Of a stretch of DNA of 64,000 nucleotides, positions 1 to 64,000 are shown in pieces. The first letter of the stretch is position 1. Each line of letters starts with the position of its first letter. This stretch comes from Candidatus Omnitrophota bacterium. GTDB taxonomy: Bacteria > Omnitrophota > Omnitrophia > Omnitrophales > JACROU01. The stretch lies in the NCBI GenBank assembly GCA_029261035.1, contig JAJDCD010000023.1, positions 38,501 through 102,500 on the forward strand, given 5' to 3'. Both the position numbers and the translations under genes were made by a program. The notes under the pieces are model-generated. The model saw nothing but the letters and a program-made list of their open reading frames with translations. It was not told the DNA's origin and did no database searches.

Positions 1-33
1 CCCTTCCTTTCTAATTTAATACTATATAAATAT

Positions 34-3000
34 ATGACTATGACACAGATTAAAAAACCCATATCCATCATTTTAGCTTTATGCTTTTTGTTTACCTTAG
101 TACCGGCAGAGTCCGTCTACGCTAAGCATCCCCCTATTTACTTAAGTTCCGTTCCTGCGGTTCCAGAGGAGTGGGCTTCAGTAAAACGCTTTTCTCCTTC
201 CAAAGCCTCTATGGGTAGAATCTATTTATTAGAAGATGCTCATGGTTACATTGAAGCACAAGAACGCGTTTTGGATTTGCTTTCCTTCCTGGAAGAAAAA
301 ACCCAAGTAGAGCTGGTCGGTGTCGAAGGAAGCTCGGAAGATTTTAATCTATTACTCTTCAGAAGTTTTCCTAATCTAGAAAAGAAGAAAAGTTGGGTTC
401 GAAACAAAGTGAGGGAAGGAGAACTTTCTGGGGCTGATGGTGCAGCGATTCTGAGCAACCAGCCCATGAAATACTTTGGTATTGAAGATGAGCAACTGTA
501 TCAAAAAAACCTCAATCGTTACTTTGATGTTCAACAACAAAAACCAAATAAGCAAATAGAGGCATTCGAAGAAAAACTGGATAAACAGTTATCTAGTAAA
601 CTGTCAACCACACTTCTAGAAGTTTTGAATTTAGAAGAAAGACTGCTTCATCAAGACCAGGCTCCCTATGAATGGATGAAACAACTTTGTTCTTATCAAG
701 AAATACTTCAGGCACCTAAGAAGTTATCTCATATCTTTTCTCTCATCAAGCGTACTGAAAACGATGAAAACTTCCACGAACCACTTCCAAAACTCGAACC
801 AGAAATATTTTTAGAAATAAAGGATTACTTTACCGAATTAAAACAAAAACTGATTCGGAGTGAAGATGAGGCAAACTTACTTAAAAGAAGAGACCAGTTT
901 TTAAGACTAAAACAGTTGCGTGACTTAAAACTAACACGTCAAGAGTGGGAAAATTTAAACAAAGATTTTGATGAACTTAGGGAGTTTTTTGAGATTCAAC
1001 GTTCTTATTACCAAACAGCCATTAAACGAGAACGATCTTTTGTTAAAAGTGCTCTAAATCAAATGGAAAGCACAAAACAGAAGGAAACCATTCTTCATGT
1101 TGGGGGTTTTCATACCCAAGGCTTAAAAGAAGCATTTTTGAATAAGAACTATGAAGTTGTTCAAATAACGCCAAAGTGGAAAAAAGAAAGAGAAAGCACA
1201 TATCAAGAAAGAATGAATTTGATTGCAAGCAGCAAGAGTTCCTTGAAAGAACCTTCTCTTGTGGGTGCCAACCTTTTAAGAGGCAGGGTCGAAGGAGATG
1301 TTCTGCAAGATTGGCTGAGTCATAACAATGCGGTTGAGTGGGGAGTTCAACTTATTTTTTCTGCTTATCGTTTGAGACAACATAAAGAAAAAAAGCTATT
1401 TGATTTGTTGGACAGGCTCACGAATCATTTAGATTCCACCACACCACGCCACGAAGGTGTAGCGTCAGCGAAAAACGGTGGATCAGTTCTAAAAGGAACA
1501 GAAAAGCTAATGACTAATGGTTATGAGTTGACCGCTAGTTTAAGTGAAGATGAAAAGGTTGTTGGAGCCAGTTTAGGTGTGAAGTTTTCAGAGAAGAAGA
1601 TCTTGATTGGAAGAATAAGAACGGGTTTCAGACAAATTGAGGAAGGTAGAGTGGAAAGAGTGGAGATTGGAGATGTGAGTTTGATTGTGCAAAAGAAAAC
1701 AGGTAGAAGTAACCATTCTTTTCCAACTCCAGATGGAGATCGTGTTAGAAAGTCCGTTAATTTTATTGCTTATGAAAATTTAGATGTAATTGAACTTACT
1801 ATTGTTAAGGGTGTTGAAGGTCAAATTACTTTAGAATTTTCTCATCAGAAAAAAGGAGAGGAGCCGAAAGTATCCAAAGTCCTTTGGAATGGAAAAGAAT
1901 ACGAAAGGGTTCTCAATAATAAAGAAAAAGAAAAACAGGCATTAATCAAAAAAATTAGAAAAGCATATCAGCAGATTAAAAGCGGAGCAGCAGAGGTAGG
2001 GGTTGGCGATATTGAGCCTTTGGTAAATCTAAAGTTTGGTTGGTTGTATAGAACATTTCCAACACCGGACGGAGGCGCTTTGAAAGATAAAAAGCCAGGT
2101 TTTAACGGTAGGAATATTAAGTCAATGGACCTTAAATTAATTGCCGCCGAGAACGGAGAAATTATTTTTGAACTGAGCTATGTAACAAAGTTGGGTGAAA
2201 CGGAAAAAACAATAATGTATTGGAAAGAGAATAGTTTGTTATCTGAAAAAGACTACCACTTAAACAAAATTATGAATGGGTTTAAGGACTTGAAAGCAGG
2301 TAACGAGAGAGTGCTTGTTGGAGGTATTGATTTTTTTGTGCGTAAGAAGCAAGGGGTCTTGTCTCATCTATTTCCTTCACCCGATGGGGAGCCTTTAGGA
2401 GAAGGGACATCTATTAGAAGTGGTCCTGATATTAAAACTCTCACATTATCTCTGCTAAAAGACAAAGCGAATCAAATATTTTTGGAGCTTCACTATACAA
2501 AAGAAAACGATGAAGAAGGGGTTTCAACACTTGTTTGGCATAACGGTAAGTATGTTCTTCCCATAAAACTACTGGATCAAAAATTCAGACAAGGTTTTTC
2601 AGATATTGAAGCAGGAGGAAGTAAGTTTGATATTGGAGAAGTTAGCCCTTTTTTTAACAAGGATTATGGTGTGTCTAGGCATACATTTCCTACTCCTAAA
2701 GGAACTGTTAAGAGAAATAGCCTTGTTCGTTTAGAGAAAAATCTGGACAGAGTAGAGCTTAAGCTTTTGAAAGTTGATGATGGGAGCCTTGTTCTTGAAT
2801 TTGAATATGAATTAAAAGGAGGGGCAAAGGGAAGTAAAAAAGTTTTTTGGAATGGAAGCAAATATGAAGCGGATGTAGAAAAAGCGGTTCGAAAAGTTAA
2901 AGAAGCATATAAAAAAGTTTATGCAGGAGAGCAAAAAGTAGTTATCGGTGATGCTAGTTTGTTAGTAAGTAAAGAAAGAGCTCATTTATATAGGGTATTT

Positions 3001-6000
3001 CCTATGCCTGATGGAAATCCACGAAGAGGATCACGTAATATTGGGATGCAATTGAATGTTCAGGAAATTGCTCTTACAGTACATCGGGGCGAGAACGGAC
3101 ATCCTACACTGGAATTTTTGTATAAAAAAGATGAAGAGGAGAAGATTCTTAAAATTTATTGGAATGGAACTTTATTTGAGACGGAAAAAGAACGGCTTAT
3201 CAACAAAATAAGAGCAGGGTTTGAACAGGTTAAAACACAGGGTCAAGAAGTTAGTATTGGTGATGTGAGTCTTCTTGTGAGTAAAACATCAGGAGGATTA
3301 CAAAAGACCTTCCCAACTCCGGATGGAGGACAAATAGACAAGCCAAAAAGATTTGGAATTAGTGAAGATTTGGAGCTGATAGAACTTACTATCGAAAAAG
3401 ATGCTCAGAGCCAAAACATTTTATTGAGATTTGACGCTAGAAAAGTAGGTGAAACTCGTTGGAGTAAACCTGTTGTTTTAGTTTGGGATGGTACAAAATT
3501 TACAACAGATCGAACTAAAAACGAAGTAAATAAAGAGTTAGTCGTACAAAAAATCAAAAATGCATTTCTTGAACTCCAAAAAGAAAAGAAGAGCATTGAC
3601 ATAGGAAATGTTACCCAACTGGTTGGATCTAAAGTAGGATACCTCTATAACATTTTCCCTACTCCGGACGGAAATAAAGTGGGAAAGCCAACAACTGTAG
3701 GTCTTGGCGTTAACATTGAATCAATTAGCCTAAAAATAGAAAAAGACGAGGAGCTTGTTTTAATATTTACTGTAAAGGGAAAAAATAAAGAGACAAAAGC
3801 AGTTCGTGTTTATTGGAATGGTAAAAATTATGAAAAAGAATATAGCCGATTTTTAAGAAAAGTAAGAGAAGGGTTTCGTCTGATTTCAAAATCTGGTACG
3901 ACAGTAGTTGAATTAGGAGATGTGAGTCGAATTGTGAATACGCAAGGAGGAACTGTTTATAAAACCTTCCCTACGCCGGATGGAGCTACTATAGGAAAGA
4001 ATTTCTCTTTAGGGACTGGGGGAAAGGTTCAAGGTATTGCGTTAACCTTAAGAAAAGAAATCAAAACTGGGAGAATATTGTTAGAGTTTAATTATACAAA
4101 AATAAAAACAAAAAATGTTTTAAGAACACAGACTCTTTATTGGAATCCAAAAATTAAAACTTATTTGCCTTATGTCAAAGAAACCCAACAAGAAGTTTAT
4201 GAATTTAATCTCGAGGATGAGTTTGACGGAGCAAGTTTGGGGGATCAGTTTGATCAAAAGAAATTCGTGATTGAGCGAATTCAAAAAGCATATAAGCAAA
4301 TTGCAGACGGGAAACAAAAGGTAGATGTTGGAGATGTTAGTGCTCTCATTGATTTAAAAAAGGGTTTGTTTATTCCCCGATTTCCTGCCCCTGATGGAAG
4401 TAAGAAGCATGGAGCTCAGGCAGTTGGAATAGGACATCATGTGAAGAGGGTTTTATTAACTTTGTTGAAGGAAAATGAGACCTTAGTTTTTAAATTCACT
4501 TATTTAAAAGAGGGTAGTAGTCAGTACCAGGAAACAAAATTGTATTGGAATGGAACTAATTTTCTTCTGACACCGAAGTGGACTAGAGTGAAAATTTATA
4601 ACGCATTTGATGCTATTAAGCCAGGAGAAACTATAAGCATTGGAGATGTTAGCTCTGTTACGAACAAAGAAAGGGGCTGTTTGCTTAAGACCTTTCCTCT
4701 TCCTAATGGAGGGCGCTTAGGGAAAAACCAAACCATTCTGAGTCAAAAGAATAATGATGTTATTAGTTTGAAAGTAATAAAAGAAACGGAAGAATTAATA
4801 CTGGAATTTAGTTATTCCTCAAAAAATGACAATAAAGTGAGGCGAACTCGAATTTATTGGAATGGTTCAGCGTATGAATTAGAGCAGGACTGGAAGATTC
4901 GAAGAATAAAAGAAGCTTATAAAAAACTAAAAGAAGGGGAAGTTAAAGATATTGGAGATGTGTCTTCCGTTATTAATATAGAACGGGGGCTATTTCAAAG
5001 TGCTTTCCCCACCCCTGATGGTAGAAGGATAAAAAAAGTTTATACAGCAGCAATAGGAGCTGATTCCAAACAAGTTTGGATGAGGGTCAGAAAAGAAAAT
5101 GGAGATTTAACCTTAGAGCTTGATTACGTGAAAGAGAAAGAGAAAGGAACGCAAATTTTATATTGGAACGGAAAAAAATTTGAAACGGATTTTGAAAGAA
5201 AAATACGAAATATTCAGGAAGGTTTTCAGCGTGTTCTAGAAGATAAGACTTCAGTTTTTTCTGTTTTAAATATTGATTTTTTAGTGAATCAGAAGTATGG
5301 ATACTTTTTGCGAAGGTTTCCAACTCCGAATGGGCGCCAAATTGGAAATGCAAAATTGCCAGGATTTGGATTGAATGTCAGAAACATACAGTTAGATGTT
5401 ATTAAAGAAGATAGTGAAATGGTGCTTAGCTTTAATTATGACAAAGAAGGAAAAGATACAAAAAGTACATTGAAACTGTATTGGGACGGACATAAGTATT
5501 TGTCCGAAGAAGAAAAAAAAGGCGAAAATAACTCAAAAGAAGTTTTGATTAGAAAGATTCGTAAAGGGTATGAAGTATTACAAAAAGACGAAAAACAAAG
5601 CATAGAAATAGGGGATATCTCTTTGCTTGTTAGCATGCAAAGAGGAAAATTCAGATCTTTCTTTCCTACTCCCGAAGGAGGGAAATTAAAAACTATGGCT
5701 TCGTTATATACAGGAGTGCGTTTAGAATCTTTAACATTAAACCTTAAAAGAGAGGGTGAGGATATCGTTTTAGAGCTTAGCTTTAAAAGACAGGGAGATA
5801 CTTCTTTGAAAAACATCCAGCTTTATTGGAATGGCACTGAATTTGAACAGTTTAAGGGAAAAAGAAGCAAGATGAATGAAAAGCAGGATTTGTTAAAAAG
5901 GATAGCGGATGGATTGAAGAAGGTTCGCAAGCAAGAAGAAGACACGGTTGACATTGGAGATGTTAGCTCTGTAATGAATATGAAGTTTGGTATGATTGCT

Positions 6001-8568
6001 ATGGTTTTTCCTGCCCCGAATGGAGGGAAAGTAGGTTTTCAAAAAACATTAGGTATGGGAAAAGTAGAAGTAATTACTTTAGAGATAACAAGAGAGTCAG
6101 AAGAGTTGGTTTTGCTATTTAAATATGAGGGAAAAAATAAGAATGGAATGGCTAAACTTTATTGGACAGGTCAGGAGTATGTAACAGGGCAGCAAAGACA
6201 GATGGAATTTGTGCGAACCAGTTACGAAAAGCTTGAAAGAGGGGATGAAGTAAGAATTCAAATAGAAGAGCATGAGTTTTTAATTAATAAAAGACATGGG
6301 TTTTTACAGGGAAGTTTTCCTACTCCTGATGGAAAAGAGATAGGAGAAATGTTGTTTCCATCTATGGGAGAAAATGTGGAGTATTTAGATTTTTTTCTAA
6401 TAAAAGAAGAAAGTACGATTTTACTTGAATTCCACTCACGTCAAAAAGGAAAAAAAGAAACGATTATTTCTAGACTTTATTGGAATGGAACAGAGTTTGA
6501 AAGTGATAAAGATATTGAGGTTGGAAAAATCAAAGAGGGGTTTGAATTTCTCTCAAGGGGAATACAGCAAAGGTTTAATGTTGGTCCCTTAAATGAATTG
6601 ATTTCTAAAGGATATGGGAAGCTTCAAGCTGATTTTCCCACCCCTGATGGCAATAAAGTAGGTAGGGTGAAGCCTATGAGCTTAGGACCGAATTTTAAAG
6701 AAATTAGTTTAGAAATATTATTAGAAGAAGGGCAAATAGTTTTGTTTTTTACTTATACAGGCGAAGGAGAAAAAGAGCAAAGGCAAGGAAAAATGTATTG
6801 GGTCCACGATAAGTATTTAACTGAAAAGGAGATGCAAAAACATCGATTAGCTGAAGCGGTTAAAGCGGTTTATAACGGAAGTTTAGATCAATATGAAGTT
6901 GAGGATGTAGTCCTTTATGTGAATAAATCAGTGGGACGACTTAACAGAAGCTTCCCAACTCCCGAAGATGGGGTCGTTGGTAAAATGAAAACAATCGGCA
7001 TAGGAAAGCCGAATGCAGAAGTGAAATTTACAGTTAAAAGAGATGTAAAAACTCAAAAGTTACAACTAGTCTTCAAGTACAGGAAAGAAGGAGAGGTGGG
7101 CTTTAGAGAGGGTCCTGTAATCTTAACTTGGAATGGAACAGAATATGAAACGCCCAAAGAGATAGAGTTGCGTTTAATTAGAGAGGGTTTCCAAACGATT
7201 CAGAATGGAAATCTGAAATCTGTAAGAGTAGGAGAGCTCAACGAATTAGTCTCAAAAGAATATGGAAAACTACAGGGAGATTTTCCTACTCCTGACGGAA
7301 ATAAGATTAAAAGAATAAAATCCTTACGGATGGGCCCTAAACATAGCTATATTGCTTTAGAAATTACCAAAGAAGAAGGTGGGATAGTTTTAATTTTTGA
7401 TTACATCTTGCATGGGACAGCGGAAATAAAAAAAGGGAAGCTTTATTGGATTGATGGCACTTATTTAACTGAAAAAGAGTTTCAAAAGCATAGATTAATT
7501 AAAGCGATTGATGACGTTAATAACGGAGCTCTTTCTTTTGCTGAAATAACAAAACTGGATTATTTTTTAAATTTTAATTATGGGGTTTTGAACGAGACAT
7601 TCCCAACTCCGATAGGAACGAAAATAGGAAAACAACAATCACTTGGAATAGGGGGTCTTCTGGAATCAGTGAAACTAATTGTAGAAAAGGAAATAAGGAC
7701 TCAAAGATTGTTGCTAAAGTTTATTTATAAACGGAAGGGAGAAGCTGATTATCATCCTGAACCCGTCATTTTGTTTTGGAATAAAAAAACAAACAAGTAT
7801 GAAAAATATGTTCGCGAAGTTCAACAAGATGTTTATGAATTTGATCCCAATGAGGAGTTTGAGGGAATGAGTTTGGGAACTCGGTTAGAACGTTACCCCA
7901 AACCAATTCAGGAGGCTTTAAGGCTTGTTAACTTTTTAGATCGAGAAAATATAAATTTAGATTTTTTAGGGCAATATGTGAAACAAATTAGAACGACTGT
8001 AGCGGATCCGTCTGTTTATCAAATTATGGATGTGGTTACGTTTAAAGATCGGATTCGAGATGAAGAGTCTTTGTTAAAGATGGTTCGTATGATTGAGGAT
8101 GGCGGAAAAATTGAAGTGGCTTATAGTGAAGAGGAGCGAGAAGAAGTTCGAGGTTTCTTGAAAAAAGGTGGCTTGCTTCATGGATCATTTAAACATTATT
8201 TCAGAGATGTTTTTGTCCCATACTCAGAATTAGGAAAATCGAATCTGTCTAATTTGATCAAGGTTGTGTTGGTTGATGAGAAGAATATGGGAAGATTGAA
8301 TCAGCTAGAAGAAGACTTTTTTAAGGTGGGTTATGAGAGTCGGTGGTTGGATTATATTCCTGGAATGACAAGCATGCTTTCCAATATCAGCATTGAGGCG
8401 GCTCGAATGAAACGAGAAGGAGTGCCAGATCAATTGGCCCAATATGTTCAAAGTTTTTATGAGACGGGAACAAGCTTCTCTCTTCAGGGAGGAGTCTTGT
8501 TTTTGGATGTGGTTGAAATGTTGAAGACGAGTATTGTAAGGGATCGAATGATTGCGAGGGCGGCGTAG
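34..8568 (+). CDS. Giant secreted tandem-repeat protein (2,844 aa); N-terminal signal peptide, ~400-aa N-domain shared with the 25701..30785 protein, 19 x ~140-aa repeats, unique ~250-aa C-terminal domain
   Basis: Uninterrupted 8.5-kb ORF. N-terminus MTMTQIKKPISIILALCFLFTLVPAESVYA is signal-peptide-like. The motifs FPTPDG (and variants FPSPDG/FPAPNG/FPTPEG) and YWNG recur 19 times at ~140-aa spacing. A terminator-like palindrome follows the stop codon. Confidence 0.85.
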   Translation: MTMTQIKKPISIILALCFLFTLVPAESVYAKHPPIYLSSVPAVPEEWASVKRFSPSKASMGRIYLLEDAHGYIEAQERVLDLLSFLEEKTQVELVGVEGSSEDFNLLLFRSFPNLEKKKSWVRNKVREGELSGADGAAILSNQPMKYFGIEDEQLYQKNLNRYFDVQQQKPNKQIEAFEEKLDKQLSSKLSTTLLEVLNLEERLLHQDQAPYEWMKQLCSYQEILQAPKKLSHIFSLIKRTENDENFHEPLPKLEPEIFLEIKDYFTELKQKLIRSEDEANLLKRRDQFLRLKQLRDLKLTRQEWENLNKDFDELREFFEIQRSYYQTAIKRERSFVKSALNQMESTKQKETILHVGGFHTQGLKEAFLNKNYEVVQITPKWKKERESTYQERMNLIASSKSSLKEPSLVGANLLRGRVEGDVLQDWLSHNNAVEWGVQLIFSAYRLRQHKEKKLFDLLDRLTNHLDSTTPRHEGVASAKNGGSVLKGTEKLMTNGYELTASLSEDEKVVGASLGVKFSEKKILIGRIRTGFRQIEEGRVERVEIGDVSLIVQKKTGRSNHSFPTPDGDRVRKSVNFIAYENLDVIELTIVKGVEGQITLEFSHQKKGEEPKVSKVLWNGKEYERVLNNKEKEKQALIKKIRKAYQQIKSGAAEVGVGDIEPLVNLKFGWLYRTFPTPDGGALKDKKPGFNGRNIKSMDLKLIAAENGEIIFELSYVTKLGETEKTIMYWKENSLLSEKDYHLNKIMNGFKDLKAGNERVLVGGIDFFVRKKQGVLSHLFPSPDGEPLGEGTSIRSGPDIKTLTLSLLKDKANQIFLELHYTKENDEEGVSTLVWHNGKYVLPIKLLDQKFRQGFSDIEAGGSKFDIGEVSPFFNKDYGVSRHTFPTPKGTVKRNSLVRLEKNLDRVELKLLKVDDGSLVLEFEYELKGGAKGSKKVFWNGSKYEADVEKAVRKVKEAYKKVYAGEQKVVIGDASLLVSKERAHLYRVFPMPDGNPRRGSRNIGMQLNVQEIALTVHRGENGHPTLEFLYKKDEEEKILKIYWNGTLFETEKERLINKIRAGFEQVKTQGQEVSIGDVSLLVSKTSGGLQKTFPTPDGGQIDKPKRFGISEDLELIELTIEKDAQSQNILLRFDARKVGETRWSKPVVLVWDGTKFTTDRTKNEVNKELVVQKIKNAFLELQKEKKSIDIGNVTQLVGSKVGYLYNIFPTPDGNKVGKPTTVGLGVNIESISLKIEKDEELVLIFTVKGKNKETKAVRVYWNGKNYEKEYSRFLRKVREGFRLISKSGTTVVELGDVSRIVNTQGGTVYKTFPTPDGATIGKNFSLGTGGKVQGIALTLRKEIKTGRILLEFNYTKIKTKNVLRTQTLYWNPKIKTYLPYVKETQQEVYEFNLEDEFDGASLGDQFDQKKFVIERIQKAYKQIADGKQKVDVGDVSALIDLKKGLFIPRFPAPDGSKKHGAQAVGIGHHVKRVLLTLLKENETLVFKFTYLKEGSSQYQETKLYWNGTNFLLTPKWTRVKIYNAFDAIKPGETISIGDVSSVTNKERGCLLKTFPLPNGGRLGKNQTILSQKNNDVISLKVIKETEELILEFSYSSKNDNKVRRTRIYWNGSAYELEQDWKIRRIKEAYKKLKEGEVKDIGDVSSVINIERGLFQSAFPTPDGRRIKKVYTAAIGADSKQVWMRVRKENGDLTLELDYVKEKEKGTQILYWNGKKFETDFERKIRNIQEGFQRVLEDKTSVFSVLNIDFLVNQKYGYFLRRFPTPNGRQIGNAKLPGFGLNVRNIQLDVIKEDSEMVLSFNYDKEGKDTKSTLKLYWDGHKYLSEEEKKGENNSKEVLIRKIRKGYEVLQKDEKQSIEIGDISLLVSMQRGKFRSFFPTPEGGKLKTMASLYTGVRLESLTLNLKREGEDIVLELSFKRQGDTSLKNIQLYWNGTEFEQFKGKRSKMNEKQDLLKRIADGLKKVRKQEEDTVDIGDVSSVMNMKFGMIAMVFPAPNGGKVGFQKTLGMGKVEVITLEITRESEELVLLFKYEGKNKNGMAKLYWTGQEYVTGQQRQMEFVRTSYEKLERGDEVRIQIEEHEFLINKRHGFLQGSFPTPDGKEIGEMLFPSMGENVEYLDFFLIKEESTILLEFHSRQKGKKETIISRLYWNGTEFESDKDIEVGKIKEGFEFLSRGIQQRFNVGPLNELISKGYGKLQADFPTPDGNKVGRVKPMSLGPNFKEISLEILLEEGQIVLFFTYTGEGEKEQRQGKMYWVHDKYLTEKEMQKHRLAEAVKAVYNGSLDQYEVEDVVLYVNKSVGRLNRSFPTPEDGVVGKMKTIGIGKPNAEVKFTVKRDVKTQKLQLVFKYRKEGEVGFREGPVILTWNGTEYETPKEIELRLIREGFQTIQNGNLKSVRVGELNELVSKEYGKLQGDFPTPDGNKIKRIKSLRMGPKHSYIALEITKEEGGIVLIFDYILHGTAEIKKGKLYWIDGTYLTEKEFQKHRLIKAIDDVNNGALSFAEITKLDYFLNFNYGVLNETFPTPIGTKIGKQQSLGIGGLLESVKLIVEKEIRTQRLLLKFIYKRKGEADYHPEPVILFWNKKTNKYEKYVREVQQDVYEFDPNEEFEGMSLGTRLERYPKPIQEALRLVNFLDRENINLDFLGQYVKQIRTTVADPSVYQIMDVVTFKDRIRDEESLLKMVRMIEDGGKIEVAYSEEEREEVRGFLKKGGLLHGSFKHYFRDVFVPYSELGKSNLSNLIKVVLVDEKNMGRLNQLEEDFFKVGYESRWLDYIPGMTSMLSNISIEAARMKREGVPDQLAQYVQSFYETGTSFSLQGGVLFLDVVEMLKTSIVRDRMIARAA
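1590..7800 (+). repeat. Array of 19 tandem ~140-aa protein-coding repeats (consensus landmarks IGDVS..LV...FPTPDG...L.L...LEF.Y.K......LYWNG..YE)
   Basis: Read directly from the translation. A higher-order duplication is visible: the block ending TQQEVYEFNLEDEFDGASLG (~nt 4180-4250) recurs as VQQDVYEFDPNEEFEGMSLG (~nt 7820-7880). Repeats 16-17 and 18-19 are near-duplicates of each other. Confidence 0.8.
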
Positions 8569-8602
8569 TGACTGTCACCAGGCTGCGTTCTCGCAGACCA
8601 TG

Positions 8603-8626
8603 GTGACTGTCACTACGTTTTTTGGC
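8603..8626 (+). terminator. Rho-independent terminator candidate after the giant gene (GTGACTGTCAC hairpin + T6)
   Basis: gtgactgtcac at 8603..8613 followed by tacgtttttt. A second copy of the palindrome overlaps the stop codon at 8568..8578, with a ctgcg-ttct-cgcag hairpin between the two. Confidence 0.5.
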
Positions 8627-8725
8627 AAATGAGTTATGTCATTCCCTTGGAATGCGGTAATCCAGCGTTGGATGACAGAGGGTGTTTTTTATAGGAGTGC
8701 TTAGTATTTAAGTTACAGTGCCATT

Positions 8726-8749
8726 GTGCCAGGTCTAAAGACCTGGCAC
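8726..8749. repeat. Family F hairpin (GTGCCAGG...CCTGGCAC), copy 1
   Basis: gtgccaggtct-aa-agacctggcac forms a perfect 11-bp stem. The same GTGCCAGG/CCTGGCAC core occurs at 54201..54252 and 61195..61235. Confidence 0.6.
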
Positions 8750-8769
8750 GACAGTCGGACCTTTGTCTA

Positions 8770-8827
8770 GGGGACACGCACTTTTGTCACAATTGCTCTC
8801 GCAATGGTTACAAAAGTTTATGTCCCC
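8770..8827. repeat. Family C imperfect-palindrome repeat (~58 bp), copy 1
   Basis: ggggacacgcacttttgtcacaattg...caatggttacaaaagtttatgtcccc. Near-identical copies lie at 35863..35919 (reverse), 45500..45559 and 60992..61048. Confidence 0.7.
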
Positions 8828-8847
8828 GGCTTCCTTTTTGTTTTTCT

Positions 8848-9879
8848 TTATACTATCTTCAGCACAATCTTTCCGAAGTTTTTTCTGTCTAGCATGTGTT
8901 GATGGGCTTCCTTTGCTGCTTCGAGTGGGAATACTTTATCGATGACGGGTTTGAAGGTTCCTTCTTCTACTTTTTTTATGACTTCGAGTAACTCTGAGAG
9001 ACCTCCCATATAATTTCCCATGATGGACTGTTGTTTCATGAATAAAAACCGAAGATCGATTTTAACTTCGGGGCCCGTGGTTGCTCCGCAAGTAACAAGA
9101 CGTCCTCTTTTTGATAGGGAAGCCATGCTTTCTTCCCATGTAGCAGGCCCTACGTGTTCGAAAACTACGTTCACGCCTTTTCCTTCAGTAATGTCTAAAA
9201 CTTTTTCTGATATTTTTTCTGTGGAGTAATTAATTGTATGATCTGCTCCGAGATCTGTGGCGAGTTTTAATTTTTCGTCATTTCCTGCTGTTGCGATAAC
9301 GTTTGCTCCAATAGACTTTGCAATTTGAATTGCCGCGATTCCAATTCCACTGCCCGCTGCTTGGATTAAAACGCTTTCGCTTTGAATTAATTTGGCTTGA
9401 GTCACAAGCATGTGCCATGAGGTGAGGAATGTAAGTGGAATCGAAGCCCACTCTTCGAAGGTGAGTTTATCTGAAATTGGAATAATGTTTCGTGCGGGAC
9501 ATTTAACCAATTCGGCATAGCCGCCGTCTCTTAGAAAGCCCATTATTTTGTAACTGTCGCACATACTGTCCCAACCGCTTGTGCATGAATCACAAGTACC
9601 GCAAGAAACTCCGGGAGCGATAAGAACTCGGTCGCCGGGTTTAATCCCTTCAACTTCAGCACCTACTTCTTCGACAATACCTGCAGAGTCACATCCTAAA
9701 ATATGAGGAAGAGGAATGGGAACGCCTGGCATGCCTAAGCGAGTCCAAATATCTAAATGATTTAAGGCACAAGCATGATTGCGGACGAGCACTTCCTTTT
9801 CGTTAATCGTTGGATCGTTTACGTCCCCGTATTGCATTACATCTACTTCACCGTGTTGATCAAAATAAACTGCTTTCAT
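8848..9879 (-). CDS. Zinc-binding alcohol dehydrogenase / medium-chain dehydrogenase-reductase family oxidoreductase
   Basis: 343 aa. N-terminus MKAVYFDQHGEVDV...VLVRNHACALNHLDIW is typical of the quinone oxidoreductase/ADH_zinc_N family. Rossmann-like AAGSGIGIAAIQIA motif. An AGGAG ribosome-binding site precedes the ATG. Confidence 0.8.
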   Translation of the reverse strand: MKAVYFDQHGEVDVMQYGDVNDPTINEKEVLVRNHACALNHLDIWTRLGMPGVPIPLPHILGCDSAGIVEEVGAEVEGIKPGDRVLIAPGVSCGTCDSCTSGWDSMCDSYKIMGFLRDGGYAELVKCPARNIIPISDKLTFEEWASIPLTFLTSWHMLVTQAKLIQSESVLIQAAGSGIGIAAIQIAKSIGANVIATAGNDEKLKLATDLGADHTINYSTEKISEKVLDITEGKGVNVVFEHVGPATWEESMASLSKRGRLVTCGATTGPEVKIDLRFLFMKQQSIMGNYMGGLSELLEVIKKVEEGTFKPVIDKVFPLEAAKEAHQHMLDRKNFGKIVLKIV

Positions 9880-10015
9880 GTTTTCTCCTTTGTTTATGGC
9901 TTATAGCTATTAGTCTTTAGCTTTTAGCAGAAACTTTTCTTTTTGTTATACTCCATTATCTTTTAAGGGGGCCAGGCCTTGGGGTCTGGCCCAAATACGG
10001 TCTTTTGTCATAAAA

Positions 10016-11215
10016 TCACTTTTGATTATTAGCTTTTAGTAACAATATAATTCCTACAGTCAGAACTACTATTAATTCTAAAATTGCGATTCTGAAATTG
10101 AATTGATCTGCAATTAAAGCAAAAAGGGCCATGGAAAAGCAAGAAAGTTTTGTTGTCATTCCATAGATCCCAAAAAATTCCCCAATTTTTTCTTTTGGAG
10201 AAATTTGAATTAAATATTTGCGACCCGAGGTCCAAATGCCAGCAAAGCTAAAGGATCCAAAAAGAATAACGCTGGATAAGGCTATAATTGGGTTTGGGGC
10301 GATGGTGAGTATGATGAGACAAATCCAAAGAGAAAGGGCAGAGAAAAAAAGAATTTTAAAAGCACCCACGCGGTCTGTAATAAAAGCGAGAGTAAATCCA
10401 AAAATAGCAGCGGCTAAGTTAGATCCAATAAGAATGAGGATGACCGAGCCTTGTTCTAGTCCAAAAGTGAATTTCAAAAAAACAGAAAGCCAAAGAATGA
10501 CGGCGTTCATCGCTTCAAGAATAAAAAAATGAGCTACAAAAAAATAAAAAACTTTTTTGTGATGAGGGATTTCTAATAATGTATGAGTTACTTCTTTGAA
10601 GTATTTACTGACATCTTTAAAACTAAAAGGCTCTGGGTTTGTGACTCTTCTTTCAGGAACATTCATAAATAGAGGTATTGCGGCCAGAAAATAAAAAATG
10701 CCGACCATTGGAAAAACAAAACGGGTTCCTAAGTAGTTTTGCACTAAGTAAGCCAATGGCAGAGCTAGAAGAACTCCCGTATAGCCTAAACCTGTTCCAA
10801 CTCCTGAAACCCAACCCTGTTTTTCGGGTGGGCTCACAACGGGAAGAAGTGAGTTGTAAAAGACCAGGCTGAGAAGAAATGAAAAATGAGCGACGGAAAA
10901 GAATACGAGTAGCCATATCAGTTGAGAAGAAAGACCTAAAAAAGCTGTAAAAAAACAGGTGAGACAGGTACTGATAAGGAGGTAAAACTTTGTTTTTCCG
11001 GTTCTGTCTGCTACGGCACCCATGGCTGGAGAGAAAACCCCAGCAAGAATCATCACTAGAGAAGCGGTTAAGCCTAATGAGGCCTTCCATTCTGTGATCG
11101 ATGTGACATAAAGGGGGAGAAATAAGGTCACAATCGCAGCAGAATAGAGGGTGTTGGCCAAGTCATACAGGGCCCAACTAGTGGTTTTCTTGTGGTCGAG
11201 TTGCTGGCTATCCAT
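10016..11215 (-). CDS. MFS transporter, UMF1/Atg22-like family
   Basis: Multi-pass membrane protein containing the WALYDLANTLYS motif characteristic of UMF1 family transporters. The start was chosen at MDSQQ (nt 11215); the longer ORF reaching 11284 is less likely. Confidence 0.7.
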   Translation of the reverse strand: MDSQQLDHKKTTSWALYDLANTLYSAAIVTLFLPLYVTSITEWKASLGLTASLVMILAGVFSPAMGAVADRTGKTKFYLLISTCLTCFFTAFLGLSSQLIWLLVFFSVAHFSFLLSLVFYNSLLPVVSPPEKQGWVSGVGTGLGYTGVLLALPLAYLVQNYLGTRFVFPMVGIFYFLAAIPLFMNVPERRVTNPEPFSFKDVSKYFKEVTHTLLEIPHHKKVFYFFVAHFFILEAMNAVILWLSVFLKFTFGLEQGSVILILIGSNLAAAIFGFTLAFITDRVGAFKILFFSALSLWICLIILTIAPNPIIALSSVILFGSFSFAGIWTSGRKYLIQISPKEKIGEFFGIYGMTTKLSCFSMALFALIADQFNFRIAILELIVVLTVGIILLLKANNQK

Positions 11216-11371
11216 AGGGATGCAGTATATATAAAAAACCCTTATGTTTATAGGACTTTTTAACCTTATTTTCCCTTCACACAAGTCTCTTTTCAGGGTA
11301 CAATACTCAGCTTATCTAGCGGCTATTTAGTCGCCTTTAGGATTTTAACTGATTCAATTTATAGGTTATTC

Positions 11372-11722
11372 ATGAATGAAGCTGTACTGATATTTACTCT
11401 TATTTTCTCTGCTTTGATTGTAGGAACCTTACTGGGATTACATCTTTTATTGAGTCCAAAGAACCCTAACTCAGTAAAGTCCGCTCCTTTTGAGTGCGGA
11501 AAGGACCCAATTTCTGAGCCTAAAGGGCGATTATCGGTACGATTTTATATTGTTGCGATGCTTTTTCTTATTTTTGATATCGAACTTGTGTTTCTTTATC
11601 CCTGGGCTGTTTTGTTTAGAGATTTAGGGGTTGTTGGATTTTTGGACATGCTTGTCTTTATTGTTATTTTGATGACAGGCTTTATTTATGCCTGGAAAAA
11701 GGGAGCTTTAAAATGGAGCTAA
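11372..11722 (+). CDS. nuoA: NADH-quinone oxidoreductase subunit A
   Basis: 116 aa, 3 TM segments, FECG...P motif typical of NuoA/ND3. Confidence 0.9.
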   Translation: MNEAVLIFTLIFSALIVGTLLGLHLLLSPKNPNSVKSAPFECGKDPISEPKGRLSVRFYIVAMLFLIFDIELVFLYPWAVLFRDLGVVGFLDMLVFIVILMTGFIYAWKKGALKWS

Positions 11723-12237
11723 CTGCCCCACAAAAAGAAAATATTCAAAAAATTGAACACTCTAACTTGTTTACTCCTGGTTTTTTTAGCTCAAAGGTAT
11801 CTGAGGTTGTGGGTTGGGCAAGAAAGAATTCGATCTTTCAGTTTCCAATGGTAACGGCTTGTTGTGGAATGGAATACATGTCTGTTGCTTGTTCTCATTA
11901 TGATATCGATCGTTTTGGAGCGGGTTTTCCTCGTTTTAGTCCGCGTCAATCCGATGTTCTCTTTGTGGTTGGAACCATTAGTCATAAGATGGCGCCTGTG
12001 ATGAAACGTATTTATGAACAGATGACAGAACCTAAGTGGGTTGTTGCCTTTGGCGTGTGTACTTGTACCGGGGGTTTTTATGATAATTATGCAACGGTTC
12101 AGGGGATCGATACGATTATTCCTGTCGATGTGTATATCCCTGGATGTCCTCCAAGACCAGAGACTGTGATTGATGGACTTATTAAACTTCAAGAAAAAAT
12201 TGAACACTCTGGTTTCGAATCCAGACCTGGAAAGTAA
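11713..12237 (+). CDS. nuoB: NADH-quinone oxidoreductase subunit B
   Basis: CCGMEYM and GCPP Fe-S ligand motifs. Overlaps the nuoA stop codon. Confidence 0.92.
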   Translation: MELTAPQKENIQKIEHSNLFTPGFFSSKVSEVVGWARKNSIFQFPMVTACCGMEYMSVACSHYDIDRFGAGFPRFSPRQSDVLFVVGTISHKMAPVMKRIYEQMTEPKWVVAFGVCTCTGGFYDNYATVQGIDTIIPVDVYIPGCPPRPETVIDGLIKLQEKIEHSGFESRPGK

Positions 12238-12245
12238 TCTAAAAA

Positions 12246-12728
12246 ATGACTGATTTAATAGAAGTAATTCAAAATAAATTCCCAGATTTAGTCGAGTCTT
12301 CTCATAGCCAATGTGGCGACCAGACCGTTGTGCTCAAAAAAGAAGGTCTTTTAACGGTAATGAAGTACGTTCAACATGAGCCTTCTCTTCATTTCAATAT
12401 GTTGATGGATCTTACGGCTGTAGATTACTGGGCTCAACTTAGAAAACCTCGCTTTGATGTGGTTTATCATTTGTATTCAACAACAAAAAATCATCGATTG
12501 CGTATTAAAGTTCAAGTAAGTGAAAAAGAGTGTGAAGTAGATTCGTTAACTTCTTTTTGGCCATCCGCGAATTGGTTTGAAAGAGAAGTGTGGGATATGT
12601 TTGGCGTTAAATTTAAGGGCCATCCAAATATGAAACGTATTTTGATGTACGAAGAGTTTAAAGGGCATCCGTTGAGAAAAGATTATATGTATAACAAAAG
12701 ACAACCTCTTGTGGGGCCTGTGAATTAA
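12246..12728 (+). CDS. nuoC: NADH-quinone oxidoreductase subunit C
   Basis: EREVWDMFGVKFKGHPNMKRIL signature of NuoC/30-kDa subunit. Confidence 0.9.
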   Translation: MTDLIEVIQNKFPDLVESSHSQCGDQTVVLKKEGLLTVMKYVQHEPSLHFNMLMDLTAVDYWAQLRKPRFDVVYHLYSTTKNHRLRIKVQVSEKECEVDSLTSFWPSANWFEREVWDMFGVKFKGHPNMKRILMYEEFKGHPLRKDYMYNKRQPLVGPVN

Positions 12729-12763
12729 GTACGGAAGTCTGATAGTTATAGAAAAAGGAAAAA

Positions 12764-14137
12764 ATGAGCGAATATTCAAAATTAGATGTAACTCAAGAAA
12801 CGATTGATGCTGAGACGGAAGGGATGACGATCAATATGGGTCCTGCCCATCCCGCTATGCATGGTGTTGTCCGTCTGATTATGAATTTAGATGGGGAACG
12901 CATCCGTAAAGTGGATGTTGAGATTGGTTATTTGCATCGAGCGTTTGAAAAGTCGGCAGAGCAAGCCGGTTATCTGCAGGTGATTCCTTATACGGATCGT
13001 TTAAATTATGTGTCTCCACTGATTAATAATTTTGGTTATGCGAGTGCCGTTGAAAAACTGATGGGCATTGAAACTACAGAACGTTGCCAATTTATTCGTG
13101 TGATCATGAGTGAAATTTCTCGTGTTTCGGATCATTTAACTTGTGTAGGAGCTTCAGCGATGGAGTTGGGAGCTTTTACGGCATTTCTGTATTTAATGAA
13201 AGCTAGAGAATATTTGTACGAGCTTGTTGAAGAAGTTACAGGGGCGCGCCTCACAATTTCTTATGTGCGCATCGGAGGGGTTAAGGCAGATTTTCCAGAA
13301 GGTTTTAAGGGAAGAGCGCTTAATGCGATTAAAGAAGTACGAAAAGTTTTAAAAGAAACAAATCAGCTGTTAACGCGTAATCGAATTTTTATGGATCGTT
13401 TAGAAGGAATAGGTCTGATCTCTCAGGAAGATGCGATTGCTCATGGAATTACAGGGCCGTTTCTTCGTTCGACAGGTTGTGATTTTGATTTAAGAAAAGC
13501 GAGTCCTTATTGGGTGTACGACCGTATTGATTTTGATGTCCCAGTTGGAAGTCGCGGAGATAACTATGACCGTTACTTAGTCCGTTTAGAAGAAATGGAA
13601 CAAAGTATGCGTATTATTGAAAAAGCATTCGCATTGATGAAAGAAGGAAGTATTCGCGTAGATGCTCAAGGAAAAGAAATTCCTGCATCTTTGATGGTGG
13701 ACGAAGCCAAGATGGGAAACACAAAAGGTTTCTGGCAGTTCGAACCTCAGGTGGACCCTACGCTAGAAGGAACCGCGAAAAAAAATCAGAAAGCTATTTA
13801 TCCGGATGTTGAAGATAAGAAAGAATTCATGTTGCCGGCGAAAGAAAATACATACGGCAATATTGAAGGGCTCATGAATCATTTTAAATTGATCATGATT
13901 GGTCATGGTACGAGTCCTCCTAAAGGGGAAGTTTATTTTCCTGTTGAGGGAGGGAACGGAGAGCTTGGTTTTTATGTTGTGAGCGATGGGACGGATCGTC
14001 CTTATCGAGTGCGAGTGCATCCTCCTTGCTTTCCTATTATGTCGGCTCTTCCTAAGATGTTGGAAGGGGACATGGTGGCGGATGTGATTGCGACGTTTGG
14101 TTCGGTGAATATGATTGCGGGGGAGTTGGATAGGTAG
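12764..14137 (+). CDS. nuoD: NADH-quinone oxidoreductase subunit D
   Basis: NMGPAHPAMHGVVRL motif; 49-kDa subunit family. At 457 aa it is slightly long for this family. Confidence 0.9.
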   Translation: MSEYSKLDVTQETIDAETEGMTINMGPAHPAMHGVVRLIMNLDGERIRKVDVEIGYLHRAFEKSAEQAGYLQVIPYTDRLNYVSPLINNFGYASAVEKLMGIETTERCQFIRVIMSEISRVSDHLTCVGASAMELGAFTAFLYLMKAREYLYELVEEVTGARLTISYVRIGGVKADFPEGFKGRALNAIKEVRKVLKETNQLLTRNRIFMDRLEGIGLISQEDAIAHGITGPFLRSTGCDFDLRKASPYWVYDRIDFDVPVGSRGDNYDRYLVRLEEMEQSMRIIEKAFALMKEGSIRVDAQGKEIPASLMVDEAKMGNTKGFWQFEPQVDPTLEGTAKKNQKAIYPDVEDKKEFMLPAKENTYGNIEGLMNHFKLIMIGHGTSPPKGEVYFPVEGGNGELGFYVVSDGTDRPYRVRVHPPCFPIMSALPKMLEGDMVADVIATFGSVNMIAGELDR

Positions 14138-14163
14138 ATGTGGGGTTTGAAAGTTGCGTCGTC

Positions 14164-14259
14164 GGAATTATATTTCCCCGGCGCTCAGACAGCACAAAAG
14201 TGACTGTCACCTGGGGTGACCGTCACTTTTGTGAACTCGCGGCGGGGAAATATAATTCC
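14164..14259. mobile_element. MITE-like palindromic element, family B copy 1 (conserved core CCGGCGCTCAGACAGCACAAAA...TTTTGTGAACTCGCGGCGG with 16-bp perfect inverted flanks)
   Basis: Flanks ggaattatatttcccc / ggggaaatataattcc are exact reverse complements. The core is shared with 35270..35353 and 44890..44970. The element sits inside the nuoD-nuoE spacer. Confidence 0.7.
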
Positions 14260-14338
14260 TCCTCCTAGAGAACCAAACGTCTCGTTTTTTATTGGTTTAG
14301 GGCGAGGTGCTTCGCGCAATATGTTTTGCTAATAGCTA

Positions 14339-14410
14339 GTGACTGTCACTTTTGCTTAGTTGAAAATAGTGGAAGAGATTGGCGGTGACAGTCACTGAAG
14401 TGACAGTCAC
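14339..14410 (+). repeat. Family A palindrome array (GTGACTGTCAC ... GTGACAGTCAC tgaa GTGACAGTCAC) immediately upstream of nuoE
   Basis: Three copies of the 11-bp palindrome. The same tripartite unit recurs at 16245..16313 upstream of nuoG. The array ends 27 nt before the nuoE ATG. Confidence 0.75.
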
Positions 14411-14437
14411 CTAAAAAGCTATAGACAAAGGAATATA

Positions 14438-14902
14438 ATGGAAATACCTGAAGAGTTAAAGAAGAAGTGGGATGAGGCTGTGGCGCGGTATGAGGAGAAG
14501 AGGGCTGCTTTGCTTCCTGTGTTGAGATTAAGCCAAGATCATTTTGGGTATATTTCTGCAGAGGTGGAAGAGGCTGTTGCTCATTATATGGGGACGACAC
14601 CTGTTCATATTCGGGAAGTGGTTACTTTTTATGAGCTTTTTCATACGAAGCCTGTGGGTAAGAACAATATTCAATTCTGCCATACGCTTGCTTGTAACTT
14701 GAATGGTTGTGAGCCGTTGATTAAACAGCTGAAAGAAAAGATTGGAATTAAAGAAGGGGAGACCTCTTCCGATGGGAAGTATTCTTTTTCTAGAGCAGAG
14801 TGTTTAGGGGCTTGTGAGATGGCTCCAATGATGAAAATCAACAAAGACATTTATGGTCCGTTGGATAAAGATAAACTAAACGAGATTATTGAGAACCTCT
14901 AA
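14438..14902 (+). CDS. nuoE: NADH-quinone oxidoreductase subunit E (2Fe-2S)
   Basis: Thioredoxin-like [2Fe-2S] NuoE pattern (C..LAC...GC...C). An AAGGA ribosome-binding site precedes the start. Confidence 0.9.
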   Translation: MEIPEELKKKWDEAVARYEEKRAALLPVLRLSQDHFGYISAEVEEAVAHYMGTTPVHIREVVTFYELFHTKPVGKNNIQFCHTLACNLNGCEPLIKQLKEKIGIKEGETSSDGKYSFSRAECLGACEMAPMMKINKDIYGPLDKDKLNEIIENL

Positions 14903-14912
14903 GTTTTAATGG

Positions 14913-14937
14913 GGGACTGTCCCTTCGGGACTGTCCC
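14913..14937. repeat. Tandem GGGACTGTCCC-ttc-GGGACTGTCCC palindromes in the nuoE-nuoF spacer (variant of family A)
   Basis: Two copies of an 11-bp palindrome of the same GNGACTGTCNC form. Confidence 0.6.
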
Positions 14938-14966
14938 AGACTAAGTCTAGAAGGCAACTATTAATT

Positions 14967-16244
14967 ATGACGGAAAAATTAATTACAAAATATTTAGAAC
15001 TTACGGATGCGAATAAAATAGATGTGTTTGAATCTAAGGACGGCTATAGCCGTATCCAAAAAGTCTTAAAAGAATTAAAGCCAGAAGAAGTGGTTGATGA
15101 AGTTAAAAAATCAAACCTTCGAGGGTTGGGTGGAGCTGGTTTCTCTACTGGGATGAAGTGGAGCTTTATTCCTAAGGATGGAAAGAAACCTGTTTATCTT
15201 GTTTGTAATTGTGATGAGGCTGAGCCGGGCACTTTTAAAGACAGACATATTGTTACATCGACACCTCATTTATTGTTAGAGGGGATGATGATTGCTGCTT
15301 TTGCTGTTAATGCACATAAAGCTTACATATTTATTCGGGGTGAGTACGAACGTCCGTACGAACGTCTGGCAAAAGCGGTTGAAGAAGCTTACGCAAAAGG
15401 GTATTTAGGAAAAAATATTTTTGGTAGTGGTTATGATTTGGACATTGTTGTGCATCAAGGTGCTGGCGCTTATATTTGCGGAGAAGAATCGGCATTACTT
15501 GAAGCTCTTGAAGGAAAAAAAGGTTGGCCCAGATTAAAACCTCCTTTCCCTGCCGTTGTTGGGTTGTTTGGCTGCCCTACGGTGATCAACAATGTTGAGA
15601 CTTTATCGTATTTGCCTTTAGTGATGCAAGGTGGGGCAGATTGGTTTTCGAAATTAGCCGGAGAAGAAAAGTCTGGAGGAACGCGTCTTTTTTGTGTGAG
15701 TGGACACGTCAATAAACCTGGAATTTATGAGCTCCCTGTTGATACAACGTTAAGATCTTTGATTTATGATCATGCCGGAGGAATCCGAGGGGGTAAGCAA
15801 TTAAAAGCAGTTGTCCCTGGGGGTATTTCTGCCCCGATATTAAGTGCTGAAGAAATTGATGTCAAAATGGATTTCGATTCTTTGAGAGCTGCTGGAACCA
15901 TGGCGGGATCTGGGGGTGTGATGGTGATGGATGAAGATACCAATATGGTAGAAGCGTTGATGGTTGCTTCTCGTTTTTTTGCTCACGAATCTTGCGGCCA
16001 GTGTTCTCCTTGTCGTGAAGGAAGTGCCTGGCTTTATAAAATTGTGAAACGTATTAATGAAGGTGAAGGCCGTGTTGAGGACTTAGATAGTATGTTGTCT
16101 ATTGCAGGTAATATTTCTGGAACGACTATTTGTGCGTTAGGGGATGCTGCAGCAATGCCTGTCACAAGTTATATTAAAAAATTTAGAAGTGATTTTGAAG
16201 ATTATATTAGTGACTGTCACTTGCCTGTGGAAACACAGAGCTAA
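14967..16244 (+). CDS. nuoF: NADH-quinone oxidoreductase subunit F (NADH/FMN binding, 4Fe-4S)
   Basis: GLGGAGFSTGMKW, ESCGQCSPCREG motifs. A GTGACTGTCAC palindrome (16210..16220) lies within the last codons. Confidence 0.93.
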   Translation: MTEKLITKYLELTDANKIDVFESKDGYSRIQKVLKELKPEEVVDEVKKSNLRGLGGAGFSTGMKWSFIPKDGKKPVYLVCNCDEAEPGTFKDRHIVTSTPHLLLEGMMIAAFAVNAHKAYIFIRGEYERPYERLAKAVEEAYAKGYLGKNIFGSGYDLDIVVHQGAGAYICGEESALLEALEGKKGWPRLKPPFPAVVGLFGCPTVINNVETLSYLPLVMQGGADWFSKLAGEEKSGGTRLFCVSGHVNKPGIYELPVDTTLRSLIYDHAGGIRGGKQLKAVVPGGISAPILSAEEIDVKMDFDSLRAAGTMAGSGGVMVMDEDTNMVEALMVASRFFAHESCGQCSPCREGSAWLYKIVKRINEGEGRVEDLDSMLSIAGNISGTTICALGDAAAMPVTSYIKKFRSDFEDYISDCHLPVETQS

Positions 16245-16313
16245 GTGACTGTCACTATTAGGGCATAGAAAAAATTAGAGAAAGACGGTGACAGTCACTA
16301 AAGTGACAGTCAC
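16245..16313 (+). repeat. Family A palindrome array upstream of nuoG
   Basis: gtgactgtcac...ggtgacagtcac-taaa-gtgacagtcac-ctaaaagcc. Its architecture is collinear with 14339..14410. Confidence 0.75.
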
Positions 16314-16347
16314 CTAAAAGCCAATAGCTATAGGAGTTCGAAGAGTT

Positions 16348-17976
16348 ATGCCAAAAGTTACCATTGATGGTCATGAGATAGAGGTTTCTCAGGGAACAAC
16401 AATCATGCAAGCCACAAAACAGTTAGCAATTGAAGTGCCTTATTATTGTTGGCACCCAGGGCTTTCTGTTGCGGGAAATTGTCGTATGTGTCTTGTGGAT
16501 GTTGAAGGTCCTCCAAAGCCTCAAATTGCGTGTTACACCCAGGTTACTGAGGGAATGGTAGTCCATACGCAGTCTGAGAAGGCGAAGAAAGCACGTAAAG
16601 GAACTTTGGAGTTTTTGCTTTCGAATCATCCTTTGGATTGTCCCGTATGTGACCAAGCTGGAGAGTGTGACCTACAAAATTTTTATATGGATCACGGGCA
16701 ATATGATTCTCGATTTGATGAACAAAAACACAAAAAGAAAAAAGCTCAGCCCGTAGGGGAAAACGTGATGTTGGATCAAGAGCGCTGTGTTCTTTGTTCT
16801 CGCTGTGTTCGGTTTTGTGATGAAATTACAGGTACCGGAGAACTGGGTATTGTGAATCGAGGAAGTCATGAAGAGATTACCGTGTTTCCTGGCAAAGAGG
16901 TCAATAATGCTTACTCAGGTAATGTTGTTGATATTTGTCCTGTCGGGGCTTTAACGGATCGTGATTTTCGTTTTAAATGTCGTGTTTGGTATCTTTCCAG
17001 TCAAGACTCGGTATGTCCGGGGTGTTCTCAAGGTTGTAACATTCGTATTGATTCTAATTTATCTCGACCTCAGCATGGAGAGGGTGAGCGAGTGATGCGT
17101 TTAAAGCCAAGAGAAAACTTGAACGTGAATGATTACTGGATGTGTGACGAGGGTCGTTATAACTATAATTTTATTGATCGTAATCGTATTCAAACAGCTT
17201 CTCGAGTTAAAGAAGGGGTTGTTGAAGAAATTTTATTTGAGGATGCAGTTGATTCTTTGGCAAGTGTTTTAGGAGATGCAGTTAGAGAGCAGAGACATGG
17301 ACGTATCGGGGTTCTTGTTTCAACGCAGTTGACCAACGAAGATCTTTTCTTTGTTAAAAAGTTCTTCAAAACTAATCTGGGGATGGATGCAGTAGAATCT
17401 CGTTTTTCATTTCCTGAAGGAAGTAGTGATGACTTTTTGATTAAAGCAGATAAAAGCCCAAATACAGCAGGGGCACAAGCTTTAGAAGTAATTGCTTCTG
17501 GAACGTATCAATCTGGGGAAGATCTAATTGATAAAACGATTGCAGGAGAGTTTGATGTTTTAATTTCTTTCGGAGTCGATATTGATGGGTTGCTAGGAAA
17601 AGAAAAATTAGATGCGATTCTTGAGAAAGTAACATTACTTGCTTATGTTGGCAGTAATCACAATGAAACATCTAAAAAAGCACAGTTGGTTATTCCGAGT
17701 ACGGTTTATGCAGAAAAAGATGGAACCTTTACCAATGTTCATGGAAGGGTTCAGCGTATTTGGCCTGCATTTCCTCCTTTAGGACAAGCTAGACCCGAAT
17801 GGCAGATTATTTGTGACCTTTCAGAAAAGACAGGTTTCTCTGTGTCTGCAGATGATGCGGAATCTATTTTTAGTGAAATCACACAAACAGTTTCTTCTTT
17901 TCAAGGGTTGAGTTATGAAAAACTAGGAAAAGAAGGAAGTCTATTGAGCACAGTTAAAGAAACTGTAGAGAAATAG
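16348..17976 (+). CDS. nuoG: NADH-quinone oxidoreductase subunit G (short form)
   Basis: N-terminal 2Fe-2S CWHPGLSVAGNCRMCLV, 4Fe-4S cysteine clusters, molybdopterin-like domain. At 542 aa it is shorter than enterobacterial NuoG. Confidence 0.9.
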   Translation: MPKVTIDGHEIEVSQGTTIMQATKQLAIEVPYYCWHPGLSVAGNCRMCLVDVEGPPKPQIACYTQVTEGMVVHTQSEKAKKARKGTLEFLLSNHPLDCPVCDQAGECDLQNFYMDHGQYDSRFDEQKHKKKKAQPVGENVMLDQERCVLCSRCVRFCDEITGTGELGIVNRGSHEEITVFPGKEVNNAYSGNVVDICPVGALTDRDFRFKCRVWYLSSQDSVCPGCSQGCNIRIDSNLSRPQHGEGERVMRLKPRENLNVNDYWMCDEGRYNYNFIDRNRIQTASRVKEGVVEEILFEDAVDSLASVLGDAVREQRHGRIGVLVSTQLTNEDLFFVKKFFKTNLGMDAVESRFSFPEGSSDDFLIKADKSPNTAGAQALEVIASGTYQSGEDLIDKTIAGEFDVLISFGVDIDGLLGKEKLDAILEKVTLLAYVGSNHNETSKKAQLVIPSTVYAEKDGTFTNVHGRVQRIWPAFPPLGQARPEWQIICDLSEKTGFSVSADDAESIFSEITQTVSSFQGLSYEKLGKEGSLLSTVKETVEK

Positions 17977-17988
17977 TTAGAGGAACGT

Positions 17989-19080
17989 ATGAGTGTCGTA
18001 TTTATCCAATCAACATTACAACTTGTAGCCGTCTTCGCTTTTTTTATGGGAGTTCTGTCTTTGGCAGGGCTTCTAACTTGGGTTGAGAGAAAGCAAAGTG
18101 CCGTTATGCAAGATCGTATTGGAGCTAACCGAGCGGAGATTTTTGGATTTCGTTTTTTTGGTTTATTTCATATTATTGCAGATGCGATTAAGATGTTAAC
18201 CAAAGAGAGCTTTATTCCCGCAAAAGCAGATAAGTTTTTATATCAGCTTGCACCCATTATTTCTGTTTTTTTTGCCTTGATTACTTTTGCAGCGATTCCT
18301 TTCGGCAATGATCTGAAATTTGGAGAGTATGTCGTTCCTCTTCAAGGGCTTGATTTCAATGTGGGTCTTCTCTTTATTTTTGCGATGTTATCTATCGCGG
18401 TCTATGGAGTTATATTGGCCGGCTTTTCTTCGCAAAGTAACTTTTCTTTTTTAGGAGGTTTACGAGCAACCTCTCAGTTACTTGCTTACGAAATGGCCAT
18501 GGGAATTTCGATTATAGGCTTGGTTATGTGTTATGGATCTTTGAATTTAAATGAATTGGTTCATTCCCAGGGGGATTATTTGTGGGGTTGGTTACCAAAG
18601 TGGGGATTTTTTTTACAGCCTTTAGGCTTTATTATTTTTCTTATTGCAGGGATTGCAGAAAGTAAGCGAGTTCCTTTTGATATTCCAGAAGGAGAGTCTG
18701 AAATTGTAGGGTACTTTGTGGAATACAGTGGAATGCGATTCGGCTTATTTTTCTTAACAGATTTCTTGGAAACAATTTTAATTTCTTGTTTGGCGGCAGT
18801 TCTTTTTTTTGGCGGCTGGCAGGTTCCAGGGCTTTTTGAGGACGGTTTTCATTTTTGGAATGGGGTTGTCTGGAATTTACCTTCATTTGTAGTTACAATC
18901 ATTGGTGTTTTTGCTTTTATTTTTAAAATTGCTTTCTTTTGTTGGTTTTTAATGACGATTCGTTGGACATTGCCTCGATTCCGTTATGATCAATTGATGC
19001 ATTTGGGATGGAAAATTCTATTTCCACTCTCTATTGCAAATATTCTTATTACAGGAACCGTCATTCTTTTATTAAGCTAA
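17989..19080 (+). CDS. nuoH: NADH-quinone oxidoreductase subunit H
   Basis: 8-TM ND1 family protein with the conserved EGESE..GY..EYSG motif. Confidence 0.92.
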   Translation: MSVVFIQSTLQLVAVFAFFMGVLSLAGLLTWVERKQSAVMQDRIGANRAEIFGFRFFGLFHIIADAIKMLTKESFIPAKADKFLYQLAPIISVFFALITFAAIPFGNDLKFGEYVVPLQGLDFNVGLLFIFAMLSIAVYGVILAGFSSQSNFSFLGGLRATSQLLAYEMAMGISIIGLVMCYGSLNLNELVHSQGDYLWGWLPKWGFFLQPLGFIIFLIAGIAESKRVPFDIPEGESEIVGYFVEYSGMRFGLFFLTDFLETILISCLAAVLFFGGWQVPGLFEDGFHFWNGVVWNLPSFVVTIIGVFAFIFKIAFFCWFLMTIRWTLPRFRYDQLMHLGWKILFPLSIANILITGTVILLLS

Positions 19081-19117
19081 ATTAGCGCTAAAGAGAAAGT
19101 GTTAGACAGAGGACGTT

Positions 19118-19678
19118 ATGGCAACAATACAAGTTGAACGAAAAAAAATGAATTTGTTGGAGCGGATATATCTTCCGGAAATTATCCGAGGGTTTAGGAT
19201 TACAACATTTCACTTCTTTAGGAATCTTTTATTTCATCTGTTTCGAGCATTTGGATTTAAAAATTTCAAAGGTGCAGTTACGTTCCAATATCCAGAAGAA
19301 CAAAGGCCTTTGTCTGACCGTTTAAGAACGCGTCATCGTCTCATGCAAAGGGAAGATGGGTCTCCTCGTTGTGTGGCTTGTATGATGTGCGAAACCGTAT
19401 GTCCTGCTAAGTGTATCTACATTGAAGCTGCAGAACATCCAGATCCGAACATTGAAAAGATTCCTGCGAGTTTTGATATTGATTTAGGAAAATGTGTGTA
19501 TTGTGGTTTTTGTGTTGAAGCTTGTCCTGAAGATGCGATTCGTATGGATACTAAAATTTTAGATATCGCGTCATTAACGAGAGGCGGACTTTATTACACA
19601 ATGGAAGAACTTCTCCACCCAGAACAGCATGGCGCTAAAATAGAAGAAGCACGTAATAAGGTTCTCCCACCAAAGTAG
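19118..19678 (+). CDS. nuoI: NADH-quinone oxidoreductase subunit I (2x4Fe-4S)
   Basis: Two ferredoxin-type cysteine motifs, CVACMMCETVCP and CVYCGFCVEACP. Confidence 0.92.
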   Translation: MATIQVERKKMNLLERIYLPEIIRGFRITTFHFFRNLLFHLFRAFGFKNFKGAVTFQYPEEQRPLSDRLRTRHRLMQREDGSPRCVACMMCETVCPAKCIYIEAAEHPDPNIEKIPASFDIDLGKCVYCGFCVEACPEDAIRMDTKILDIASLTRGGLYYTMEELLHPEQHGAKIEEARNKVLPPK

Positions 19679-19752
19679 CCATCAATTGTTAGCTAAAAAC
19701 AAAACTATTATTCCAATAAATGTCATTGCGAAGCATAGACTAAAGAGTTGAA

Positions 19753-19791
19753 GCAATCTCGGATAAAAAGATTTCTTTTGCTTGAGATTGC
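19753..19791. terminator. Hairpin between convergent nuoI (+) and nuoN (-), a candidate bidirectional terminator
   Basis: gcaatctc...gagattgc 8-bp stem enclosing an inner aaaaga-tt-tctttt hairpin. It lies in the 200-bp gap where the two nuo half-operons converge. Confidence 0.4.
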
Positions 19792-19880
19792 CGCGGCTCA
19801 TTTGCTTGCACCTCCTGCCCAACAAGATGGCGGACAGGCGTAATGACAGGCTTTTAACGTATTTGCTGATATCTATTAGC

Positions 19881-21299
19881 TTAGAAAAGGCTTGTTGCAG
19901 CTTGCTGACATAAGTGAATAAATGGACCCGGAACAACTCCCAAGATAACTACGAAACCAACCGTTAAATAAAGAGAAATTTGAGTGGATAGAGGAATGTT
20001 AATAGGAGAAGTGTCTTTGGGTTTTTCAAGAAACATTTTTCCAACAATAGAAAGATAGTAATAAGCGCTTAAGATAGCCATAAAAATTCCAATCACAGCT
20101 AACCATAAAAAACCTTCATTAACAGCGCTGTACAGCACAAGTAGTTTTGCAACAAAGCCACTGGTGGGTGGGATGCCTGTTAAAGACAATAGAGAAACAA
20201 AAAGACATGTCGCAAGCATTGGAGACTTTTCTTTTAAGCCTTCATATTCGATGACACGATCATTTTCGGAATGATTTGCAAGTAATGAAAGCACAAAAAA
20301 AGCAGCTAAGTTTGTTGCGATTAAACTAAAGAGATAAAAAAGTACAAATCCTACTCCAATAGCATCGGAAGCTAAAAACCCCATTAGAATAAAGCCAGCA
20401 TGAGACATGCTTGAGAATCCAAACAACCTCTTAATATTTTTCTGTGGAATGGCTGCAAAGTTTGCGTAAACCAATGTAGCAGCGATGATGACCGCAAAAA
20501 TAATAGAAATCTGATTTTGGATTGGCAAAAAGATTTCATAGAAGATTCTCAAAAAAATTGTTATAGCGGCTGTTTTTGAAGCAATAGAAAAGAAGGCGGT
20601 AACAGGTGTTGGCGAACCTTCGTAAACATCTGGAGCCCAAACTTGAAAAGGAACAATGGCCATCTTAAATGTTAGAGAAATAAAGATAAAAAGAAAACCT
20701 ACAATGAGCAAAGTTTGATCGGATCCGCTAGAGAGCAAAGCATTTTTAATCGTTAGGATGTCTAAGCTAGCAGAACCTCCATAAATTAAACTCATCCCTA
20801 AGAGCCCAAAAGCAGTAGAGATAGCTCCAAATATTAAGTATTTGATACCTGCTTCAATCGATGCTCGTGCATGCTTTAGGTAAGAGGTCATGATATAACT
20901 GGAAAAAGTAATAATTTCGAGGCCAATAAAGATGAGTAAGAGGTTGGTGCTGGAGACACCGAAGCTCATGCCGATAATGGCGGCAATGAGAAGAAGATAA
21001 AACTCTCCTTGTCCGCCTACTAGTTTCGTTGCGTAGGTACGAATCATTAGAGATAGAAAAAAACCAATAATGAGAAATAAAACTTTTGCCAATTTAGAAA
21101 ATTCATCTTGAACATACATTCCTTCAAACAGGGATCCGGATTCGTTCCAAAAGAAAATTTGAGCAACTAAAGCTAAAAGAAAACCCAAAGCGGTTAGTAT
21201 GCCCAGAAGAGATCTTTTATTTTTAGACAGAAGTAAATCTGAAAATAGAACAATAAATAAGGTGGCAATGAGAAATATTTCAGTAATCATTAAAAACAT
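19881..21299 (-). CDS. nuoN: NADH-quinone oxidoreductase subunit N
   Basis: 472 aa, ~14 TM segments, ND2/NuoN antiporter-like family. Confidence 0.88.
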   Translation of the reverse strand: MFLMITEIFLIATLFIVLFSDLLLSKNKRSLLGILTALGFLLALVAQIFFWNESGSLFEGMYVQDEFSKLAKVLFLIIGFFLSLMIRTYATKLVGGQGEFYLLLIAAIIGMSFGVSSTNLLLIFIGLEIITFSSYIMTSYLKHARASIEAGIKYLIFGAISTAFGLLGMSLIYGGSASLDILTIKNALLSSGSDQTLLIVGFLFIFISLTFKMAIVPFQVWAPDVYEGSPTPVTAFFSIASKTAAITIFLRIFYEIFLPIQNQISIIFAVIIAATLVYANFAAIPQKNIKRLFGFSSMSHAGFILMGFLASDAIGVGFVLFYLFSLIATNLAAFFVLSLLANHSENDRVIEYEGLKEKSPMLATCLFVSLLSLTGIPPTSGFVAKLLVLYSAVNEGFLWLAVIGIFMAILSAYYYLSIVGKMFLEKPKDTSPINIPLSTQISLYLTVGFVVILGVVPGPFIHLCQQAATSLF

Positions 21300-21304
21300 A
21301 ATGC

Positions 21305-22813
21305 TTATATGAGCTCAGAATTTGTCTTAAGCTCTTCTCCTTTTTCTATGATCTTTAATTGTGTTAATCCATTTTCAAAATCTTTGAGTGCCAGCGTGGG
21401 ACAAAAACCAATTAAGAGCAAAAAGCCAATAAGAAGAAGGAACGGCACTTTACAAAAAAGACTTTTAACAGGTTCTTCTGTATTTTGGTGACTTTCTTTA
21501 ATGGGACCAAAGAAAATATTTCGAATTGCCCTAAACATATAAATTGCAGTTAATAGGACGCATATCAGAACTCCAATGGTCAGCCATTGATATTGATTCC
21601 AAACGGCAAATAAGATAACAAGTTCGCCTGCAAAGTTTGCAAACCCAGGAACGCTGGATGCGGCAAGTGCGGCTAAAGAGAAGCAGGTTGCGGTGAAAGG
21701 CCAATTAATTGCAAGCCCTCCTAAAGCATCAATCTGTGTTGTTCCCATTTTTCTTTCAACCAGTTCTGCAATCAGAAAGAGCAGTGCGACAAGCAACCCA
21801 TGAGAAAACATTACGAGCATAGCTCCTGCTGTACCTAAACTTGTAAAACAGGCGAGTCCAATAATAACAAAACCCATATGGCTTGAACTGGAATACCCAA
21901 TTAAATTTCTTAATTCTTTTTGCGCTAGAGCAATAAAACCGACGTAAACCAAATTCATCATAATCCACAAAGCAAGCCAAGGCATCCAAAGGGCTGCTGC
22001 ATCTGGCAACATAAGAAGTCCAAAGCGAATGAGCCCATAAGCACCTACTTTTTTAAGGACACCGGCAAGAAGCATACTTCCAGCGGTAGGAGCAGAAGAA
22101 TAACCAATAGGTCCCCACGCATGAAAAGGCCACACAGCAGAAAGAATTCCAAACCCGATTAAAAAGAAAGCGAAGAGCTTATGCTGAAGGGCTAAGCTTA
22201 AAGGGTTTGCTTGAAGATGTGCGCCGAGTTGAACCATATCCATTGTTTGAATGGCAGGTAAAAAATACAATCCGAGAAGGCCGACCAAAACAAATGCAGA
22301 AGCTAAAATCGCGTAGAGTGTAAATTGCATTGCTGCAAATTTTTTCTCTCCCCGACCCCAGTTGCTAATAAGAGGGTAAGAAACTAAAGCTTCAATTTCT
22401 AAAAAGAGAAAGAAGAAAAACAAATTAACAGATAAGAATGTGCCGTAAGCACCTAAAGTGAGTAAAAGGTATAAAAGGTAAAATCCTTTAGCGTCTTTTT
22501 GAATAGAGCTACACGCATATAGCCCAGCAAAGCTGACTAAAGAAGTTAAAACAATAAGCCAAACATTAATTCCATCGACCCCTAAGTGAAGATTGATTTC
22601 AGGGGTTTGAATCCATGATAATTGGGAGATGAATTGAAAGCTCGTGTTTGTTCTGTCTAATTTTAAAAGGACAAATAGAGCGAGTGCTAAACAAGCTGAG
22701 GAGCTAATCCAAGCTATGGTTTTGATTAGCTTCAATTGAGAAGAAGGGACTAAGGCCATTAAAGCCAGAGAAGCCATTGGGATTGCAATAAAGTAAAAAG
22801 ATAAATCAATCAT
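21305..22813 (-). CDS. nuoM: NADH-quinone oxidoreductase subunit M
   Basis: 502 aa, ND4/NuoM family. Confidence 0.88.
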   Translation of the reverse strand: MIDLSFYFIAIPMASLALMALVPSSQLKLIKTIAWISSSACLALALFVLLKLDRTNTSFQFISQLSWIQTPEINLHLGVDGINVWLIVLTSLVSFAGLYACSSIQKDAKGFYLLYLLLTLGAYGTFLSVNLFFFFLFLEIEALVSYPLISNWGRGEKKFAAMQFTLYAILASAFVLVGLLGLYFLPAIQTMDMVQLGAHLQANPLSLALQHKLFAFFLIGFGILSAVWPFHAWGPIGYSSAPTAGSMLLAGVLKKVGAYGLIRFGLLMLPDAAALWMPWLALWIMMNLVYVGFIALAQKELRNLIGYSSSSHMGFVIIGLACFTSLGTAGAMLVMFSHGLLVALLFLIAELVERKMGTTQIDALGGLAINWPFTATCFSLAALAASSVPGFANFAGELVILFAVWNQYQWLTIGVLICVLLTAIYMFRAIRNIFFGPIKESHQNTEEPVKSLFCKVPFLLLIGFLLLIGFCPTLALKDFENGLTQLKIIEKGEELKTNSELI

Positions 22814-22824
22814 AAAGAGTCTCG

Positions 22825-24687
22825 CTATAATTTAAATAAAATAACAACTAAAGTAAAAATAACTACAATTTGAACTGCAAGAATCAAAGCGTACGTTTGT
22901 ACATTGCCCGTTAATAATTTTCTAGAAACATTTCCTACTTGGTAAACAACGATCCCTGTCCAGTGACTGAGAGCTTTAATAGCAATCCACTCGTTTGTAA
23001 TATCGCAGAGGCGAGCAAAGGGTTGTTGGATTTTGGAAACGTAAAAATTATAAATTTCATCTATAAAATATTTTCTTTCAAATAGTGTGTAAAGAGGACC
23101 TAATCCTTTAGATAAAGGATCTTGAGATTGAGTTTTCCTCCCGTAAATTAAGTAGGAAGAAATAAGTCCGAATAAAATAACTCCTGTTGAAATGAGAGCG
23201 AGAAAATTTCCTTCAGTGCCATGATGAGATTCATGAGCAGCTCTTCCTAAGAGTTCTGGAATTCCAAAGAACCCTGCGAAGATGGAGAAAAAAGATAAAA
23301 CAATTAAAGGAAAGAGCAGAATAAAAGGAGATTCATGAATGTCGCTTGGTTTTCTTTGTGGGCCTAAAAAGGTGAGGCTAAAAACTCTCCCCATATAAAA
23401 CGAGGTTAGAAATGTTGTTCCTAAAACAACAATGAAAGCGAGCATGGAATGTCCATGCGCGAGTGTTAAGATTTCTTCTTTACTAAAAAACCCTGATGTT
23501 GGAAACAGACCGCAAAGAGCAAGAGTTCCGATTAAAAATGTGAGTGTGGTGATAGGCATCTTTTTTGAAAGGCCACCCATTTCAAATAAGTTCTGGGTAT
23601 GCACCGCATGAATGATACAGCCTGAGCCTAAGAATAAAAGGGCTTTAAAAAATCCATGTGTGAGCAGGTGATACATTCCCGAAACGGGTCCTGCGAGACC
23701 CATGGCGAGTACCATAAACCCGAGTTGACTCATCGTAGAGAATGCGAGCACACGTTTGATATCGCTTTGGCAAACCGCCATTGTTGCTGCTGTAATCGCT
23801 GAAAGACCCCCGATTATCGCAACAATAGTAAGTAATTCTTCAGAAATCGTAAAGATGAAAAAAGTTCTGGCTAGTAAATAAACACCTGCGGCAACCATGG
23901 TTGCCGCATGGATTAAAGCGCTGACGGGTGTGGGTCCTTCCATAGCGTCTGGCAACCAAACGTGTAATGGAAGTTGAGCGGACTTACCAATAACACCACA
24001 TAAAATAAGAAGTCCTGCTAAAAGAATAGCTCCAGAAGAGATGACGCCTAGTTGAACTTGAGTGGGAATACTTTGAGCGAGCCCTGCAAAGTCAACGGTT
24101 CTAGAAACTCCAGTTGGATCAGAAAGAAACCACAAAAATAAAATTCCTAATATAAAACCAAAATCACCAACGCGATTAACTAAAAAAGCTTTTTTACTGG
24201 CGTCAGCAGCACTGTCTTTTGAAAACCAAAAACCAATTAAAAGATAAGAAGCAAGCCCAACTAATTCCCAGAAAATAAAGGTTTGAACAAAATTATTAGA
24301 AAACACAATGCCGAGCATAGCCGATGCGAAAAGTGCTAAGTAAGCAAAAAATCGAGAGTAGCCTTTATCTTCTTCCATATAACCCATCGAGAAAATAAAA
24401 ATAAGACTTCCTACTCCAGAAACCAATAACCCCATCAAAATAGAGAGTTGATCGAACAGAAGCCCCAGTTCAAAGTGAAGCCCCATTATAGAAATCCAAG
24501 GAACGGATATAACTTGAGGAAAACTGCTTGGATTGGATTGCATTTGCATGAAGAGTTGAACAATCAATACGAACGGAATAAGAAGGCTACCCACAGAAAT
24601 CCATCCACACAGCTTTTTCCATCGAAACAGAAAAAGACTGATTAAAGCAAAGCCTATAAGTGGAGAAAGAATGATGAGTGAAGTCAT
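22825..24687 (-). CDS. nuoL: NADH-quinone oxidoreductase subunit L
   Basis: 620 aa, ND5/NuoL family. Confidence 0.9.
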   Translation of the reverse strand: MTSLIILSPLIGFALISLFLFRWKKLCGWISVGSLLIPFVLIVQLFMQMQSNPSSFPQVISVPWISIMGLHFELGLLFDQLSILMGLLVSGVGSLIFIFSMGYMEEDKGYSRFFAYLALFASAMLGIVFSNNFVQTFIFWELVGLASYLLIGFWFSKDSAADASKKAFLVNRVGDFGFILGILFLWFLSDPTGVSRTVDFAGLAQSIPTQVQLGVISSGAILLAGLLILCGVIGKSAQLPLHVWLPDAMEGPTPVSALIHAATMVAAGVYLLARTFFIFTISEELLTIVAIIGGLSAITAATMAVCQSDIKRVLAFSTMSQLGFMVLAMGLAGPVSGMYHLLTHGFFKALLFLGSGCIIHAVHTQNLFEMGGLSKKMPITTLTFLIGTLALCGLFPTSGFFSKEEILTLAHGHSMLAFIVVLGTTFLTSFYMGRVFSLTFLGPQRKPSDIHESPFILLFPLIVLSFFSIFAGFFGIPELLGRAAHESHHGTEGNFLALISTGVILFGLISSYLIYGRKTQSQDPLSKGLGPLYTLFERKYFIDEIYNFYVSKIQQPFARLCDITNEWIAIKALSHWTGIVVYQVGNVSRKLLTGNVQTYALILAVQIVVIFTLVVILFKL

Positions 24688-24989
24688 TATTGTTTTAAAT
24701 CCGTAAAGTCTGTTACATCGATTGTTTTTTGAGTTCTAAAAAGTAAAATACAAATAGCCAGTCCTATGGCAACTTCTCCGGCGGCAATGGCCATAGAGAA
24801 TAGGGTGACAATTTGGCCTTCCAAATTACCATGAGCTTGAGAGAAAACAACAAAACTTAAATTCACAGCATTAAATAAGAGTTCTATAGAAAGTAAAACT
24901 AAAATTGCATTTTTTCGTGTAAAAATGCCAATCAGACCAATGGCAAAGAGAACGAAAGCGACTGTTAAATAATGAGATAAAGGAATCAT
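24687..24989 (-). CDS. nuoK: NADH-quinone oxidoreductase subunit K
   Basis: 100 aa, 3 TM segments, ND4L family. Confidence 0.9.
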   Translation of the reverse strand: MIPLSHYLTVAFVLFAIGLIGIFTRKNAILVLLSIELLFNAVNLSFVVFSQAHGNLEGQIVTLFSMAIAAGEVAIGLAICILLFRTQKTIDVTDFTDLKQ

Positions 24990-25487
24990 TTACAAATCTT
25001 TCTTCGCTAAAACTACCGAGCCAATAATGGCTACGAGCAAAATTAAAGATAAAAGTTCAAATGGAAGTAAGTATTTTGAAAATAAGAGTTTTCCTAAGCT
25101 TTCAACGGTACCTTCAACTAATACGATGTTTTCAGACGTAGTTTCTTTGAAAGAACGAACCAACATAAAAAGTCCTGCAAGAGAAAGAATGCTCAGTCCA
25201 AGACTTAGGCCATAGCGAACCGGATTTTTCCAGAAAACAGGAGACTCATTGTTGTATCCAAGCAACATGAGTACAAATAGAAACAGGACTAAAATAGCGC
25301 CAGCATACAGAGTGATATGGATTATGGCGACGAAATAAGCCTTTAAAAGCAGAAAAAGGATAGCTAAAGAGAACATGCCTACAAGAAAGCTCAGCACGCA
25401 ATAAACGGGATTTCTTAAAGTTATCGCTAAAAGTGCCGAAAATAGCAGGATACTCGAAAATAAATAAAAGGATGTTGTTTCTAGCAT
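24990..25487 (-). CDS. nuoJ: NADH-quinone oxidoreductase subunit J
   Basis: 165 aa, ND6 family; carries the VLYAGAILVLFLFVLMLL motif. Confidence 0.88.
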   Translation of the reverse strand: MLETTSFYLFSSILLFSALLAITLRNPVYCVLSFLVGMFSLAILFLLLKAYFVAIIHITLYAGAILVLFLFVLMLLGYNNESPVFWKNPVRYGLSLGLSILSLAGLFMLVRSFKETTSENIVLVEGTVESLGKLLFSKYLLPFELLSLILLVAIIGSVVLAKKDL

Positions 25488-25700
25488 AGCCCTCTGAACC
25501 GGTAAATGGGTTAGGTAAAGTTGAGTATAATAACTTAAAATGCAGCTCCTGTAAAGATGTCCAAAAGGTTACTCCTTAGGGCAATTTTCCACTAAATTAT
25601 TCGCTAAAATCTGTTCTCATTGACACATAGAATAGAATATTAGCTTCACAAATTATTAAAGACTTTAACAAGTTTTTATAAACAAAATTTTGAGAGGTTT

Positions 25701-28700
25701 ATGAGGTTTTTTTTAGTATTTCAGCAACAATTGAGAGTCCTAACCTATTTCCTTATTCTTACCTTCGGACTCGACTCTATTTCCCTGGCCCATGCTCAAT
25801 CTGTTACTGCATCCGTGAACGTTGCACCGAGCATTGGGTTGGGGGATTATTCTTCTTTTCCAGATAATCTTGGAAATATCATTCAAAAAAACGAAATATC
25901 TAAAAATGCCTTTAATCTGATTCACTTACAAGACGCCCACGCTAATCCTGAAGCCCAAAAAAAAATTGCGGAACTCATTCGATACTTTTCAGAAGAACAA
26001 GGGTATAACACTGTTTTTGTTGAAGGAGCGTATGGGAGATTGGATAAACGTTATATTGAATTTACAGATGATTTTTCATTAAATCAAAAAATTGCAGAGC
26101 GCCTCACTGCTTTGGGAGAGTTTACAGCGCCGGACGTTTATTTATCAAAAAATAAAAAAAGCACCCTTCAATTTTTAGGAATCGAAGACCCCCAACTTTA
26201 CAGAAAAAATGTAACGCATTTAAAAAAGATATACCAATCTAGAGAAGAAATTGAAAGTTGGATTGAAGCAAAAAAATTAATATTGGATCGAAAAAACTCT
26301 CGTCTAAAAAACAAAAACCTTTTCTATTTATTTAAAACATTTTTAGAACTTTCTGAAAAAACGAACAATTTCAGCCGTCATTTAGTTCAATTAAATACGA
26401 TCTCCAAAAGAGAGTTGGGAAGAGACCTTCAGGATGCGAAAGAACAAATAGAATATCCTAATATTGTTCGATTTTTAAGACTCTTTAAAGAGCAAAAGCT
26501 GGACCGCGAAAAAGCTCGTGTGGAGTGGGAGGAAATAGTAAAAACAATCTCGAAACAAAAGCAGTTCTTAAAGAGAGCACCTTCTTTTAAAGAACTCAAC
26601 GATCTAAATGTTAGGGTTCTTCTAGAAACCTTAGTGGAGGAGCAGGGGGTTGATTTTAAAGGGTTTCCCATTTTTTCAAAGTACGCAAAGGCTCTTATTT
26701 ATCAACAAGAAATGGATGGGGCGGCTTTGTTTGCAGAGCTTAACACGTGGCTCTTATCATTAATCAATCATTTTAGTTTGGAAGCTCAAAGCAAGAATCT
26801 TTTCAAAGAAATTCAGCTTTTTATTTTAATTAAAAAACTTTTGAAGCTCGAGTTAAAAAGAGAAGAGTGGGGTCTGATTAAGGATGAAGAAATCAAAGAT
26901 AAAGAAGTGCAAAACTTAATTGATGAAGCGCTTCTTTTTTATAAAGCTGCTGAGAAAAGAGAACAACCCTTTTTGGAACAAATTCAGAATCAGATCAAAA
27001 ATAAAAAAATAAAAAAAGCAATTTTACTTACGGGAGGATTTCATACTCCTGCGTTATTGAAACATGCAAATGAAGATGGCTGGAATTCTGTGGTTATTGC
27101 TCCTCAGCTTACTTCAGCAGTGGATCAAGATGATTATTTCAAAAATTTTATGGGAAGAGACCCTAAAGACATTGATGTCTCACAAGTAGTAACTCAGCCT
27201 TATTCTATTTCTCCAGAAACGGCAGTTGCGCTTGGTGTCGATCTTGCTAATAGACAGCAATTAGTAAACACTATCACTAGAGAGTTTGTGAAGGCGAGTA
27301 GCCTTGGGGAAAGGAAAGAAATCCTTCCGGGGTTTTTTGAAGAACGCCCTCTTTTTATTCCTAAAGACGGTCGTATTTTACGTTCCAATGAGAGACTTTT
27401 ACTTCAAGCAGGAGACCACTATTTTTATGTTGATGAAAAAAGAGTTGTTCAGGTGGATTCGACTGGGAAAAAAATAAAGCAAATTAAAATTGCAAATAAG
27501 CCTTTAAAACGATGGGAACTCTCTGAAGGAAAGAAGATGGTTTCTCGATCGCATTGGGCGTCTAATGAGAAAGAATTTATATGGTTGAAACACTATTTTC
27601 AATGGCAGAGATTGGCTAAAAAGGTTTATTTGAACGACCCGGTACTTATTGGACAAGGAGTTACATCTAAAGTTTACTCAATGAACGTTGCTATGCCTCA
27701 AGACGGTGTTGTTAGAACCTTAATAGGCACAGAATTTGTGAAGAAAAAAGACAAGACGATAGGCAGAAAAAGGGATTATGGTTTAGTGGGATATGAGGTT
27801 CAAAAAGGAGATTTCCAAGATGAGCCTGTTCCTGTGGGGGCAGTTAGAAAGTTGATTATAAAGACAAGCTCATTTAGCACAAAACGCTCTATTGCTTATC
27901 AAGAACTGATTCGCGATCGATTTGCGAGTACTTTTATTGCAAAGACTGCAGAGTTGCCTTCGAGGCACCCTGTAGCGCATGAGTTAGGATTAGAGCAGTT
28001 TGGCCGCGAACGCATCTTGCTTCAAGAGCCTTTGATTCCTTTAAGCCAAATTTTAAGAGAAGCTCGTGGCTATGAGAGACAATATTGGGCTAATCAATTT
28101 GTTCGGAGAGTGGAGGATTTTTGGAAGAGAGGCTACGTAGACTTAGATGCCAGGACAGATAATTGGGGCGTTAACAGCGAGGGTAAGCTTGTGTTTCATG
28201 ACTTTGATTTCGTTATGAGCTTATCGGAGATGGATAAGGGAATTAAGGGTAAAAGAGAAGACAAGTTAACCGTGTTGAGTCGTAAAATTCAGTTTTTTGC
28301 TAATTTTATTATTAATAATGTGTCATTTTTATATTCTTTAGATCCTGAGTTGGCTAAGCACTTTTATGAGCGTGTTGTTCATATTTCTTTTGAGTTAGAA
28401 AATAAGCAGAAGCTTTATTTGTTTAATGATATTTTGTCTAACGCGGCCGGGACATCTAAGCAATTAAAAAACTGGGAACAGCATTGGAAACGTATTGAGG
28501 TATTTGCTAAGCAGCTGATTCAAGCACATGAAGAACAAGCTTCTAAAGAAAAGCGAAAAGAAATAGTGAAAGATGTTTTCAATTTTTTAAGAGCTTCAGT
28601 GAAGAAAAGGCAAGCATTGATGACTCAGGTTTTACGTTTAGTAGCTCCGGCTTCACAAAGCGAACTTAAAGGAGATCAAATTAGAAGGCAAAAAGGGCGC

Positions 28701-30785
28701 ATCATTAAAAAATGGGCAGAGAAATATTCAGAGCCCTTCGCTTCGAGAGATCATGATTTTGAAAAATTTATAGAGCTAACAACAAAGTTAGTTACAGAAG
28801 GCTTTAGTGGCTTTGTGGATGGGGATCGAGCAGCAATTAGAGACATTATTGACAGTCGTCCTGTGCAATATGAAGGTGTTAGAGAGGTTGTTGTTGGTGA
28901 GATTGTGAGAATAATGAATGGCATCAACTCTTCTACATTAAATGCATTTTCCAGAAAACAAATAAATAATTTTTTCAGTTTTTTGGTTGCTAGAGATTTT
29001 TTCAAAAGACATTTTACTGCAGGAGAATCATTCGATGGCGTTCAAGAAATATATATAGGTTCTAAAGCGCCTCATTTTCAATTTCAGATAGCATCCAACC
29101 AATTGCAACCCTACCACTTTGTCGTTTTGCGTGTCCCTTTTGGAGATAGAGGAAAACATCGAGTGGTGATTTTTGACATGAGCGTTTTGAATGGCGAAAA
29201 AAGCCAAACTCAATTTAGAGGTATTTCTGAACAGGCTTATTCTAGCTTGTTATGGCAACCCTTCCGAGTAGATGGACGCGTTGTGGAAATGAGTTTGAAT
29301 ATAGATTCGTCTCAACAGCAGACGATGGAATTGCCGGAGGATGAAATTGGAGGAACTCGGCTACCTTATTTCTCTCAGACCATGATTGGAAGACTCGTTG
29401 ATTGGATGGGGGATATACAGGCTTTTGAAGCTCAGTTTGCAGACACTCAAGTTGTTCCACATGCTCCTCGAGAGGTTCCTGTTTTTACAAAACCAAGGCA
29501 TTCCAGATATAGACCCAGACATCATAGAATGGGGTCTCGGTCTATTCGAGCTAGAAAGAGAAGAAATATACAATTAGATCGGAATGATATAGAAACTAAT
29601 GTTAGACCAGGAAACTCTGCGAACTCGAGAACGTATGTTGATGCCACTCAAGCACCTAAAACGCGAGCAAAGTCAGAGGTTGTGAAAAAAAGACGTCGTT
29701 TAGGGTTGGGAAGACGGCCAGTAGAATTGCCGCCGTTGTCACCCAGAACTTCTTTTTCACCACCGATTCCAACGTCTGTGCCTAATCCGTTAAAACGATT
29801 TAAACCTATGTCGTTACCGCAAGGAGGTCTAACGTCATTTAATCGCCCTCCAGCTAGACAAAACCCAACTCCTCAGGGAGAAGGGCCGAACGTTGCGGAT
29901 CTTAGGAATCAGCATAAACGTATGTTTGGAAAAAGGCTTTCTATTTGGGATCATAGGATGCCTCCTCAGCAAGAGAAAAGACGCGGATTGAGGGGAAATA
30001 GTTTAGGCTCTATTGTTTCTGTGGCTAATCTTGTTGCAGATAAAATTGTTGCTCCTCAAGACTTAGAAAATGAAGTCATTGTATCAGCTGTTTTGAGACA
30101 GGAAGTATCTTTGGAACAACTCTTTAAACTTAGAGAGCTCTTTGATCAGGTGGGAGGAGATGGTTTTTATAAGAAATTGTTTGGCGCCAACTCCAACTTA
30201 AGTGTTGTTCTGATGCAATCTTCTCAAGTGACGGATGCGTTGGCCGCGGGGATAGATTGGGCTTTGGTGAATCAACCGAATTTAATTCTTCGAATTATTA
30301 ATGACGGAACGCAAAATGAGCAGATTGAACAATTGAAGCGCAAGGTGAAAGATTTAAATGTAAATCATAAAGCAGAGAGATTTAAAATCGTGATGTCTGA
30401 TTTGAGCGTTGTTGATACAATTAATTATATTCTCCGAGACAAAGGGAATCTCTATAAAGTGGCTCATACTTTAGATTCCGGTTTGGCAAGAATAGATGTA
30501 ACCAAGCGAACTGTTGTTTTGGCTAAGGAGCAAACCTTAGAAGATATTGATAAAGGGCTTTCCTCTAAAGTTATATTCATTCCTTCTGAAGTTGAAGGCT
30601 CAGCTCTTTATCAATTTGGAATTTCTACGGCTTTAGCAGCAAATGAGGGACGATTAACAGCAGACCTAAAAGAACATCTACGAATCTCCAAATCTGGACA
30701 TTTTGTTTTCCAGGATTTTTCTCGAATCCTTCATGAGCTGATGACAGCACACCAGGCTTTAAAAGCTATTCTACAAGCAGCCTAG
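25701..30785 (+). CDS. Giant secreted multidomain protein (1,694 aa): signal peptide, N-domain paralogous to the 34..8568 protein, kinase-like domain, basic/Pro-rich low-complexity tract, C-terminal domain
   Basis: Signal-peptide-like N-terminus (…LILTFGLDSISLAHAQS). LIHLQDAHANPEAQ / VFVEG / GGFHTPALL align with LLEDAHGYIEAQ / VGVEG / GGFHTQGL in the first giant protein. See findings for the kinase-like motifs. Confidence 0.85.
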   Translation: MRFFLVFQQQLRVLTYFLILTFGLDSISLAHAQSVTASVNVAPSIGLGDYSSFPDNLGNIIQKNEISKNAFNLIHLQDAHANPEAQKKIAELIRYFSEEQGYNTVFVEGAYGRLDKRYIEFTDDFSLNQKIAERLTALGEFTAPDVYLSKNKKSTLQFLGIEDPQLYRKNVTHLKKIYQSREEIESWIEAKKLILDRKNSRLKNKNLFYLFKTFLELSEKTNNFSRHLVQLNTISKRELGRDLQDAKEQIEYPNIVRFLRLFKEQKLDREKARVEWEEIVKTISKQKQFLKRAPSFKELNDLNVRVLLETLVEEQGVDFKGFPIFSKYAKALIYQQEMDGAALFAELNTWLLSLINHFSLEAQSKNLFKEIQLFILIKKLLKLELKREEWGLIKDEEIKDKEVQNLIDEALLFYKAAEKREQPFLEQIQNQIKNKKIKKAILLTGGFHTPALLKHANEDGWNSVVIAPQLTSAVDQDDYFKNFMGRDPKDIDVSQVVTQPYSISPETAVALGVDLANRQQLVNTITREFVKASSLGERKEILPGFFEERPLFIPKDGRILRSNERLLLQAGDHYFYVDEKRVVQVDSTGKKIKQIKIANKPLKRWELSEGKKMVSRSHWASNEKEFIWLKHYFQWQRLAKKVYLNDPVLIGQGVTSKVYSMNVAMPQDGVVRTLIGTEFVKKKDKTIGRKRDYGLVGYEVQKGDFQDEPVPVGAVRKLIIKTSSFSTKRSIAYQELIRDRFASTFIAKTAELPSRHPVAHELGLEQFGRERILLQEPLIPLSQILREARGYERQYWANQFVRRVEDFWKRGYVDLDARTDNWGVNSEGKLVFHDFDFVMSLSEMDKGIKGKREDKLTVLSRKIQFFANFIINNVSFLYSLDPELAKHFYERVVHISFELENKQKLYLFNDILSNAAGTSKQLKNWEQHWKRIEVFAKQLIQAHEEQASKEKRKEIVKDVFNFLRASVKKRQALMTQVLRLVAPASQSELKGDQIRRQKGRIIKKWAEKYSEPFASRDHDFEKFIELTTKLVTEGFSGFVDGDRAAIRDIIDSRPVQYEGVREVVVGEIVRIMNGINSSTLNAFSRKQINNFFSFLVARDFFKRHFTAGESFDGVQEIYIGSKAPHFQFQIASNQLQPYHFVVLRVPFGDRGKHRVVIFDMSVLNGEKSQTQFRGISEQAYSSLLWQPFRVDGRVVEMSLNIDSSQQQTMELPEDEIGGTRLPYFSQTMIGRLVDWMGDIQAFEAQFADTQVVPHAPREVPVFTKPRHSRYRPRHHRMGSRSIRARKRRNIQLDRNDIETNVRPGNSANSRTYVDATQAPKTRAKSEVVKKRRRLGLGRRPVELPPLSPRTSFSPPIPTSVPNPLKRFKPMSLPQGGLTSFNRPPARQNPTPQGEGPNVADLRNQHKRMFGKRLSIWDHRMPPQQEKRRGLRGNSLGSIVSVANLVADKIVAPQDLENEVIVSAVLRQEVSLEQLFKLRELFDQVGGDGFYKKLFGANSNLSVVLMQSSQVTDALAAGIDWALVNQPNLILRIINDGTQNEQIEQLKRKVKDLNVNHKAERFKIVMSDLSVVDTINYILRDKGNLYKVAHTLDSGLARIDVTKRTVVLAKEQTLEDIDKGLSSKVIFIPSEVEGSALYQFGISTALAANEGRLTADLKEHLRISKSGHFVFQDFSRILHELMTAHQALKAILQAA
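27600..28330 (+). other. Atypical protein-kinase-like domain inside the 25701..30785 protein
   Basis: Glycine-rich loop IGQGVTSKVYS, downstream VKKK lysines, catalytic-loop-like VDLDARTDNWGV (D-x4-N spacing as in HRDLKPEN), and HDFDF in the DFG position 14 residues later. Confidence 0.5.
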
Positions 30786-30875
30786 CCACGCATTTTGCAA
30801 TTCCCTTACCTAGATGGTACAACTTAATTGATGGTATTGAACTAACTTAAGTAGTCAAGGAAGGGAGAATAAGCT

Positions 30876-31352
30876 ATGAACTTTCCAGCCAAACAGAAAG
30901 CGCTTCATGATTTTTGCTACGGACTTTATGTTTTAACCACGCATGATGGGAATGAGATTAATGGACTTACTGCGTCATGGGTAAGTCAAGTTTCATTTGA
31001 GCCACCATTAATCATGGTTGCTGTCGAAAAAACTCGTTACACAAGTCAAATGATCGAAAAAAGTAATGTTTTCACGCTTAATGTTCTTCGAGATGATCAA
31101 GAAGCTGTGGCGAAGCATTTCGTAATTCCTCATTGGAAAGTAAAAAACAAATTTGAGGGACACAAGTACCACCTAGGAAAATCAGGCTGTCCTATTTTGG
31201 ACGAGGCCAGTGCTTATGTGGAATGTCGTGTTATTCAGAAAGTAGATCCTGGGGACCATATGATTTATGTAGGTCAAGTCGTTGATGCGGCACCCTTACA
31301 TGAAGGCCGTGCTCTTTGTATGATGGACACTCCTTTATCTTATAGCGGATAA
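30876..31352 (+). CDS. Flavin reductase-like FMN-binding domain protein
   Basis: 158 aa with LTASWVSQVSFEPPLIMVAV, typical of the flavin reductase (PF01613-like) family. Confidence 0.75.
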   Translation: MNFPAKQKALHDFCYGLYVLTTHDGNEINGLTASWVSQVSFEPPLIMVAVEKTRYTSQMIEKSNVFTLNVLRDDQEAVAKHFVIPHWKVKNKFEGHKYHLGKSGCPILDEASAYVECRVIQKVDPGDHMIYVGQVVDAAPLHEGRALCMMDTPLSYSG

Positions 31353-31491
31353 AGAGTGCTTCTTATATCCATTCTTTGACGAACCCTTTAGGGGGTGTCG
31401 AATTGGGAGATTAGAGAATTGTTTCATAAGATGCTACTCTCAAAGAAACCAATTCCATCCCCTTTTATTTATGTCTAAATTTTAAACTCTT

Positions 31492-33063
31492 CTAGATGAC
31501 GCGTTCGTATTCGTCTTTTTTAAGTTTCCAGACAGGCTTACCGCAAAAACGATCCCCTTCAGGGCAGAATGGAGTTACTTTAGCATTGAAGCGCATATGA
31601 CATGGAGGGTATATGTGTTTAACTAAATTAGGTTGTACTTTTTCGACTTGTTTTACCTCATCGAGACAGTTGTGCCAAATTTCTTCTTGGGCGGTATAAC
31701 ATAGACGGTGAACCCATTTGTGATGAAAGTTCAGCAAATCCCCAGACTCCACAAAACGAATAGGAAAAGAGTTTGGTACCAGATAAGTAGCAAACTCTTC
31801 CGAAACACCCAAGTCGAGTAATTTGTTAATTCCTTCCCAAATTTTTTGATGGGCCTTTTCATAGATTTCCGTTGCTTCAGCACTTTCTGAAATGAGAGGA
31901 GGAGTGATGAAGTCTACTTTATCTCGAACAAATTGAGTGATGAAAATAGGGCGAGACCCTGGAGTCATTCGATGACGTTGATCTTGAGAGTCTGCGGTGT
32001 GGCTTATTTTTTTTCTAAAAGTGAAGTGAGGATGCAGCATCGTTCGTGTTAGCTTCGCGTGCGATGTTAAATTTAAAGCTTCTTTGTAGTACGTATTTTT
32101 AGCTGGGGACATAGCCGCTTCGATGGCGTCTTCATTTGAAAGCTTTTCTTTTGGGATACCCAATACAGTTCGGACGGCTTCTCCCATTGTCTCTTCCGCA
32201 TTTGTTTTGTAGTCGATCAAAAAAGAAGTGCTATTGCCGAGATTCTTATCAAACTCTTCAACAAATTGTCGTGAGAGACCCTTGTTGCTTTGGTTGTGAA
32301 ACTGATGAAATAATTGGTATTCCGGAGTTTCTTCGATTGGGATAGAGTCTTCAATGTTTTGAAAGAAAAGAGGGTCTTGTTCTGTTACGGCGGCAATCAT
32401 TTTTCCAACGACTAACTTTTGTTCATGAGGAGTGTCATAGGAATTAACCAGTTTGTTGTAACGGTGCAATGTTAACCCGCTGATAGTGTGGTACAGGTGA
32501 GCGTGTGTTGCAACAGGCAAAATATAACGAGCGACTTCCTGAGTTTTTTTCTTAAGAGAACTCTGCCAACGTTTTTCTTCCGTATTTCTATTGGGAAATA
32601 CTTTTGAATACGATTTTAGTGTAGGCGTCATGAGAACTTCATTTAACTTGTGATACGTATCCATTTGGAAATTGGCGATTGATTCGTAAACATCAAGTGC
32701 TTCGCCTTCCAATGGAGGAACCCAAAAAGTACCTGGTTTTACAGAAACGTAGCGTTGACTGACTTGTTCTGAATTGTAGAACATATGACTATGTAGAAAG
32801 GCCCAAATAAATTGACGAGAAACTTTCTCGAGGACAAACTGAAATGTTGCATGCTGAATTGTTGTGTGATGCCCTGCTTGGTAGATACTCGTGGCAATAC
32901 GGTCTCTTAAATCCCGAGAACGCTCGTCTTTGTCGACGTCTTCAGAGTAGATTACCTTAGAAGAATAACAGGTTCGAGCTGTGGCAACGGCATTATTGTA
33001 AGGCGTTTTAAAGATATTAATCAGCTTTACTTCAGGTTGTGTGGGAGTCAATGTTGTTTGCAT
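31492..33063 (-). CDS. thyX: FAD-dependent thymidylate synthase ThyX, double-length (tandem-domain) form
   Basis: 523 aa with an RHRM..S ThyX-type motif. This length matches the ~530-aa ThyX characteristic of Chlamydiae. Confidence 0.7.
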   Translation of the reverse strand: MQTTLTPTQPEVKLINIFKTPYNNAVATARTCYSSKVIYSEDVDKDERSRDLRDRIATSIYQAGHHTTIQHATFQFVLEKVSRQFIWAFLHSHMFYNSEQVSQRYVSVKPGTFWVPPLEGEALDVYESIANFQMDTYHKLNEVLMTPTLKSYSKVFPNRNTEEKRWQSSLKKKTQEVARYILPVATHAHLYHTISGLTLHRYNKLVNSYDTPHEQKLVVGKMIAAVTEQDPLFFQNIEDSIPIEETPEYQLFHQFHNQSNKGLSRQFVEEFDKNLGNSTSFLIDYKTNAEETMGEAVRTVLGIPKEKLSNEDAIEAAMSPAKNTYYKEALNLTSHAKLTRTMLHPHFTFRKKISHTADSQDQRHRMTPGSRPIFITQFVRDKVDFITPPLISESAEATEIYEKAHQKIWEGINKLLDLGVSEEFATYLVPNSFPIRFVESGDLLNFHHKWVHRLCYTAQEEIWHNCLDEVKQVEKVQPNLVKHIYPPCHMRFNAKVTPFCPEGDRFCGKPVWKLKKDEYERVI

Positions 33064-33209
33064 ATCTAGCCATTATAAGCCTCCTCATACCTTCCGTCAA
33101 TCGGTCAGAAAATGATGCTCTCATATTGTATTCAGACACAAAGGTAAGTTTAGCCCCATTTTCTGGCTATCACACGTTTTATGATTTTTTGTGTTAAAAT
33201 AGGTCTTCT

Positions 33210-33863
33210 ATGGCAAATCCAAATCTTTATATAAAACAGATGGAAATGGGTCCTATGCAGAATTTTGTTTATTTTGTAGGGGATAAGAAGACAAGAGAAG
33301 TGGCAGTCGTGGACACCGCTTGGGACGTCCCTGAGATATTAAAGGCGGCCGAAAAAGAGGAAGTTACGATTACGCATGCTTTGGTTAGCCACTATCACTT
33401 TGATCATACCAATGGTCTTCCAGATTTGTTGAAAGAATTAGATGTTCCTGTTTATATTAATAAAGCGGAAGAGCAGTGGATGAAAGGATTAGCAGCAGAA
33501 AATACAAAAGCTGTAAAATCAGGAGATAAGATTAAATTAGGAGAGATTGAGATTGAGTTTTTGCATACTCCTGGACACACTCCGGGTTCTCAATGTTTCT
33601 TAGTGGATGGAAATTTAATTTCGGGGGATACCTTATTTATTGATGCTTGTGGAAGAACAGACTTGCCTGGAGGGAATCCAGAAGATTTGTATCATAGTTT
33701 AACGACGAAGTTGATGAAGCTGGACGACAGCACTATTTTATTTCCAGGGCACAATTACTCAGAGCTACAAACAGTGACTATGGGAGAACAGAAAGAGACA
33801 AATCCTTTTCTGAACATTCCCACCTTAGATGATTTTTTAAAAAAGTTTGGATATAAAGAATAG
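33210..33863 (+). CDS. Metallo-beta-lactamase-fold hydrolase (glyoxalase II-like)
   Basis: HYHFDHTNG (HxHxDH) metal-binding motif; 217 aa. Confidence 0.8.
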   Translation: MANPNLYIKQMEMGPMQNFVYFVGDKKTREVAVVDTAWDVPEILKAAEKEEVTITHALVSHYHFDHTNGLPDLLKELDVPVYINKAEEQWMKGLAAENTKAVKSGDKIKLGEIEIEFLHTPGHTPGSQCFLVDGNLISGDTLFIDACGRTDLPGGNPEDLYHSLTTKLMKLDDSTILFPGHNYSELQTVTMGEQKETNPFLNIPTLDDFLKKFGYKE

Positions 33864-33907
33864 CGGGTAGCGCGTAGCGTAGAGCGTATAGTTTCTGTTG
33901 TCTTTTT

Positions 33908-33946
33908 CCTTCTCCCTCCGACGGAGGGAGAAGGTTAGGATGAGGG
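33908..33946. repeat. Family D element (CT-rich hairpin + GTTAGGATGAGG tail), nested within a larger ~120-bp palindrome (33866..33990)
   Basis: ccttctccctcc-gac-ggagggagaagg then ttaggatgaggg. Flanked by inverted gcgtagcgtagagcgtatag / ctatacgct..ctacgctatacgc. Confidence 0.65.
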
Positions 33947-34004
33947 TGGTGGGCCCTATACGCTAAACGCTCTACGCTATACGCTAGTAGACAAAGGATA
34001 AAAC

Positions 34005-34517
34005 ATGTTACCAATTTTTCTTGGACTTGCAATTAGTAACACCATTTTACTTTTATTAACGATGGGCGTTGGAACTCAATATTCTGGAGGTCAAGCTGTT
34101 TTCGGTGCACACTTCAGCGCAGCTCTTTTTACAGGGATTTTCACTCTTTTTGTTCACTGCATTGTTTTTACTTATTTTGTGGGGACAGGAAAGTGGATTA
34201 AGGAAACGATTAGTAACGGAGTACTTAAAGAAGAAGAGTGGTGGCCTAAGATAAAAGCGTTCAAGAGAAAAGTGTTTCCTATTAATTTGTATGCGATGAT
34301 TGCTGTGATTGCGACTGCAGTTCTTGGGGCTACAGCATATGCTAAAGATTCTCATCTGTCTTCATGGATTCATCAGATGGTAGCTTATTTTACCTTAGTT
34401 CTTAATTTGTATGCTTTCTATGTGGAAGGAAAGAATATTAAAGAAAATTCAGAGTTGCTGGCAAAGGCAGTAGATATCAAACAAAAACATATTGATGAAC
34501 AGGAGCCCGGTTTATGA
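34005..34517 (+). CDS. Small integral membrane protein (4 TM), co-transcribed with cytochrome c
   Basis: Hydrophobic segments throughout. Its stop codon overlaps the start of the downstream cytochrome c gene (ATGA). Confidence 0.6.
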   Translation: MLPIFLGLAISNTILLLLTMGVGTQYSGGQAVFGAHFSAALFTGIFTLFVHCIVFTYFVGTGKWIKETISNGVLKEEEWWPKIKAFKRKVFPINLYAMIAVIATAVLGATAYAKDSHLSSWIHQMVAYFTLVLNLYAFYVEGKNIKENSELLAKAVDIKQKHIDEQEPGL

Positions 34518-34876
34518 GGGTTTATATCACTCTACCTTTTATTTTAGTAGGCTTACTATTTTGTTCTCATAGTTTTGCTGAAGAGGCTTTGGAAGACACG
34601 ATTTCATACGAACAGTCAAAAGAATTATACCGAGATAATTGCGCGTCTTGTCATGGGAAGAAGGGAAATGCAAAAACTTTGATGGGGCGAATGTTAAAAC
34701 CTAAACCAAAAGCCTTTCAAAGTGTTTTGAGCGACCCGAGTATGAATGATGAGAAACTGTTTTCTGCAATTTCTGATGGAAAACCGGATACAGCAATGCG
34801 TGCTTTTAATACGGATCTCTCAGAGGATGAGATTAAAGCTGTGATTACCTATATCAAAAAAGAATTTGAAGATTAA
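34514..34876 (+). CDS. Class I c-type cytochrome (single heme, secreted)
   Basis: Signal peptide followed by the CASCHG heme-binding motif (CxxCH); 120 aa. Confidence 0.8.
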   Translation: MRVYITLPFILVGLLFCSHSFAEEALEDTISYEQSKELYRDNCASCHGKKGNAKTLMGRMLKPKPKAFQSVLSDPSMNDEKLFSAISDGKPDTAMRAFNTDLSEDEIKAVITYIKKEFED

Positions 34877-34884
34877 TTACATTC

Positions 34885-34920
34885 TGTCATTCCCGCGAAG
34901 GCGGGAATCCAGGGGATGAC
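34885..34920. repeat. Family E hairpin (TGTCATTCCCG-loop-CGGGAATCCAG), copy 1
   Basis: attcccgc-gaag-gcgggaat stem-loop. An outer tgtcat...atgaca pair is also present. Related copies at 45067..45091 and 53689..53721. Confidence 0.6.
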
Positions 34921-34937
34921 AAGTAGAGGGGGAGAAA

Positions 34938-35249
34938 ATGGGAAAAACAATTACCGAGTGGACAGAAGAATGTTTTCAAAGTTCAAAAGAAAAAGGGTTT
35001 TGGGAGAATGATCGAAATGTAGGGGAAATGTTGATGCTGATTGTTTCCGAATTAGGGGAAGCCGTCGAAGCTCATCGAAAAGGGGATATGGGTTTAGAGG
35101 CGAAAGATACTTTTGAAGATGAACTTGCAGATACAGCGATTCGTTTGTTTGATATGTGTGGGGGTTTGGGGATTGATCTTGAAAAGCAGATTGAGTGGAA
35201 GATGAATTTTAATAAGAGTAGGGAAGTTAGGCATGGGAAGGCTTATTAA
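34938..35249 (+). CDS. MazG-like nucleotide pyrophosphohydrolase domain protein
   Basis: 103 aa; the ELGEAVEAHRKGD...ELADTAIRLFD pattern matches the MazG/NTP-PPase fold. Confidence 0.7.
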   Translation: MGKTITEWTEECFQSSKEKGFWENDRNVGEMLMLIVSELGEAVEAHRKGDMGLEAKDTFEDELADTAIRLFDMCGGLGIDLEKQIEWKMNFNKSREVRHGKAY

Positions 35250-35269
35250 GAAGTTGGGTTTTGTTGGGC

Positions 35270-35353
35270 GACCTGGAAAGGTTCCCGGCGCTCAGACAGC
35301 ACAAAAATTGTGATGCGATTTTTGTGAACTCGCGGCGGGAACCTTTCCAGGTC
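35270..35353. mobile_element. MITE-like palindromic element, family B copy 2
   Basis: gacctggaaaggttcccg / cgggaacctttccaggtc perfect inverted flanks around the conserved core cggcgctcagacagcacaaaaat...cgatttttgtgaactcgcggcgg. Confidence 0.7.
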
Positions 35354-35388
35354 GCTTAAGTTATAACTTTTTTTTGGTATTGGGGGTT

Positions 35389-35423
35389 GAAAGCCAGAGC
35401 TACATCGAGTAGCTCTGGCTTTC
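35389..35423. other. Perfect 14-bp stem-loop, first of three consecutive hairpins (35389..35490)
   Basis: gaaagccagagcta-catcga-gtagctctggctttc. Followed by cgttatc-tgtaa-gataacg and atcccaata-aat-tattgggat. Confidence 0.6.
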
Positions 35424-35538
35424 TTGGTTTAGGGTGTTCGTTATCTGTAAGATAACGAAACGCGTATTTGTTGTTAGGGATCCCAATAAATATTGGGATA
35501 ACGGCGTTTTCTTCGTTAGAGGTTGGTTTAGGATTTAT

Positions 35539-35748
35539 TTAGAAGTCGAAGGTGTCTTTTCGGTATTTGAAGGTGTGGTTATCGAAATCGCGTTTGGTGA
35601 CTTTCCAGATTTTTTCGCAGAGTGGGCATGTGCAGATATAGTTTTTCCCCCACTTGCTGTAATGCCAATGTCCGAAGTGAACTAGCCTACAGATGATAAA
35701 CTTAAACAGTGTTGTGAAGTAGCCCTGGCGGGCTTTGGTCTTACCCAT
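35539..35748 (-). CDS. Possible small Cys/His-rich protein (69 aa)
   Basis: ORF with CRLVHFGHWHY...CTCPLC, a possible zinc-ribbon-like arrangement. There is no family-level support and it sits in a repeat-dense region. Confidence 0.3.
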   Translation of the reverse strand: MGKTKARQGYFTTLFKFIICRLVHFGHWHYSKWGKNYICTCPLCEKIWKVTKRDFDNHTFKYRKDTFDF

Positions 35749-35862
35749 AGTAAAACACCTCTTGCTTTTATAAGTCTAGCATATGATGCTGGGATGTGCA
35801 TATTTCTCTATCTCTATATCAGTTATTAAGTTGCAGACATTACTTCACATTTTTAGGGAGTC

Positions 35863-35919
35863 GGGGACATGGGCTTTTGTAACCATTGCTAAGTAATTGT
35901 GGCAAAAGTGCGTGTCCCC
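35863..35919. repeat. Family C repeat, copy 2 (reverse orientation)
   Basis: ggggacatgggcttttgtaaccattgctaagtaattgtggcaaaagtgcgtgtcccc. Confidence 0.7.
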
Positions 35920-36016
35920 TATACAAAGGGTGGGCTGTATTCCTTTTAAAACCATTAGCAGCAATGACATTTATCCTATTTACTAAATTGACTAATAAGA
36001 TATAATCTTTCACCTT

Positions 36017-37423
36017 ATGGCTAAAACACTATTTGAAAAAATTTGGGAACAACATGTGGTTACTACCTTAGAGGATGGAACTTCGATCATGTATATTGAT
36101 CGGCATTTAATCCATGAGGTGACCAGCCCACAAGCATTTGAAGGGCTTCGTTTAACGGGTCGGAAAGTACGTCGACCTGAGTTGACGTTTGCGACGATGG
36201 ATCATAATGTGCCTACCGATGATCGTTATAATATTAAAGATCCTATTTCCAAAGCTCAGATTGAAGCATTGACGGACAACTGTAAAGAGTTTGGAATTCA
36301 GCTTTTTGATTTAAACAGCGACAAACAAGGTGTGGTACATATTATTGGTCCTGAGTTAGGCATTACGATGCCAGGCACTACGATTGTATGTGGAGATTCT
36401 CACACTTCGACCCATGGTGCTTTTGGAACCTTTGCGATGGGTATTGGAACATCCGAAGTGGAGCATGTGCTAGCGACGCAATGTTTGCCCCAAAAAAAAC
36501 CAAAGACATTTAAAGTAGAGTTTGCTGGTATTCCGAAGGCCCCCGTTTCAGCGAAAGATTTGATCTTAAAATTTATTGGAGTAGTTGGAACCGCAGGTGG
36601 GACAGGGTATGTTTTAGAATATTGTGGTGAAGCGATCCGAGCTTTATCTATGGAAGAAAGAATGACTATTTGTAATATGAGCATTGAGGCGGGAGCGCGC
36701 GGCGGTTTGATTGCACCGGATGAAACGACCATTGATTACATTGTTAAGAACGACAGACCTTACGCGCCTAAAGGGGAAGAACTAGAAAAAGCAATTGAGT
36801 ATTGGAAGTCTTTACCTTCAGATCCTGGGGCTACTTATGATCGAGAAATTACCATTGATGTTACGAATCTTTCTCCTCAAGTTACTTGGGGAACGAGTCC
36901 GGGAATGGTGATGGATGTTACAGGAACGATTCCTAACGTAGATGAAGTGCCAGGGTACAGCCCAAAAGATGTTCAACATACTTTGGATTATATGGGCTTA
37001 ACACCAGGGACCCCATTGACGGATATAAAGGTGGATACCGTATTTATTGGCAGTTGTACCAACGGACGTATTGAAGATTTAAGAATTGCCGCAAAGTACT
37101 TTAAAGGGAAAAAAGTTGCTGAGGGTGTGCATGCTTTAATTGTGCCAGGATCACAGCAAGTAAAGAAACAAGCTACGGAAGAAGGTTTAGATAAAATTTT
37201 TGTTGAAGCGGGTTGTGACTGGAGAGAGTCTGGTTGTAGTATGTGTTTAGCGATGAATCCAGATCAGTTGAAGCCGGGTGAGCGCGCAGCCTCTACATCG
37301 AATCGTAATTTTGAAGGACGGCAAGGCAAAGGCGGCCGCACCCATTTAGTTAGCCCACAAATGGCAGCTGCGGCTGCAGTCGAAGGGCATTTTGTAGATA
37401 TTAGAACTTGGGAAGAGGATTAA
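36017..37423 (+). CDS. leuC: 3-isopropylmalate dehydratase large subunit (aconitase family)
   Basis: [13 protein letters not shown] and [11 protein letters not shown] aconitase-family cluster-binding motifs; 468 aa. Confidence 0.85.
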
Positions 37424-37426
37424 GTT

Positions 37427-38080
37427 ATGTCAGAGCCCGTTAAAAACTTTAAAGGAATACTTGCAACTTTAGATCGTGCTAATGTAGATACCGACCAAAT
37501 TATCCCTAAACAATTCTTAAAATCAATTAAAAGAACTGGGTTTGGAGAGAGTCTTTTTTTTGATTGGCGCTATGATGAAGCTGGGAAAGATAACCCAGAA
37601 TTTGAATTGAATGCAGAGCGTTTTAAAGGAGCTTCTATTTTAATTACGAGAAATAACTTTGGATGCGGTTCAAGCCGAGAACATGCTGTGTGGGCGGTGG
37701 ATCAATATGGGTTTCGAGCCATTGTGGCTCCATCTCAAGGTGAAGGGGAAAACAAAATCCAGGCCTTTGCAGATATTTTTAAAAACAACTGTGCTAAGAA
37801 TTCTATTATCACAATTGAATTAACTGAGGCAGAAGTTGAAGAAATTTTTCAGATGGTGGGACGCTATGAAGGTTTAGAAGCTACGGTAGATTTGGAAGAA
37901 CAAAGATTGATTTTGCATCTACCTGAAGAGATGGCTTTTCACTTTGACATTGATCCTGCAGTGAAAAAAAATATTATTCATGGTTTGGATGATATTGGCT
38001 TAACCCTTCAAAAAGAAACAGATATTGAAGCGTTTGAGTTAAAGCACAATACTCAAATTGCTCCCTCGAATGTCTCTTAA
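37427..38080 (+). CDS. leuD: 3-isopropylmalate dehydratase small subunit
   Basis: 217 aa aconitase swivel domain, immediately downstream of leuC (4-nt gap). Confidence 0.8.
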
Positions 38081-38090
38081 GGAATCGGAA

Positions 38091-38441
38091 ATGAATCTTC
38101 AATTAAAAACTGTTTATGCTAAACCTTCAGAAAATGATGGAATTCGTCTATGGACTGAGGCTTTGTGGCCTAATGAAGTGGATACCCGAAATATGCATTT
38201 GGATCGCTGGATTAAAGAATTGGCACCCTCTTTTGATATAACAGAACTCTATAGAAGAGGAGAAATTGATCGTCAAGGTTTTAAAGAAGCTTATTGGGAT
38301 GAGTTGGCTCAGAAGGATAAACAAACTCAGATCCAGTACATCAAAAACAAACAAGAAGAGCACACCATTACGTTGCTTTATTCCTCAAAAAATGAACAAA
38401 ATTCTATAGCCTCTTATCTAAAAGAATTCCTCGAAAAATAG
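38091..38441 (+). CDS. yeaO: YeaO-like DUF488 family protein
   Basis: LKTVYAKPSENDGIRLWTEALWP...TLLYSSKNEQNS parallels the E. coli YeaO pattern (KRVYDP..DGYRVLVDRLWPRG...TLLYSAKN). The start was set at MNLQLK, which has an AAGGA ribosome-binding site. Confidence 0.65.
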   Translation: MNLQLKTVYAKPSENDGIRLWTEALWPNEVDTRNMHLDRWIKELAPSFDITELYRRGEIDRQGFKEAYWDELAQKDKQTQIQYIKNKQEEHTITLLYSSKNEQNSIASYLKEFLEK

Positions 38442-38759
38442 CCTTTTTTCCTTCTAAATAGCTCTTTTTTTATTCGTATTTACCTATAAAAAATAAAGTT
38501 ATCAACAGTCTGCTTTTCTTGGAAAGTATCTGTGGTTTTGAACCGATAACTATATATACGTTAGGAACTGAAAGTTGATTTTAGGCAATTACATGTCATA
38601 ATTGAATAAAGATCAAACTAAACCAGTCAAAGAATACGTAGATTATAATAGAGTATGAATTGGGAGATTCATACGACCCTATCTTAGACAATTTTGAAGA
38701 TAGGCATCTAATCCGGAATAAAGCCGGTACTAGCTATGCGATGAAGGGAGGACACTAAA

Positions 38760-38969
38760 ATGCTTACTAAAACTAAAGAACAAATCATGGTGGAAATCAA
38801 CGATATTTCCAAGAGAATGTGTCATCCTCTAAAGACGACGGCTTTGAAGTATTTAAAAGAAGCCATTGAGGAAGAGCGTTTCGAGATGTGTCAACAAATC
38901 ATACAAGTGGCTAAAGAATTTGGTGCCGATCGATGGGAAATTAAAAACAGTCTCATTCTGAGGAGTTAA
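38760..38969 (+). CDS. Hypothetical small protein (69 aa)
   Basis: A GGAGG ribosome-binding site precedes the ATG. A terminator hairpin with a T8 tract follows (38986..39034). Confidence 0.45.
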   Translation: MLTKTKEQIMVEINDISKRMCHPLKTTALKYLKEAIEEERFEMCQQIIQVAKEFGADRWEIKNSLILRS

Positions 38970-38985
38970 AACTCCTTTAAAATTA

Positions 38986-39034
38986 GGCCATAGATCAGAG
39001 CTGATTACAGCTCCTGGTTTATGGCCTTTTTTTT
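38986..39034 (+). terminator. Rho-independent terminator (ggccata...tatggcc + T8) overlapping the last codons of the convergent ccsA
   Basis: Stem ggccata/tatggcc with an inner atcag/ctgat pairing, then tttttttt. The T-run encodes the KK of the CcsA C-terminus on the other strand. Confidence 0.5.
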
Positions 39035-40689
39035 AGATTTCTTTTTCCTAGTATTCCAAGAATAATAACAAATGCTAAGTCGGCAATAACGAATGTGCTT
39101 ACCGTCCCCACACCGCCGCCTCCAAATCCGTAGCTATGCAGTCCTGCAGACAAAACATAATTAACCCCATACCAAGCCATTAAAATTCCTAAAAAACAAA
39201 CAACAGAGCTCACCGCCAAACCAAAATGTCCGATCCAGTTGATGAGACGTGCGTGTAGAACAATCAGATAAAAGATAAGTGCAATGAGTGCCCATGTTTC
39301 TTTTGGATCCCATCCCCAAAAACGTCCCCAAGAGTAATGCGCCCAAACGCCGCCTAAAATGGTTCCTGTAGCGAGAAGAATAATTCCGATTTGAATGCAT
39401 CGATAAATAAAATACCCTAAGCTTTCGATTAAATTTTTGTTACCCGGTTTGAATGCATATGTGATGAGTTGAATATGACCCACGGCCATGGCAAGGGCGA
39501 GGACGCCATAGCTGAGCGTGATTGTAAGGACATGAATTGTAAGCCAATAGTTACTTCTTAATACGGGCACTAGAGGAGTAATGCTTGGGTCTAAATAAGC
39601 AGGTAGATTGTCACACAGAATGAGCCCTAACCCTGCAACAGCACTCGCTCCAATCCAAACTGTTTTAGATCGATTAAACAGATAAATAAGAAAACAAAAT
39701 CCTATTGAGGCCCAAGAAACCCAGATGACAGACTCATACATATTGCTGACAGGTGGACGTCCTGCAATCAAACAACGGAGCAGGATTCCATAGGTTTGCA
39801 GTAAGAAGCCCACTACCAAAGAAACGGTTCCTAGTAAAGAAAGAGCTCTAAGAGACTTGAACGAGCCAAGAGAAAACATAAAAAAACTAAAAAGGTAAAG
39901 AACCCACGTCCAACGAAAAGGACGAAGGTCATTGTATTGAACTTCTAAAGGATAAGGGTTGATGCCTTTATATGAATTTAGAGCATTGATGTAAAAAGGG
40001 TTTGCTTCTGAAATAGCACGAATTGCTTTTAAAGAGGAGGCTAGCTTTTCTGAGTTGTTCTCTTTATAAGCGGTGAAAAAATCAGCGTAAGGTTCTTGAT
40101 AGCTGGATAAAGATTGAGTTTTTGAAATTTGATTTATAGGCAGCCAATTTTTAGACGTATCTTGAGGGGGAATTAAATTCCAGGTTAGCCCTTGGCTTGC
40201 AGCATAAAAAAAATTCATACGATTATAGAGTTCAATCTCTTTCTTTTCTAAGAAGGTGAGCTCTTCGTCTGCTGATTGTCTTTTCTTATGCTTCATTACC
40301 TTTTGCATAAAAAGATTGTTTGAAGCGACGGACTCAGGGCTGACTGTTTTAGTCTTGGCATTGAGGCCGAGAGAAAGAGCTAACTCTTTGGTTGAGATTG
40401 GCAAGAAAGCCTTTTGTTGCCAATCATTTCCATTAGTAATCCACTGCATTAAAATATGAGATGCGTCCTGACCCTTAATGGATTCTTTGCCAGCGGTGAC
40501 AATTAGAGTTTCTTTAGCGAAACTGGAAAAAGGTTTTATGCGGCCGCTATGTTGCATAGGCATTTTCTTTAACTCAGATAAATTAATAGAGGATGTTTCG
40601 GCGAGGCATGGGGATATTAAAAAGGCGCTTATAATTAAACTCAAATAGATTATTTTAAATTTCATGATGGTTCCTTTCATTATTAACAA
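39019..40689 (-). CDS. ccsA: Cytochrome c biogenesis protein CcsA/ResC (system II heme lyase component) with a long N-terminal periplasmic extension
   Basis: Signal peptide; WGWDPKETWALIA tryptophan-rich (WWD-like) heme-handling motif; multiple TM segments. Confidence 0.8.
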   Translation of the reverse strand: MLIMKGTIMKFKIIYLSLIISAFLISPCLAETSSINLSELKKMPMQHSGRIKPFSSFAKETLIVTAGKESIKGQDASHILMQWITNGNDWQQKAFLPISTKELALSLGLNAKTKTVSPESVASNNLFMQKVMKHKKRQSADEELTFLEKKEIELYNRMNFFYAASQGLTWNLIPPQDTSKNWLPINQISKTQSLSSYQEPYADFFTAYKENNSEKLASSLKAIRAISEANPFYINALNSYKGINPYPLEVQYNDLRPFRWTWVLYLFSFFMFSLGSFKSLRALSLLGTVSLVVGFLLQTYGILLRCLIAGRPPVSNMYESVIWVSWASIGFCFLIYLFNRSKTVWIGASAVAGLGLILCDNLPAYLDPSITPLVPVLRSNYWLTIHVLTITLSYGVLALAMAVGHIQLITYAFKPGNKNLIESLGYFIYRCIQIGIILLATGTILGGVWAHYSWGRFWGWDPKETWALIALIFYLIVLHARLINWIGHFGLAVSSVVCFLGILMAWYGVNYVLSAGLHSYGFGGGGVGTVSTFVIADLAFVIILGILGKRNLKKRP

Positions 40690-40737
40690 AGGGTATTCCT
40701 TATCCTTCTTTAGAGGAGGGAAGGAATAAAATTTTAT

Positions 40738-42522
40738 CTATTTTCCAACTTCCGTATCTTCAAATAAAGGTTTTGGATTGGAGTATTTTTTTGTGAAGAA
40801 AATTAAAATAATACCAATCACCATAATGATCGAGCCTGCGTATTTTAGAGGGATTCCGATGTCTTTGCTGACAGTAAAAATAGAAATATCCGGTTTTCCT
40901 TCTTTGCCTAATTGATATCCGGATTGGTAGATGCGATATCCTTTGTGAATTAAAGGCTCATTCATGCTAATTAAGACTTCCTTAAACAAGCCTTCTTCAG
41001 GGTCTTTTAATAGAACTTTACTTTTAAACTCAGCAGGCTTGTTTGTGCCTTGATAATATTCCACTATAAAATCTTTAAGCTCAATCTCAAAACCCAGGGG
41101 TTGGTTCAGAGATCCTTGCGAAATGCGATAATGGTGATTGTCTAACGCAACAATCGTTTTGACGGCATGAGAGAACCATTGTTCTTTTGTGTCATTTCCT
41201 CTACGAAACTCAAAGAGAGCTGCAGGCTGAGCTCTCTTTCCACCAGAGGGAATAGGCCTTTGGGCATAGGAGGAAGAGAGGAATCCTGAGGGCTCATAGC
41301 GATCGATAATAAACTGCAAGCTCATCCAACCTGTATTATATTCTGTATTCAGAATCATAGGCTGTATTTCAGAAATTCCATTTTTAGATTTAATTTGATA
41401 GCTTAAACTTTTGTCTTCATTCACAATAATTCGAAGTTCATTAGAAGGTTTAGATGCGTCTGAAGCATTTGTGGTAAATGAAACTTTAAAACCGGACTTG
41501 TTGGTTTGTTTTCCATGAAGAGTTGTGAAGTTAGGAAAAAGAGAAAAAACGGTGTGTTTTTCTTCAACGTTGTTTCCACTAATTAAAATCTCACAAGCGG
41601 GGTTCGTAGGGTTTTCGGATTTAGTAATTAATTTGCCGTCTTCAACAATTGCATGTGGAAGGAATCGTAAGACTTGGACTTCGAAACCAGTGTCCTTTAA
41701 TGGAATTTTTCGTTGGAGAGCTTCTTCTAATGGAATTTTAATTTCCACACCCTCTTTTTGAAATAGAAGAATACCTTTGGATGAAGATCCGGGGCCTTCA
41801 GTTATGGGTTGAGTCGAAAGGCTTATTTGAGCAGGCCCTAAATTAAGGAACGCGTCTTTGTTGTTCAGACTGAGAAACCCTTCTGTTTGTGTAAAATTAT
41901 TATAAAGTGAAATATGAATAGAAGGTTCCCCATTTTCCTGTTTTGAAATAGATTGAACGGGTTGTGCATGAGGAAAATATTTTTTAAGAGAAATACTTAA
42001 ATCAGCTGTTTGGCCAAAGATAGCCAAAGGATCATTTCCTTCCCAAATAAAAGGTTTGGTTGGAATGGGTGCAATTGCTTGCGACTTTATTTCTGCATTT
42101 TGGATAAAGAGGAGAGGTTCGTCTAATATAATTCGATTAGTTTTTTCTCCCTCAGATAAAGCAATGTTCGCGTCCACCATGGTTCGTGCTGTTAATAAAG
42201 AACCGAAAAGAATAAGGATAATTCCTAAGTGTGTGATAAGAAAGCCAACGTGGTTTTTCCTCCAAGGAAGGCGGGTGAAGGGAACTAGAGTAACATTAAG
42301 ACCGATGAGAAGAAGTAGAATCACAAACCATAAACTAAAATAAACTACTTGTTGAGCTGCTTTAGCTCCGTGAAGAGATTCTATGATGGTTCCAGCAGCG
42401 AGAGAAATAGCCAAGGAACTTAACAGAACAATGGCTAGCTGTTGAGAAGCAAGGCTTTTGAAGATAGTATTACAAATTTTAAAAAGGGTATTCATTGGCT
42501 TAAAACCTCTTAGGTAAGCCAA
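40738..42522 (-). CDS. resB: Cytochrome c biogenesis protein ResB/Ccs1
   Basis: 594 aa; N-terminal TM segments, a large periplasmic domain and a C-terminal TM segment. Lies adjacent to ccsA on the same strand. Confidence 0.7.
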   Translation of the reverse strand: MAYLRGFKPMNTLFKICNTIFKSLASQQLAIVLLSSLAISLAAGTIIESLHGAKAAQQVVYFSLWFVILLLLIGLNVTLVPFTRLPWRKNHVGFLITHLGIILILFGSLLTARTMVDANIALSEGEKTNRIILDEPLLFIQNAEIKSQAIAPIPTKPFIWEGNDPLAIFGQTADLSISLKKYFPHAQPVQSISKQENGEPSIHISLYNNFTQTEGFLSLNNKDAFLNLGPAQISLSTQPITEGPGSSSKGILLFQKEGVEIKIPLEEALQRKIPLKDTGFEVQVLRFLPHAIVEDGKLITKSENPTNPACEILISGNNVEEKHTVFSLFPNFTTLHGKQTNKSGFKVSFTTNASDASKPSNELRIIVNEDKSLSYQIKSKNGISEIQPMILNTEYNTGWMSLQFIIDRYEPSGFLSSSYAQRPIPSGGKRAQPAALFEFRRGNDTKEQWFSHAVKTIVALDNHHYRISQGSLNQPLGFEIELKDFIVEYYQGTNKPAEFKSKVLLKDPEEGLFKEVLISMNEPLIHKGYRIYQSGYQLGKEGKPDISIFTVSKDIGIPLKYAGSIIMVIGIILIFFTKKYSNPKPLFEDTEVGK

Positions 42523-42647
42523 CCATTTTATAGCAAAAAAAGACGACTGTCATCTATCCCGCAACAATAAAGCAAGATAGTTTCAAAATAAGCCGAATCT
42601 TTCATTTTTTAAGGGTAGAGAGATGTTTTTCGCTTCACAGCAGGCTG

Positions 42648-43049
42648 TTATGCTTTTGTTGCCCAATCCCCATTTTCGAGTTGTATTTTGTGCCCTTTAC
42701 TGGCTTTTGTTCTTTGAGTTTCAGCAAAGACTTTTTCGACGGTGGAAATTTCGCTTAGAGGGAGTTTGTTCTGTTTCAGAATAGCTTCATAGATAGTTCT
42801 TCGATCTTGATTTTCAGCACTGGCAACTTCATTCACTTTGTCGTCTCCGTTAAAGTAAATCACGTAACCTTTGTTGCCCTCACCAATTTTTTCTTGGCTC
42901 ATCAATGTTTCTAATTGGCTGAAACGAGAGCGTCTATCATCAAGAGCTTTCTTGATTTCAGGAGTTATTTTTTTTAAGTCATAACTACCTGCATATACAA
43001 GAGGTGTAACTAAAATAAGAGTGAGTATAAAGAATAATATTTTTTTCAT
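42648..43049 (-). CDS. ydbL: YdbL-like periplasmic protein (DUF1318)
   Basis: Signal peptide plus GYVIYFNGDDKVN..ENQDRRTIYEAI, resembling YdbL. Sits in a ydbH-ynbE-ydbL-type operon. Confidence 0.6.
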   Translation of the reverse strand: MKKILFFILTLILVTPLVYAGSYDLKKITPEIKKALDDRRSRFSQLETLMSQEKIGEGNKGYVIYFNGDDKVNEVASAENQDRRTIYEAILKQNKLPLSEISTVEKVFAETQRTKASKGHKIQLENGDWATKA

Positions 43050-43066
43050 TGTCTGTACCTCTGTTT

Positions 43067-43312
43067 TTAAATTGTTTCAGTATTACCGCTGACATAATCT
43101 TCAATTGAATCAGCAGTTTGTTTTAATTCTCGAATATCAACAATTACGTGAGCCTTGATGGTGATAGGGCGATTAGGATCTCCAACGGCTTTCACGGTAC
43201 AACTTTGAAAGAGGGGGGTGGTAAGTAAAATAAGCAAACTCAGCAAAGCAAAGAAAGAATTTCTTTTTTGCATATGCTTTATTGAGAAACTTGAAACCCT
43301 CTTAATTTCCAT
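43067..43312 (-). CDS. ynbE: YnbE-like small lipoprotein
   Basis: Lipobox-like LFQSC, then TVKAVGDPNRPITIKAHVIVDIREL matching the YnbE family pattern. Confidence 0.6.
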   Translation of the reverse strand: MEIKRVSSFSIKHMQKRNSFFALLSLLILLTTPLFQSCTVKAVGDPNRPITIKAHVIVDIRELKQTADSIEDYVSGNTETI

Positions 43313-44372
43313 TTTCTAATCTCCTTAAGACCTTCAGTATTTTGTTTAGATAATTGTCGAGAATCTCTTGATCAAAATTAATGTCTACAAGCACCTCTAT
43401 GTCTAAATTGAGTTTCTTGCTGATAAAGGTAATCTTTGCTTGAAAAGACTTTTCATCTTTATTCTTAAGCAAAATGATGAACTTGTCAAATGGAACTCTG
43501 TTTTTTTCACTCAGCAAACTTTCTATCTTTGTCTTATCGGCATTAGACGGTAATTTGTCCAACAATATTCGAACGACTTCGGAGTTTATTTCTCCAAGGG
43601 TAATGGAGTGGGTGTTCCCCTCTATTTGAGTGATTTTACCTTTTTCTACAACCAGATGAACATTTCCATCAAAAAAGCCTTTTGCTGGAGCGATCCACGA
43701 GATCCCAAGATCGGCAAGCCCTTGAATGTTGGCTTCATGGAGTGTTCCGTCTAATATAAGAAGTTCTTTTTCGGGCTCGAATTCAATATGAGCCGTAATT
43801 TTTCCTTCTAGAAATCGGGCGCTGACAATGTCTAGGGTTAAAGGGGTCATTTCTGAAATAACCCCTGATATTTGATCGAGTGCATATTCCTGAAATTGAA
43901 GTTTGTCTATTTGAAAAGATCCATATCCCGTAGGGATTGCCACTCGATAAGCGGGGCTCCATTGAATTTGGGCCTTTTCTATTTGAATCTCTTTAGACTC
44001 GAGATCCATATCCTCTATCCAGAGGAGAGGGCTATTTAACTGTTTGAACGGAGGAAGTTCTAACCCCGCTTCTGAAAAGCGTAATGTGTAATCGTTTTGA
44101 GGGTCTGAGAATTCAAAATGTCCCTGGGTTGACTTAAGGCCATAAACCGCAAAGCTTAGTTCGTGACCATGAAGGTCGGTTTCTTTTCTTTTATAAGGCT
44201 TGATCGTTCCAAGGGAAACCTTATTTAAAGTAATGTCCGGCAAAGCTTGTTTTGCAATCAAGGGAAGAGATATTTTTAGACCAGAAGGAGTTAAGAAGAA
44301 AAAGAAGGTGATGAGAACAAAACCGCTTAAGATCAAAAAGAGCGTTAAGAGAAGCTTAAAAAAAATTCGCAT
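43302..44372 (-). CDS. ydbH: YdbH/AsmA-like membrane-anchored protein (short form)
   Basis: N-terminal TM anchor, 356 aa. Its position upstream of ynbE/ydbL mirrors the E. coli ydbH-ynbE-ydbL operon; direct sequence-level support is weak. Confidence 0.45.
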   Translation of the reverse strand: MRIFFKLLLTLFLILSGFVLITFFFFLTPSGLKISLPLIAKQALPDITLNKVSLGTIKPYKRKETDLHGHELSFAVYGLKSTQGHFEFSDPQNDYTLRFSEAGLELPPFKQLNSPLLWIEDMDLESKEIQIEKAQIQWSPAYRVAIPTGYGSFQIDKLQFQEYALDQISGVISEMTPLTLDIVSARFLEGKITAHIEFEPEKELLILDGTLHEANIQGLADLGISWIAPAKGFFDGNVHLVVEKGKITQIEGNTHSITLGEINSEVVRILLDKLPSNADKTKIESLLSEKNRVPFDKFIILLKNKDEKSFQAKITFISKKLNLDIEVLVDINFDQEILDNYLNKILKVLRRLENGN

Positions 44373-44376
44373 GCAT

Positions 44377-44838
44377 TCAACTTTTTTGTTGAGAGTTTTC
44401 TAGTTTGCTTTTCTCTGAATTAATTTTTGCATTAGGATTATAGGTTAATGTGTTGTTTGGCCCTTCCCAAACAGTAATGTCCTGAAGTGTTGCTCCCTTC
44501 AATAGTTCGGGTTGGTTTAATTCGTTATAAAACCAAATAGCAATATTTTCAGATGTAGGGCTTATCTTGTCGAACGGAGCTATGATGTTGAAGAAGTTAT
44601 GATCAAAGCGTGATGAGAGCTCTTTCAATTTTGTTTCAATTTTAACGAAATCAACGCTAATGTCTTCGTGGTCTAAATTATTTGAAGTCAAACGAGCTTC
44701 GACACACCAGCTGTGTCCATGAATAGGTTCAGGCTCTCCATAATAGGCTGTTAAATTATGGGCGGCTTCGAAACGCGTCTCTACTTTGATCGTGTATACA
44801 GAATCTGTCATAATTTGAAAGGTCCTTTTTCTAAGCAA
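44377..44838 (-). CDS. queD: 6-pyruvoyl-tetrahydropterin synthase family protein (QueD-like)
   Basis: TRFEAAHNL...PIHGHSW zinc-binding His motif of the PTPS/QueD family. Confidence 0.7.
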   Translation of the reverse strand: MLRKRTFQIMTDSVYTIKVETRFEAAHNLTAYYGEPEPIHGHSWCVEARLTSNNLDHEDISVDFVKIETKLKELSSRFDHNFFNIIAPFDKISPTSENIAIWFYNELNQPELLKGATLQDITVWEGPNNTLTYNPNAKINSEKSKLENSQQKS

Positions 44839-44889
44839 TATTTGAGAATTATTGTAACATAGAGGGGATAAGGGCGATAGAGGAGCGTA

Positions 44890-44970
44890 GAAAAACAGTT
44901 TCTCCGGCGCTCAGACAGCACAAAAATAACCCGCGATTTTTGTGAACTCGCGGCGGAGAAACTGTTTTTC
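44890..44970. mobile_element. MITE-like palindromic element, family B copy 3
   Basis: gaaaaacagtttctccg / cggagaaactgtttttc perfect inverted flanks around the conserved core ggcgctcagacagcacaaaaat...cgatttttgtgaactcgcggcgg. Confidence 0.7.
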
Positions 44971-45066
44971 TACTTAGGGGCTATCGCTGGGGTGGTGGGG
45001 GTGTGAGCAAAGAGTCTTAACGTCGAGTAAGACTCTTTGCAAGAGATCCTTTGTAGTTTCTCTTAA

Positions 45067-45091
45067 TTGTCATCCCCGTGAACGGGGATGC
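45067..45091. repeat. Family E hairpin, copy 2
   Basis: ttgtcatccccg-tgaa-cggggatgc. Confidence 0.55.
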
Positions 45092-45116
45092 TTTCTATTT
45101 AAAAGGAGGGTTTATT

Positions 45117-45428
45117 ATGGTTACGGTTGATTTTAGTGCTTTTCCAGTTGGGAAGGGCGAACATGTATCTAAGCAGGTTGCGAAGTCTTTGGATATTATT
45201 GATAAGAGTAAACTAAATTATCAGTTCGGTCCTATGGGAACGACTATAGAAGGTTCTTGGGACGAAGTGTTCAAAGTAGTTAAGAAGTGTTTTTTGGCTA
45301 TGGGTAAGGACGCGAATCGAGCTTATGGAACAATTAAGATTGATTATCAATTCAAAGATAATAAGGGGATGAAAGCTCGTGTGAGTCGTGTTGAGAAAAA
45401 GCTGGGTAGAAAGCTGAATAAGGCTTAA
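45117..45428 (+). CDS. MTH1187/YkoF-family (UPF0045) small protein
   Basis: MVTVDFSAFPVGKGEHVSKQVAKSLDII...GPMGTTIEGSWDEV matches the YkoF/MTH1187 fold pattern. The start was set at MVTV, which follows an AGGAGG ribosome-binding site. Confidence 0.6.
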   Translation: MVTVDFSAFPVGKGEHVSKQVAKSLDIIDKSKLNYQFGPMGTTIEGSWDEVFKVVKKCFLAMGKDANRAYGTIKIDYQFKDNKGMKARVSRVEKKLGRKLNKA

Positions 45429-45499
45429 AGAACAATAGAAGATGAAAGGATGTTCATTTACTAGATGTATTTTAATTAGTATAGCCTGTCCTCTGCCTA

Positions 45500-45559
45500 G
45501 GGGACACGCACTTTTGCCACAATTACTTATTCGTAATGGTTACAAAAGTCCATGTCCCC
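45500..45559. repeat. Family C repeat, copy 3
   Basis: ggggacacgcacttttgccacaattacttattcgtaatggttacaaaagtccatgtcccc. The ORF-track entry 45442..45636 is an artefact of this repeat. Confidence 0.7.
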
Positions 45560-45661
45560 ATCTTCCTTTTTTTTACTTCTGGAAAAGGGCTTGCTTTTTA
45601 GGGGTAATTTTAGTAGTTTTATTCTTTTGTTTATGAGTTTTAGAGCTCGTTACATTATAGG

Positions 45662-46162
45662 ATGTCTAGGAGATCGGTTTTGGCTTTTCATTTTGTGGAT
45701 AAAATTGTGGCCTTGAAGAAGGGTGAATCTATCTCTATTTCAAGGGTTCTAAGAGAAGATGAGGAGTATCTTCAAGATCATTTTGCGAAGTTTCCAACAA
45801 TGCCAGGTGTGTTGATATTGGAATCCGCCATTCAGGCAGCCACATGGCTATTGCGATATACAGATTCTTTTAAATATTCCTTTTATACGGTTAAAGAAAT
45901 TAAAGCAGTAAAGTTTGGGCAATTTGTGAGACCTGGAGATGAGCTTCAAGTCCAGGCAGATCTCATGAAAGAGGAAGAAGGTCTTATACAATTTAAGGCC
46001 CAAGCAATACTTAATGGGGCTTCTGCTATTCGAGTTCGATTTCAGATGGAAAGACAATCTATTCAGGAAGAGAATGCTTCATTAAAATCGTTACATGAAA
46101 ACATCGTTGAGAGAGATCAAAAAAGTTTCAAAAAATTAACAGAAGAAGCAGTTTTTCAATAG
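45662..46162 (+). CDS. FabZ/FabA-like hotdog-fold 3-hydroxyacyl-ACP dehydratase
   Basis: DHFAKFPTMPGVLILESAIQAATW follows the FabZ signature (HF..P.MPGVL.E...Q). Confidence 0.7.
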   Translation: MSRRSVLAFHFVDKIVALKKGESISISRVLREDEEYLQDHFAKFPTMPGVLILESAIQAATWLLRYTDSFKYSFYTVKEIKAVKFGQFVRPGDELQVQADLMKEEEGLIQFKAQAILNGASAIRVRFQMERQSIQEENASLKSLHENIVERDQKSFKKLTEEAVFQ

Positions 46163-46173
46163 GAATAATATAT

Positions 46174-46929
46174 ATGAGTCGACTTAAAGATAAAGTGGCA
46201 TTAGTTTCTGGAGGTTCTCGCGGAATTGGAGAGGCTATTGTTCGCAAGTTAGTAAGCGAAGGCGCTCATGTCGTTTTTACTTATAATACCAACAAAGAAC
46301 GTGCGGAATCCATTTGCTCTGAATTGGGGTCGGATACAAGTAAAGTAATTGCTTACCCATGTTCCTTAGAAGATAAAAGCAGTATTCAAGCGGTTGTGGA
46401 TCAAACGCTAGAGCAGTTTGAAACTTTGGATATTCTGGTTAACAATGCGGGAATTATTCGAGATGGTCTTTTCTTAGCAATGGATGACAAAGATTGGGCG
46501 GATGTGATTCAGGCAAATTTGGGTGGGACCTACTTTTTTTCTAAAGCCGTTTGTCAGCAAATGTTATTTCAAAAAAAAGGAAGAATTATAAATTTGTCTT
46601 CTGTGGTGAGTTTAATTGGAGGCATTGGTCAGGCTAATTATGCCGCTTCAAAAGGTGCTATCAATTCGATGACAAAAGCATTAGCGGCCGAGTTGTCTGG
46701 AAAAGGGATTACCGTAAATGCTGTTGCTCCTGGTTTGATCGAAACAGAAATGATTCAGAATTTAAAAAGCTTGGTAGGAGACCTTAAGAAGAAGGTCCCT
46801 TGTGGACGTTTTGGGGAGCCGAGCGAAATTGCTTCTTTGGTGGCTTTTTTAGCCTCTGATGAAGCGGCTTATATTACCGGCCAAATTATTACGATTGATG
46901 GTGGTATTAGTTTACAGTCGAGACACTAG
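46174..46929 (+). CDS. fabG: 3-oxoacyl-ACP reductase (SDR family, FabG-like)
   Basis: GGSRGIGEAI cofactor-binding motif, NAG, YAASKGA catalytic Tyr-x3-Lys; 251 aa. Confidence 0.85.
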   Translation: MSRLKDKVALVSGGSRGIGEAIVRKLVSEGAHVVFTYNTNKERAESICSELGSDTSKVIAYPCSLEDKSSIQAVVDQTLEQFETLDILVNNAGIIRDGLFLAMDDKDWADVIQANLGGTYFFSKAVCQQMLFQKKGRIINLSSVVSLIGGIGQANYAASKGAINSMTKALAAELSGKGITVNAVAPGLIETEMIQNLKSLVGDLKKKVPCGRFGEPSEIASLVAFLASDEAAYITGQIITIDGGISLQSRH

Positions 46930-47140
46930 CTTGGTAAGCGCGGTAAATGTCCTTCTGAGCAGAATAGGGACAAAGAATCCCTTGTAATAGTAAGCATTTA
47001 GCATATATCTACATATCTTTTTTATAAAGAGATGAGTCGGAAGGATAGAAGAGTTTTTTAGTTTTTAGGGCCAGATAATTTCATAGTGGCATAAATAGCT
47101 TATTTTTAGTAGTATTGAGGGTCAAAAAGGAGGCGTAAGA

Positions 47141-47542
47141 GTGGATAAAAGCAAAGATGAAATACTTCAAGGCGTAACAGATTGCCTTGTTAATGCTCTG
47201 GGTGTTGGTGAGGATGAAGTAAAGCTGGAATCTTCTTTAGTAAAGGATTTAGGAGCAGAATCCATTGATTTTCTAGATGTGGTTTTCCGGTTGGAAAAAA
47301 ACTTTGGAATTAAGATTCCTAGAGGCGATCTTTTCCCAGAAAATCTTTTAACAAACCCCGCATTTATCTCAGACGGTCGTATTACTGATTCAGGCATGCA
47401 GGAGCTTAAAACGAAGCTTCCTCATATTGATTTCTCTGAATTTGAAAAAGAACCTTTAGTTAGTAATCTTTCTGATGTATTTACGGTGGGCATGATTGTA
47501 GATTATTTATTTGGCAAATTAGCAGAAAAAACCGGAGCTTAG
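47141..47542 (+). CDS. Acyl carrier protein with a ~55-aa C-terminal extension (GTG start)
   Basis: DLGAESIDFLDVVF phosphopantetheine-attachment-like serine context. An AGGAGG ribosome-binding site precedes the GTG. At 133 aa it is long compared with canonical 78-aa AcpP. Confidence 0.65.
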   Translation: MDKSKDEILQGVTDCLVNALGVGEDEVKLESSLVKDLGAESIDFLDVVFRLEKNFGIKIPRGDLFPENLLTNPAFISDGRITDSGMQELKTKLPHIDFSEFEKEPLVSNLSDVFTVGMIVDYLFGKLAEKTGA

Positions 47543-47660
47543 TTCAAAGAACTGAGCTCCTTAAACCTTCTATTACCCTCAGTTTCATGACCAAAAAAAC
47601 GATTAACAAACTGTCGTTAGACAAAACACACACATTTTTTTTATTTGAGGAGATTTACCG

Positions 47661-48059
47661 ATGACCGCTCTCACAAGAAGGCCTCAAGGTATTGGTGTGG
47701 ATATTGTTGATGCAACTCGAATTCAGAATTTTATAGAGAAGCATGAATCGAGTTTAAATAAGATTTTAACCGAATCTGAATTGCAGAAGATGATGGAAAG
47801 CACAGATAGAGTTAGTTATTTAAGCTATTTGTTTTCGGCAAAAGAAGCGGTGTTTAAAAGTTTAGATTTAGCATGGTTTGGAATAGAAGGTTTTAGAATG
47901 ATTGAAGTGACTTTGAATTTAGAGCAAAACCAAGCAACGGCAGTATTAACAGACAATCTTTTAGAGCAAACTCAAAGTTGGTGGGATGAAACACTTATCG
48001 ATTTTGAAACGAAAGATAACAGCGTTGTTGCAAAGGCGATCAGTTACAGCAAAACATAA
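47661..48059 (+). CDS. acpS: Holo-ACP synthase (4'-phosphopantetheinyl transferase, AcpS type)
   Basis: GIGVDIVDATRI N-terminal motif and FSAKEAVFK are typical of AcpS; 132 aa. Confidence 0.8.
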   Translation: MTALTRRPQGIGVDIVDATRIQNFIEKHESSLNKILTESELQKMMESTDRVSYLSYLFSAKEAVFKSLDLAWFGIEGFRMIEVTLNLEQNQATAVLTDNLLEQTQSWWDETLIDFETKDNSVVAKAISYSKT

Positions 48060-48146
48060 TGTCAGAGGAAAGTTTGTCATCCTAGAGCGAAGCGAAGGAT
48101 CTGTTTACTTCTATTAAAGAGGCCGTTCTATAAAGGAGAATTTAAT

Positions 48147-48635
48147 TTGCGTTGGTATATGTTGGATAAATTTAATTTTATTGATGTAGAGAAGAACCAG
48201 TCTCAAGCTGTAAAAGCCCTATCCCGTGGTGATGGTTTTTTTGAAGAACATTACGATTTATATCCCGTACTTCCAGAATCTGTTCAGATTGAGATGATTG
48301 CTCAAGCCGGAGGAGTTCTTGTAGGGGCCGCTTTAGATTTTAAAAAAGAAATTGTTCTAGGAAAAATTGATTTTGCGCGTTATGAAAAAACAATCTTACC
48401 GCCCGCCCAATTGGTGATAGATGCTTGGGTCGAAGAAAAACATGATGAAGGAGCTCGGATCCAGGGGGAAATTACCTGTGACGGACAGCTTGTAAGTGAG
48501 GCGAGCATTTTATTGATTTATATGGATCAACTTGATTCAAAAACAGATCTTAAAAGTGGAGAGTCTATTGTATTTAGTGATAACTTTCTAAATGCACTTC
48601 AAATCAGGGAGCATTTAAAGGTGTCTACTTCATGA
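48147..48635 (+). CDS. Divergent FabZ-like hotdog dehydratase
   Basis: EEHYDLYPVLPESVQIEMIAQAGG resembles the FabZ active-site region. TTG or a downstream ATG is the start. The stop overlaps the next gene (ATGA). Confidence 0.6.
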   Translation: MRWYMLDKFNFIDVEKNQSQAVKALSRGDGFFEEHYDLYPVLPESVQIEMIAQAGGVLVGAALDFKKEIVLGKIDFARYEKTILPPAQLVIDAWVEEKHDEGARIQGEITCDGQLVSEASILLIYMDQLDSKTDLKSGESIVFSDNFLNALQIREHLKVSTS

Positions 48636-49927
48636 AGCGTAGAGTTGTAATTACGGGTTTGGGGGCAATTTCTTGTTTGGGCCATGGAGTGAATCCTTTG
48701 TGGGAGGCGGCCGTTAAAGGAGAAAGTGGTCTTAAAGAGATTGATTCTTTTGATTATGGTGATTTTCCTGTGCGATTGGCAGGTGAAGTTAAAGAATTTA
48801 AACCTCAGGATTACATTAAGAATCGTAAATCCATTAAAGTGATGTCGCGGGATATTCAGCTGGCCTGTGCTGCCAGCACCCTTGCATTTCAAGATTCTAA
48901 AATTAAAGAGGAGGAGCTCAACCCCGAAAGAGCGGGGGTTTGTATGGGAGCGGGTCTCTTAGATAATGAAGTTGATGAAATTGCGGCAGGGATTAAGAGT
49001 TCTTTGGATGAGCAAGGTATTTTTCAGATGAAAAAATTTGGTTCGGATGGATTGGACTCGTTATTTCCTCTTTGGATGTTAAAGTACTTGCCCAACATGC
49101 CGGCTTGTCATATTTCCATCAATCATAACCTTCAAGGGCCTAGCAACACGATTACCACTTCTTGTTCTTCTTCGATCCAGGCGGTTGGAGAATCTTTTCG
49201 TATTATTGAACGGGGAGATGCAGACGTGATGTTTGCTGGAGGCGCTGAAAGCAGAGTAAATCCTTTGGGGATTTCTCGCTATCATTTATTTAATGCGCTT
49301 CTTCAAGGCAAAGATAAAACAAAAGAAGATTACAGCCCTTTTGATAAGAGTCGTTCGGGGTTTATTGTTGGTGAAGGTTCTGGGGTTGTTATTTTAGAAG
49401 AGTTGGAGCACGCTCAAAAACGAGGAGCGCGTATTTATGCAGAAGTTCGAGGTTACGGAAGCTCTGCAGATTATAATTATTTCCCCAATGAATTAACGGA
49501 TTCGGATGGTAGAGAGATTGCGATGTCTACAGCGTGTAGTGATGCGGATATTCAACCCGATAATGTAGACATGATTCATGCACATGGGAGCGGGATAGAT
49601 AAAGACGACTTGTTAGAAGCTCGAGCCATTCATGAAGTGTTTCAAGCAAAAGCGAAAGAAATTCCAGTCGTAGCAACTAAGGCATTAATGGGTCACTCTG
49701 GTTTTGCTTCTGGAGCCTTTCAAGTTATCCTTTCGGCAAAGATGTTAGAGGAGCAAAAAATATTATCCACGCTTAATTACACAACCCCAGATTCAGATAT
49801 TAACCTTAATATGAGTAAAGAGCTAAAAACAGGCGTTGATGTTTCAACGATTCTTTCTAATGCATTTGGTATGAGCGGGCAAAACGCTTCTCTCGTTTTA
49901 ACTTCTACACCCGGAGGGGATAAGTAA
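48632..49927 (+). CDS. Beta-ketoacyl-ACP synthase (KS), first of a tandem pair
   Basis: Active-site Cys in TITTSCSSSIQAV, His motifs HAHGSG and KALMGHSG; thiolase-fold KAS I/II family. Confidence 0.8.
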   Translation: MKRRVVITGLGAISCLGHGVNPLWEAAVKGESGLKEIDSFDYGDFPVRLAGEVKEFKPQDYIKNRKSIKVMSRDIQLACAASTLAFQDSKIKEEELNPERAGVCMGAGLLDNEVDEIAAGIKSSLDEQGIFQMKKFGSDGLDSLFPLWMLKYLPNMPACHISINHNLQGPSNTITTSCSSSIQAVGESFRIIERGDADVMFAGGAESRVNPLGISRYHLFNALLQGKDKTKEDYSPFDKSRSGFIVGEGSGVVILEELEHAQKRGARIYAEVRGYGSSADYNYFPNELTDSDGREIAMSTACSDADIQPDNVDMIHAHGSGIDKDDLLEARAIHEVFQAKAKEIPVVATKALMGHSGFASGAFQVILSAKMLEEQKILSTLNYTTPDSDINLNMSKELKTGVDVSTILSNAFGMSGQNASLVLTSTPGGDK

Positions 49928-51216
49928 TGACGAGAAGGGTAGTGGTGACAGGGTATGGGATTGTTTCTCCAATGGCTCATAACGTTAAAGAAACATGGGA
50001 AGGGTTAATTCAAGGCCGTTCTGCAGTGGGCCCGATTAATTTATTTGACGCCTCTTCTTTTCCAACTCAAATTGCAGGTGAAGTTCGAAATTTTGATTTC
50101 GACCCTTGGCGGAAAAAAGATCCTCATTTAAAGTATGCTGCTCGGAATACGCAATTTGCAGTTCAGGCAGCCCACGAAGCTTTTACGAATGCGGGGTTGG
50201 ACACCTTCGATTATGACCCAAAAAGAACAGGCATCTACTTTGCTGCGGGAGATGGCGGAACCAATATCGCAAGTTTTGTTCAAGCTTTGTCGGAGTCTTG
50301 GGGGCAAAACGGACAAGTGATTAATAAAAGTAAATATTTGGAAGTCAGTCAGCCAGCATTTGATTATCATGATGAACTTGAGATTGATCCTTGTATGACG
50401 TTAGCTCACTTATCCCGAATCTTTCGTGTTCGAGGACCTGTGTCTAATTGTTTAACTGCTTGCGCGGCATCGAGCCAAGCAATCGGAGAAGCCTTTCAAT
50501 CGATTCGAAGAGGGAATGTAGATATTATGATTACGGGAGGATCTCATTCGATGATTCATCCATTTGGTCTTGCTGGATTTAATTTATTAACAGCCCTTTC
50601 TACCCAAAATGAACACCCTGAAAAAGCGAGCCGTCCTTTTGATCGAAATAGAGATGGTTTTGTTTTAAGCGAAGGTTCCGGAGTTCTTATTTTAGAAGAG
50701 TTGGAATATGCCAGAAAACGAGGAGCGCATATCTATGGTGAAGTGACTGGATATGGTTCTACAGCAGATGCTTATCGATTAACAGATACACACCCCGAAG
50801 GTCGCGGAGCTATTAAGGCAATGGAGCTTGCCTTACAAAGTGCCGGGTTAGAACCTAAAGATATTGGATACATTAATGCGCATGGAACTTCAACTGTGGT
50901 GAATGACCTTGTAGAAACGCAATCCATCAAAAAAGTGTTTGGAGATCAAGCTCAACAGATTCCTGTAAGTTCTATTAAATCCATGTTAGGGCATTTGATT
51001 GCCGCCGCTGGAGCTGTTGAACTAATTACTTCTCTGTTAGTGACTCAAAATGGAATTATTCCTCCAACCATCAATTATGATGAAAAGGATCCGAAGTGTG
51101 ATTTAGACTATGTGCCTAACCACTCAAGAGAAAAAAAGGTGGATGCGGTTTTAAGTAACTCATTTGGGTTTGGTGGCCAAAACGTTTCATTAATAGCAAG
51201 GAAGCTTAGCTCATGA
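49927..51216 (+). CDS. Beta-ketoacyl-ACP synthase II-like (KS), second of the tandem pair
   Basis: LTACAASSQAIGEA (Cys), INAHGTST, KSMLGHLIAAAGA motifs. The start ATG shares an A with the preceding TAA. Confidence 0.8.
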   Translation: MTRRVVVTGYGIVSPMAHNVKETWEGLIQGRSAVGPINLFDASSFPTQIAGEVRNFDFDPWRKKDPHLKYAARNTQFAVQAAHEAFTNAGLDTFDYDPKRTGIYFAAGDGGTNIASFVQALSESWGQNGQVINKSKYLEVSQPAFDYHDELEIDPCMTLAHLSRIFRVRGPVSNCLTACAASSQAIGEAFQSIRRGNVDIMITGGSHSMIHPFGLAGFNLLTALSTQNEHPEKASRPFDRNRDGFVLSEGSGVLILEELEYARKRGAHIYGEVTGYGSTADAYRLTDTHPEGRGAIKAMELALQSAGLEPKDIGYINAHGTSTVVNDLVETQSIKKVFGDQAQQIPVSSIKSMLGHLIAAAGAVELITSLLVTQNGIIPPTINYDEKDPKCDLDYVPNHSREKKVDAVLSNSFGFGGQNVSLIARKLSS

Positions 51217-52190
51217 TGTGGATTTATATTGTCTTAGGCATTTTTGTTGTAGCACTGTTTATTGCTTCTGCAGTTATCTCTCTAAAATATATTCGCATTG
51301 TTGCAGATAATATTTTAAATGTTCCTTTTCCTTTAGATCATCCCCGCACAAATACAGTTGTGAGCCAAGAAGTAGAATTTTCTTCTTATGACGGCACTCT
51401 CTTTCATGGCCAATTCATTGCATGTCCAAGTAGTTCCAAGAAAACCGTTATCTTCTGTCATGAGTATGGGTCGGAGCAAAGCTCTTGGAGTAAATATCTT
51501 TTTTATTTACCTCAAAATGGTTTCAATGTATTTACTTTTGATTTTAGAAAAGGAAAAGACAGGACGGGCCTTCATAAAAAAGGATTTAGCCCAAAGCAAT
51601 GGCCTACAAAAAAAGAATTACGAGATCTGCAAGCCGCTATTAATTACCTTCAAAAGCGCAATGACGTTGATGCTGAAAATTTAGGAGTGTTTGGAGTTTC
51701 TAAAGGAGGGGGGCTTGCGTTGTGTGCCGGAGCAAAGTCAAAACGAGTACGGGCTGTGATTGCTGACGGAGCTTGTCCTGTGGTTGCAACCATTAAAGAC
51801 TATATCGATAAATGGGCCAATATATATATTTACGAACCCGTATTAAAAAGACTTCCACAATTTATTTTGTACTCGCTGGCTTATTTCAGTATTCATTTTG
51901 CTTCCTTTAGATTGAGATCTAGAATTCTTTTTGTGGAAAATTATATTAAAAGATCAAAATCTCCTGTTTTTATTATTCATGGAGAAAAGGACAGTTATAT
52001 TCGTTCGGCGCATGCTAATTACCTTTATGACCGTGTGCCTACAGAAAAAGATGTGTGGGTTTGCTCTGGCGCTGCTCATAATGAGTCGGTTGTAACAGAG
52101 CCGGAAGAATACCAAAAGCGTGTCCTGTCTTTTTTTCAAAAGCATTTGAATGAAGAGAATTTAGAGCCGTCCTATAGTAAAAAGGAATAA
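51213..52190 (+). CDS. Membrane-anchored alpha/beta-hydrolase (possible thioesterase/acyl-hydrolase)
   Basis: N-terminal TM helix; GVSKGGG nucleophile elbow (GxSxG); 325 aa. Overlaps the previous stop (ATGA). Confidence 0.7.
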   Translation: MMWIYIVLGIFVVALFIASAVISLKYIRIVADNILNVPFPLDHPRTNTVVSQEVEFSSYDGTLFHGQFIACPSSSKKTVIFCHEYGSEQSSWSKYLFYLPQNGFNVFTFDFRKGKDRTGLHKKGFSPKQWPTKKELRDLQAAINYLQKRNDVDAENLGVFGVSKGGGLALCAGAKSKRVRAVIADGACPVVATIKDYIDKWANIYIYEPVLKRLPQFILYSLAYFSIHFASFRLRSRILFVENYIKRSKSPVFIIHGEKDSYIRSAHANYLYDRVPTEKDVWVCSGAAHNESVVTEPEEYQKRVLSFFQKHLNEENLEPSYSKKE

Positions 52191-52194
52191 TCTT

Positions 52195-52902
52195 ATGTTT
52201 AAAACGAAACTCACCGCACTTCTTATTTCTATTTTATTTATAAGCGGACCACTCAATGCAGAAACCCCAAAAACAACAGTAGAGTTGTTTGAGCTATTTA
52301 AAAACTTTGAGCCATCTTATGAAAAAATAGGGAACTATTCTGCGACTCTCAATAAAGAAGAGTTAGTTCGCGGAAAATGGGTCAAAGAGACACTGATATT
52401 TCATTTTCAAAAACCTTTTAAGATCAAGATCGAATGGTTAGAAGGGCCGAAGAAAGGTCGTAGAGCTTTTTTTGAAGAAGGAAAAAATAGTAATAAAATT
52501 ATAATCAAATTAGGCGGAGCTCTTGGAAAGATGTTTCCTAAGGTACGGATAGATCCTGATGGAGAGTTGGCAAAAGATGATGCGGATAGGACAATTCGGC
52601 AAGCTGGGTTGGGTTATCTCATGCAGGAAGTTTTTAAAGTGACTCAGGCGGGTTTGAATAACCAAGACTTAGAACTTACTTTATTGGAATCTGAAGACCC
52701 TAATGTATTTAAGGTCGAAAGAAGACTGCCATTAAAACCAGAAATTTACCCTAATGTTAAATTAATTGCCTACATCGATAAGATTACCGGAGTTCTTTTA
52801 GGTGTTGAAGAGTATGGTCTTGATGAAAAACTAAAAGGCACCTATGTTTATAATAACCTTAAAGTTAATGGACCCTTTACCGAAGAAAATTTTAAAGTTT
52901 AA
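52195..52902 (+). CDS. Secreted LolA-like / outer-membrane lipoprotein-carrier-like protein (tentative)
   Basis: Signal peptide; ~210-aa mature domain. The call rests on context within the lipid cluster and general resemblance to LolA-like proteins; the sequence assignment is tentative. Confidence 0.45.
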   Translation: MFKTKLTALLISILFISGPLNAETPKTTVELFELFKNFEPSYEKIGNYSATLNKEELVRGKWVKETLIFHFQKPFKIKIEWLEGPKKGRRAFFEEGKNSNKIIIKLGGALGKMFPKVRIDPDGELAKDDADRTIRQAGLGYLMQEVFKVTQAGLNNQDLELTLLESEDPNVFKVERRLPLKPEIYPNVKLIAYIDKITGVLLGVEEYGLDEKLKGTYVYNNLKVNGPFTEENFKV

Positions 52903-52909
52903 AATAAAT

Positions 52910-52998
52910 TCCCTTCTCCTCTTTGAGGAGAGGGTTAGGGTGAGGTGTGGTTTAAATTACCCTCATCCCAACCTTCTCCCTCTAAAGAAGGAGAAGGA
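52910..52998. repeat. Two family D elements in inverted orientation (52910..52944 and 52958..52998)
   Basis: cccttctcctc-tttg-aggagagg+gttagggtgagg, then the reverse-complement-type copy ccctcatcccaacc+ttctccctctaaagaaggagaagg. Confidence 0.65.
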
Positions 52999-53013
52999 GT
53001 ACAGTTGGTAAAC

Positions 53014-53676
53014 ATGAATTCTAAATACTCCCTTATTATATTTGATCTCGACGGCACACTCATAGATTCCCGCCAAGATATTGTAGATTCTGCAAACCGA
53101 ATGTTAAATGAGTTAGACTTACCCCAAAAAGGAGAAGAAGTAATAGCATCCTTTGTCGGACACGGTTTGGGCAATTTACTTTTGGACTGCATTGGTCTTG
53201 AAAACAAACATCTTGCAGATAAGGCGCTTGCGTTCTTTAAAAAAGATTACGAAGAACATATGCTTGATAAGACATGTTTGTTTCCAGAAGTGGATGATGT
53301 GCTGCAAACCATTTTTAATGGTTATTTTGATTCTGAAGTGATTCAGACGGTCGTGACGAACAAACCTCTTTATTATTCCGAGAAAATTTTACAGTTACTT
53401 AAAGCACACCACTATTTCAAAGTTATTTTAGGCGGGGATATGCCTATGCCAAAGAAACCTGCCCCGGACTCTGTGCAGCACTTATCTGAAACGTTTAAAG
53501 TGCCTAAAGAACAAATTTTATTTGTGGGGGATAGTCTTGTGGATATGCAGACAGCGAATAACGCTGGAGTTGATAGCTGTGCTGTTACCTTTGGTTTTGG
53601 ATCCTTAGAATCATTGACCAATGAAAATCCCACATATGTCATCAATAATTTCTCAGAACTCCTTGAAATTATTTAA
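53014..53676 (+). CDS. HAD-superfamily hydrolase (phosphoglycolate phosphatase-like)
   Basis: IIFDLDGTLIDS motif I. The start was set at MNSKYS (AGGAG ribosome-binding site), because the longer ORF would read through the family D repeats. Confidence 0.75.
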   Translation: MNSKYSLIIFDLDGTLIDSRQDIVDSANRMLNELDLPQKGEEVIASFVGHGLGNLLLDCIGLENKHLADKALAFFKKDYEEHMLDKTCLFPEVDDVLQTIFNGYFDSEVIQTVVTNKPLYYSEKILQLLKAHHYFKVILGGDMPMPKKPAPDSVQHLSETFKVPKEQILFVGDSLVDMQTANNAGVDSCAVTFGFGSLESLTNENPTYVINNFSELLEII

Positions 53677-53688
53677 GAGAATAGGAAA

Positions 53689-53721
53689 TGTCATTCCCGA
53701 AATCTTTTGTCGGGAATCCAG
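53689..53721. repeat. Family E hairpin, copy 3
   Basis: tgtcattcccga-aatcttttg-tcgggaatccag. Followed at 53732..53741 by atgactgtcac, a variant of the family A palindrome. Confidence 0.55.
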
Positions 53722-53816
53722 TTTTATTTAATGACTGTCACTTTTGAGACAGGGTGAGAAAAGTGGAATGTCTCAGATTGCCACAACTCCTTTGTTTATG
53801 TTTCGCAATCCAGTGT

Positions 53817-53858
53817 CTTTTCCCCTCTCCCCTTAGGGTAGAGGGTTAGGGGAAAAGA
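53817..53858. repeat. Family D variant
   Basis: cttttcccctctcccc-ttag-ggtagagggttaggggaaaag. Confidence 0.5.
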
Positions 53859-53921
53859 CCAAAGAAAAGTCCATTTTACGCTTCACCTATAACGCTTCAC
53901 GAGCGAAGAGGAACAGCCGTT

Positions 53922-54149
53922 ATGAGCAGCAATTTAGACTCCATTTTGACCGAAATGATCCTTCACCAGGAAAAAAAAGTGTTTGAAATAGCCCGCCAAA
54001 TCATCCCTCATATTACCCCCGAGGATGTGCTTAACCCCCAAGATTTCGCACAGTTAGAGCAAAACAGCCAATTCAACTATGAGGACGGAATTCTCTCGGG
54101 CCTCAAAAGTGCGCAAATGGCTGTTAGACAATCAGATACGACATGCTAG
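53922..54149 (+). CDS. Hypothetical small protein (75 aa)
   Basis: ORF only; flanked by repeat elements; no recognisable family. Confidence 0.3.
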   Translation: MSSNLDSILTEMILHQEKKVFEIARQIIPHITPEDVLNPQDFAQLEQNSQFNYEDGILSGLKSAQMAVRQSDTTC

Positions 54150-54200
54150 AATTTATAATACTAAGACTGTAGTAGAGGTCTGCCTAAATAGGCCACCCCC

Positions 54201-54252
54201 CAAAGTGCCAGGCCATTCGCGACAAAAATGTAGTGAATGGCCTGGCACTTTG
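54201..54252. repeat. Family F long hairpin (18-bp perfect stem) upstream of mutY
   Basis: caaagtgccaggccattc-[16-nt loop]-gaatggcctggcactttg. Confidence 0.65.
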
Positions 54253-54276
54253 GAAGAAAGTTGAATTTTTGTTGCT

Positions 54277-55365
54277 ATGAAAAAAAAATTGATACCCGAA
54301 ATTCAACAATCGCTTCTTCGATGGTATCAGAAAGAAAAACGAGATCTCCCTTGGAGAAAAACAAAAGATCCCTACTCTATATGGATCTCTGAGATCATGC
54401 TTCAACAAACTCAGGTAGACACCGTTATTCCTTACTACAACCGATGGATGAAAAAATTTCCAACAATCCAAAAACTTGCTAAAGCAAACGAAGATGTCGT
54501 TTTAAAACATTGGGAAGGCCTTGGCTATTATTCTCGAGCTCGAAATATCCAACGTGCAGCTAAAACTGTTGAAAAAGACTTTGGAGGAAGGTTTCCAAAA
54601 ACAAGGGAGGACCTCCTCTCTCTTCCAGGAATTGGACTCTATACCGTAGGAGCTATTCTTAGCATTGCTTACAACAAAAGCGTTCCTTTGGTAGATGGTA
54701 ATGTAATTCGAGTTTTAACTCGTATTTTTAACATACACGATGATGTTCTAAAAGAAGACACAAAGAAAAAAATTTGGAGCATTGCTGGAGAATTAGTCCC
54801 CGAAAAAAAAGCGGGTGATTTCAATCAATCGCTTATGGAATTGGGTGCAACTCTCTGCACTCCGGGCACACCCCTATGTTTAATTTGTCCCGTCAACAGT
54901 TTATGTAAAGGGTTCAAAGAATCTACACCGAGTCTTTTACCCGTAAAGAAGAAAAAGATGGAAATAGAAAAATTCTTAGGATGGATGTTTTTAATTGAAA
55001 AAGATGGCCACTTTTTATTACAAAAAAGAAAAAAAGGAACGGTGATGGGCGGACTATGGGAATTCCCTTCTTTCAGAGAAGGTATTTATGACCATCCGAA
55101 ACTAGCCTTGAAAGCCAAAACAAAAATACTGTGTCCCAAAGCAGAGCTTAAAGGCACTGTCCCTGCCGCATTCACTAAGTACCGTGGGCTATTCCAGTTA
55201 ACCCACTGTCCTATGAGTAAGTCAAAAAGCATCAAGCCGGTTTTGGAGGAAGCAGAAGAAACCGCTTGGGCTAAACCAAAGGATTTTAAAAAATACACCT
55301 TCTCTGCCCCTACGAGAAAAGCGGTAGAGAAACTATCCCTTTCAGACTCAAGAAATAAGATTTAA
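54277..55365 (+). CDS. mutY: A/G-specific adenine DNA glycosylase
   Basis: HhH-GPD region (LLSLPGIGLYTVGAI), 4Fe-4S loop CTPGTPLCLICPVNSLC, C-terminal NUDIX-like domain; 362 aa. Confidence 0.85.
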   Translation: MKKKLIPEIQQSLLRWYQKEKRDLPWRKTKDPYSIWISEIMLQQTQVDTVIPYYNRWMKKFPTIQKLAKANEDVVLKHWEGLGYYSRARNIQRAAKTVEKDFGGRFPKTREDLLSLPGIGLYTVGAILSIAYNKSVPLVDGNVIRVLTRIFNIHDDVLKEDTKKKIWSIAGELVPEKKAGDFNQSLMELGATLCTPGTPLCLICPVNSLCKGFKESTPSLLPVKKKKMEIEKFLGWMFLIEKDGHFLLQKRKKGTVMGGLWEFPSFREGIYDHPKLALKAKTKILCPKAELKGTVPAAFTKYRGLFQLTHCPMSKSKSIKPVLEEAEETAWAKPKDFKKYTFSAPTRKAVEKLSLSDSRNKI

Positions 55366-55370
55366 AAACC

Positions 55371-56216
55371 TTATGTCTTGAGATGCTCCGAATACATGTA
55401 CCCGTTATGAGTTTCTTGATCAAATTGTTTATTTATTTTTTGCTCGTGAGTTTCTTTAAGAGGAATGGAAAAATTTTGAACTTTAATGGCAGAATTCTGA
55501 ATTGCAGAACTTAATTCTTGAGGCGTCATTTCCAATACTTCCTCTCGCTTTGGAGGAATTTTTGGCGTTTTGATTCTTGTTCGAGAACCAATTCCCAATT
55601 CACGATATTCTGTTTCTGTTGGAGCTTCGAAAACAACAGGGGTAGTTAATCCTTCAGATGTATCCTTTGGAATAGCTAATTTAATATATTCAAAACGACA
55701 ATTAGGAGGACTTGTTCCGTATCCAATAGGACGTACGTTCGCACCTAAAATACGAATGAAATTTTGATTTCCCAAATAAAAGAAAGAAGATGAGATTTTT
55801 ATCTTATAAGTTCCTATTTCATCAATAACAACTTCTTTGATAACCGGCTTTACCCGATTAATATTCGTGCCGGCATCGATATTAAGTTTAACCGGGATAT
55901 CATTTTCATAATCTTTTTGGAGCACTTTAAAAGATAATTCAAAGTAAGGCGTATTTAACTGACGTGAGGTGAGTCTAAATATAAATGTGGTTTCATTCCC
56001 CTGCCAACCAAACTCATAAGGAATCAACTTTTCCACCCGAGCTCGATTTACATCTACTATTCGCTTTCCAAAAAAAACCATCGCATTTGCTCGTGAGGGC
56101 ACAACTTTCCATAGAGTATTCTCCTTAGACGGAGCCCCAAAAACCTCCGGAGATGGCGCCTGCAACACAAGCCCTATGATAAGAAATAAAATCCAATTTC
56201 GCATTATTGCTTCCAC
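55371..56216 (-). CDS. Hypothetical secreted protein (281 aa)
   Basis: N-terminal signal peptide; no recognisable family. Confidence 0.5.
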   Translation of the reverse strand: MEAIMRNWILFLIIGLVLQAPSPEVFGAPSKENTLWKVVPSRANAMVFFGKRIVDVNRARVEKLIPYEFGWQGNETTFIFRLTSRQLNTPYFELSFKVLQKDYENDIPVKLNIDAGTNINRVKPVIKEVVIDEIGTYKIKISSSFFYLGNQNFIRILGANVRPIGYGTSPPNCRFEYIKLAIPKDTSEGLTTPVVFEAPTETEYRELGIGSRTRIKTPKIPPKREEVLEMTPQELSSAIQNSAIKVQNFSIPLKETHEQKINKQFDQETHNGYMYSEHLKT

Positions 56217-56365
56217 TCCTCTATTTCGAGATTTTTCTAAACTACAACTCGTAATCCACTACTAAATAAGGGGTTATGCCAATATTACCCTTTATTAAAG
56301 TGTAACACCTACATGAGAAAATGGGAGTTTTGTACCTAAGGAAGACTAAGTTAAAACAAGAGTGG

Positions 56366-59300
56366 TTATTTCTGGTTCCCAATGGGGTCTACCCATACTT
56401 CGGGTTTTTCACCCCTCTTTAACTTATTAACGTTCATGGCAAGCTCAGACTTTATCTTTGTTTCTGTTGGAGTAGGAGAAACTTTCCAAAAATGAGGCTT
56501 AAATTCAGCCCAATTTTCGAGGATATTACGGGCATAAGCACTACTCGTAAAGTCGACATGTTTTTGAATTAGTGCTTTTAAATCTGCTTCATCTGAAGCT
56601 TCTTCAAGGCGATCAATTCGAATCAATTGTGGGTTAAACCGCTTTTCAAAACCATTCTCTAAATCGAGGACATAGGCTAAACCACCCGTCATGCCTGCAC
56701 CAAAATTTCTTCCTGTCGCGCCCAAAACAACAACGGTTCCACCCGTCATATATTCACAACAATGGTCTCCAGAACCCTCTACAACGGTATTCGCTCCTGA
56801 ATTCCGAACACAAAAACGCTCTCCTGCTTTTCCAGCAGCAAATAAATATCCTGAAGTTGCGCCATACATAACTGTATTTCCGATAATTACGTTTTCATTT
56901 GATTTAAACGTAGCATCCTGAGAAGGGCGAACAATTAGTTCACCACCACACAGGCCTTTGCCCACATAATCGTTTGCTTCTCCATTTAAAGTTAATCGCA
57001 ATCCCTTAACGGCAAAAGCACCAAAACTTTGCCCTGCTGTTCCCGTTAATTCAACGTCAATGGTTCCTGCCGGTAACCCTGCATCACCATAACGCTTTGC
57101 TACTTCATAAGACAGCTGCGTTCCGACCGAACGATTAATGTTACGAACCTCTTTTTTAATAGAAACAGTTTGTTTATTTTCTAAAGCTGCTTGAGCTTCA
57201 GAAATTAAATCCAAATCAAGGGGGTGGTCATTTTGCCAATCATTCCGCTCCATGGTTTGCTTTATATCACGGGATCCATCGGGGTTCGCGTTTGCAAGTA
57301 AACGCTCTAAATTTAATTTCTCTGCTTTTGGATACCCTTCTGGAACCATTGCTTCAAGAAGATCTGTCCGTCCAATAATTTCATCTAAAGATTTGGCTCC
57401 GATAGACGCTAAAATTTCTCTTATGTCTTCTGAGATTCCTCTAAAAAAGTTTACAACCATGTCTGCCGTTCCAGCATACTTAAGGCGTAACTTTTCATCT
57501 TGTGTCGCAACACCTACAGGACATGTATTTAAATGACATTGACGAATCATACAACAACCGGCTGCAATCAACGCCATCGTACCAAATCCATACTCTTCAG
57601 CACCTAAAAGAGCCGCCACAACAACATCTCGGCCTGTTTTCATACCTCCGTCAGCCCTCAGACGAATTCGACCTCTTAAATCGTTAAGAACCAGCACTTG
57701 CTGTGCTTCTGCAATACCCAACTCCCACGGCCCTCCTGCATTTTTAATCGAACTTAAAGGAGAAGCCCCTGTTCCACCATCGTGGCCACTAATCAAAATA
57801 TTATCTGCATGCGCTTTAGCCACACCGGCTGCAATAGTCCCGACCCCCGCAACACCCACTAGCTTTACAGTCACTCTAGCTTTTGGGTTTGCTTGTTTTA
57901 AATCATAAATAAGCTGTGCTAAATCTTCAATACTATAAATATCATGATGAGGAGGTGGAGATATTAATGTAACACCGGGTGTTGAATTTCTAAGCGCTGC
58001 AATTTCCGCTGTTACTTTATGGCCTGGTAATTGGCCCCCTTCTCCTGGCTTAGACCCTTGAGCTACTTTAATTTCCAATTCATCACATGCGCCTAAATAT
58101 TCAATCGTAACTCCAAAACGTCCAGAAGCAACTTGTTTAATTCGACTATTAGCCCAATCTCCATTTTCATAGGGTTTATATCTACTCTTATCTTCTCCGC
58201 CTTCTCCACTGTCTGATTTTCCGCCAATTCGGTTCATCGCAATAGCCAAGGTTTCATGAGTCTCTTTACTCAAAGCACCCAGAGACATTCCCGGTGTATT
58301 AAAACGAGAATAAAAATTTTCAACAGGCTCTACTTCATCGATAGAAATAGCTGCTCCCAAAGAGTTTATTTTTAAAATATCTCTTAGCGCGGTTACGGGA
58401 CGTTCTTTTACGAATTTAGCATAAGCATCATAGTCTTCCTTCTCACCACTCTTTACAAACTTATGAATCGTTTTAATTACATTAGGATTAAAAGCGTGAT
58501 ACTCACCCCCACCCCGATAACGGTAAAATCCGCCCACATCTAATTTTTTCAAAGGTTCTTGTCCATAAGCTTCTTCATACCAGCCCAAAACATCTTTTGC
58601 TAAATCTTCATAGTCAATACCGTCCACTTGAGAAACGCAGCCCGTGAAACATTCTTCAATCATTTTTTGACCTAAACCAATAGCTTCAAAAACTTGTCCG
58701 CCACAATAACTTGTAATCGTTGAAATTCCCATTTTTGAAAGAATTTTGAGCAACCCTTTAATCACTGAATATTGAAAATTTTTATTTGCTTGTTCTGCTG
58801 TCAGTTCCTTAATTTGCCCTGATGTTACCAGCTGATCAAGGGATTCTAAAGCAAGCGAAGGACAAACGGCATTAGCTCCAAAACCCACCAAAGTAGCAAA
58901 GTGATGAATCTCTCTAGCATCTCCAGTCTCTGCAACAATACCGGCTTTCATCCTCTTTCCTTGACGAATTAAATGGTGATGACACGCCCCTACAGCTAAA
59001 AGCATTGGAATGTGTGCCTGACCTTCAGAACTACCCGTATTATCCAAAACAATAATTTTTGCTCCGGAATCAATCGCCTTTTCTGCTTCAAGTACCATTT
59101 GTTTAATAGACTTTTCTAGACCGCTCACACCGTCTGCAACAGAAAAAAGACATGGAATCGTCACTGTTTTAAAAGCAGCATCTTTGCCAGACTTTATCGC
59201 TTCTAACTCTTCCCTTAGAAGACAAGGTGATGGAAGCTCAATTAAACGTGCATGCTCAGGAGTTTCATCAAATAAATTTTTTCTTTCTCCTAGATAAGTG

Positions 59301-60946
59301 ACGGACGACATCACCAACTCTTCTCGAATAGGATCAATTGCTGGGTTGGTAACTTGAGCAAAAAGTTGTTTAAAGTAGGTATACAACAATCGAGGTTTCG
59401 TAGAAAGCACTGCCAAAGGAGTGTCGTCTCCCATAGAGCCTACAGCGTCCTTTGCCGTTTCACCCATCGGCCTTAACACCATAGAAATTTCTTCAGCATT
59501 ATAACCAAAAGCTATTTGTCGTTTAAGCAACTCTTCATCAGATTTGTTTTTACTACTGTCATACTTTTGGACATCTAAATCCTCAATGCGCTTTAAATTA
59601 TCATCAACCCATTGGCCATAAGGATGTTGAGAAGAAATTTGGTTCTTAATTTCTTCATCAAAAAGAAGCTCCCCTTTGTGAGTATCAATCGCCATTATTT
59701 TTCCTGGTCCCAAACGATCTTTTAAGCGAATGTTGGATTCTGGTATTTGAACCATCCCTACCTCAGAACCCATAATAACAACGTCATCTTTAGTAACAAC
59801 AAAACGAGCAGGTCTAAGACCATTTCTGTCCAAAGTAGCTCCTACGGTGACTCCGTCCGTAAACGCAATCGCTGCAGGACCATCCCAAGGCTCCATAGAG
59901 CACACATGATATTCGTAATAAGAACGCCATTCTGGGTGAATCTCCTCATCTGCTCTCCAAGCTTCTGGAATCATCATTGTGATGGAATGAAGAATATCTC
60001 GCCCAGACATCATGATCGCTTCTAAAGCATTGTCAGCGCTCGCAGAATCGCTCGCATCCCCTTCTAAAATAGGCTTCAACTTTTCGACATCCTCTCCGTA
60101 AAAATCCGAAGACAAAGACCCTTCTCTTGCTTTCATCCAGTTTCTATTCCCCTCTACCGTATTAATTTCTCCATTGTGTGCAATCATTCGGAAAGGTTGA
60201 GCTAAACTCCAATTCGGAAAGGTGTTCGTGCTATAACGTTGATGAAATAAAGCGATCGATGTTTCATAATCCGGGTTGGCTAAGTCAGGAAAAAATTCCT
60301 TTAGCTGTGCCGCTATTAACATCCCTTTATAAATAATTGTTTTGGAAGAAAAAGAGGGAATATAAAAATCACTATCGTGAAGAGCTTCGATTTCGTGTTC
60401 CGTTTGTTTGCGAACGAGAAAAAGAATTTGTTCGAAATTTTCTGAGGAAACAGAATCCGGTCTAGAAACAAAAAGCTGTTTAATCAAAGGCATCGTTTCT
60501 CGAGCATTATCTCCAATAAGAGATGGCTCTACGGGCACTTCTCTCCAACCTAAAATATTAAGCCCTTGTTCTCGAACTACTTTTTCAGCAATTTGAGTTT
60601 CAGTCTTTTGCTTATTTGCTTCTTGAGAAAGGAAAAATACTCCAACACCCAAATCGCCTTCAGCAGGCATTTCGGCACCTATTTCCTTAAAGAAGGGTAA
60701 AAATAATTTTCGAGGAATTTGAGTGAGAATACCGGCTCCATCTCCAGTCTTCGCATCAGCACCAATAGCACCACGATGGGTAATATTAACCACCGACTCA
60801 ATCGCTTGCTCCAAAATAGAATGGCTTTTCTCGCCCTTAATATGGGCAACAAAACCCGTTCCACAAGCATCTTTCTCAAACCGAGATTGATACAGGGTAT
60901 TCTCTGGTAATGGTTTTAACCTACTATCTACTCTATACTTACTCAT
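56366..60946 (-). CDS. gltB: Glutamate synthase (GOGAT) large subunit
   Basis: 1,526 aa. N-terminal amidotransferase CGTGFVAHIKG, then the FMN-binding and C-terminal GXGXG domains. Confidence 0.92.
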   Translation of the reverse strand: MSKYRVDSRLKPLPENTLYQSRFEKDACGTGFVAHIKGEKSHSILEQAIESVVNITHRGAIGADAKTGDGAGILTQIPRKLFLPFFKEIGAEMPAEGDLGVGVFFLSQEANKQKTETQIAEKVVREQGLNILGWREVPVEPSLIGDNARETMPLIKQLFVSRPDSVSSENFEQILFLVRKQTEHEIEALHDSDFYIPSFSSKTIIYKGMLIAAQLKEFFPDLANPDYETSIALFHQRYSTNTFPNWSLAQPFRMIAHNGEINTVEGNRNWMKAREGSLSSDFYGEDVEKLKPILEGDASDSASADNALEAIMMSGRDILHSITMMIPEAWRADEEIHPEWRSYYEYHVCSMEPWDGPAAIAFTDGVTVGATLDRNGLRPARFVVTKDDVVIMGSEVGMVQIPESNIRLKDRLGPGKIMAIDTHKGELLFDEEIKNQISSQHPYGQWVDDNLKRIEDLDVQKYDSSKNKSDEELLKRQIAFGYNAEEISMVLRPMGETAKDAVGSMGDDTPLAVLSTKPRLLYTYFKQLFAQVTNPAIDPIREELVMSSVTYLGERKNLFDETPEHARLIELPSPCLLREELEAIKSGKDAAFKTVTIPCLFSVADGVSGLEKSIKQMVLEAEKAIDSGAKIIVLDNTGSSEGQAHIPMLLAVGACHHHLIRQGKRMKAGIVAETGDAREIHHFATLVGFGANAVCPSLALESLDQLVTSGQIKELTAEQANKNFQYSVIKGLLKILSKMGISTITSYCGGQVFEAIGLGQKMIEECFTGCVSQVDGIDYEDLAKDVLGWYEEAYGQEPLKKLDVGGFYRYRGGGEYHAFNPNVIKTIHKFVKSGEKEDYDAYAKFVKERPVTALRDILKINSLGAAISIDEVEPVENFYSRFNTPGMSLGALSKETHETLAIAMNRIGGKSDSGEGGEDKSRYKPYENGDWANSRIKQVASGRFGVTIEYLGACDELEIKVAQGSKPGEGGQLPGHKVTAEIAALRNSTPGVTLISPPPHHDIYSIEDLAQLIYDLKQANPKARVTVKLVGVAGVGTIAAGVAKAHADNILISGHDGGTGASPLSSIKNAGGPWELGIAEAQQVLVLNDLRGRIRLRADGGMKTGRDVVVAALLGAEEYGFGTMALIAAGCCMIRQCHLNTCPVGVATQDEKLRLKYAGTADMVVNFFRGISEDIREILASIGAKSLDEIIGRTDLLEAMVPEGYPKAEKLNLERLLANANPDGSRDIKQTMERNDWQNDHPLDLDLISEAQAALENKQTVSIKKEVRNINRSVGTQLSYEVAKRYGDAGLPAGTIDVELTGTAGQSFGAFAVKGLRLTLNGEANDYVGKGLCGGELIVRPSQDATFKSNENVIIGNTVMYGATSGYLFAAGKAGERFCVRNSGANTVVEGSGDHCCEYMTGGTVVVLGATGRNFGAGMTGGLAYVLDLENGFEKRFNPQLIRIDRLEEASDEADLKALIQKHVDFTSSAYARNILENWAEFKPHFWKVSPTPTETKIKSELAMNVNKLKRGEKPEVWVDPIGNQK

Positions 60947-60991
60947 GAATCTAATATCCTTTTTCTAAGGGGCTCTCAATTTCTAACACTA

Positions 60992-61048
60992 GGGGAAATG
61001 GATTTTTGATACTGTTGCAAAGCAACTGTGTCAAAAATGCGTGTCCCC
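60992..61048. repeat. Family C repeat, copy 4 (divergent inner region)
   Basis: ggggaaatggatttttgatactgttgc-aaa-gcaactgtgtcaaaaatgcgtgtcccc. Confidence 0.55.
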
Positions 61049-61194
61049 ACAACCCCACTTATATATGTAAAACCTAATCAGCGTAAAAGGGCTAGAATTA
61101 TACAAGGGACGGCACCTCTATATCAAGCTTTAAAATATTTTTGATTATAGGACAGTTTATGGGGTTTTCCTACGACCCTACAAAATGCTCCACT

Positions 61195-61235
61195 CCCTAA
61201 GGTGCCAGGCTCCTGAGGAGCCTGGCACCTTAGGG
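61195..61235. repeat. Family F long hairpin (19-bp perfect stem, 3-nt loop)
   Basis: ccctaaggtgccaggctcc-tga-ggagcctggcaccttaggg. Confidence 0.65.
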
Positions 61236-61264
61236 ATAAAATGGCTACAGTTATAGGACATTAA

Positions 61265-61298
61265 CCCTCTCCTTCATGAGGAGAGGGTTAGGGTGAGG
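61265..61298. repeat. Family D element
   Basis: ccctctcct-tcat-gaggagagg+gttagggtgagg, directly 3' of the 61316.. minus-strand gene. Confidence 0.65.
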
Positions 61299-61315
61299 AG
61301 TTCATTTTTAGAAAT

Positions 61316-64000
61316 TTAGGCCGCAACCTTAAGAGCTTGTTGAGCTTGGTGATATACGTAGAGATTTTGGATAAATTCTTGGGTCATCTGCCAAAGACCA
61401 TTTTGATTTTTAAGACCCAAAGAATGATAAAGCTGTTTTCGAGTTCTCTCATCTTGAACTAAAGCAATGCTTGTCATTAATTCCAATAGATCTGAAGTTC
61501 TAATACCGCTCTGTTCTACCAACTCTGAGTTCCAACGAACGCGTTCATAACTCTTCTTAATTTTAGGAAGATTCTGTCGGTCTGTTAAAGATTGAAAACT
61601 AATCCCGTTAGAAATTTCTTTCAATTCTTCCTTTACCTCGGAAACAAGAAAGTGTTGTTTGGCAATTACCTCAACCCCTTCTAAAGCCAACACTTGTTTT
61701 AACCCCTTCAGTTCTTCTGTTTCTTGCTGAAGTACAATAATTTTACTCCCTCGACGTCCTTTAAAAATAGAAACTAATTCTTCCTGTGCTACTTCATTTA
61801 ACATGGCTTCGCTTAAAATCCAAGCGATAGGCTCCAACTCTTTCTGTCCTAAACTCTGCGCTTTAACAATTACACCTTTAACACTATTAAGCGAAATAGC
61901 AAATTCAGATACTTGTCCAGGACCAACCTGTTTTATGTTAGATTGAATAAAGTCAAATAGAGTCTTATCCAATTGAACCTTATCTTGCTTTAACCATTGC
62001 TTTACAAGTCCTTCAGAAAAAAGATTTTTTGCGAATTCAGGAATTAACGAAATAACTTCACTATAAATTGCTTTTGTTTTTAACTTATACAGATTCTCTA
62101 TTGCAAGCTCTGATGTCTCTTCGTTAATAACGATAGCTGATGAAGATACGCTGCTAGGATCTAATCCCTTTGAAAATAATTTCATAACATACTGTCCAAC
62201 AGCATTTTGGAATACAGAAGCGTTTAGCCAAGTTTGAACATCTTCTAATGACAGGTAAGGACGCACATCTTCCGGCAATCTTTTTTCTATACCACGAAAT
62301 AACATCTCACTTATTGTTCCATGCTGTTCTTTTAATCGATACACTACCCCATGGTCTGAAGAAGACTGCATCATCGGCATTATCTTTTTAATTTCAGCCA
62401 TTTTGTCTCCAGAATACAATGCTGTTGGAACAAGATGACTCGCTTCTATTTCTACCCCTCTTTGCTTAAGCGCTTGAATAACCCAATTGTTTATAGGAGG
62501 CTTTGGAGTTGTTGTTTGTAAAATGCTAATAAAAACACTTCCACCAAAAGGACGCTTAACTCGAGCGATCAAATTCGACAAATCTTTCATCTCATCTATC
62601 GTTGAAAGTCCCCTCTCGGTATGTCCAATAAGAAAGTCTCTTCTTACCATAGACAAATAGTTTTCTGTAGACATTAAATCTACGGCCCATACATGATCAT
62701 ATGATTCATCTACAAGAATCTGACTGCTGACTTCAAATACACTTTTTTGTATCAAAGTAAAGCTACCTCCAGACTCTTGAATCTTATCTTTTACCTGTTG
62801 ATACAATGCATTTAATTGCGGCGCATAAACCGTTGAGGGTTCCACAACAGTCACCTGAGCACCCATCATTGCTGAAATTAATGAAAACACCGTATGTCCT
62901 GGCCCTATCTCCAACAACCGATCTCCAGGCTGAACGGAGACAGAATTAAAAATTTTCTCTACTTCTCTTTCAGACAAAAAGAACCCTGATTTGTACTTAA
63001 AACTTTCAACACCTGTTAAAACGCTCATTGCACTAGGAGCTGCTTTACTTGCTTTCTCAAAATCAAGGTTTTCTTTTAAATATTTAAAAACTTCTTTAAC
63101 ATCTCCTGGTTCGTTCCTGTCTAGTTTTTGCGACATTTCAGGAAAAGAAACACCTAAGCTAGCTGCTTTTACAGAACTAGCCTCTTCTACCAACCTCGAA
63201 AAAACATTATCGGTATTCAAAGAAATACTTCCTGGTAAAACTTTTGGTAAACCTGCATACGCATTCTTAATACTTATCACCTCAGAAAGCCAAGGCAAGT
63301 CCCTTTTAGCAACTACCCAATCGGCAAGACGAACAATTTTTTTTACAGACTCCAAGCTTCTCCCTTCTCGGGCTAGCTTTTCCGCAAATAGCAGCTCTGC
63401 TTGCGAGCCCAAACTTTGAGCATCAATACGATTAAAATGAAAACCACTTCCGTTATCCAACATATTGGTTCGCCAATCAATTTGACCACTTTCATCTAAC
63501 AAATTCCGATCTCCAAGCACCACTCTTACAGCAGACAAATGAGTTCCATGCCCAAATAGCACAACAACTTTTTCGTTGTCTTGATAAGTATCATTTATTT
63601 TTTCCATCAATTTCTTTGCTCGGTCTAAAACTTTTAAGAAACTCTCTCCCCTAGGAAATTGAATTCGCGCATTGGCAGCATAACGATACATGTATTCAAG
63701 CTCAAGTTCTTGAGAATCAAAGTTGGCAACTGATTTTTGATCTGCTGTACCAAAGCTCATTTCATTCAACAAGGGTTCTTCAACAACTTCCAGATTAGTT
63801 CCCGTCCGTTCTTGAAAATGCTGAATAAAAGCATCTGCAGTCTCCTTTGAACGTCCCAACTCGCTTGTCATAACAACAACCTGTTTCCCATCAAGTACTA
63901 ATTCTTCAAGTTGAGCATATAATGCTTCAGCTGCCAGCTTCGCCTGCAACTGCCCCTTTTCATTTAACTGGTTATCCGGCTCGTCTACATTCCCCTGGAA
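61316..64000 (-). CDS. Large multidomain protein (histidine phosphatase/PGAM-like N-domain + class I SAM methyltransferase + C-terminal region); N-terminus runs off the window
   Basis: …QAKLAAEALYA…VVLFGHGTHL is a histidine-phosphatase-like pattern. LLEIGPGHTVFSLISAMMGAQVTVVEPS is a methyltransferase motif I/II-like glycine-rich patch. The ORF is open to nt 64000. Confidence 0.7.
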   Translation of the reverse strand, partial: FQGNVDEPDNQLNEKGQLQAKLAAEALYAQLEELVLDGKQVVVMTSELGRSKETADAFIQHFQERTGTNLEVVEEPLLNEMSFGTADQKSVANFDSQELELEYMYRYAANARIQFPRGESFLKVLDRAKKLMEKINDTYQDNEKVVVLFGHGTHLSAVRVVLGDRNLLDESGQIDWRTNMLDNGSGFHFNRIDAQSLGSQAELLFAEKLAREGRSLESVKKIVRLADWVVAKRDLPWLSEVISIKNAYAGLPKVLPGSISLNTDNVFSRLVEEASSVKAASLGVSFPEMSQKLDRNEPGDVKEVFKYLKENLDFEKASKAAPSAMSVLTGVESFKYKSGFFLSEREVEKIFNSVSVQPGDRLLEIGPGHTVFSLISAMMGAQVTVVEPSTVYAPQLNALYQQVKDKIQESGGSFTLIQKSVFEVSSQILVDESYDHVWAVDLMSTENYLSMVRRDFLIGHTERGLSTIDEMKDLSNLIARVKRPFGGSVFISILQTTTPKPPINNWVIQALKQRGVEIEASHLVPTALYSGDKMAEIKKIMPMMQSSSDHGVVYRLKEQHGTISEMLFRGIEKRLPEDVRPYLSLEDVQTWLNASVFQNAVGQYVMKLFSKGLDPSSVSSSAIVINEETSELAIENLYKLKTKAIYSEVISLIPEFAKNLFSEGLVKQWLKQDKVQLDKTLFDFIQSNIKQVGPGQVSEFAISLNSVKGVIVKAQSLGQKELEPIAWILSEAMLNEVAQEELVSIFKGRRGSKIIVLQQETEELKGLKQVLALEGVEVIAKQHFLVSEVKEELKEISNGISFQSLTDRQNLPKIKKSYERVRWNSELVEQSGIRTSDLLELMTSIALVQDERTRKQLYHSLGLKNQNGLWQMTQEFIQNLYVYHQAQQALKVAA

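Follow-up and report, generated by a model that had tools for sequence, protein, structure and literature searches.

A FAS II-derived gene cluster with paired ketosynthases and an insertion-bearing carrier protein in Omnitrophota

The cluster is from an Omnitrophota genome, and comprises ten plus-strand genes (Table 1) within a 64-kb stretch of DNA, referred to here as the window. Families were assigned to the ten ORFs using Pfam and NCBIfam profiles, and all ten were present at the coordinates, and with the families, proposed in an earlier note. As that note had described, start and stop codons overlap at the DH2/KS1 (ATGA), KS1/KS2 (TAATG) and KS2/hydrolase (ATGA) junctions, a run from DH2 through the hydrolase; the hydrolase and DUF1571 genes are separated by a 4-nt gap. 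The reported absence of fabH, fabD and fabI-type genes was confirmed for the whole window, and the syntenic cluster of L002, an Omnitrophota relative with 63% identity and the same gene order, likewise has none within 10 kb. Neither a malonyl transferase, an enoyl reductase nor an inner-membrane exporter was found in the cluster or the window. As had been proposed, the locus is an ACP-dependent lipid cluster that derives from type II FAS and differs from the canonical fabH-fabD-fabG-acpP-fabF operon.

Table 1. The ten genes of the cluster, in window coordinates
Gene product	Coordinates	Strand	Length and start	Profile or feature
DH1, FabZ/FabA-like 3-hydroxyacyl-ACP dehydratase	45662..46162	+	166 aa	Pfam FabA (PF07977), 6e-15
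KR, FabG-like 3-oxoacyl-ACP reductase	46174..46929	+	251 aa	TIGR01830
Dedicated ACP	47141..47542	+	133 aa, GTG start	PP-binding domain
AcpS-type 4'-phosphopantetheinyl transferase	47661..48059	+	132 aa	Pfam ACPS, TIGR00556
DH2, divergent FabZ-like dehydratase	48147..48635	+	162 aa, TTG start	Pfam FabA
KS1, FabF-derived ketosynthase paralog	48632..49927	+	431 aa	NCBIfam fabF model, below cutoff
KS2, FabF-like condensing ketosynthase	49927..51216	+	429 aa	TIGR03150, NF005589
Membrane-anchored alpha/beta hydrolase	51213..52190	+	325 aa	N-terminal TM helix, GxSxG/Asp/His triad
Secreted DUF1571 protein	52195..52902	+	235 aa	PF07608, signal peptide
HAD-family phosphatase, phosphoglycolate-phosphatase-like	53014..53676	+	GTG at 52945 as alternative start	HAD_2, NF009695

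The GTG start of the ACP was confirmed. The PP-binding match spans residues 12–65 only, the phosphopantetheine site reads DLGAESID, and what had been taken for a C-terminal extension proved to be an internal insertion, ~45 residues long, that separates helix III from helix IV and is highly conserved in an alignment of 57 orthologs. Foldseek searches with the AF2 model (pLDDT 87.5) matched only 75–80-aa ACPs (TM 0.84 target-normalised, ≤0.51 query-normalised) and returned no solved ACP with the insertion, and the insertion region used by itself as a query yielded 266 representative clusters. As modelled, the ACP is structurally different from housekeeping ACPs.

DH1, which also matched NCBIfam FabZ (78 bits), has the catalytic His and Glu motifs, and its DHFxxFPxMPGV...E motif was kept in an alignment of 49 orthologs. 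Both motifs are present in the window copy of DH2 (Pfam FabA, 3e-10); in Omnitrophota type-b orthologs of DH2 the Glu is kept and the His segment lost, while DH1 there keeps both, as expected of a heterodimer sharing one active site, and DH2 is likely the partner of DH1. The KR fell below the TIGR01830 cutoff (282.8 bits, cutoff 297.75) and passed the NF009466 FabG subfamily model (252 vs 222), and its position is equally occupied in L002, in the Auribacterota locus L087 and in Gemmataceae loci. The AcpS (Pfam ACPS, 3e-12; TIGR00556, 54 bits, over the cutoff of 45) lies inside the cluster, at one position, in all Omnitrophota and Auribacterota versions, and may be the sole AcpS of the genome; Kuste2802 is the only AcpS of K. 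stuttgartiensis (PMC2649909).

Both window ketosynthases retain the active-site Cys, as had been noted, each within a Cys/His/Lys/His set. In KS1 (Cys178/His/Lys/His intact), HGSG stands in place of HGTST and GMSG in place of GFGG, and the score against the NCBIfam fabF model (383 bits) is far under the cutoff. The catalytic Cys was absent in 73 of 78 KS1 orthologs, the full triad being kept in a small clade that includes the window; the family carries the motifs PLW[FML]LKYLP and [LI]K[VL]MSR[DE]IQ, and the KS1 tree showed KS1 as monophyletic with the window clade nested inside. KS2 has C-H-K-H in 68/68 orthologs, scores just short of the TIGR03150 cutoff (486 bits, cutoff 493.75), and passes NF005589 (479 vs 387). 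Its best PDB match was B. subtilis FabF (364 bits), and in the PDB comparison both KS1 and KS2 were closest to FabF, above any characterised KS/CLF. Loss of the Cys from most KS1 orthologs, together with the invariant KS2 residues, marks the two as a pair of the KS/CLF kind, and sequence comparison assigns KS1 as the ortholog of a chain-length-factor-type subunit. The pair as such is orthologous to KS/CLF, and KS1 has the Cys only in the small window clade. Given its complete Cys/His/Lys/His, the window KS1 need not be a passive CLF.

The hydrolase matched Hydrolase_4, Peptidase_S9, DLH, AXE1 and BAAT_C in Pfam, its GxSxG, Asp and His were kept in 18 orthologs, and its TM helix is followed by K/R. 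Loci of Omnitrophota, Auribacterota, Gemmataceae and Phycisphaerae also have it after KS2, and it is directly followed by a GH3 acyl-acid amido synthetase in Gemmataceae and Auribacterota. Since this synthetase requires a free carboxylate, its adjacency points to free-acid release, and the hydrolase is a putative acyl-ACP thioesterase or acyl transferase. The DUF1571 protein (PF07608, 1.7e-28) has a signal peptide ending ...PLNA/ET with no lipobox, and occurs with the hydrolase in five loci (L002, L019, L020, L043, L087). Its orthologs gave weak LolA_like (0.029) and MucB_RseB (0.043) matches, a PDB profile search gave an 'outer membrane lipoprotein-sorting protein' at E 0.63, and the structure model had a pLDDT of 38.6. 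The LolA-like secreted protein of the earlier note is thus a secreted DUF1571 protein whose LolA-like character is weakly supported by sequence; it plausibly belongs to the LolA/LolB superfamily and is a putative carrier of lipid in the periplasm. The HAD gene (HAD_2, 6e-35; NF009695, 177 bits, cutoff 225) is preceded by two hairpins between it and DUF1571, and its synteny is limited to the close relative L002; L009-type clusters have a different HAD after KS2, and membership of the HAD gene in the operon is uncertain.

More than 600 matches to the core DH1–ACP–DH2–KS1–KS2 were found among GTDB species genomes, with the order kept in Omnitrophota, Auribacterota and many Planctomycetota, and the core was present in 56 of the best 80 genome loci (Omnitrophota and Planctomycetota). 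The Auribacterota locus L087 reads DH1-KR-ACP-AcpS-DH2-KS1-KS2-hydrolase-GH3-MT-DUF1571-DUF1571, and in three phyla the core is accompanied by hydrolase and DUF1571. Some lineages have a thioester reductase, a GT2 glycosyltransferase and MMPL in place of this tail, and other Omnitrophota versions have methyltransferase, GT2 and MMPL genes added. A FabL-like enoyl-ACP reductase (ER; 297–303 bits vs a cutoff of 328) adjoins the cluster in other Omnitrophota, and L019 and L020 encode KS, KR, DH, ER, ACP and AcpS together. The flanks are housekeeping genes, and the cluster, described previously as accessory, is not an idiosyncratic island: it belongs to a module with deep conservation across Planctomycetota, Omnitrophota and Auribacterota. 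No published characterisation of the module was found in the literature searched.

These data bear on a possible role of the cluster as the main FAS, whether as its sole or as a second function. This would be a FabH-independent FAS II that uses KS1/KS2 for both initiation and elongation on the insertion-bearing ACP; FabD and enoyl reductase would be encoded elsewhere, and hydrolase/DUF1571 would divert some of the flux towards the envelope. A possibly sole AcpS, constant in its place in the cluster, and the near-cutoff scores of KS2 and KR on the FabF and FabG equivalog models would fit such a housekeeping role, as would the flanks, the FabL-like reductase adjoining the cluster in other Omnitrophota and the sets encoded together in L019/L020. 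KS2, KR, DH1/DH2 and AcpS are clear FabF, FabG, FabZ and AcpS homologs with intact catalytic residues; unlike canonical FAS II (fabH-fabD-fabG-acpP-fabF, fabZ, fabI), the window has no fabH, fabD or enoyl reductase, its ACP is longer and carries the insertion, a second, CLF-type KS is present, and genes for a membrane hydrolase and a secreted DUF1571 protein are coupled to the set. In the portion of the KO tables of Seymour et al. 2023 that was covered, FabD, FabG, FabZ, ACP and AcpS were present in 3/3 Omnitrophota genomes, FabH in 1/3 and FabI/K/L KO in 0/3, but these are presence/absence data for three genomes and are silent on a second ACP/FabF set. Planctomycetes with such odd FabF paralogs have a separate canonical FAS too, examples being K. 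stuttgartiensis kustd1386-1389 and R. baltica RB4527, the latter with the Glu/His/Lys/Asn pattern of planctomycete KS1 (PMC2649909); the module coexists with a canonical FAS there. Since the KS/CLF architecture and non-canonical ACP are also atypical of primary FAS, and a product that is specialised and exported is indicated by both kinds of tail (thioester reductase/GT2/MMPL and hydrolase/GH3/DUF1571), a main-FAS role is considered unlikely.

Among the closest known systems is the anammox 'Cluster I' (KustE3603-3608; Granatino et al. 2026 preprint, Dietl et al. 2023), comprising amxACP, amxFabZ and an amxFabF2/amxFabFmut heterodimer, from Planctomycetota hosts, a phylum in which the module also occurs. 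Both systems have an ACP of their own, a dehydratase of the FabZ type and a tandem pair of FabF paralogs, and in almost every member of the family one of the two paralogs has a degenerate triad. The characterised amx pair, KS/CLF-like, co-purifies as a heterodimer, primes by decarboxylating malonyl-ACP, and forms acetoacetyl-ACP (bioRxiv 10.64898/2026.05.19.726425). KS2 scored 315 bits against PDB 9s5h_B, and KS1 212 bits against 9s5h_B and 179 bits against 9s5h_C, chains that are probably this heterodimer. The window differs in that the order is reversed, with the CLF-type gene first, B12-radical SAM and phytoene-desaturase genes are absent, both KS are nearer ordinary FabF than the amx proteins, the ACP has the insertion and KS1 its triad, and a second dehydratase, KR, AcpS, hydrolase and DUF1571 are present. 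That the anammox analogues prefer short chains and act in initiation (same preprint), and that Pirellulales and Phycisphaerae have a minimal form with just DH1-ACP-DH2-KS1-KS2, followed by seryl-tRNA synthetase, would suit a maker of short or medium acyl-ACP as primer or cofactor precursor (e.g. octanoyl- or pimeloyl-type) for other pathways, with hydrolase/DUF1571 unrelated. This is judged improbable, given that the hydrolase is translationally coupled to KS2 in the window, that it and DUF1571 accompany the core across phyla, and that a lipid end product is suggested by the tails with GH3 and with thioester reductase/GT2/MMPL.

Two other specialised systems resemble the cluster in part. The rhizobial acpXL-fabZXL-fabF2XL-fabF1XL-lpxXL cluster makes the very-long-chain fatty acid of lipid A alongside housekeeping FAS, and shares a specialised ACP, a dedicated dehydratase, two tandem FabF paralogs and an envelope lipid; the window has no LpxXL-type acyltransferase, its ACP is of another type (AcpXL is ~92 aa, without such an insertion), and KS1/KS2 score lower on PRK09116/PRK06519 than on FabF. 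The highly reducing type II PKS for ishigamide (Iga10-16), like other PKS of the KS/CLF kind, works iteratively with a KS/CLF heterodimer and separate KR, DH and ACP proteins, but the window KS score 168–222 bits against Iga11 and 268–364 bits against FabF, and phylogenetic context and tailoring genes differ.

Aryl polyene (ape) clusters of Gram-negative bacteria combine a type II KS/CLF, a two-subunit dehydratase, KR, dedicated ACP, thioesterase and a LolA-like protein, with an outer-membrane destination. The window has analogous parts in its KS pair, two DH, KR, ACP, hydrolase and LolA-like protein, and lacks an ER; DH1 orthologs match Pfam ApeI-like, and methyltransferase, GT2 and MMPL occur in other Omnitrophota versions, as a reduced ape-type pigment cluster making a conjugated polyene anchored in the outer membrane might have. 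Yet the aryl-starter adenylation enzyme, ammonia lyase, third KS, LpxL-like acyltransferase, MMPL and glycosyltransferase are all absent from the window cluster, both KS score highest against FabF with no ape ketosynthase among the top 60 PDB matches, the ApeI-like match of the window DH1 is below cutoff (20 bits, cutoff 28.5), and the ACP insertion is not a known feature of ape systems. With a FabL-like enoyl reductase in relatives, a polyene product is not implied. An ape-type pigment is accordingly judged very improbable, and the ape-like label given previously holds by loose analogy only.

The reading we consider moderately likely is that the cluster encodes a self-contained FAS II-derived KS/CLF-type synthase that builds an acyl chain on its own ACP for delivery to the cell envelope. 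AcpS would turn the insertion-bearing ACP into its holo form, and loading would be by a malonyl transferase encoded elsewhere. KS1 and KS2, translationally coupled, would work as a heterodimer that self-primes via malonyl-ACP decarboxylation and then elongates the chain, so that no FabH would be needed, with KS2 as the condensing subunit and KS1 setting chain length or specificity. Each beta-keto group would be processed by the KR and the DH1:DH2 pair. With the hydrolase catalytic domain on the cytoplasmic side, the chain would be released, probably as free acid, and the lipid would cross the inner membrane, where the secreted DUF1571 protein would take it up and hand it on towards the outer membrane. 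In relatives, the thioester reductase, GT2 and MMPL tails suggest a specialised exported lipid. What the sequences themselves establish is which genes are present and in what order, their coupling, their catalytic residues and a conservation that spans three phyla. The same core occurs in hundreds of related species and is not rare.

Annotation of the lipid cluster and of the 64-kb window around it is summarised in the table; the best-supported reading, with slightly better than even confidence, is that the cluster encodes a dedicated type II synthase of the ketosynthase/chain-length factor (KS/CLF) type for an envelope lipid. The ten same-strand ORFs described in the earlier note were recovered by ORF checking with Pfam and NCBIfam, as were the coupled reading frames, with overlaps at DH2/KS1 (ATGA), KS1/KS2 (TAATG) and KS2/hydrolase (ATGA), and Shine-Dalgarno-like sequences lie upstream of the ACP, AcpS and DH2 genes. 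Promoter and terminator counts over 44.8–54.4 kb were not distinguishable from those of shuffles, and tRNA and Rfam scans gave no matches. Other genes of the window encode complex I, cytochrome c maturation, aconitase, ThyX, glutamate synthase and MutY.

Features of the window and GH3 genes of two other loci (the latter in positions of their own locus)
Feature	Position	Strand	Description	Support
Lipid cluster	45662-53676	+	ten ORFs
DH1		+	FabA/FabZ-like dehydratase	Pfam, NCBIfam
KR		+	FabG-like reductase	TIGR01830, 282.8 bits (cutoff 297.75); FabG subfamily model passed
ACP		+	carrier protein, 133 aa	Pfam, NCBIfam
AcpS		+	AcpS-type phosphopantetheinyl transferase	Pfam, NCBIfam
DH2		+	second FabZ-like dehydratase	Pfam, NCBIfam
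KS1		+	ketosynthase	fabF model, 383 bits (cutoff 493.75)
KS2		+	ketosynthase	fabF model, 486 bits (cutoff 493.75)
Hydrolase		+	alpha/beta hydrolase, N-terminal transmembrane helix	Pfam, NCBIfam
DUF1571		+	DUF1571-family protein, signal peptide	Pfam, NCBIfam
HAD		+	HAD phosphatase	Pfam, NCBIfam
Hairpins	52905-52990		two, GC-rich, between DUF1571 stop and HAD start	no T-run
Giant ORF	34-8568	+	2844 aa	no Pfam family above noise
Giant ORF	25701-30785	+	1694 aa	no Pfam family above noise
Complex I, block	11713-19678	+	convergent with next
Complex I, block	19881-25487	-	convergent with previous
ThyX-like	31492-33063	-	523 aa	two Thy1 stretches
ccsA/resB	39019-42522
Triad	42648-44372	-	356-aa membrane-anchored protein, 81-aa ORF, DUF1318 protein	356-aa protein without Pfam match
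GH3, L029 (Gemmataceae)	13743-15500		acyl-acid amido synthetase
GH3, L087 (Auribacterota)	14987-16693		acyl-acid amido synthetase

Two adjacent, co-translated KS paralogs share the operon with a dedicated ACP, as in KS/CLF systems, and the KS1-KS2 pair was kept in about 60 loci. The Cys/His/Lys/His set of KS2 was present in 68 of 68 orthologs, and the catalytic Cys of KS1 was absent in 73 of 78 sequences, being replaced by Glu or Asp in Planctomycetota (pattern mostly E-H-K-N), by Ser, Ala, Thr, Val or Pro in Omnitrophota (first His often Asn), and by Ser in Auribacterota, where Lys and the second His are replaced too. Among the KS1 examined, Cys was present only in the window protein, which has Cys/His/Lys/His, its close relatives P0002-P0010 (62–64% identity), the close Omnitrophota relative L002, and the planctomycete locus L043. 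The earlier note was right to assign an active-site Cys to both window ketosynthases, that of KS1 being atypical for its orthology group, and the window pair does not show the loss of the catalytic cysteine from one subunit that marks KS/CLF systems. KS1 also has HGSG instead of the HGTST of FabF, and GMSG instead of GFGG. A neighbour-joining tree, without support values, placed all KS1 in one clade apart from KS2, with the window lineage nested among Cys-less Omnitrophota KS1; because of this monophyly and nesting KS1 is taken as the ortholog of a CLF-type subunit, and, judged by sequence, its orthology group is CLF-type with an atypical window member.

Ordinary FabF structures gave both ketosynthases their best PDB scores (268 bits for KS1, 364 for KS2), followed at lower scores by 9s5h chains B and C, which are probably the anammox heterodimer, and by the actinorhodin KS, AntD and Iga11. 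The anammox proteins amxFabF2 and amxFabFmut co-purify as a heterodimer, decarboxylate malonyl-ACP, and form acetoacetyl-ACP (Granatino et al. 2026), which is an experimental precedent for a pair of this kind priming without FabH, and a physical KS1/KS2 heterodimer with decarboxylative priming would be predicted from these anammox homologs only. The anammox ladderane 'Cluster I' differs in its B12-radical SAM and phytoene-desaturase-like genes beside amxACP, amxFabZ and the amxFabF pair, neither domain being found in the cluster or window. Rattray et al. 2009 (PMC2649909) listed R. baltica RB4527 with Glu163/His298/Lys328/Asn333, which match the planctomycete KS1 pattern, and noted for K. stuttgartiensis a separate canonical FAS and a sole acpS next to a different degenerate FabF paralog. 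A second planctomycete KS1-like set (L042, L044, L045, L057, L059, L073, L075, L077, L079, L083) shows D-H-K-H, E-N-K-N and other patterns; ACP, DH and KS2 were not detected in its fetched flanks, and it may represent the paralog type of R. baltica RB3714, already recorded in 2009.

A true aryl-polyene (ape-type) cluster, the parallel drawn in the earlier note, is unlikely, because starter enzymes, a third KS, MMPL, and transferases are missing and the ketosynthases are not ape-like. The ape lineage combines a KS/CLF pair with an additional initiating KS, but only two KS are present, both scoring best against FabF, and the 60 best PDB matches included no ape KS. To supply and activate an aryl starter, an ammonia lyase or chorismate-derived acid and an ApeH-type adenylating enzyme would be needed, but the scanned window ORFs of at least 120 aa had neither an AMP-binding nor a lyase domain. 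From an export and anchoring set of LolA-like protein, MMPL, and acyl/glycosyltransferase, the window has DUF1571 only, whereas MMPL and GT2 genes are present in other Omnitrophota versions. An ape cluster would also have an ApeI/ApeP-type dehydratase pair; two dehydratases are present here, the ApeI-like profile PF22818 scored 20 bits in the window, below its cutoff of 28.5, and orthologs in relatives did match it.

For the carrier protein, alignment of orthologs revised the earlier description of a C-terminal extension, which is in fact an internal, conserved insertion of about 45 residues ahead of helix IV. The order along the protein is helices I and II, which include the DLGAESID attachment site, the helix III region (IKIPRGDLFPE), the insertion, and a canonical helix IV (FTVGMIVDYL). 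In an AlphaFold model made with 53 homologs (pLDDT 87.5) the insertion forms a hairpin and two helices, and Foldseek with this model matched only FAS ACPs of 75–80 residues, which were fully covered (TM 0.84, target-normalised), with just half of the query covered (TM at most 0.51). The insertion region as sole query returned 266 representative clusters, nearly all of about 130 aa, and the full-length ACP at least 8000 candidates, with Omnitrophota, Planctomycetota and Auribacterota among the names of the matches listed. The helix III-IV insertion, the KS1 motifs PLW[FML]LKYLP and [LI]K[VL]MSR[DE]IQ, and the gene order, by which a PVC-type DH1-ACP-DH2-KS1-KS2 module is defined here, are all found in the window.

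KS1 homologs place the source organism in Omnitrophota. Conservation was assessed with two KS1 peptide motifs, run against GTDB genomes at one per species, giving at least 600 matching stretches, the best 80 of which came from Omnitrophota, Gemmataceae, Phycisphaerae, Pirellulales, Sedimentisphaerales and Planctomycetaceae. DH2 and KS1 occurred together in 56 of these 80 loci, most with the full DH1-ACP-DH2-KS1-KS2 core. Tails differ between lineages. In Gemmataceae the core is joined by KR, the hydrolase, and a GH3-family acyl-acid amido synthetase; in Pirellulales and many Phycisphaerae the five core genes stand alone and are followed by seryl-tRNA synthetase; a further Omnitrophota group has, in addition to the core, a HAD gene, a class III aminotransferase, and an AMP-binding enzyme. 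The fullest form of the window layout is in one Auribacterota genome (DH1-KR-ACP-AcpS-DH2-KS1-KS2-hydrolase-GH3-methyltransferase-DUF1571-DUF1571), and L002 (KS1 63% identical; 2.17-Mb JGI contig) matches the window in all ten genes, their order, and the flanks. In farther Omnitrophota, with KS1 at about 46% identity, ACP-AcpS-DH2-KS1-KS2 is preserved, and the clusters lie between secA-lnt and aspS-lolCD-like genes; they differ in the rest, carrying a SAM methyltransferase and DH1, a downstream thioester reductase (TIGR01746, 171 bits), GT2 glycosyltransferase, and MMPL transporter, and, on the opposite strand, a FabL-like SDR (NF005975, 297–303 bits against a cutoff of 328). This minus-strand SDR (L004-L016, L019, L020), upstream of the cluster and divergent from it, was considered as a second ketoreductase and rejected, being like the enoyl-ACP reductase FabL and just under the NCBIfam cutoff.

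The main rival, which we consider unlikely, is that in Omnitrophota the module is the primary, FabH-independent FAS. It draws on the AcpS gene inside the cluster, the closeness of KS2 and KR to their equivalog cutoffs, the FabL-like reductase adjoining the cluster in relatives, and the absence of FabH from two of three Omnitrophota genomes in the available part of the KO table of Seymour et al., where FabI/K/L are recorded for none of the three; the FabL-like SDR may be the unrecognised enoyl reductase of Omnitrophota. A canonical FAS II operon carries fabH and fabD beside fabG-acpP-fabF. Pfam annotation of the whole window showed no fabH, fabD or enoyl reductase, in line with the earlier statement that fabH, fabD and fabI are lacking, and E. 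coli FabH and FabD queries (approximate sequences) found no homologs in the window or any fetched locus. A housekeeping ACP has about 78 aa, unlike the longer window ACP, which falls under the cutoff in all ACP equivalog scores, and KS2 and KR are both narrowly short of equivalog, with KS1 lower. Were the module the only FAS of the cell, which seems rather improbable, its FAS II would do without FabH, rely on a KS/CLF-type heterodimer for priming, and use an ACP with an inserted subdomain that is unique to it, and the complete triad of the normally dead CLF subunit in the window clade would make a heterodimeric ketosynthase with two potentially active, non-equivalent sites.

In a dedicated envelope-lipid synthase, AcpS would activate the special ACP, KS1/KS2 would carry out priming and elongation, KR and DH1:DH2 would process the chain, the membrane hydrolase would release it, and DUF1571 would carry it through the periplasm; the window cluster has no enoyl reductase, and relatives have the FabL-like one. 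The His and Glu motifs of FabZ occur in both dehydratases of the window and of Planctomycetota; DH2 of one Omnitrophota group is without the His segment and keeps Glu, with both motifs in DH1. FabZ active sites are built across the dimer interface, so that loss of the DH2 His beside an intact DH1 fits a putative DH1:DH2 heterodimer. The product is probably a conserved envelope lipid of PVC-related phyla, or else, for Omnitrophota, possibly the fatty acids of the membrane.

Across at least three phyla, the hydrolase and DUF1571 accompany the core and are counted as part of the cluster. GxSxG, Asp and His of the hydrolase are conserved in 18 orthologs, and since basic residues follow its N-terminal helix, its catalytic domain would be cytoplasmic by the positive-inside rule. 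The GH3 gene lies directly downstream of the hydrolase in two phyla (table), which points to a free carboxylic acid as the product of the predicted hydrolase; a methyltransferase gene comes next in Auribacterota. The GH3 family comprises enzymes that conjugate plant hormones, and its presence suggests an N-acyl amino acid product in the Gemmataceae and Auribacterota lineages that have the gene. The DUF1571 protein had been called a secreted LolA-like protein: secretion agrees with the visible signal peptide (lipobox absent), and the LolA likeness comes from weak matches to PF17131 LolA_like (2 of 5 orthologs, best E 0.029, and weakly the L087 paralog), MucB_RseB (0.043), and a PDB 'lipoprotein-sorting protein' profile (E 0.63). 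PF07608, the DUF1571 family, is presumably in the LolA/LolB clan, which also favours such a relation. A word-index search for DUF1571 homologs returned nothing beyond the query protein, and a single-sequence AF2 model (pLDDT 38.6) was too low for use. HAD membership in the operon is uncertain, because synteny extends to this gene in the closest relative alone and it is set apart from DUF1571 by two hairpins, CCCTTCTCCTC...GAGGAGAGGG and CCTTCTCCCTC...GAAGGAGAAGG, which could mark a transcript boundary or processing site.

Elsewhere in the window, the triad lies 1.3 kb from the lipid cluster and is syntenic in L002. Its order and sizes are like those of E. coli ydbH-ynbE-ydbL, which we take to be an AsmA-like lipid transport system; this assignment was not retained, Pfam supporting DUF1318 only, and if true it would be of interest through closeness to the lipid cluster. 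One complex I block encodes NuoB, C, D, E, F, G, H and I-like subunits, the other three antiporter-like subunits and a NuoJ-like one. Described Omnitrophota are inferred to be fermenters or acetogens (Omnitrophota papers), and complex I with ccsA/resB suggests a respiring member here. The ThyX-like protein has about double the length of one Thy1 domain (profile of 191 positions). Very large orphan genes, such as the two giant ORFs may be, are a trait reported for Omnitrophota.

Odd FabF paralogs were known from the 2009 comparative study, and KS/CLF-like pairs in Omnitrophica and Planctomycetes from a 2023 catalogue (PMC10132072), both of which only noted paralogs. In the literature searched, no study of the function, product or phenotype of the module was found, and neither DUF1571 nor PDB 9S5H was mentioned; a Planctomycetota and FabF search gave nothing relevant, the cluster is absent from a 2025 review of planctomycetal secondary metabolism, and fab genes are not discussed in the text of the Omnitrophota papers, nor do fab terms occur in the Ace Lake supplements. 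The module is a new form of the KS/CLF type II synthase theme, with an insertion-bearing ACP whose architecture has no counterpart among solved structures, a two-gene dehydratase, and lineage-specific tails, to which the window, on sequence grounds, adds a version whose CLF-type subunit has a full catalytic triad. Its core is present in at least several hundred species-level genomes (Planctomycetota, Omnitrophota, Auribacterota) and in thousands of metagenomic sequences. The natural KS1 series, in which a full triad gives way to replacements by Ser, Ala, Glu or Asp, could show how CLFs evolve from ketosynthases, and the ladderane-associated anammox FabF heterodimer gains a wider evolutionary context.
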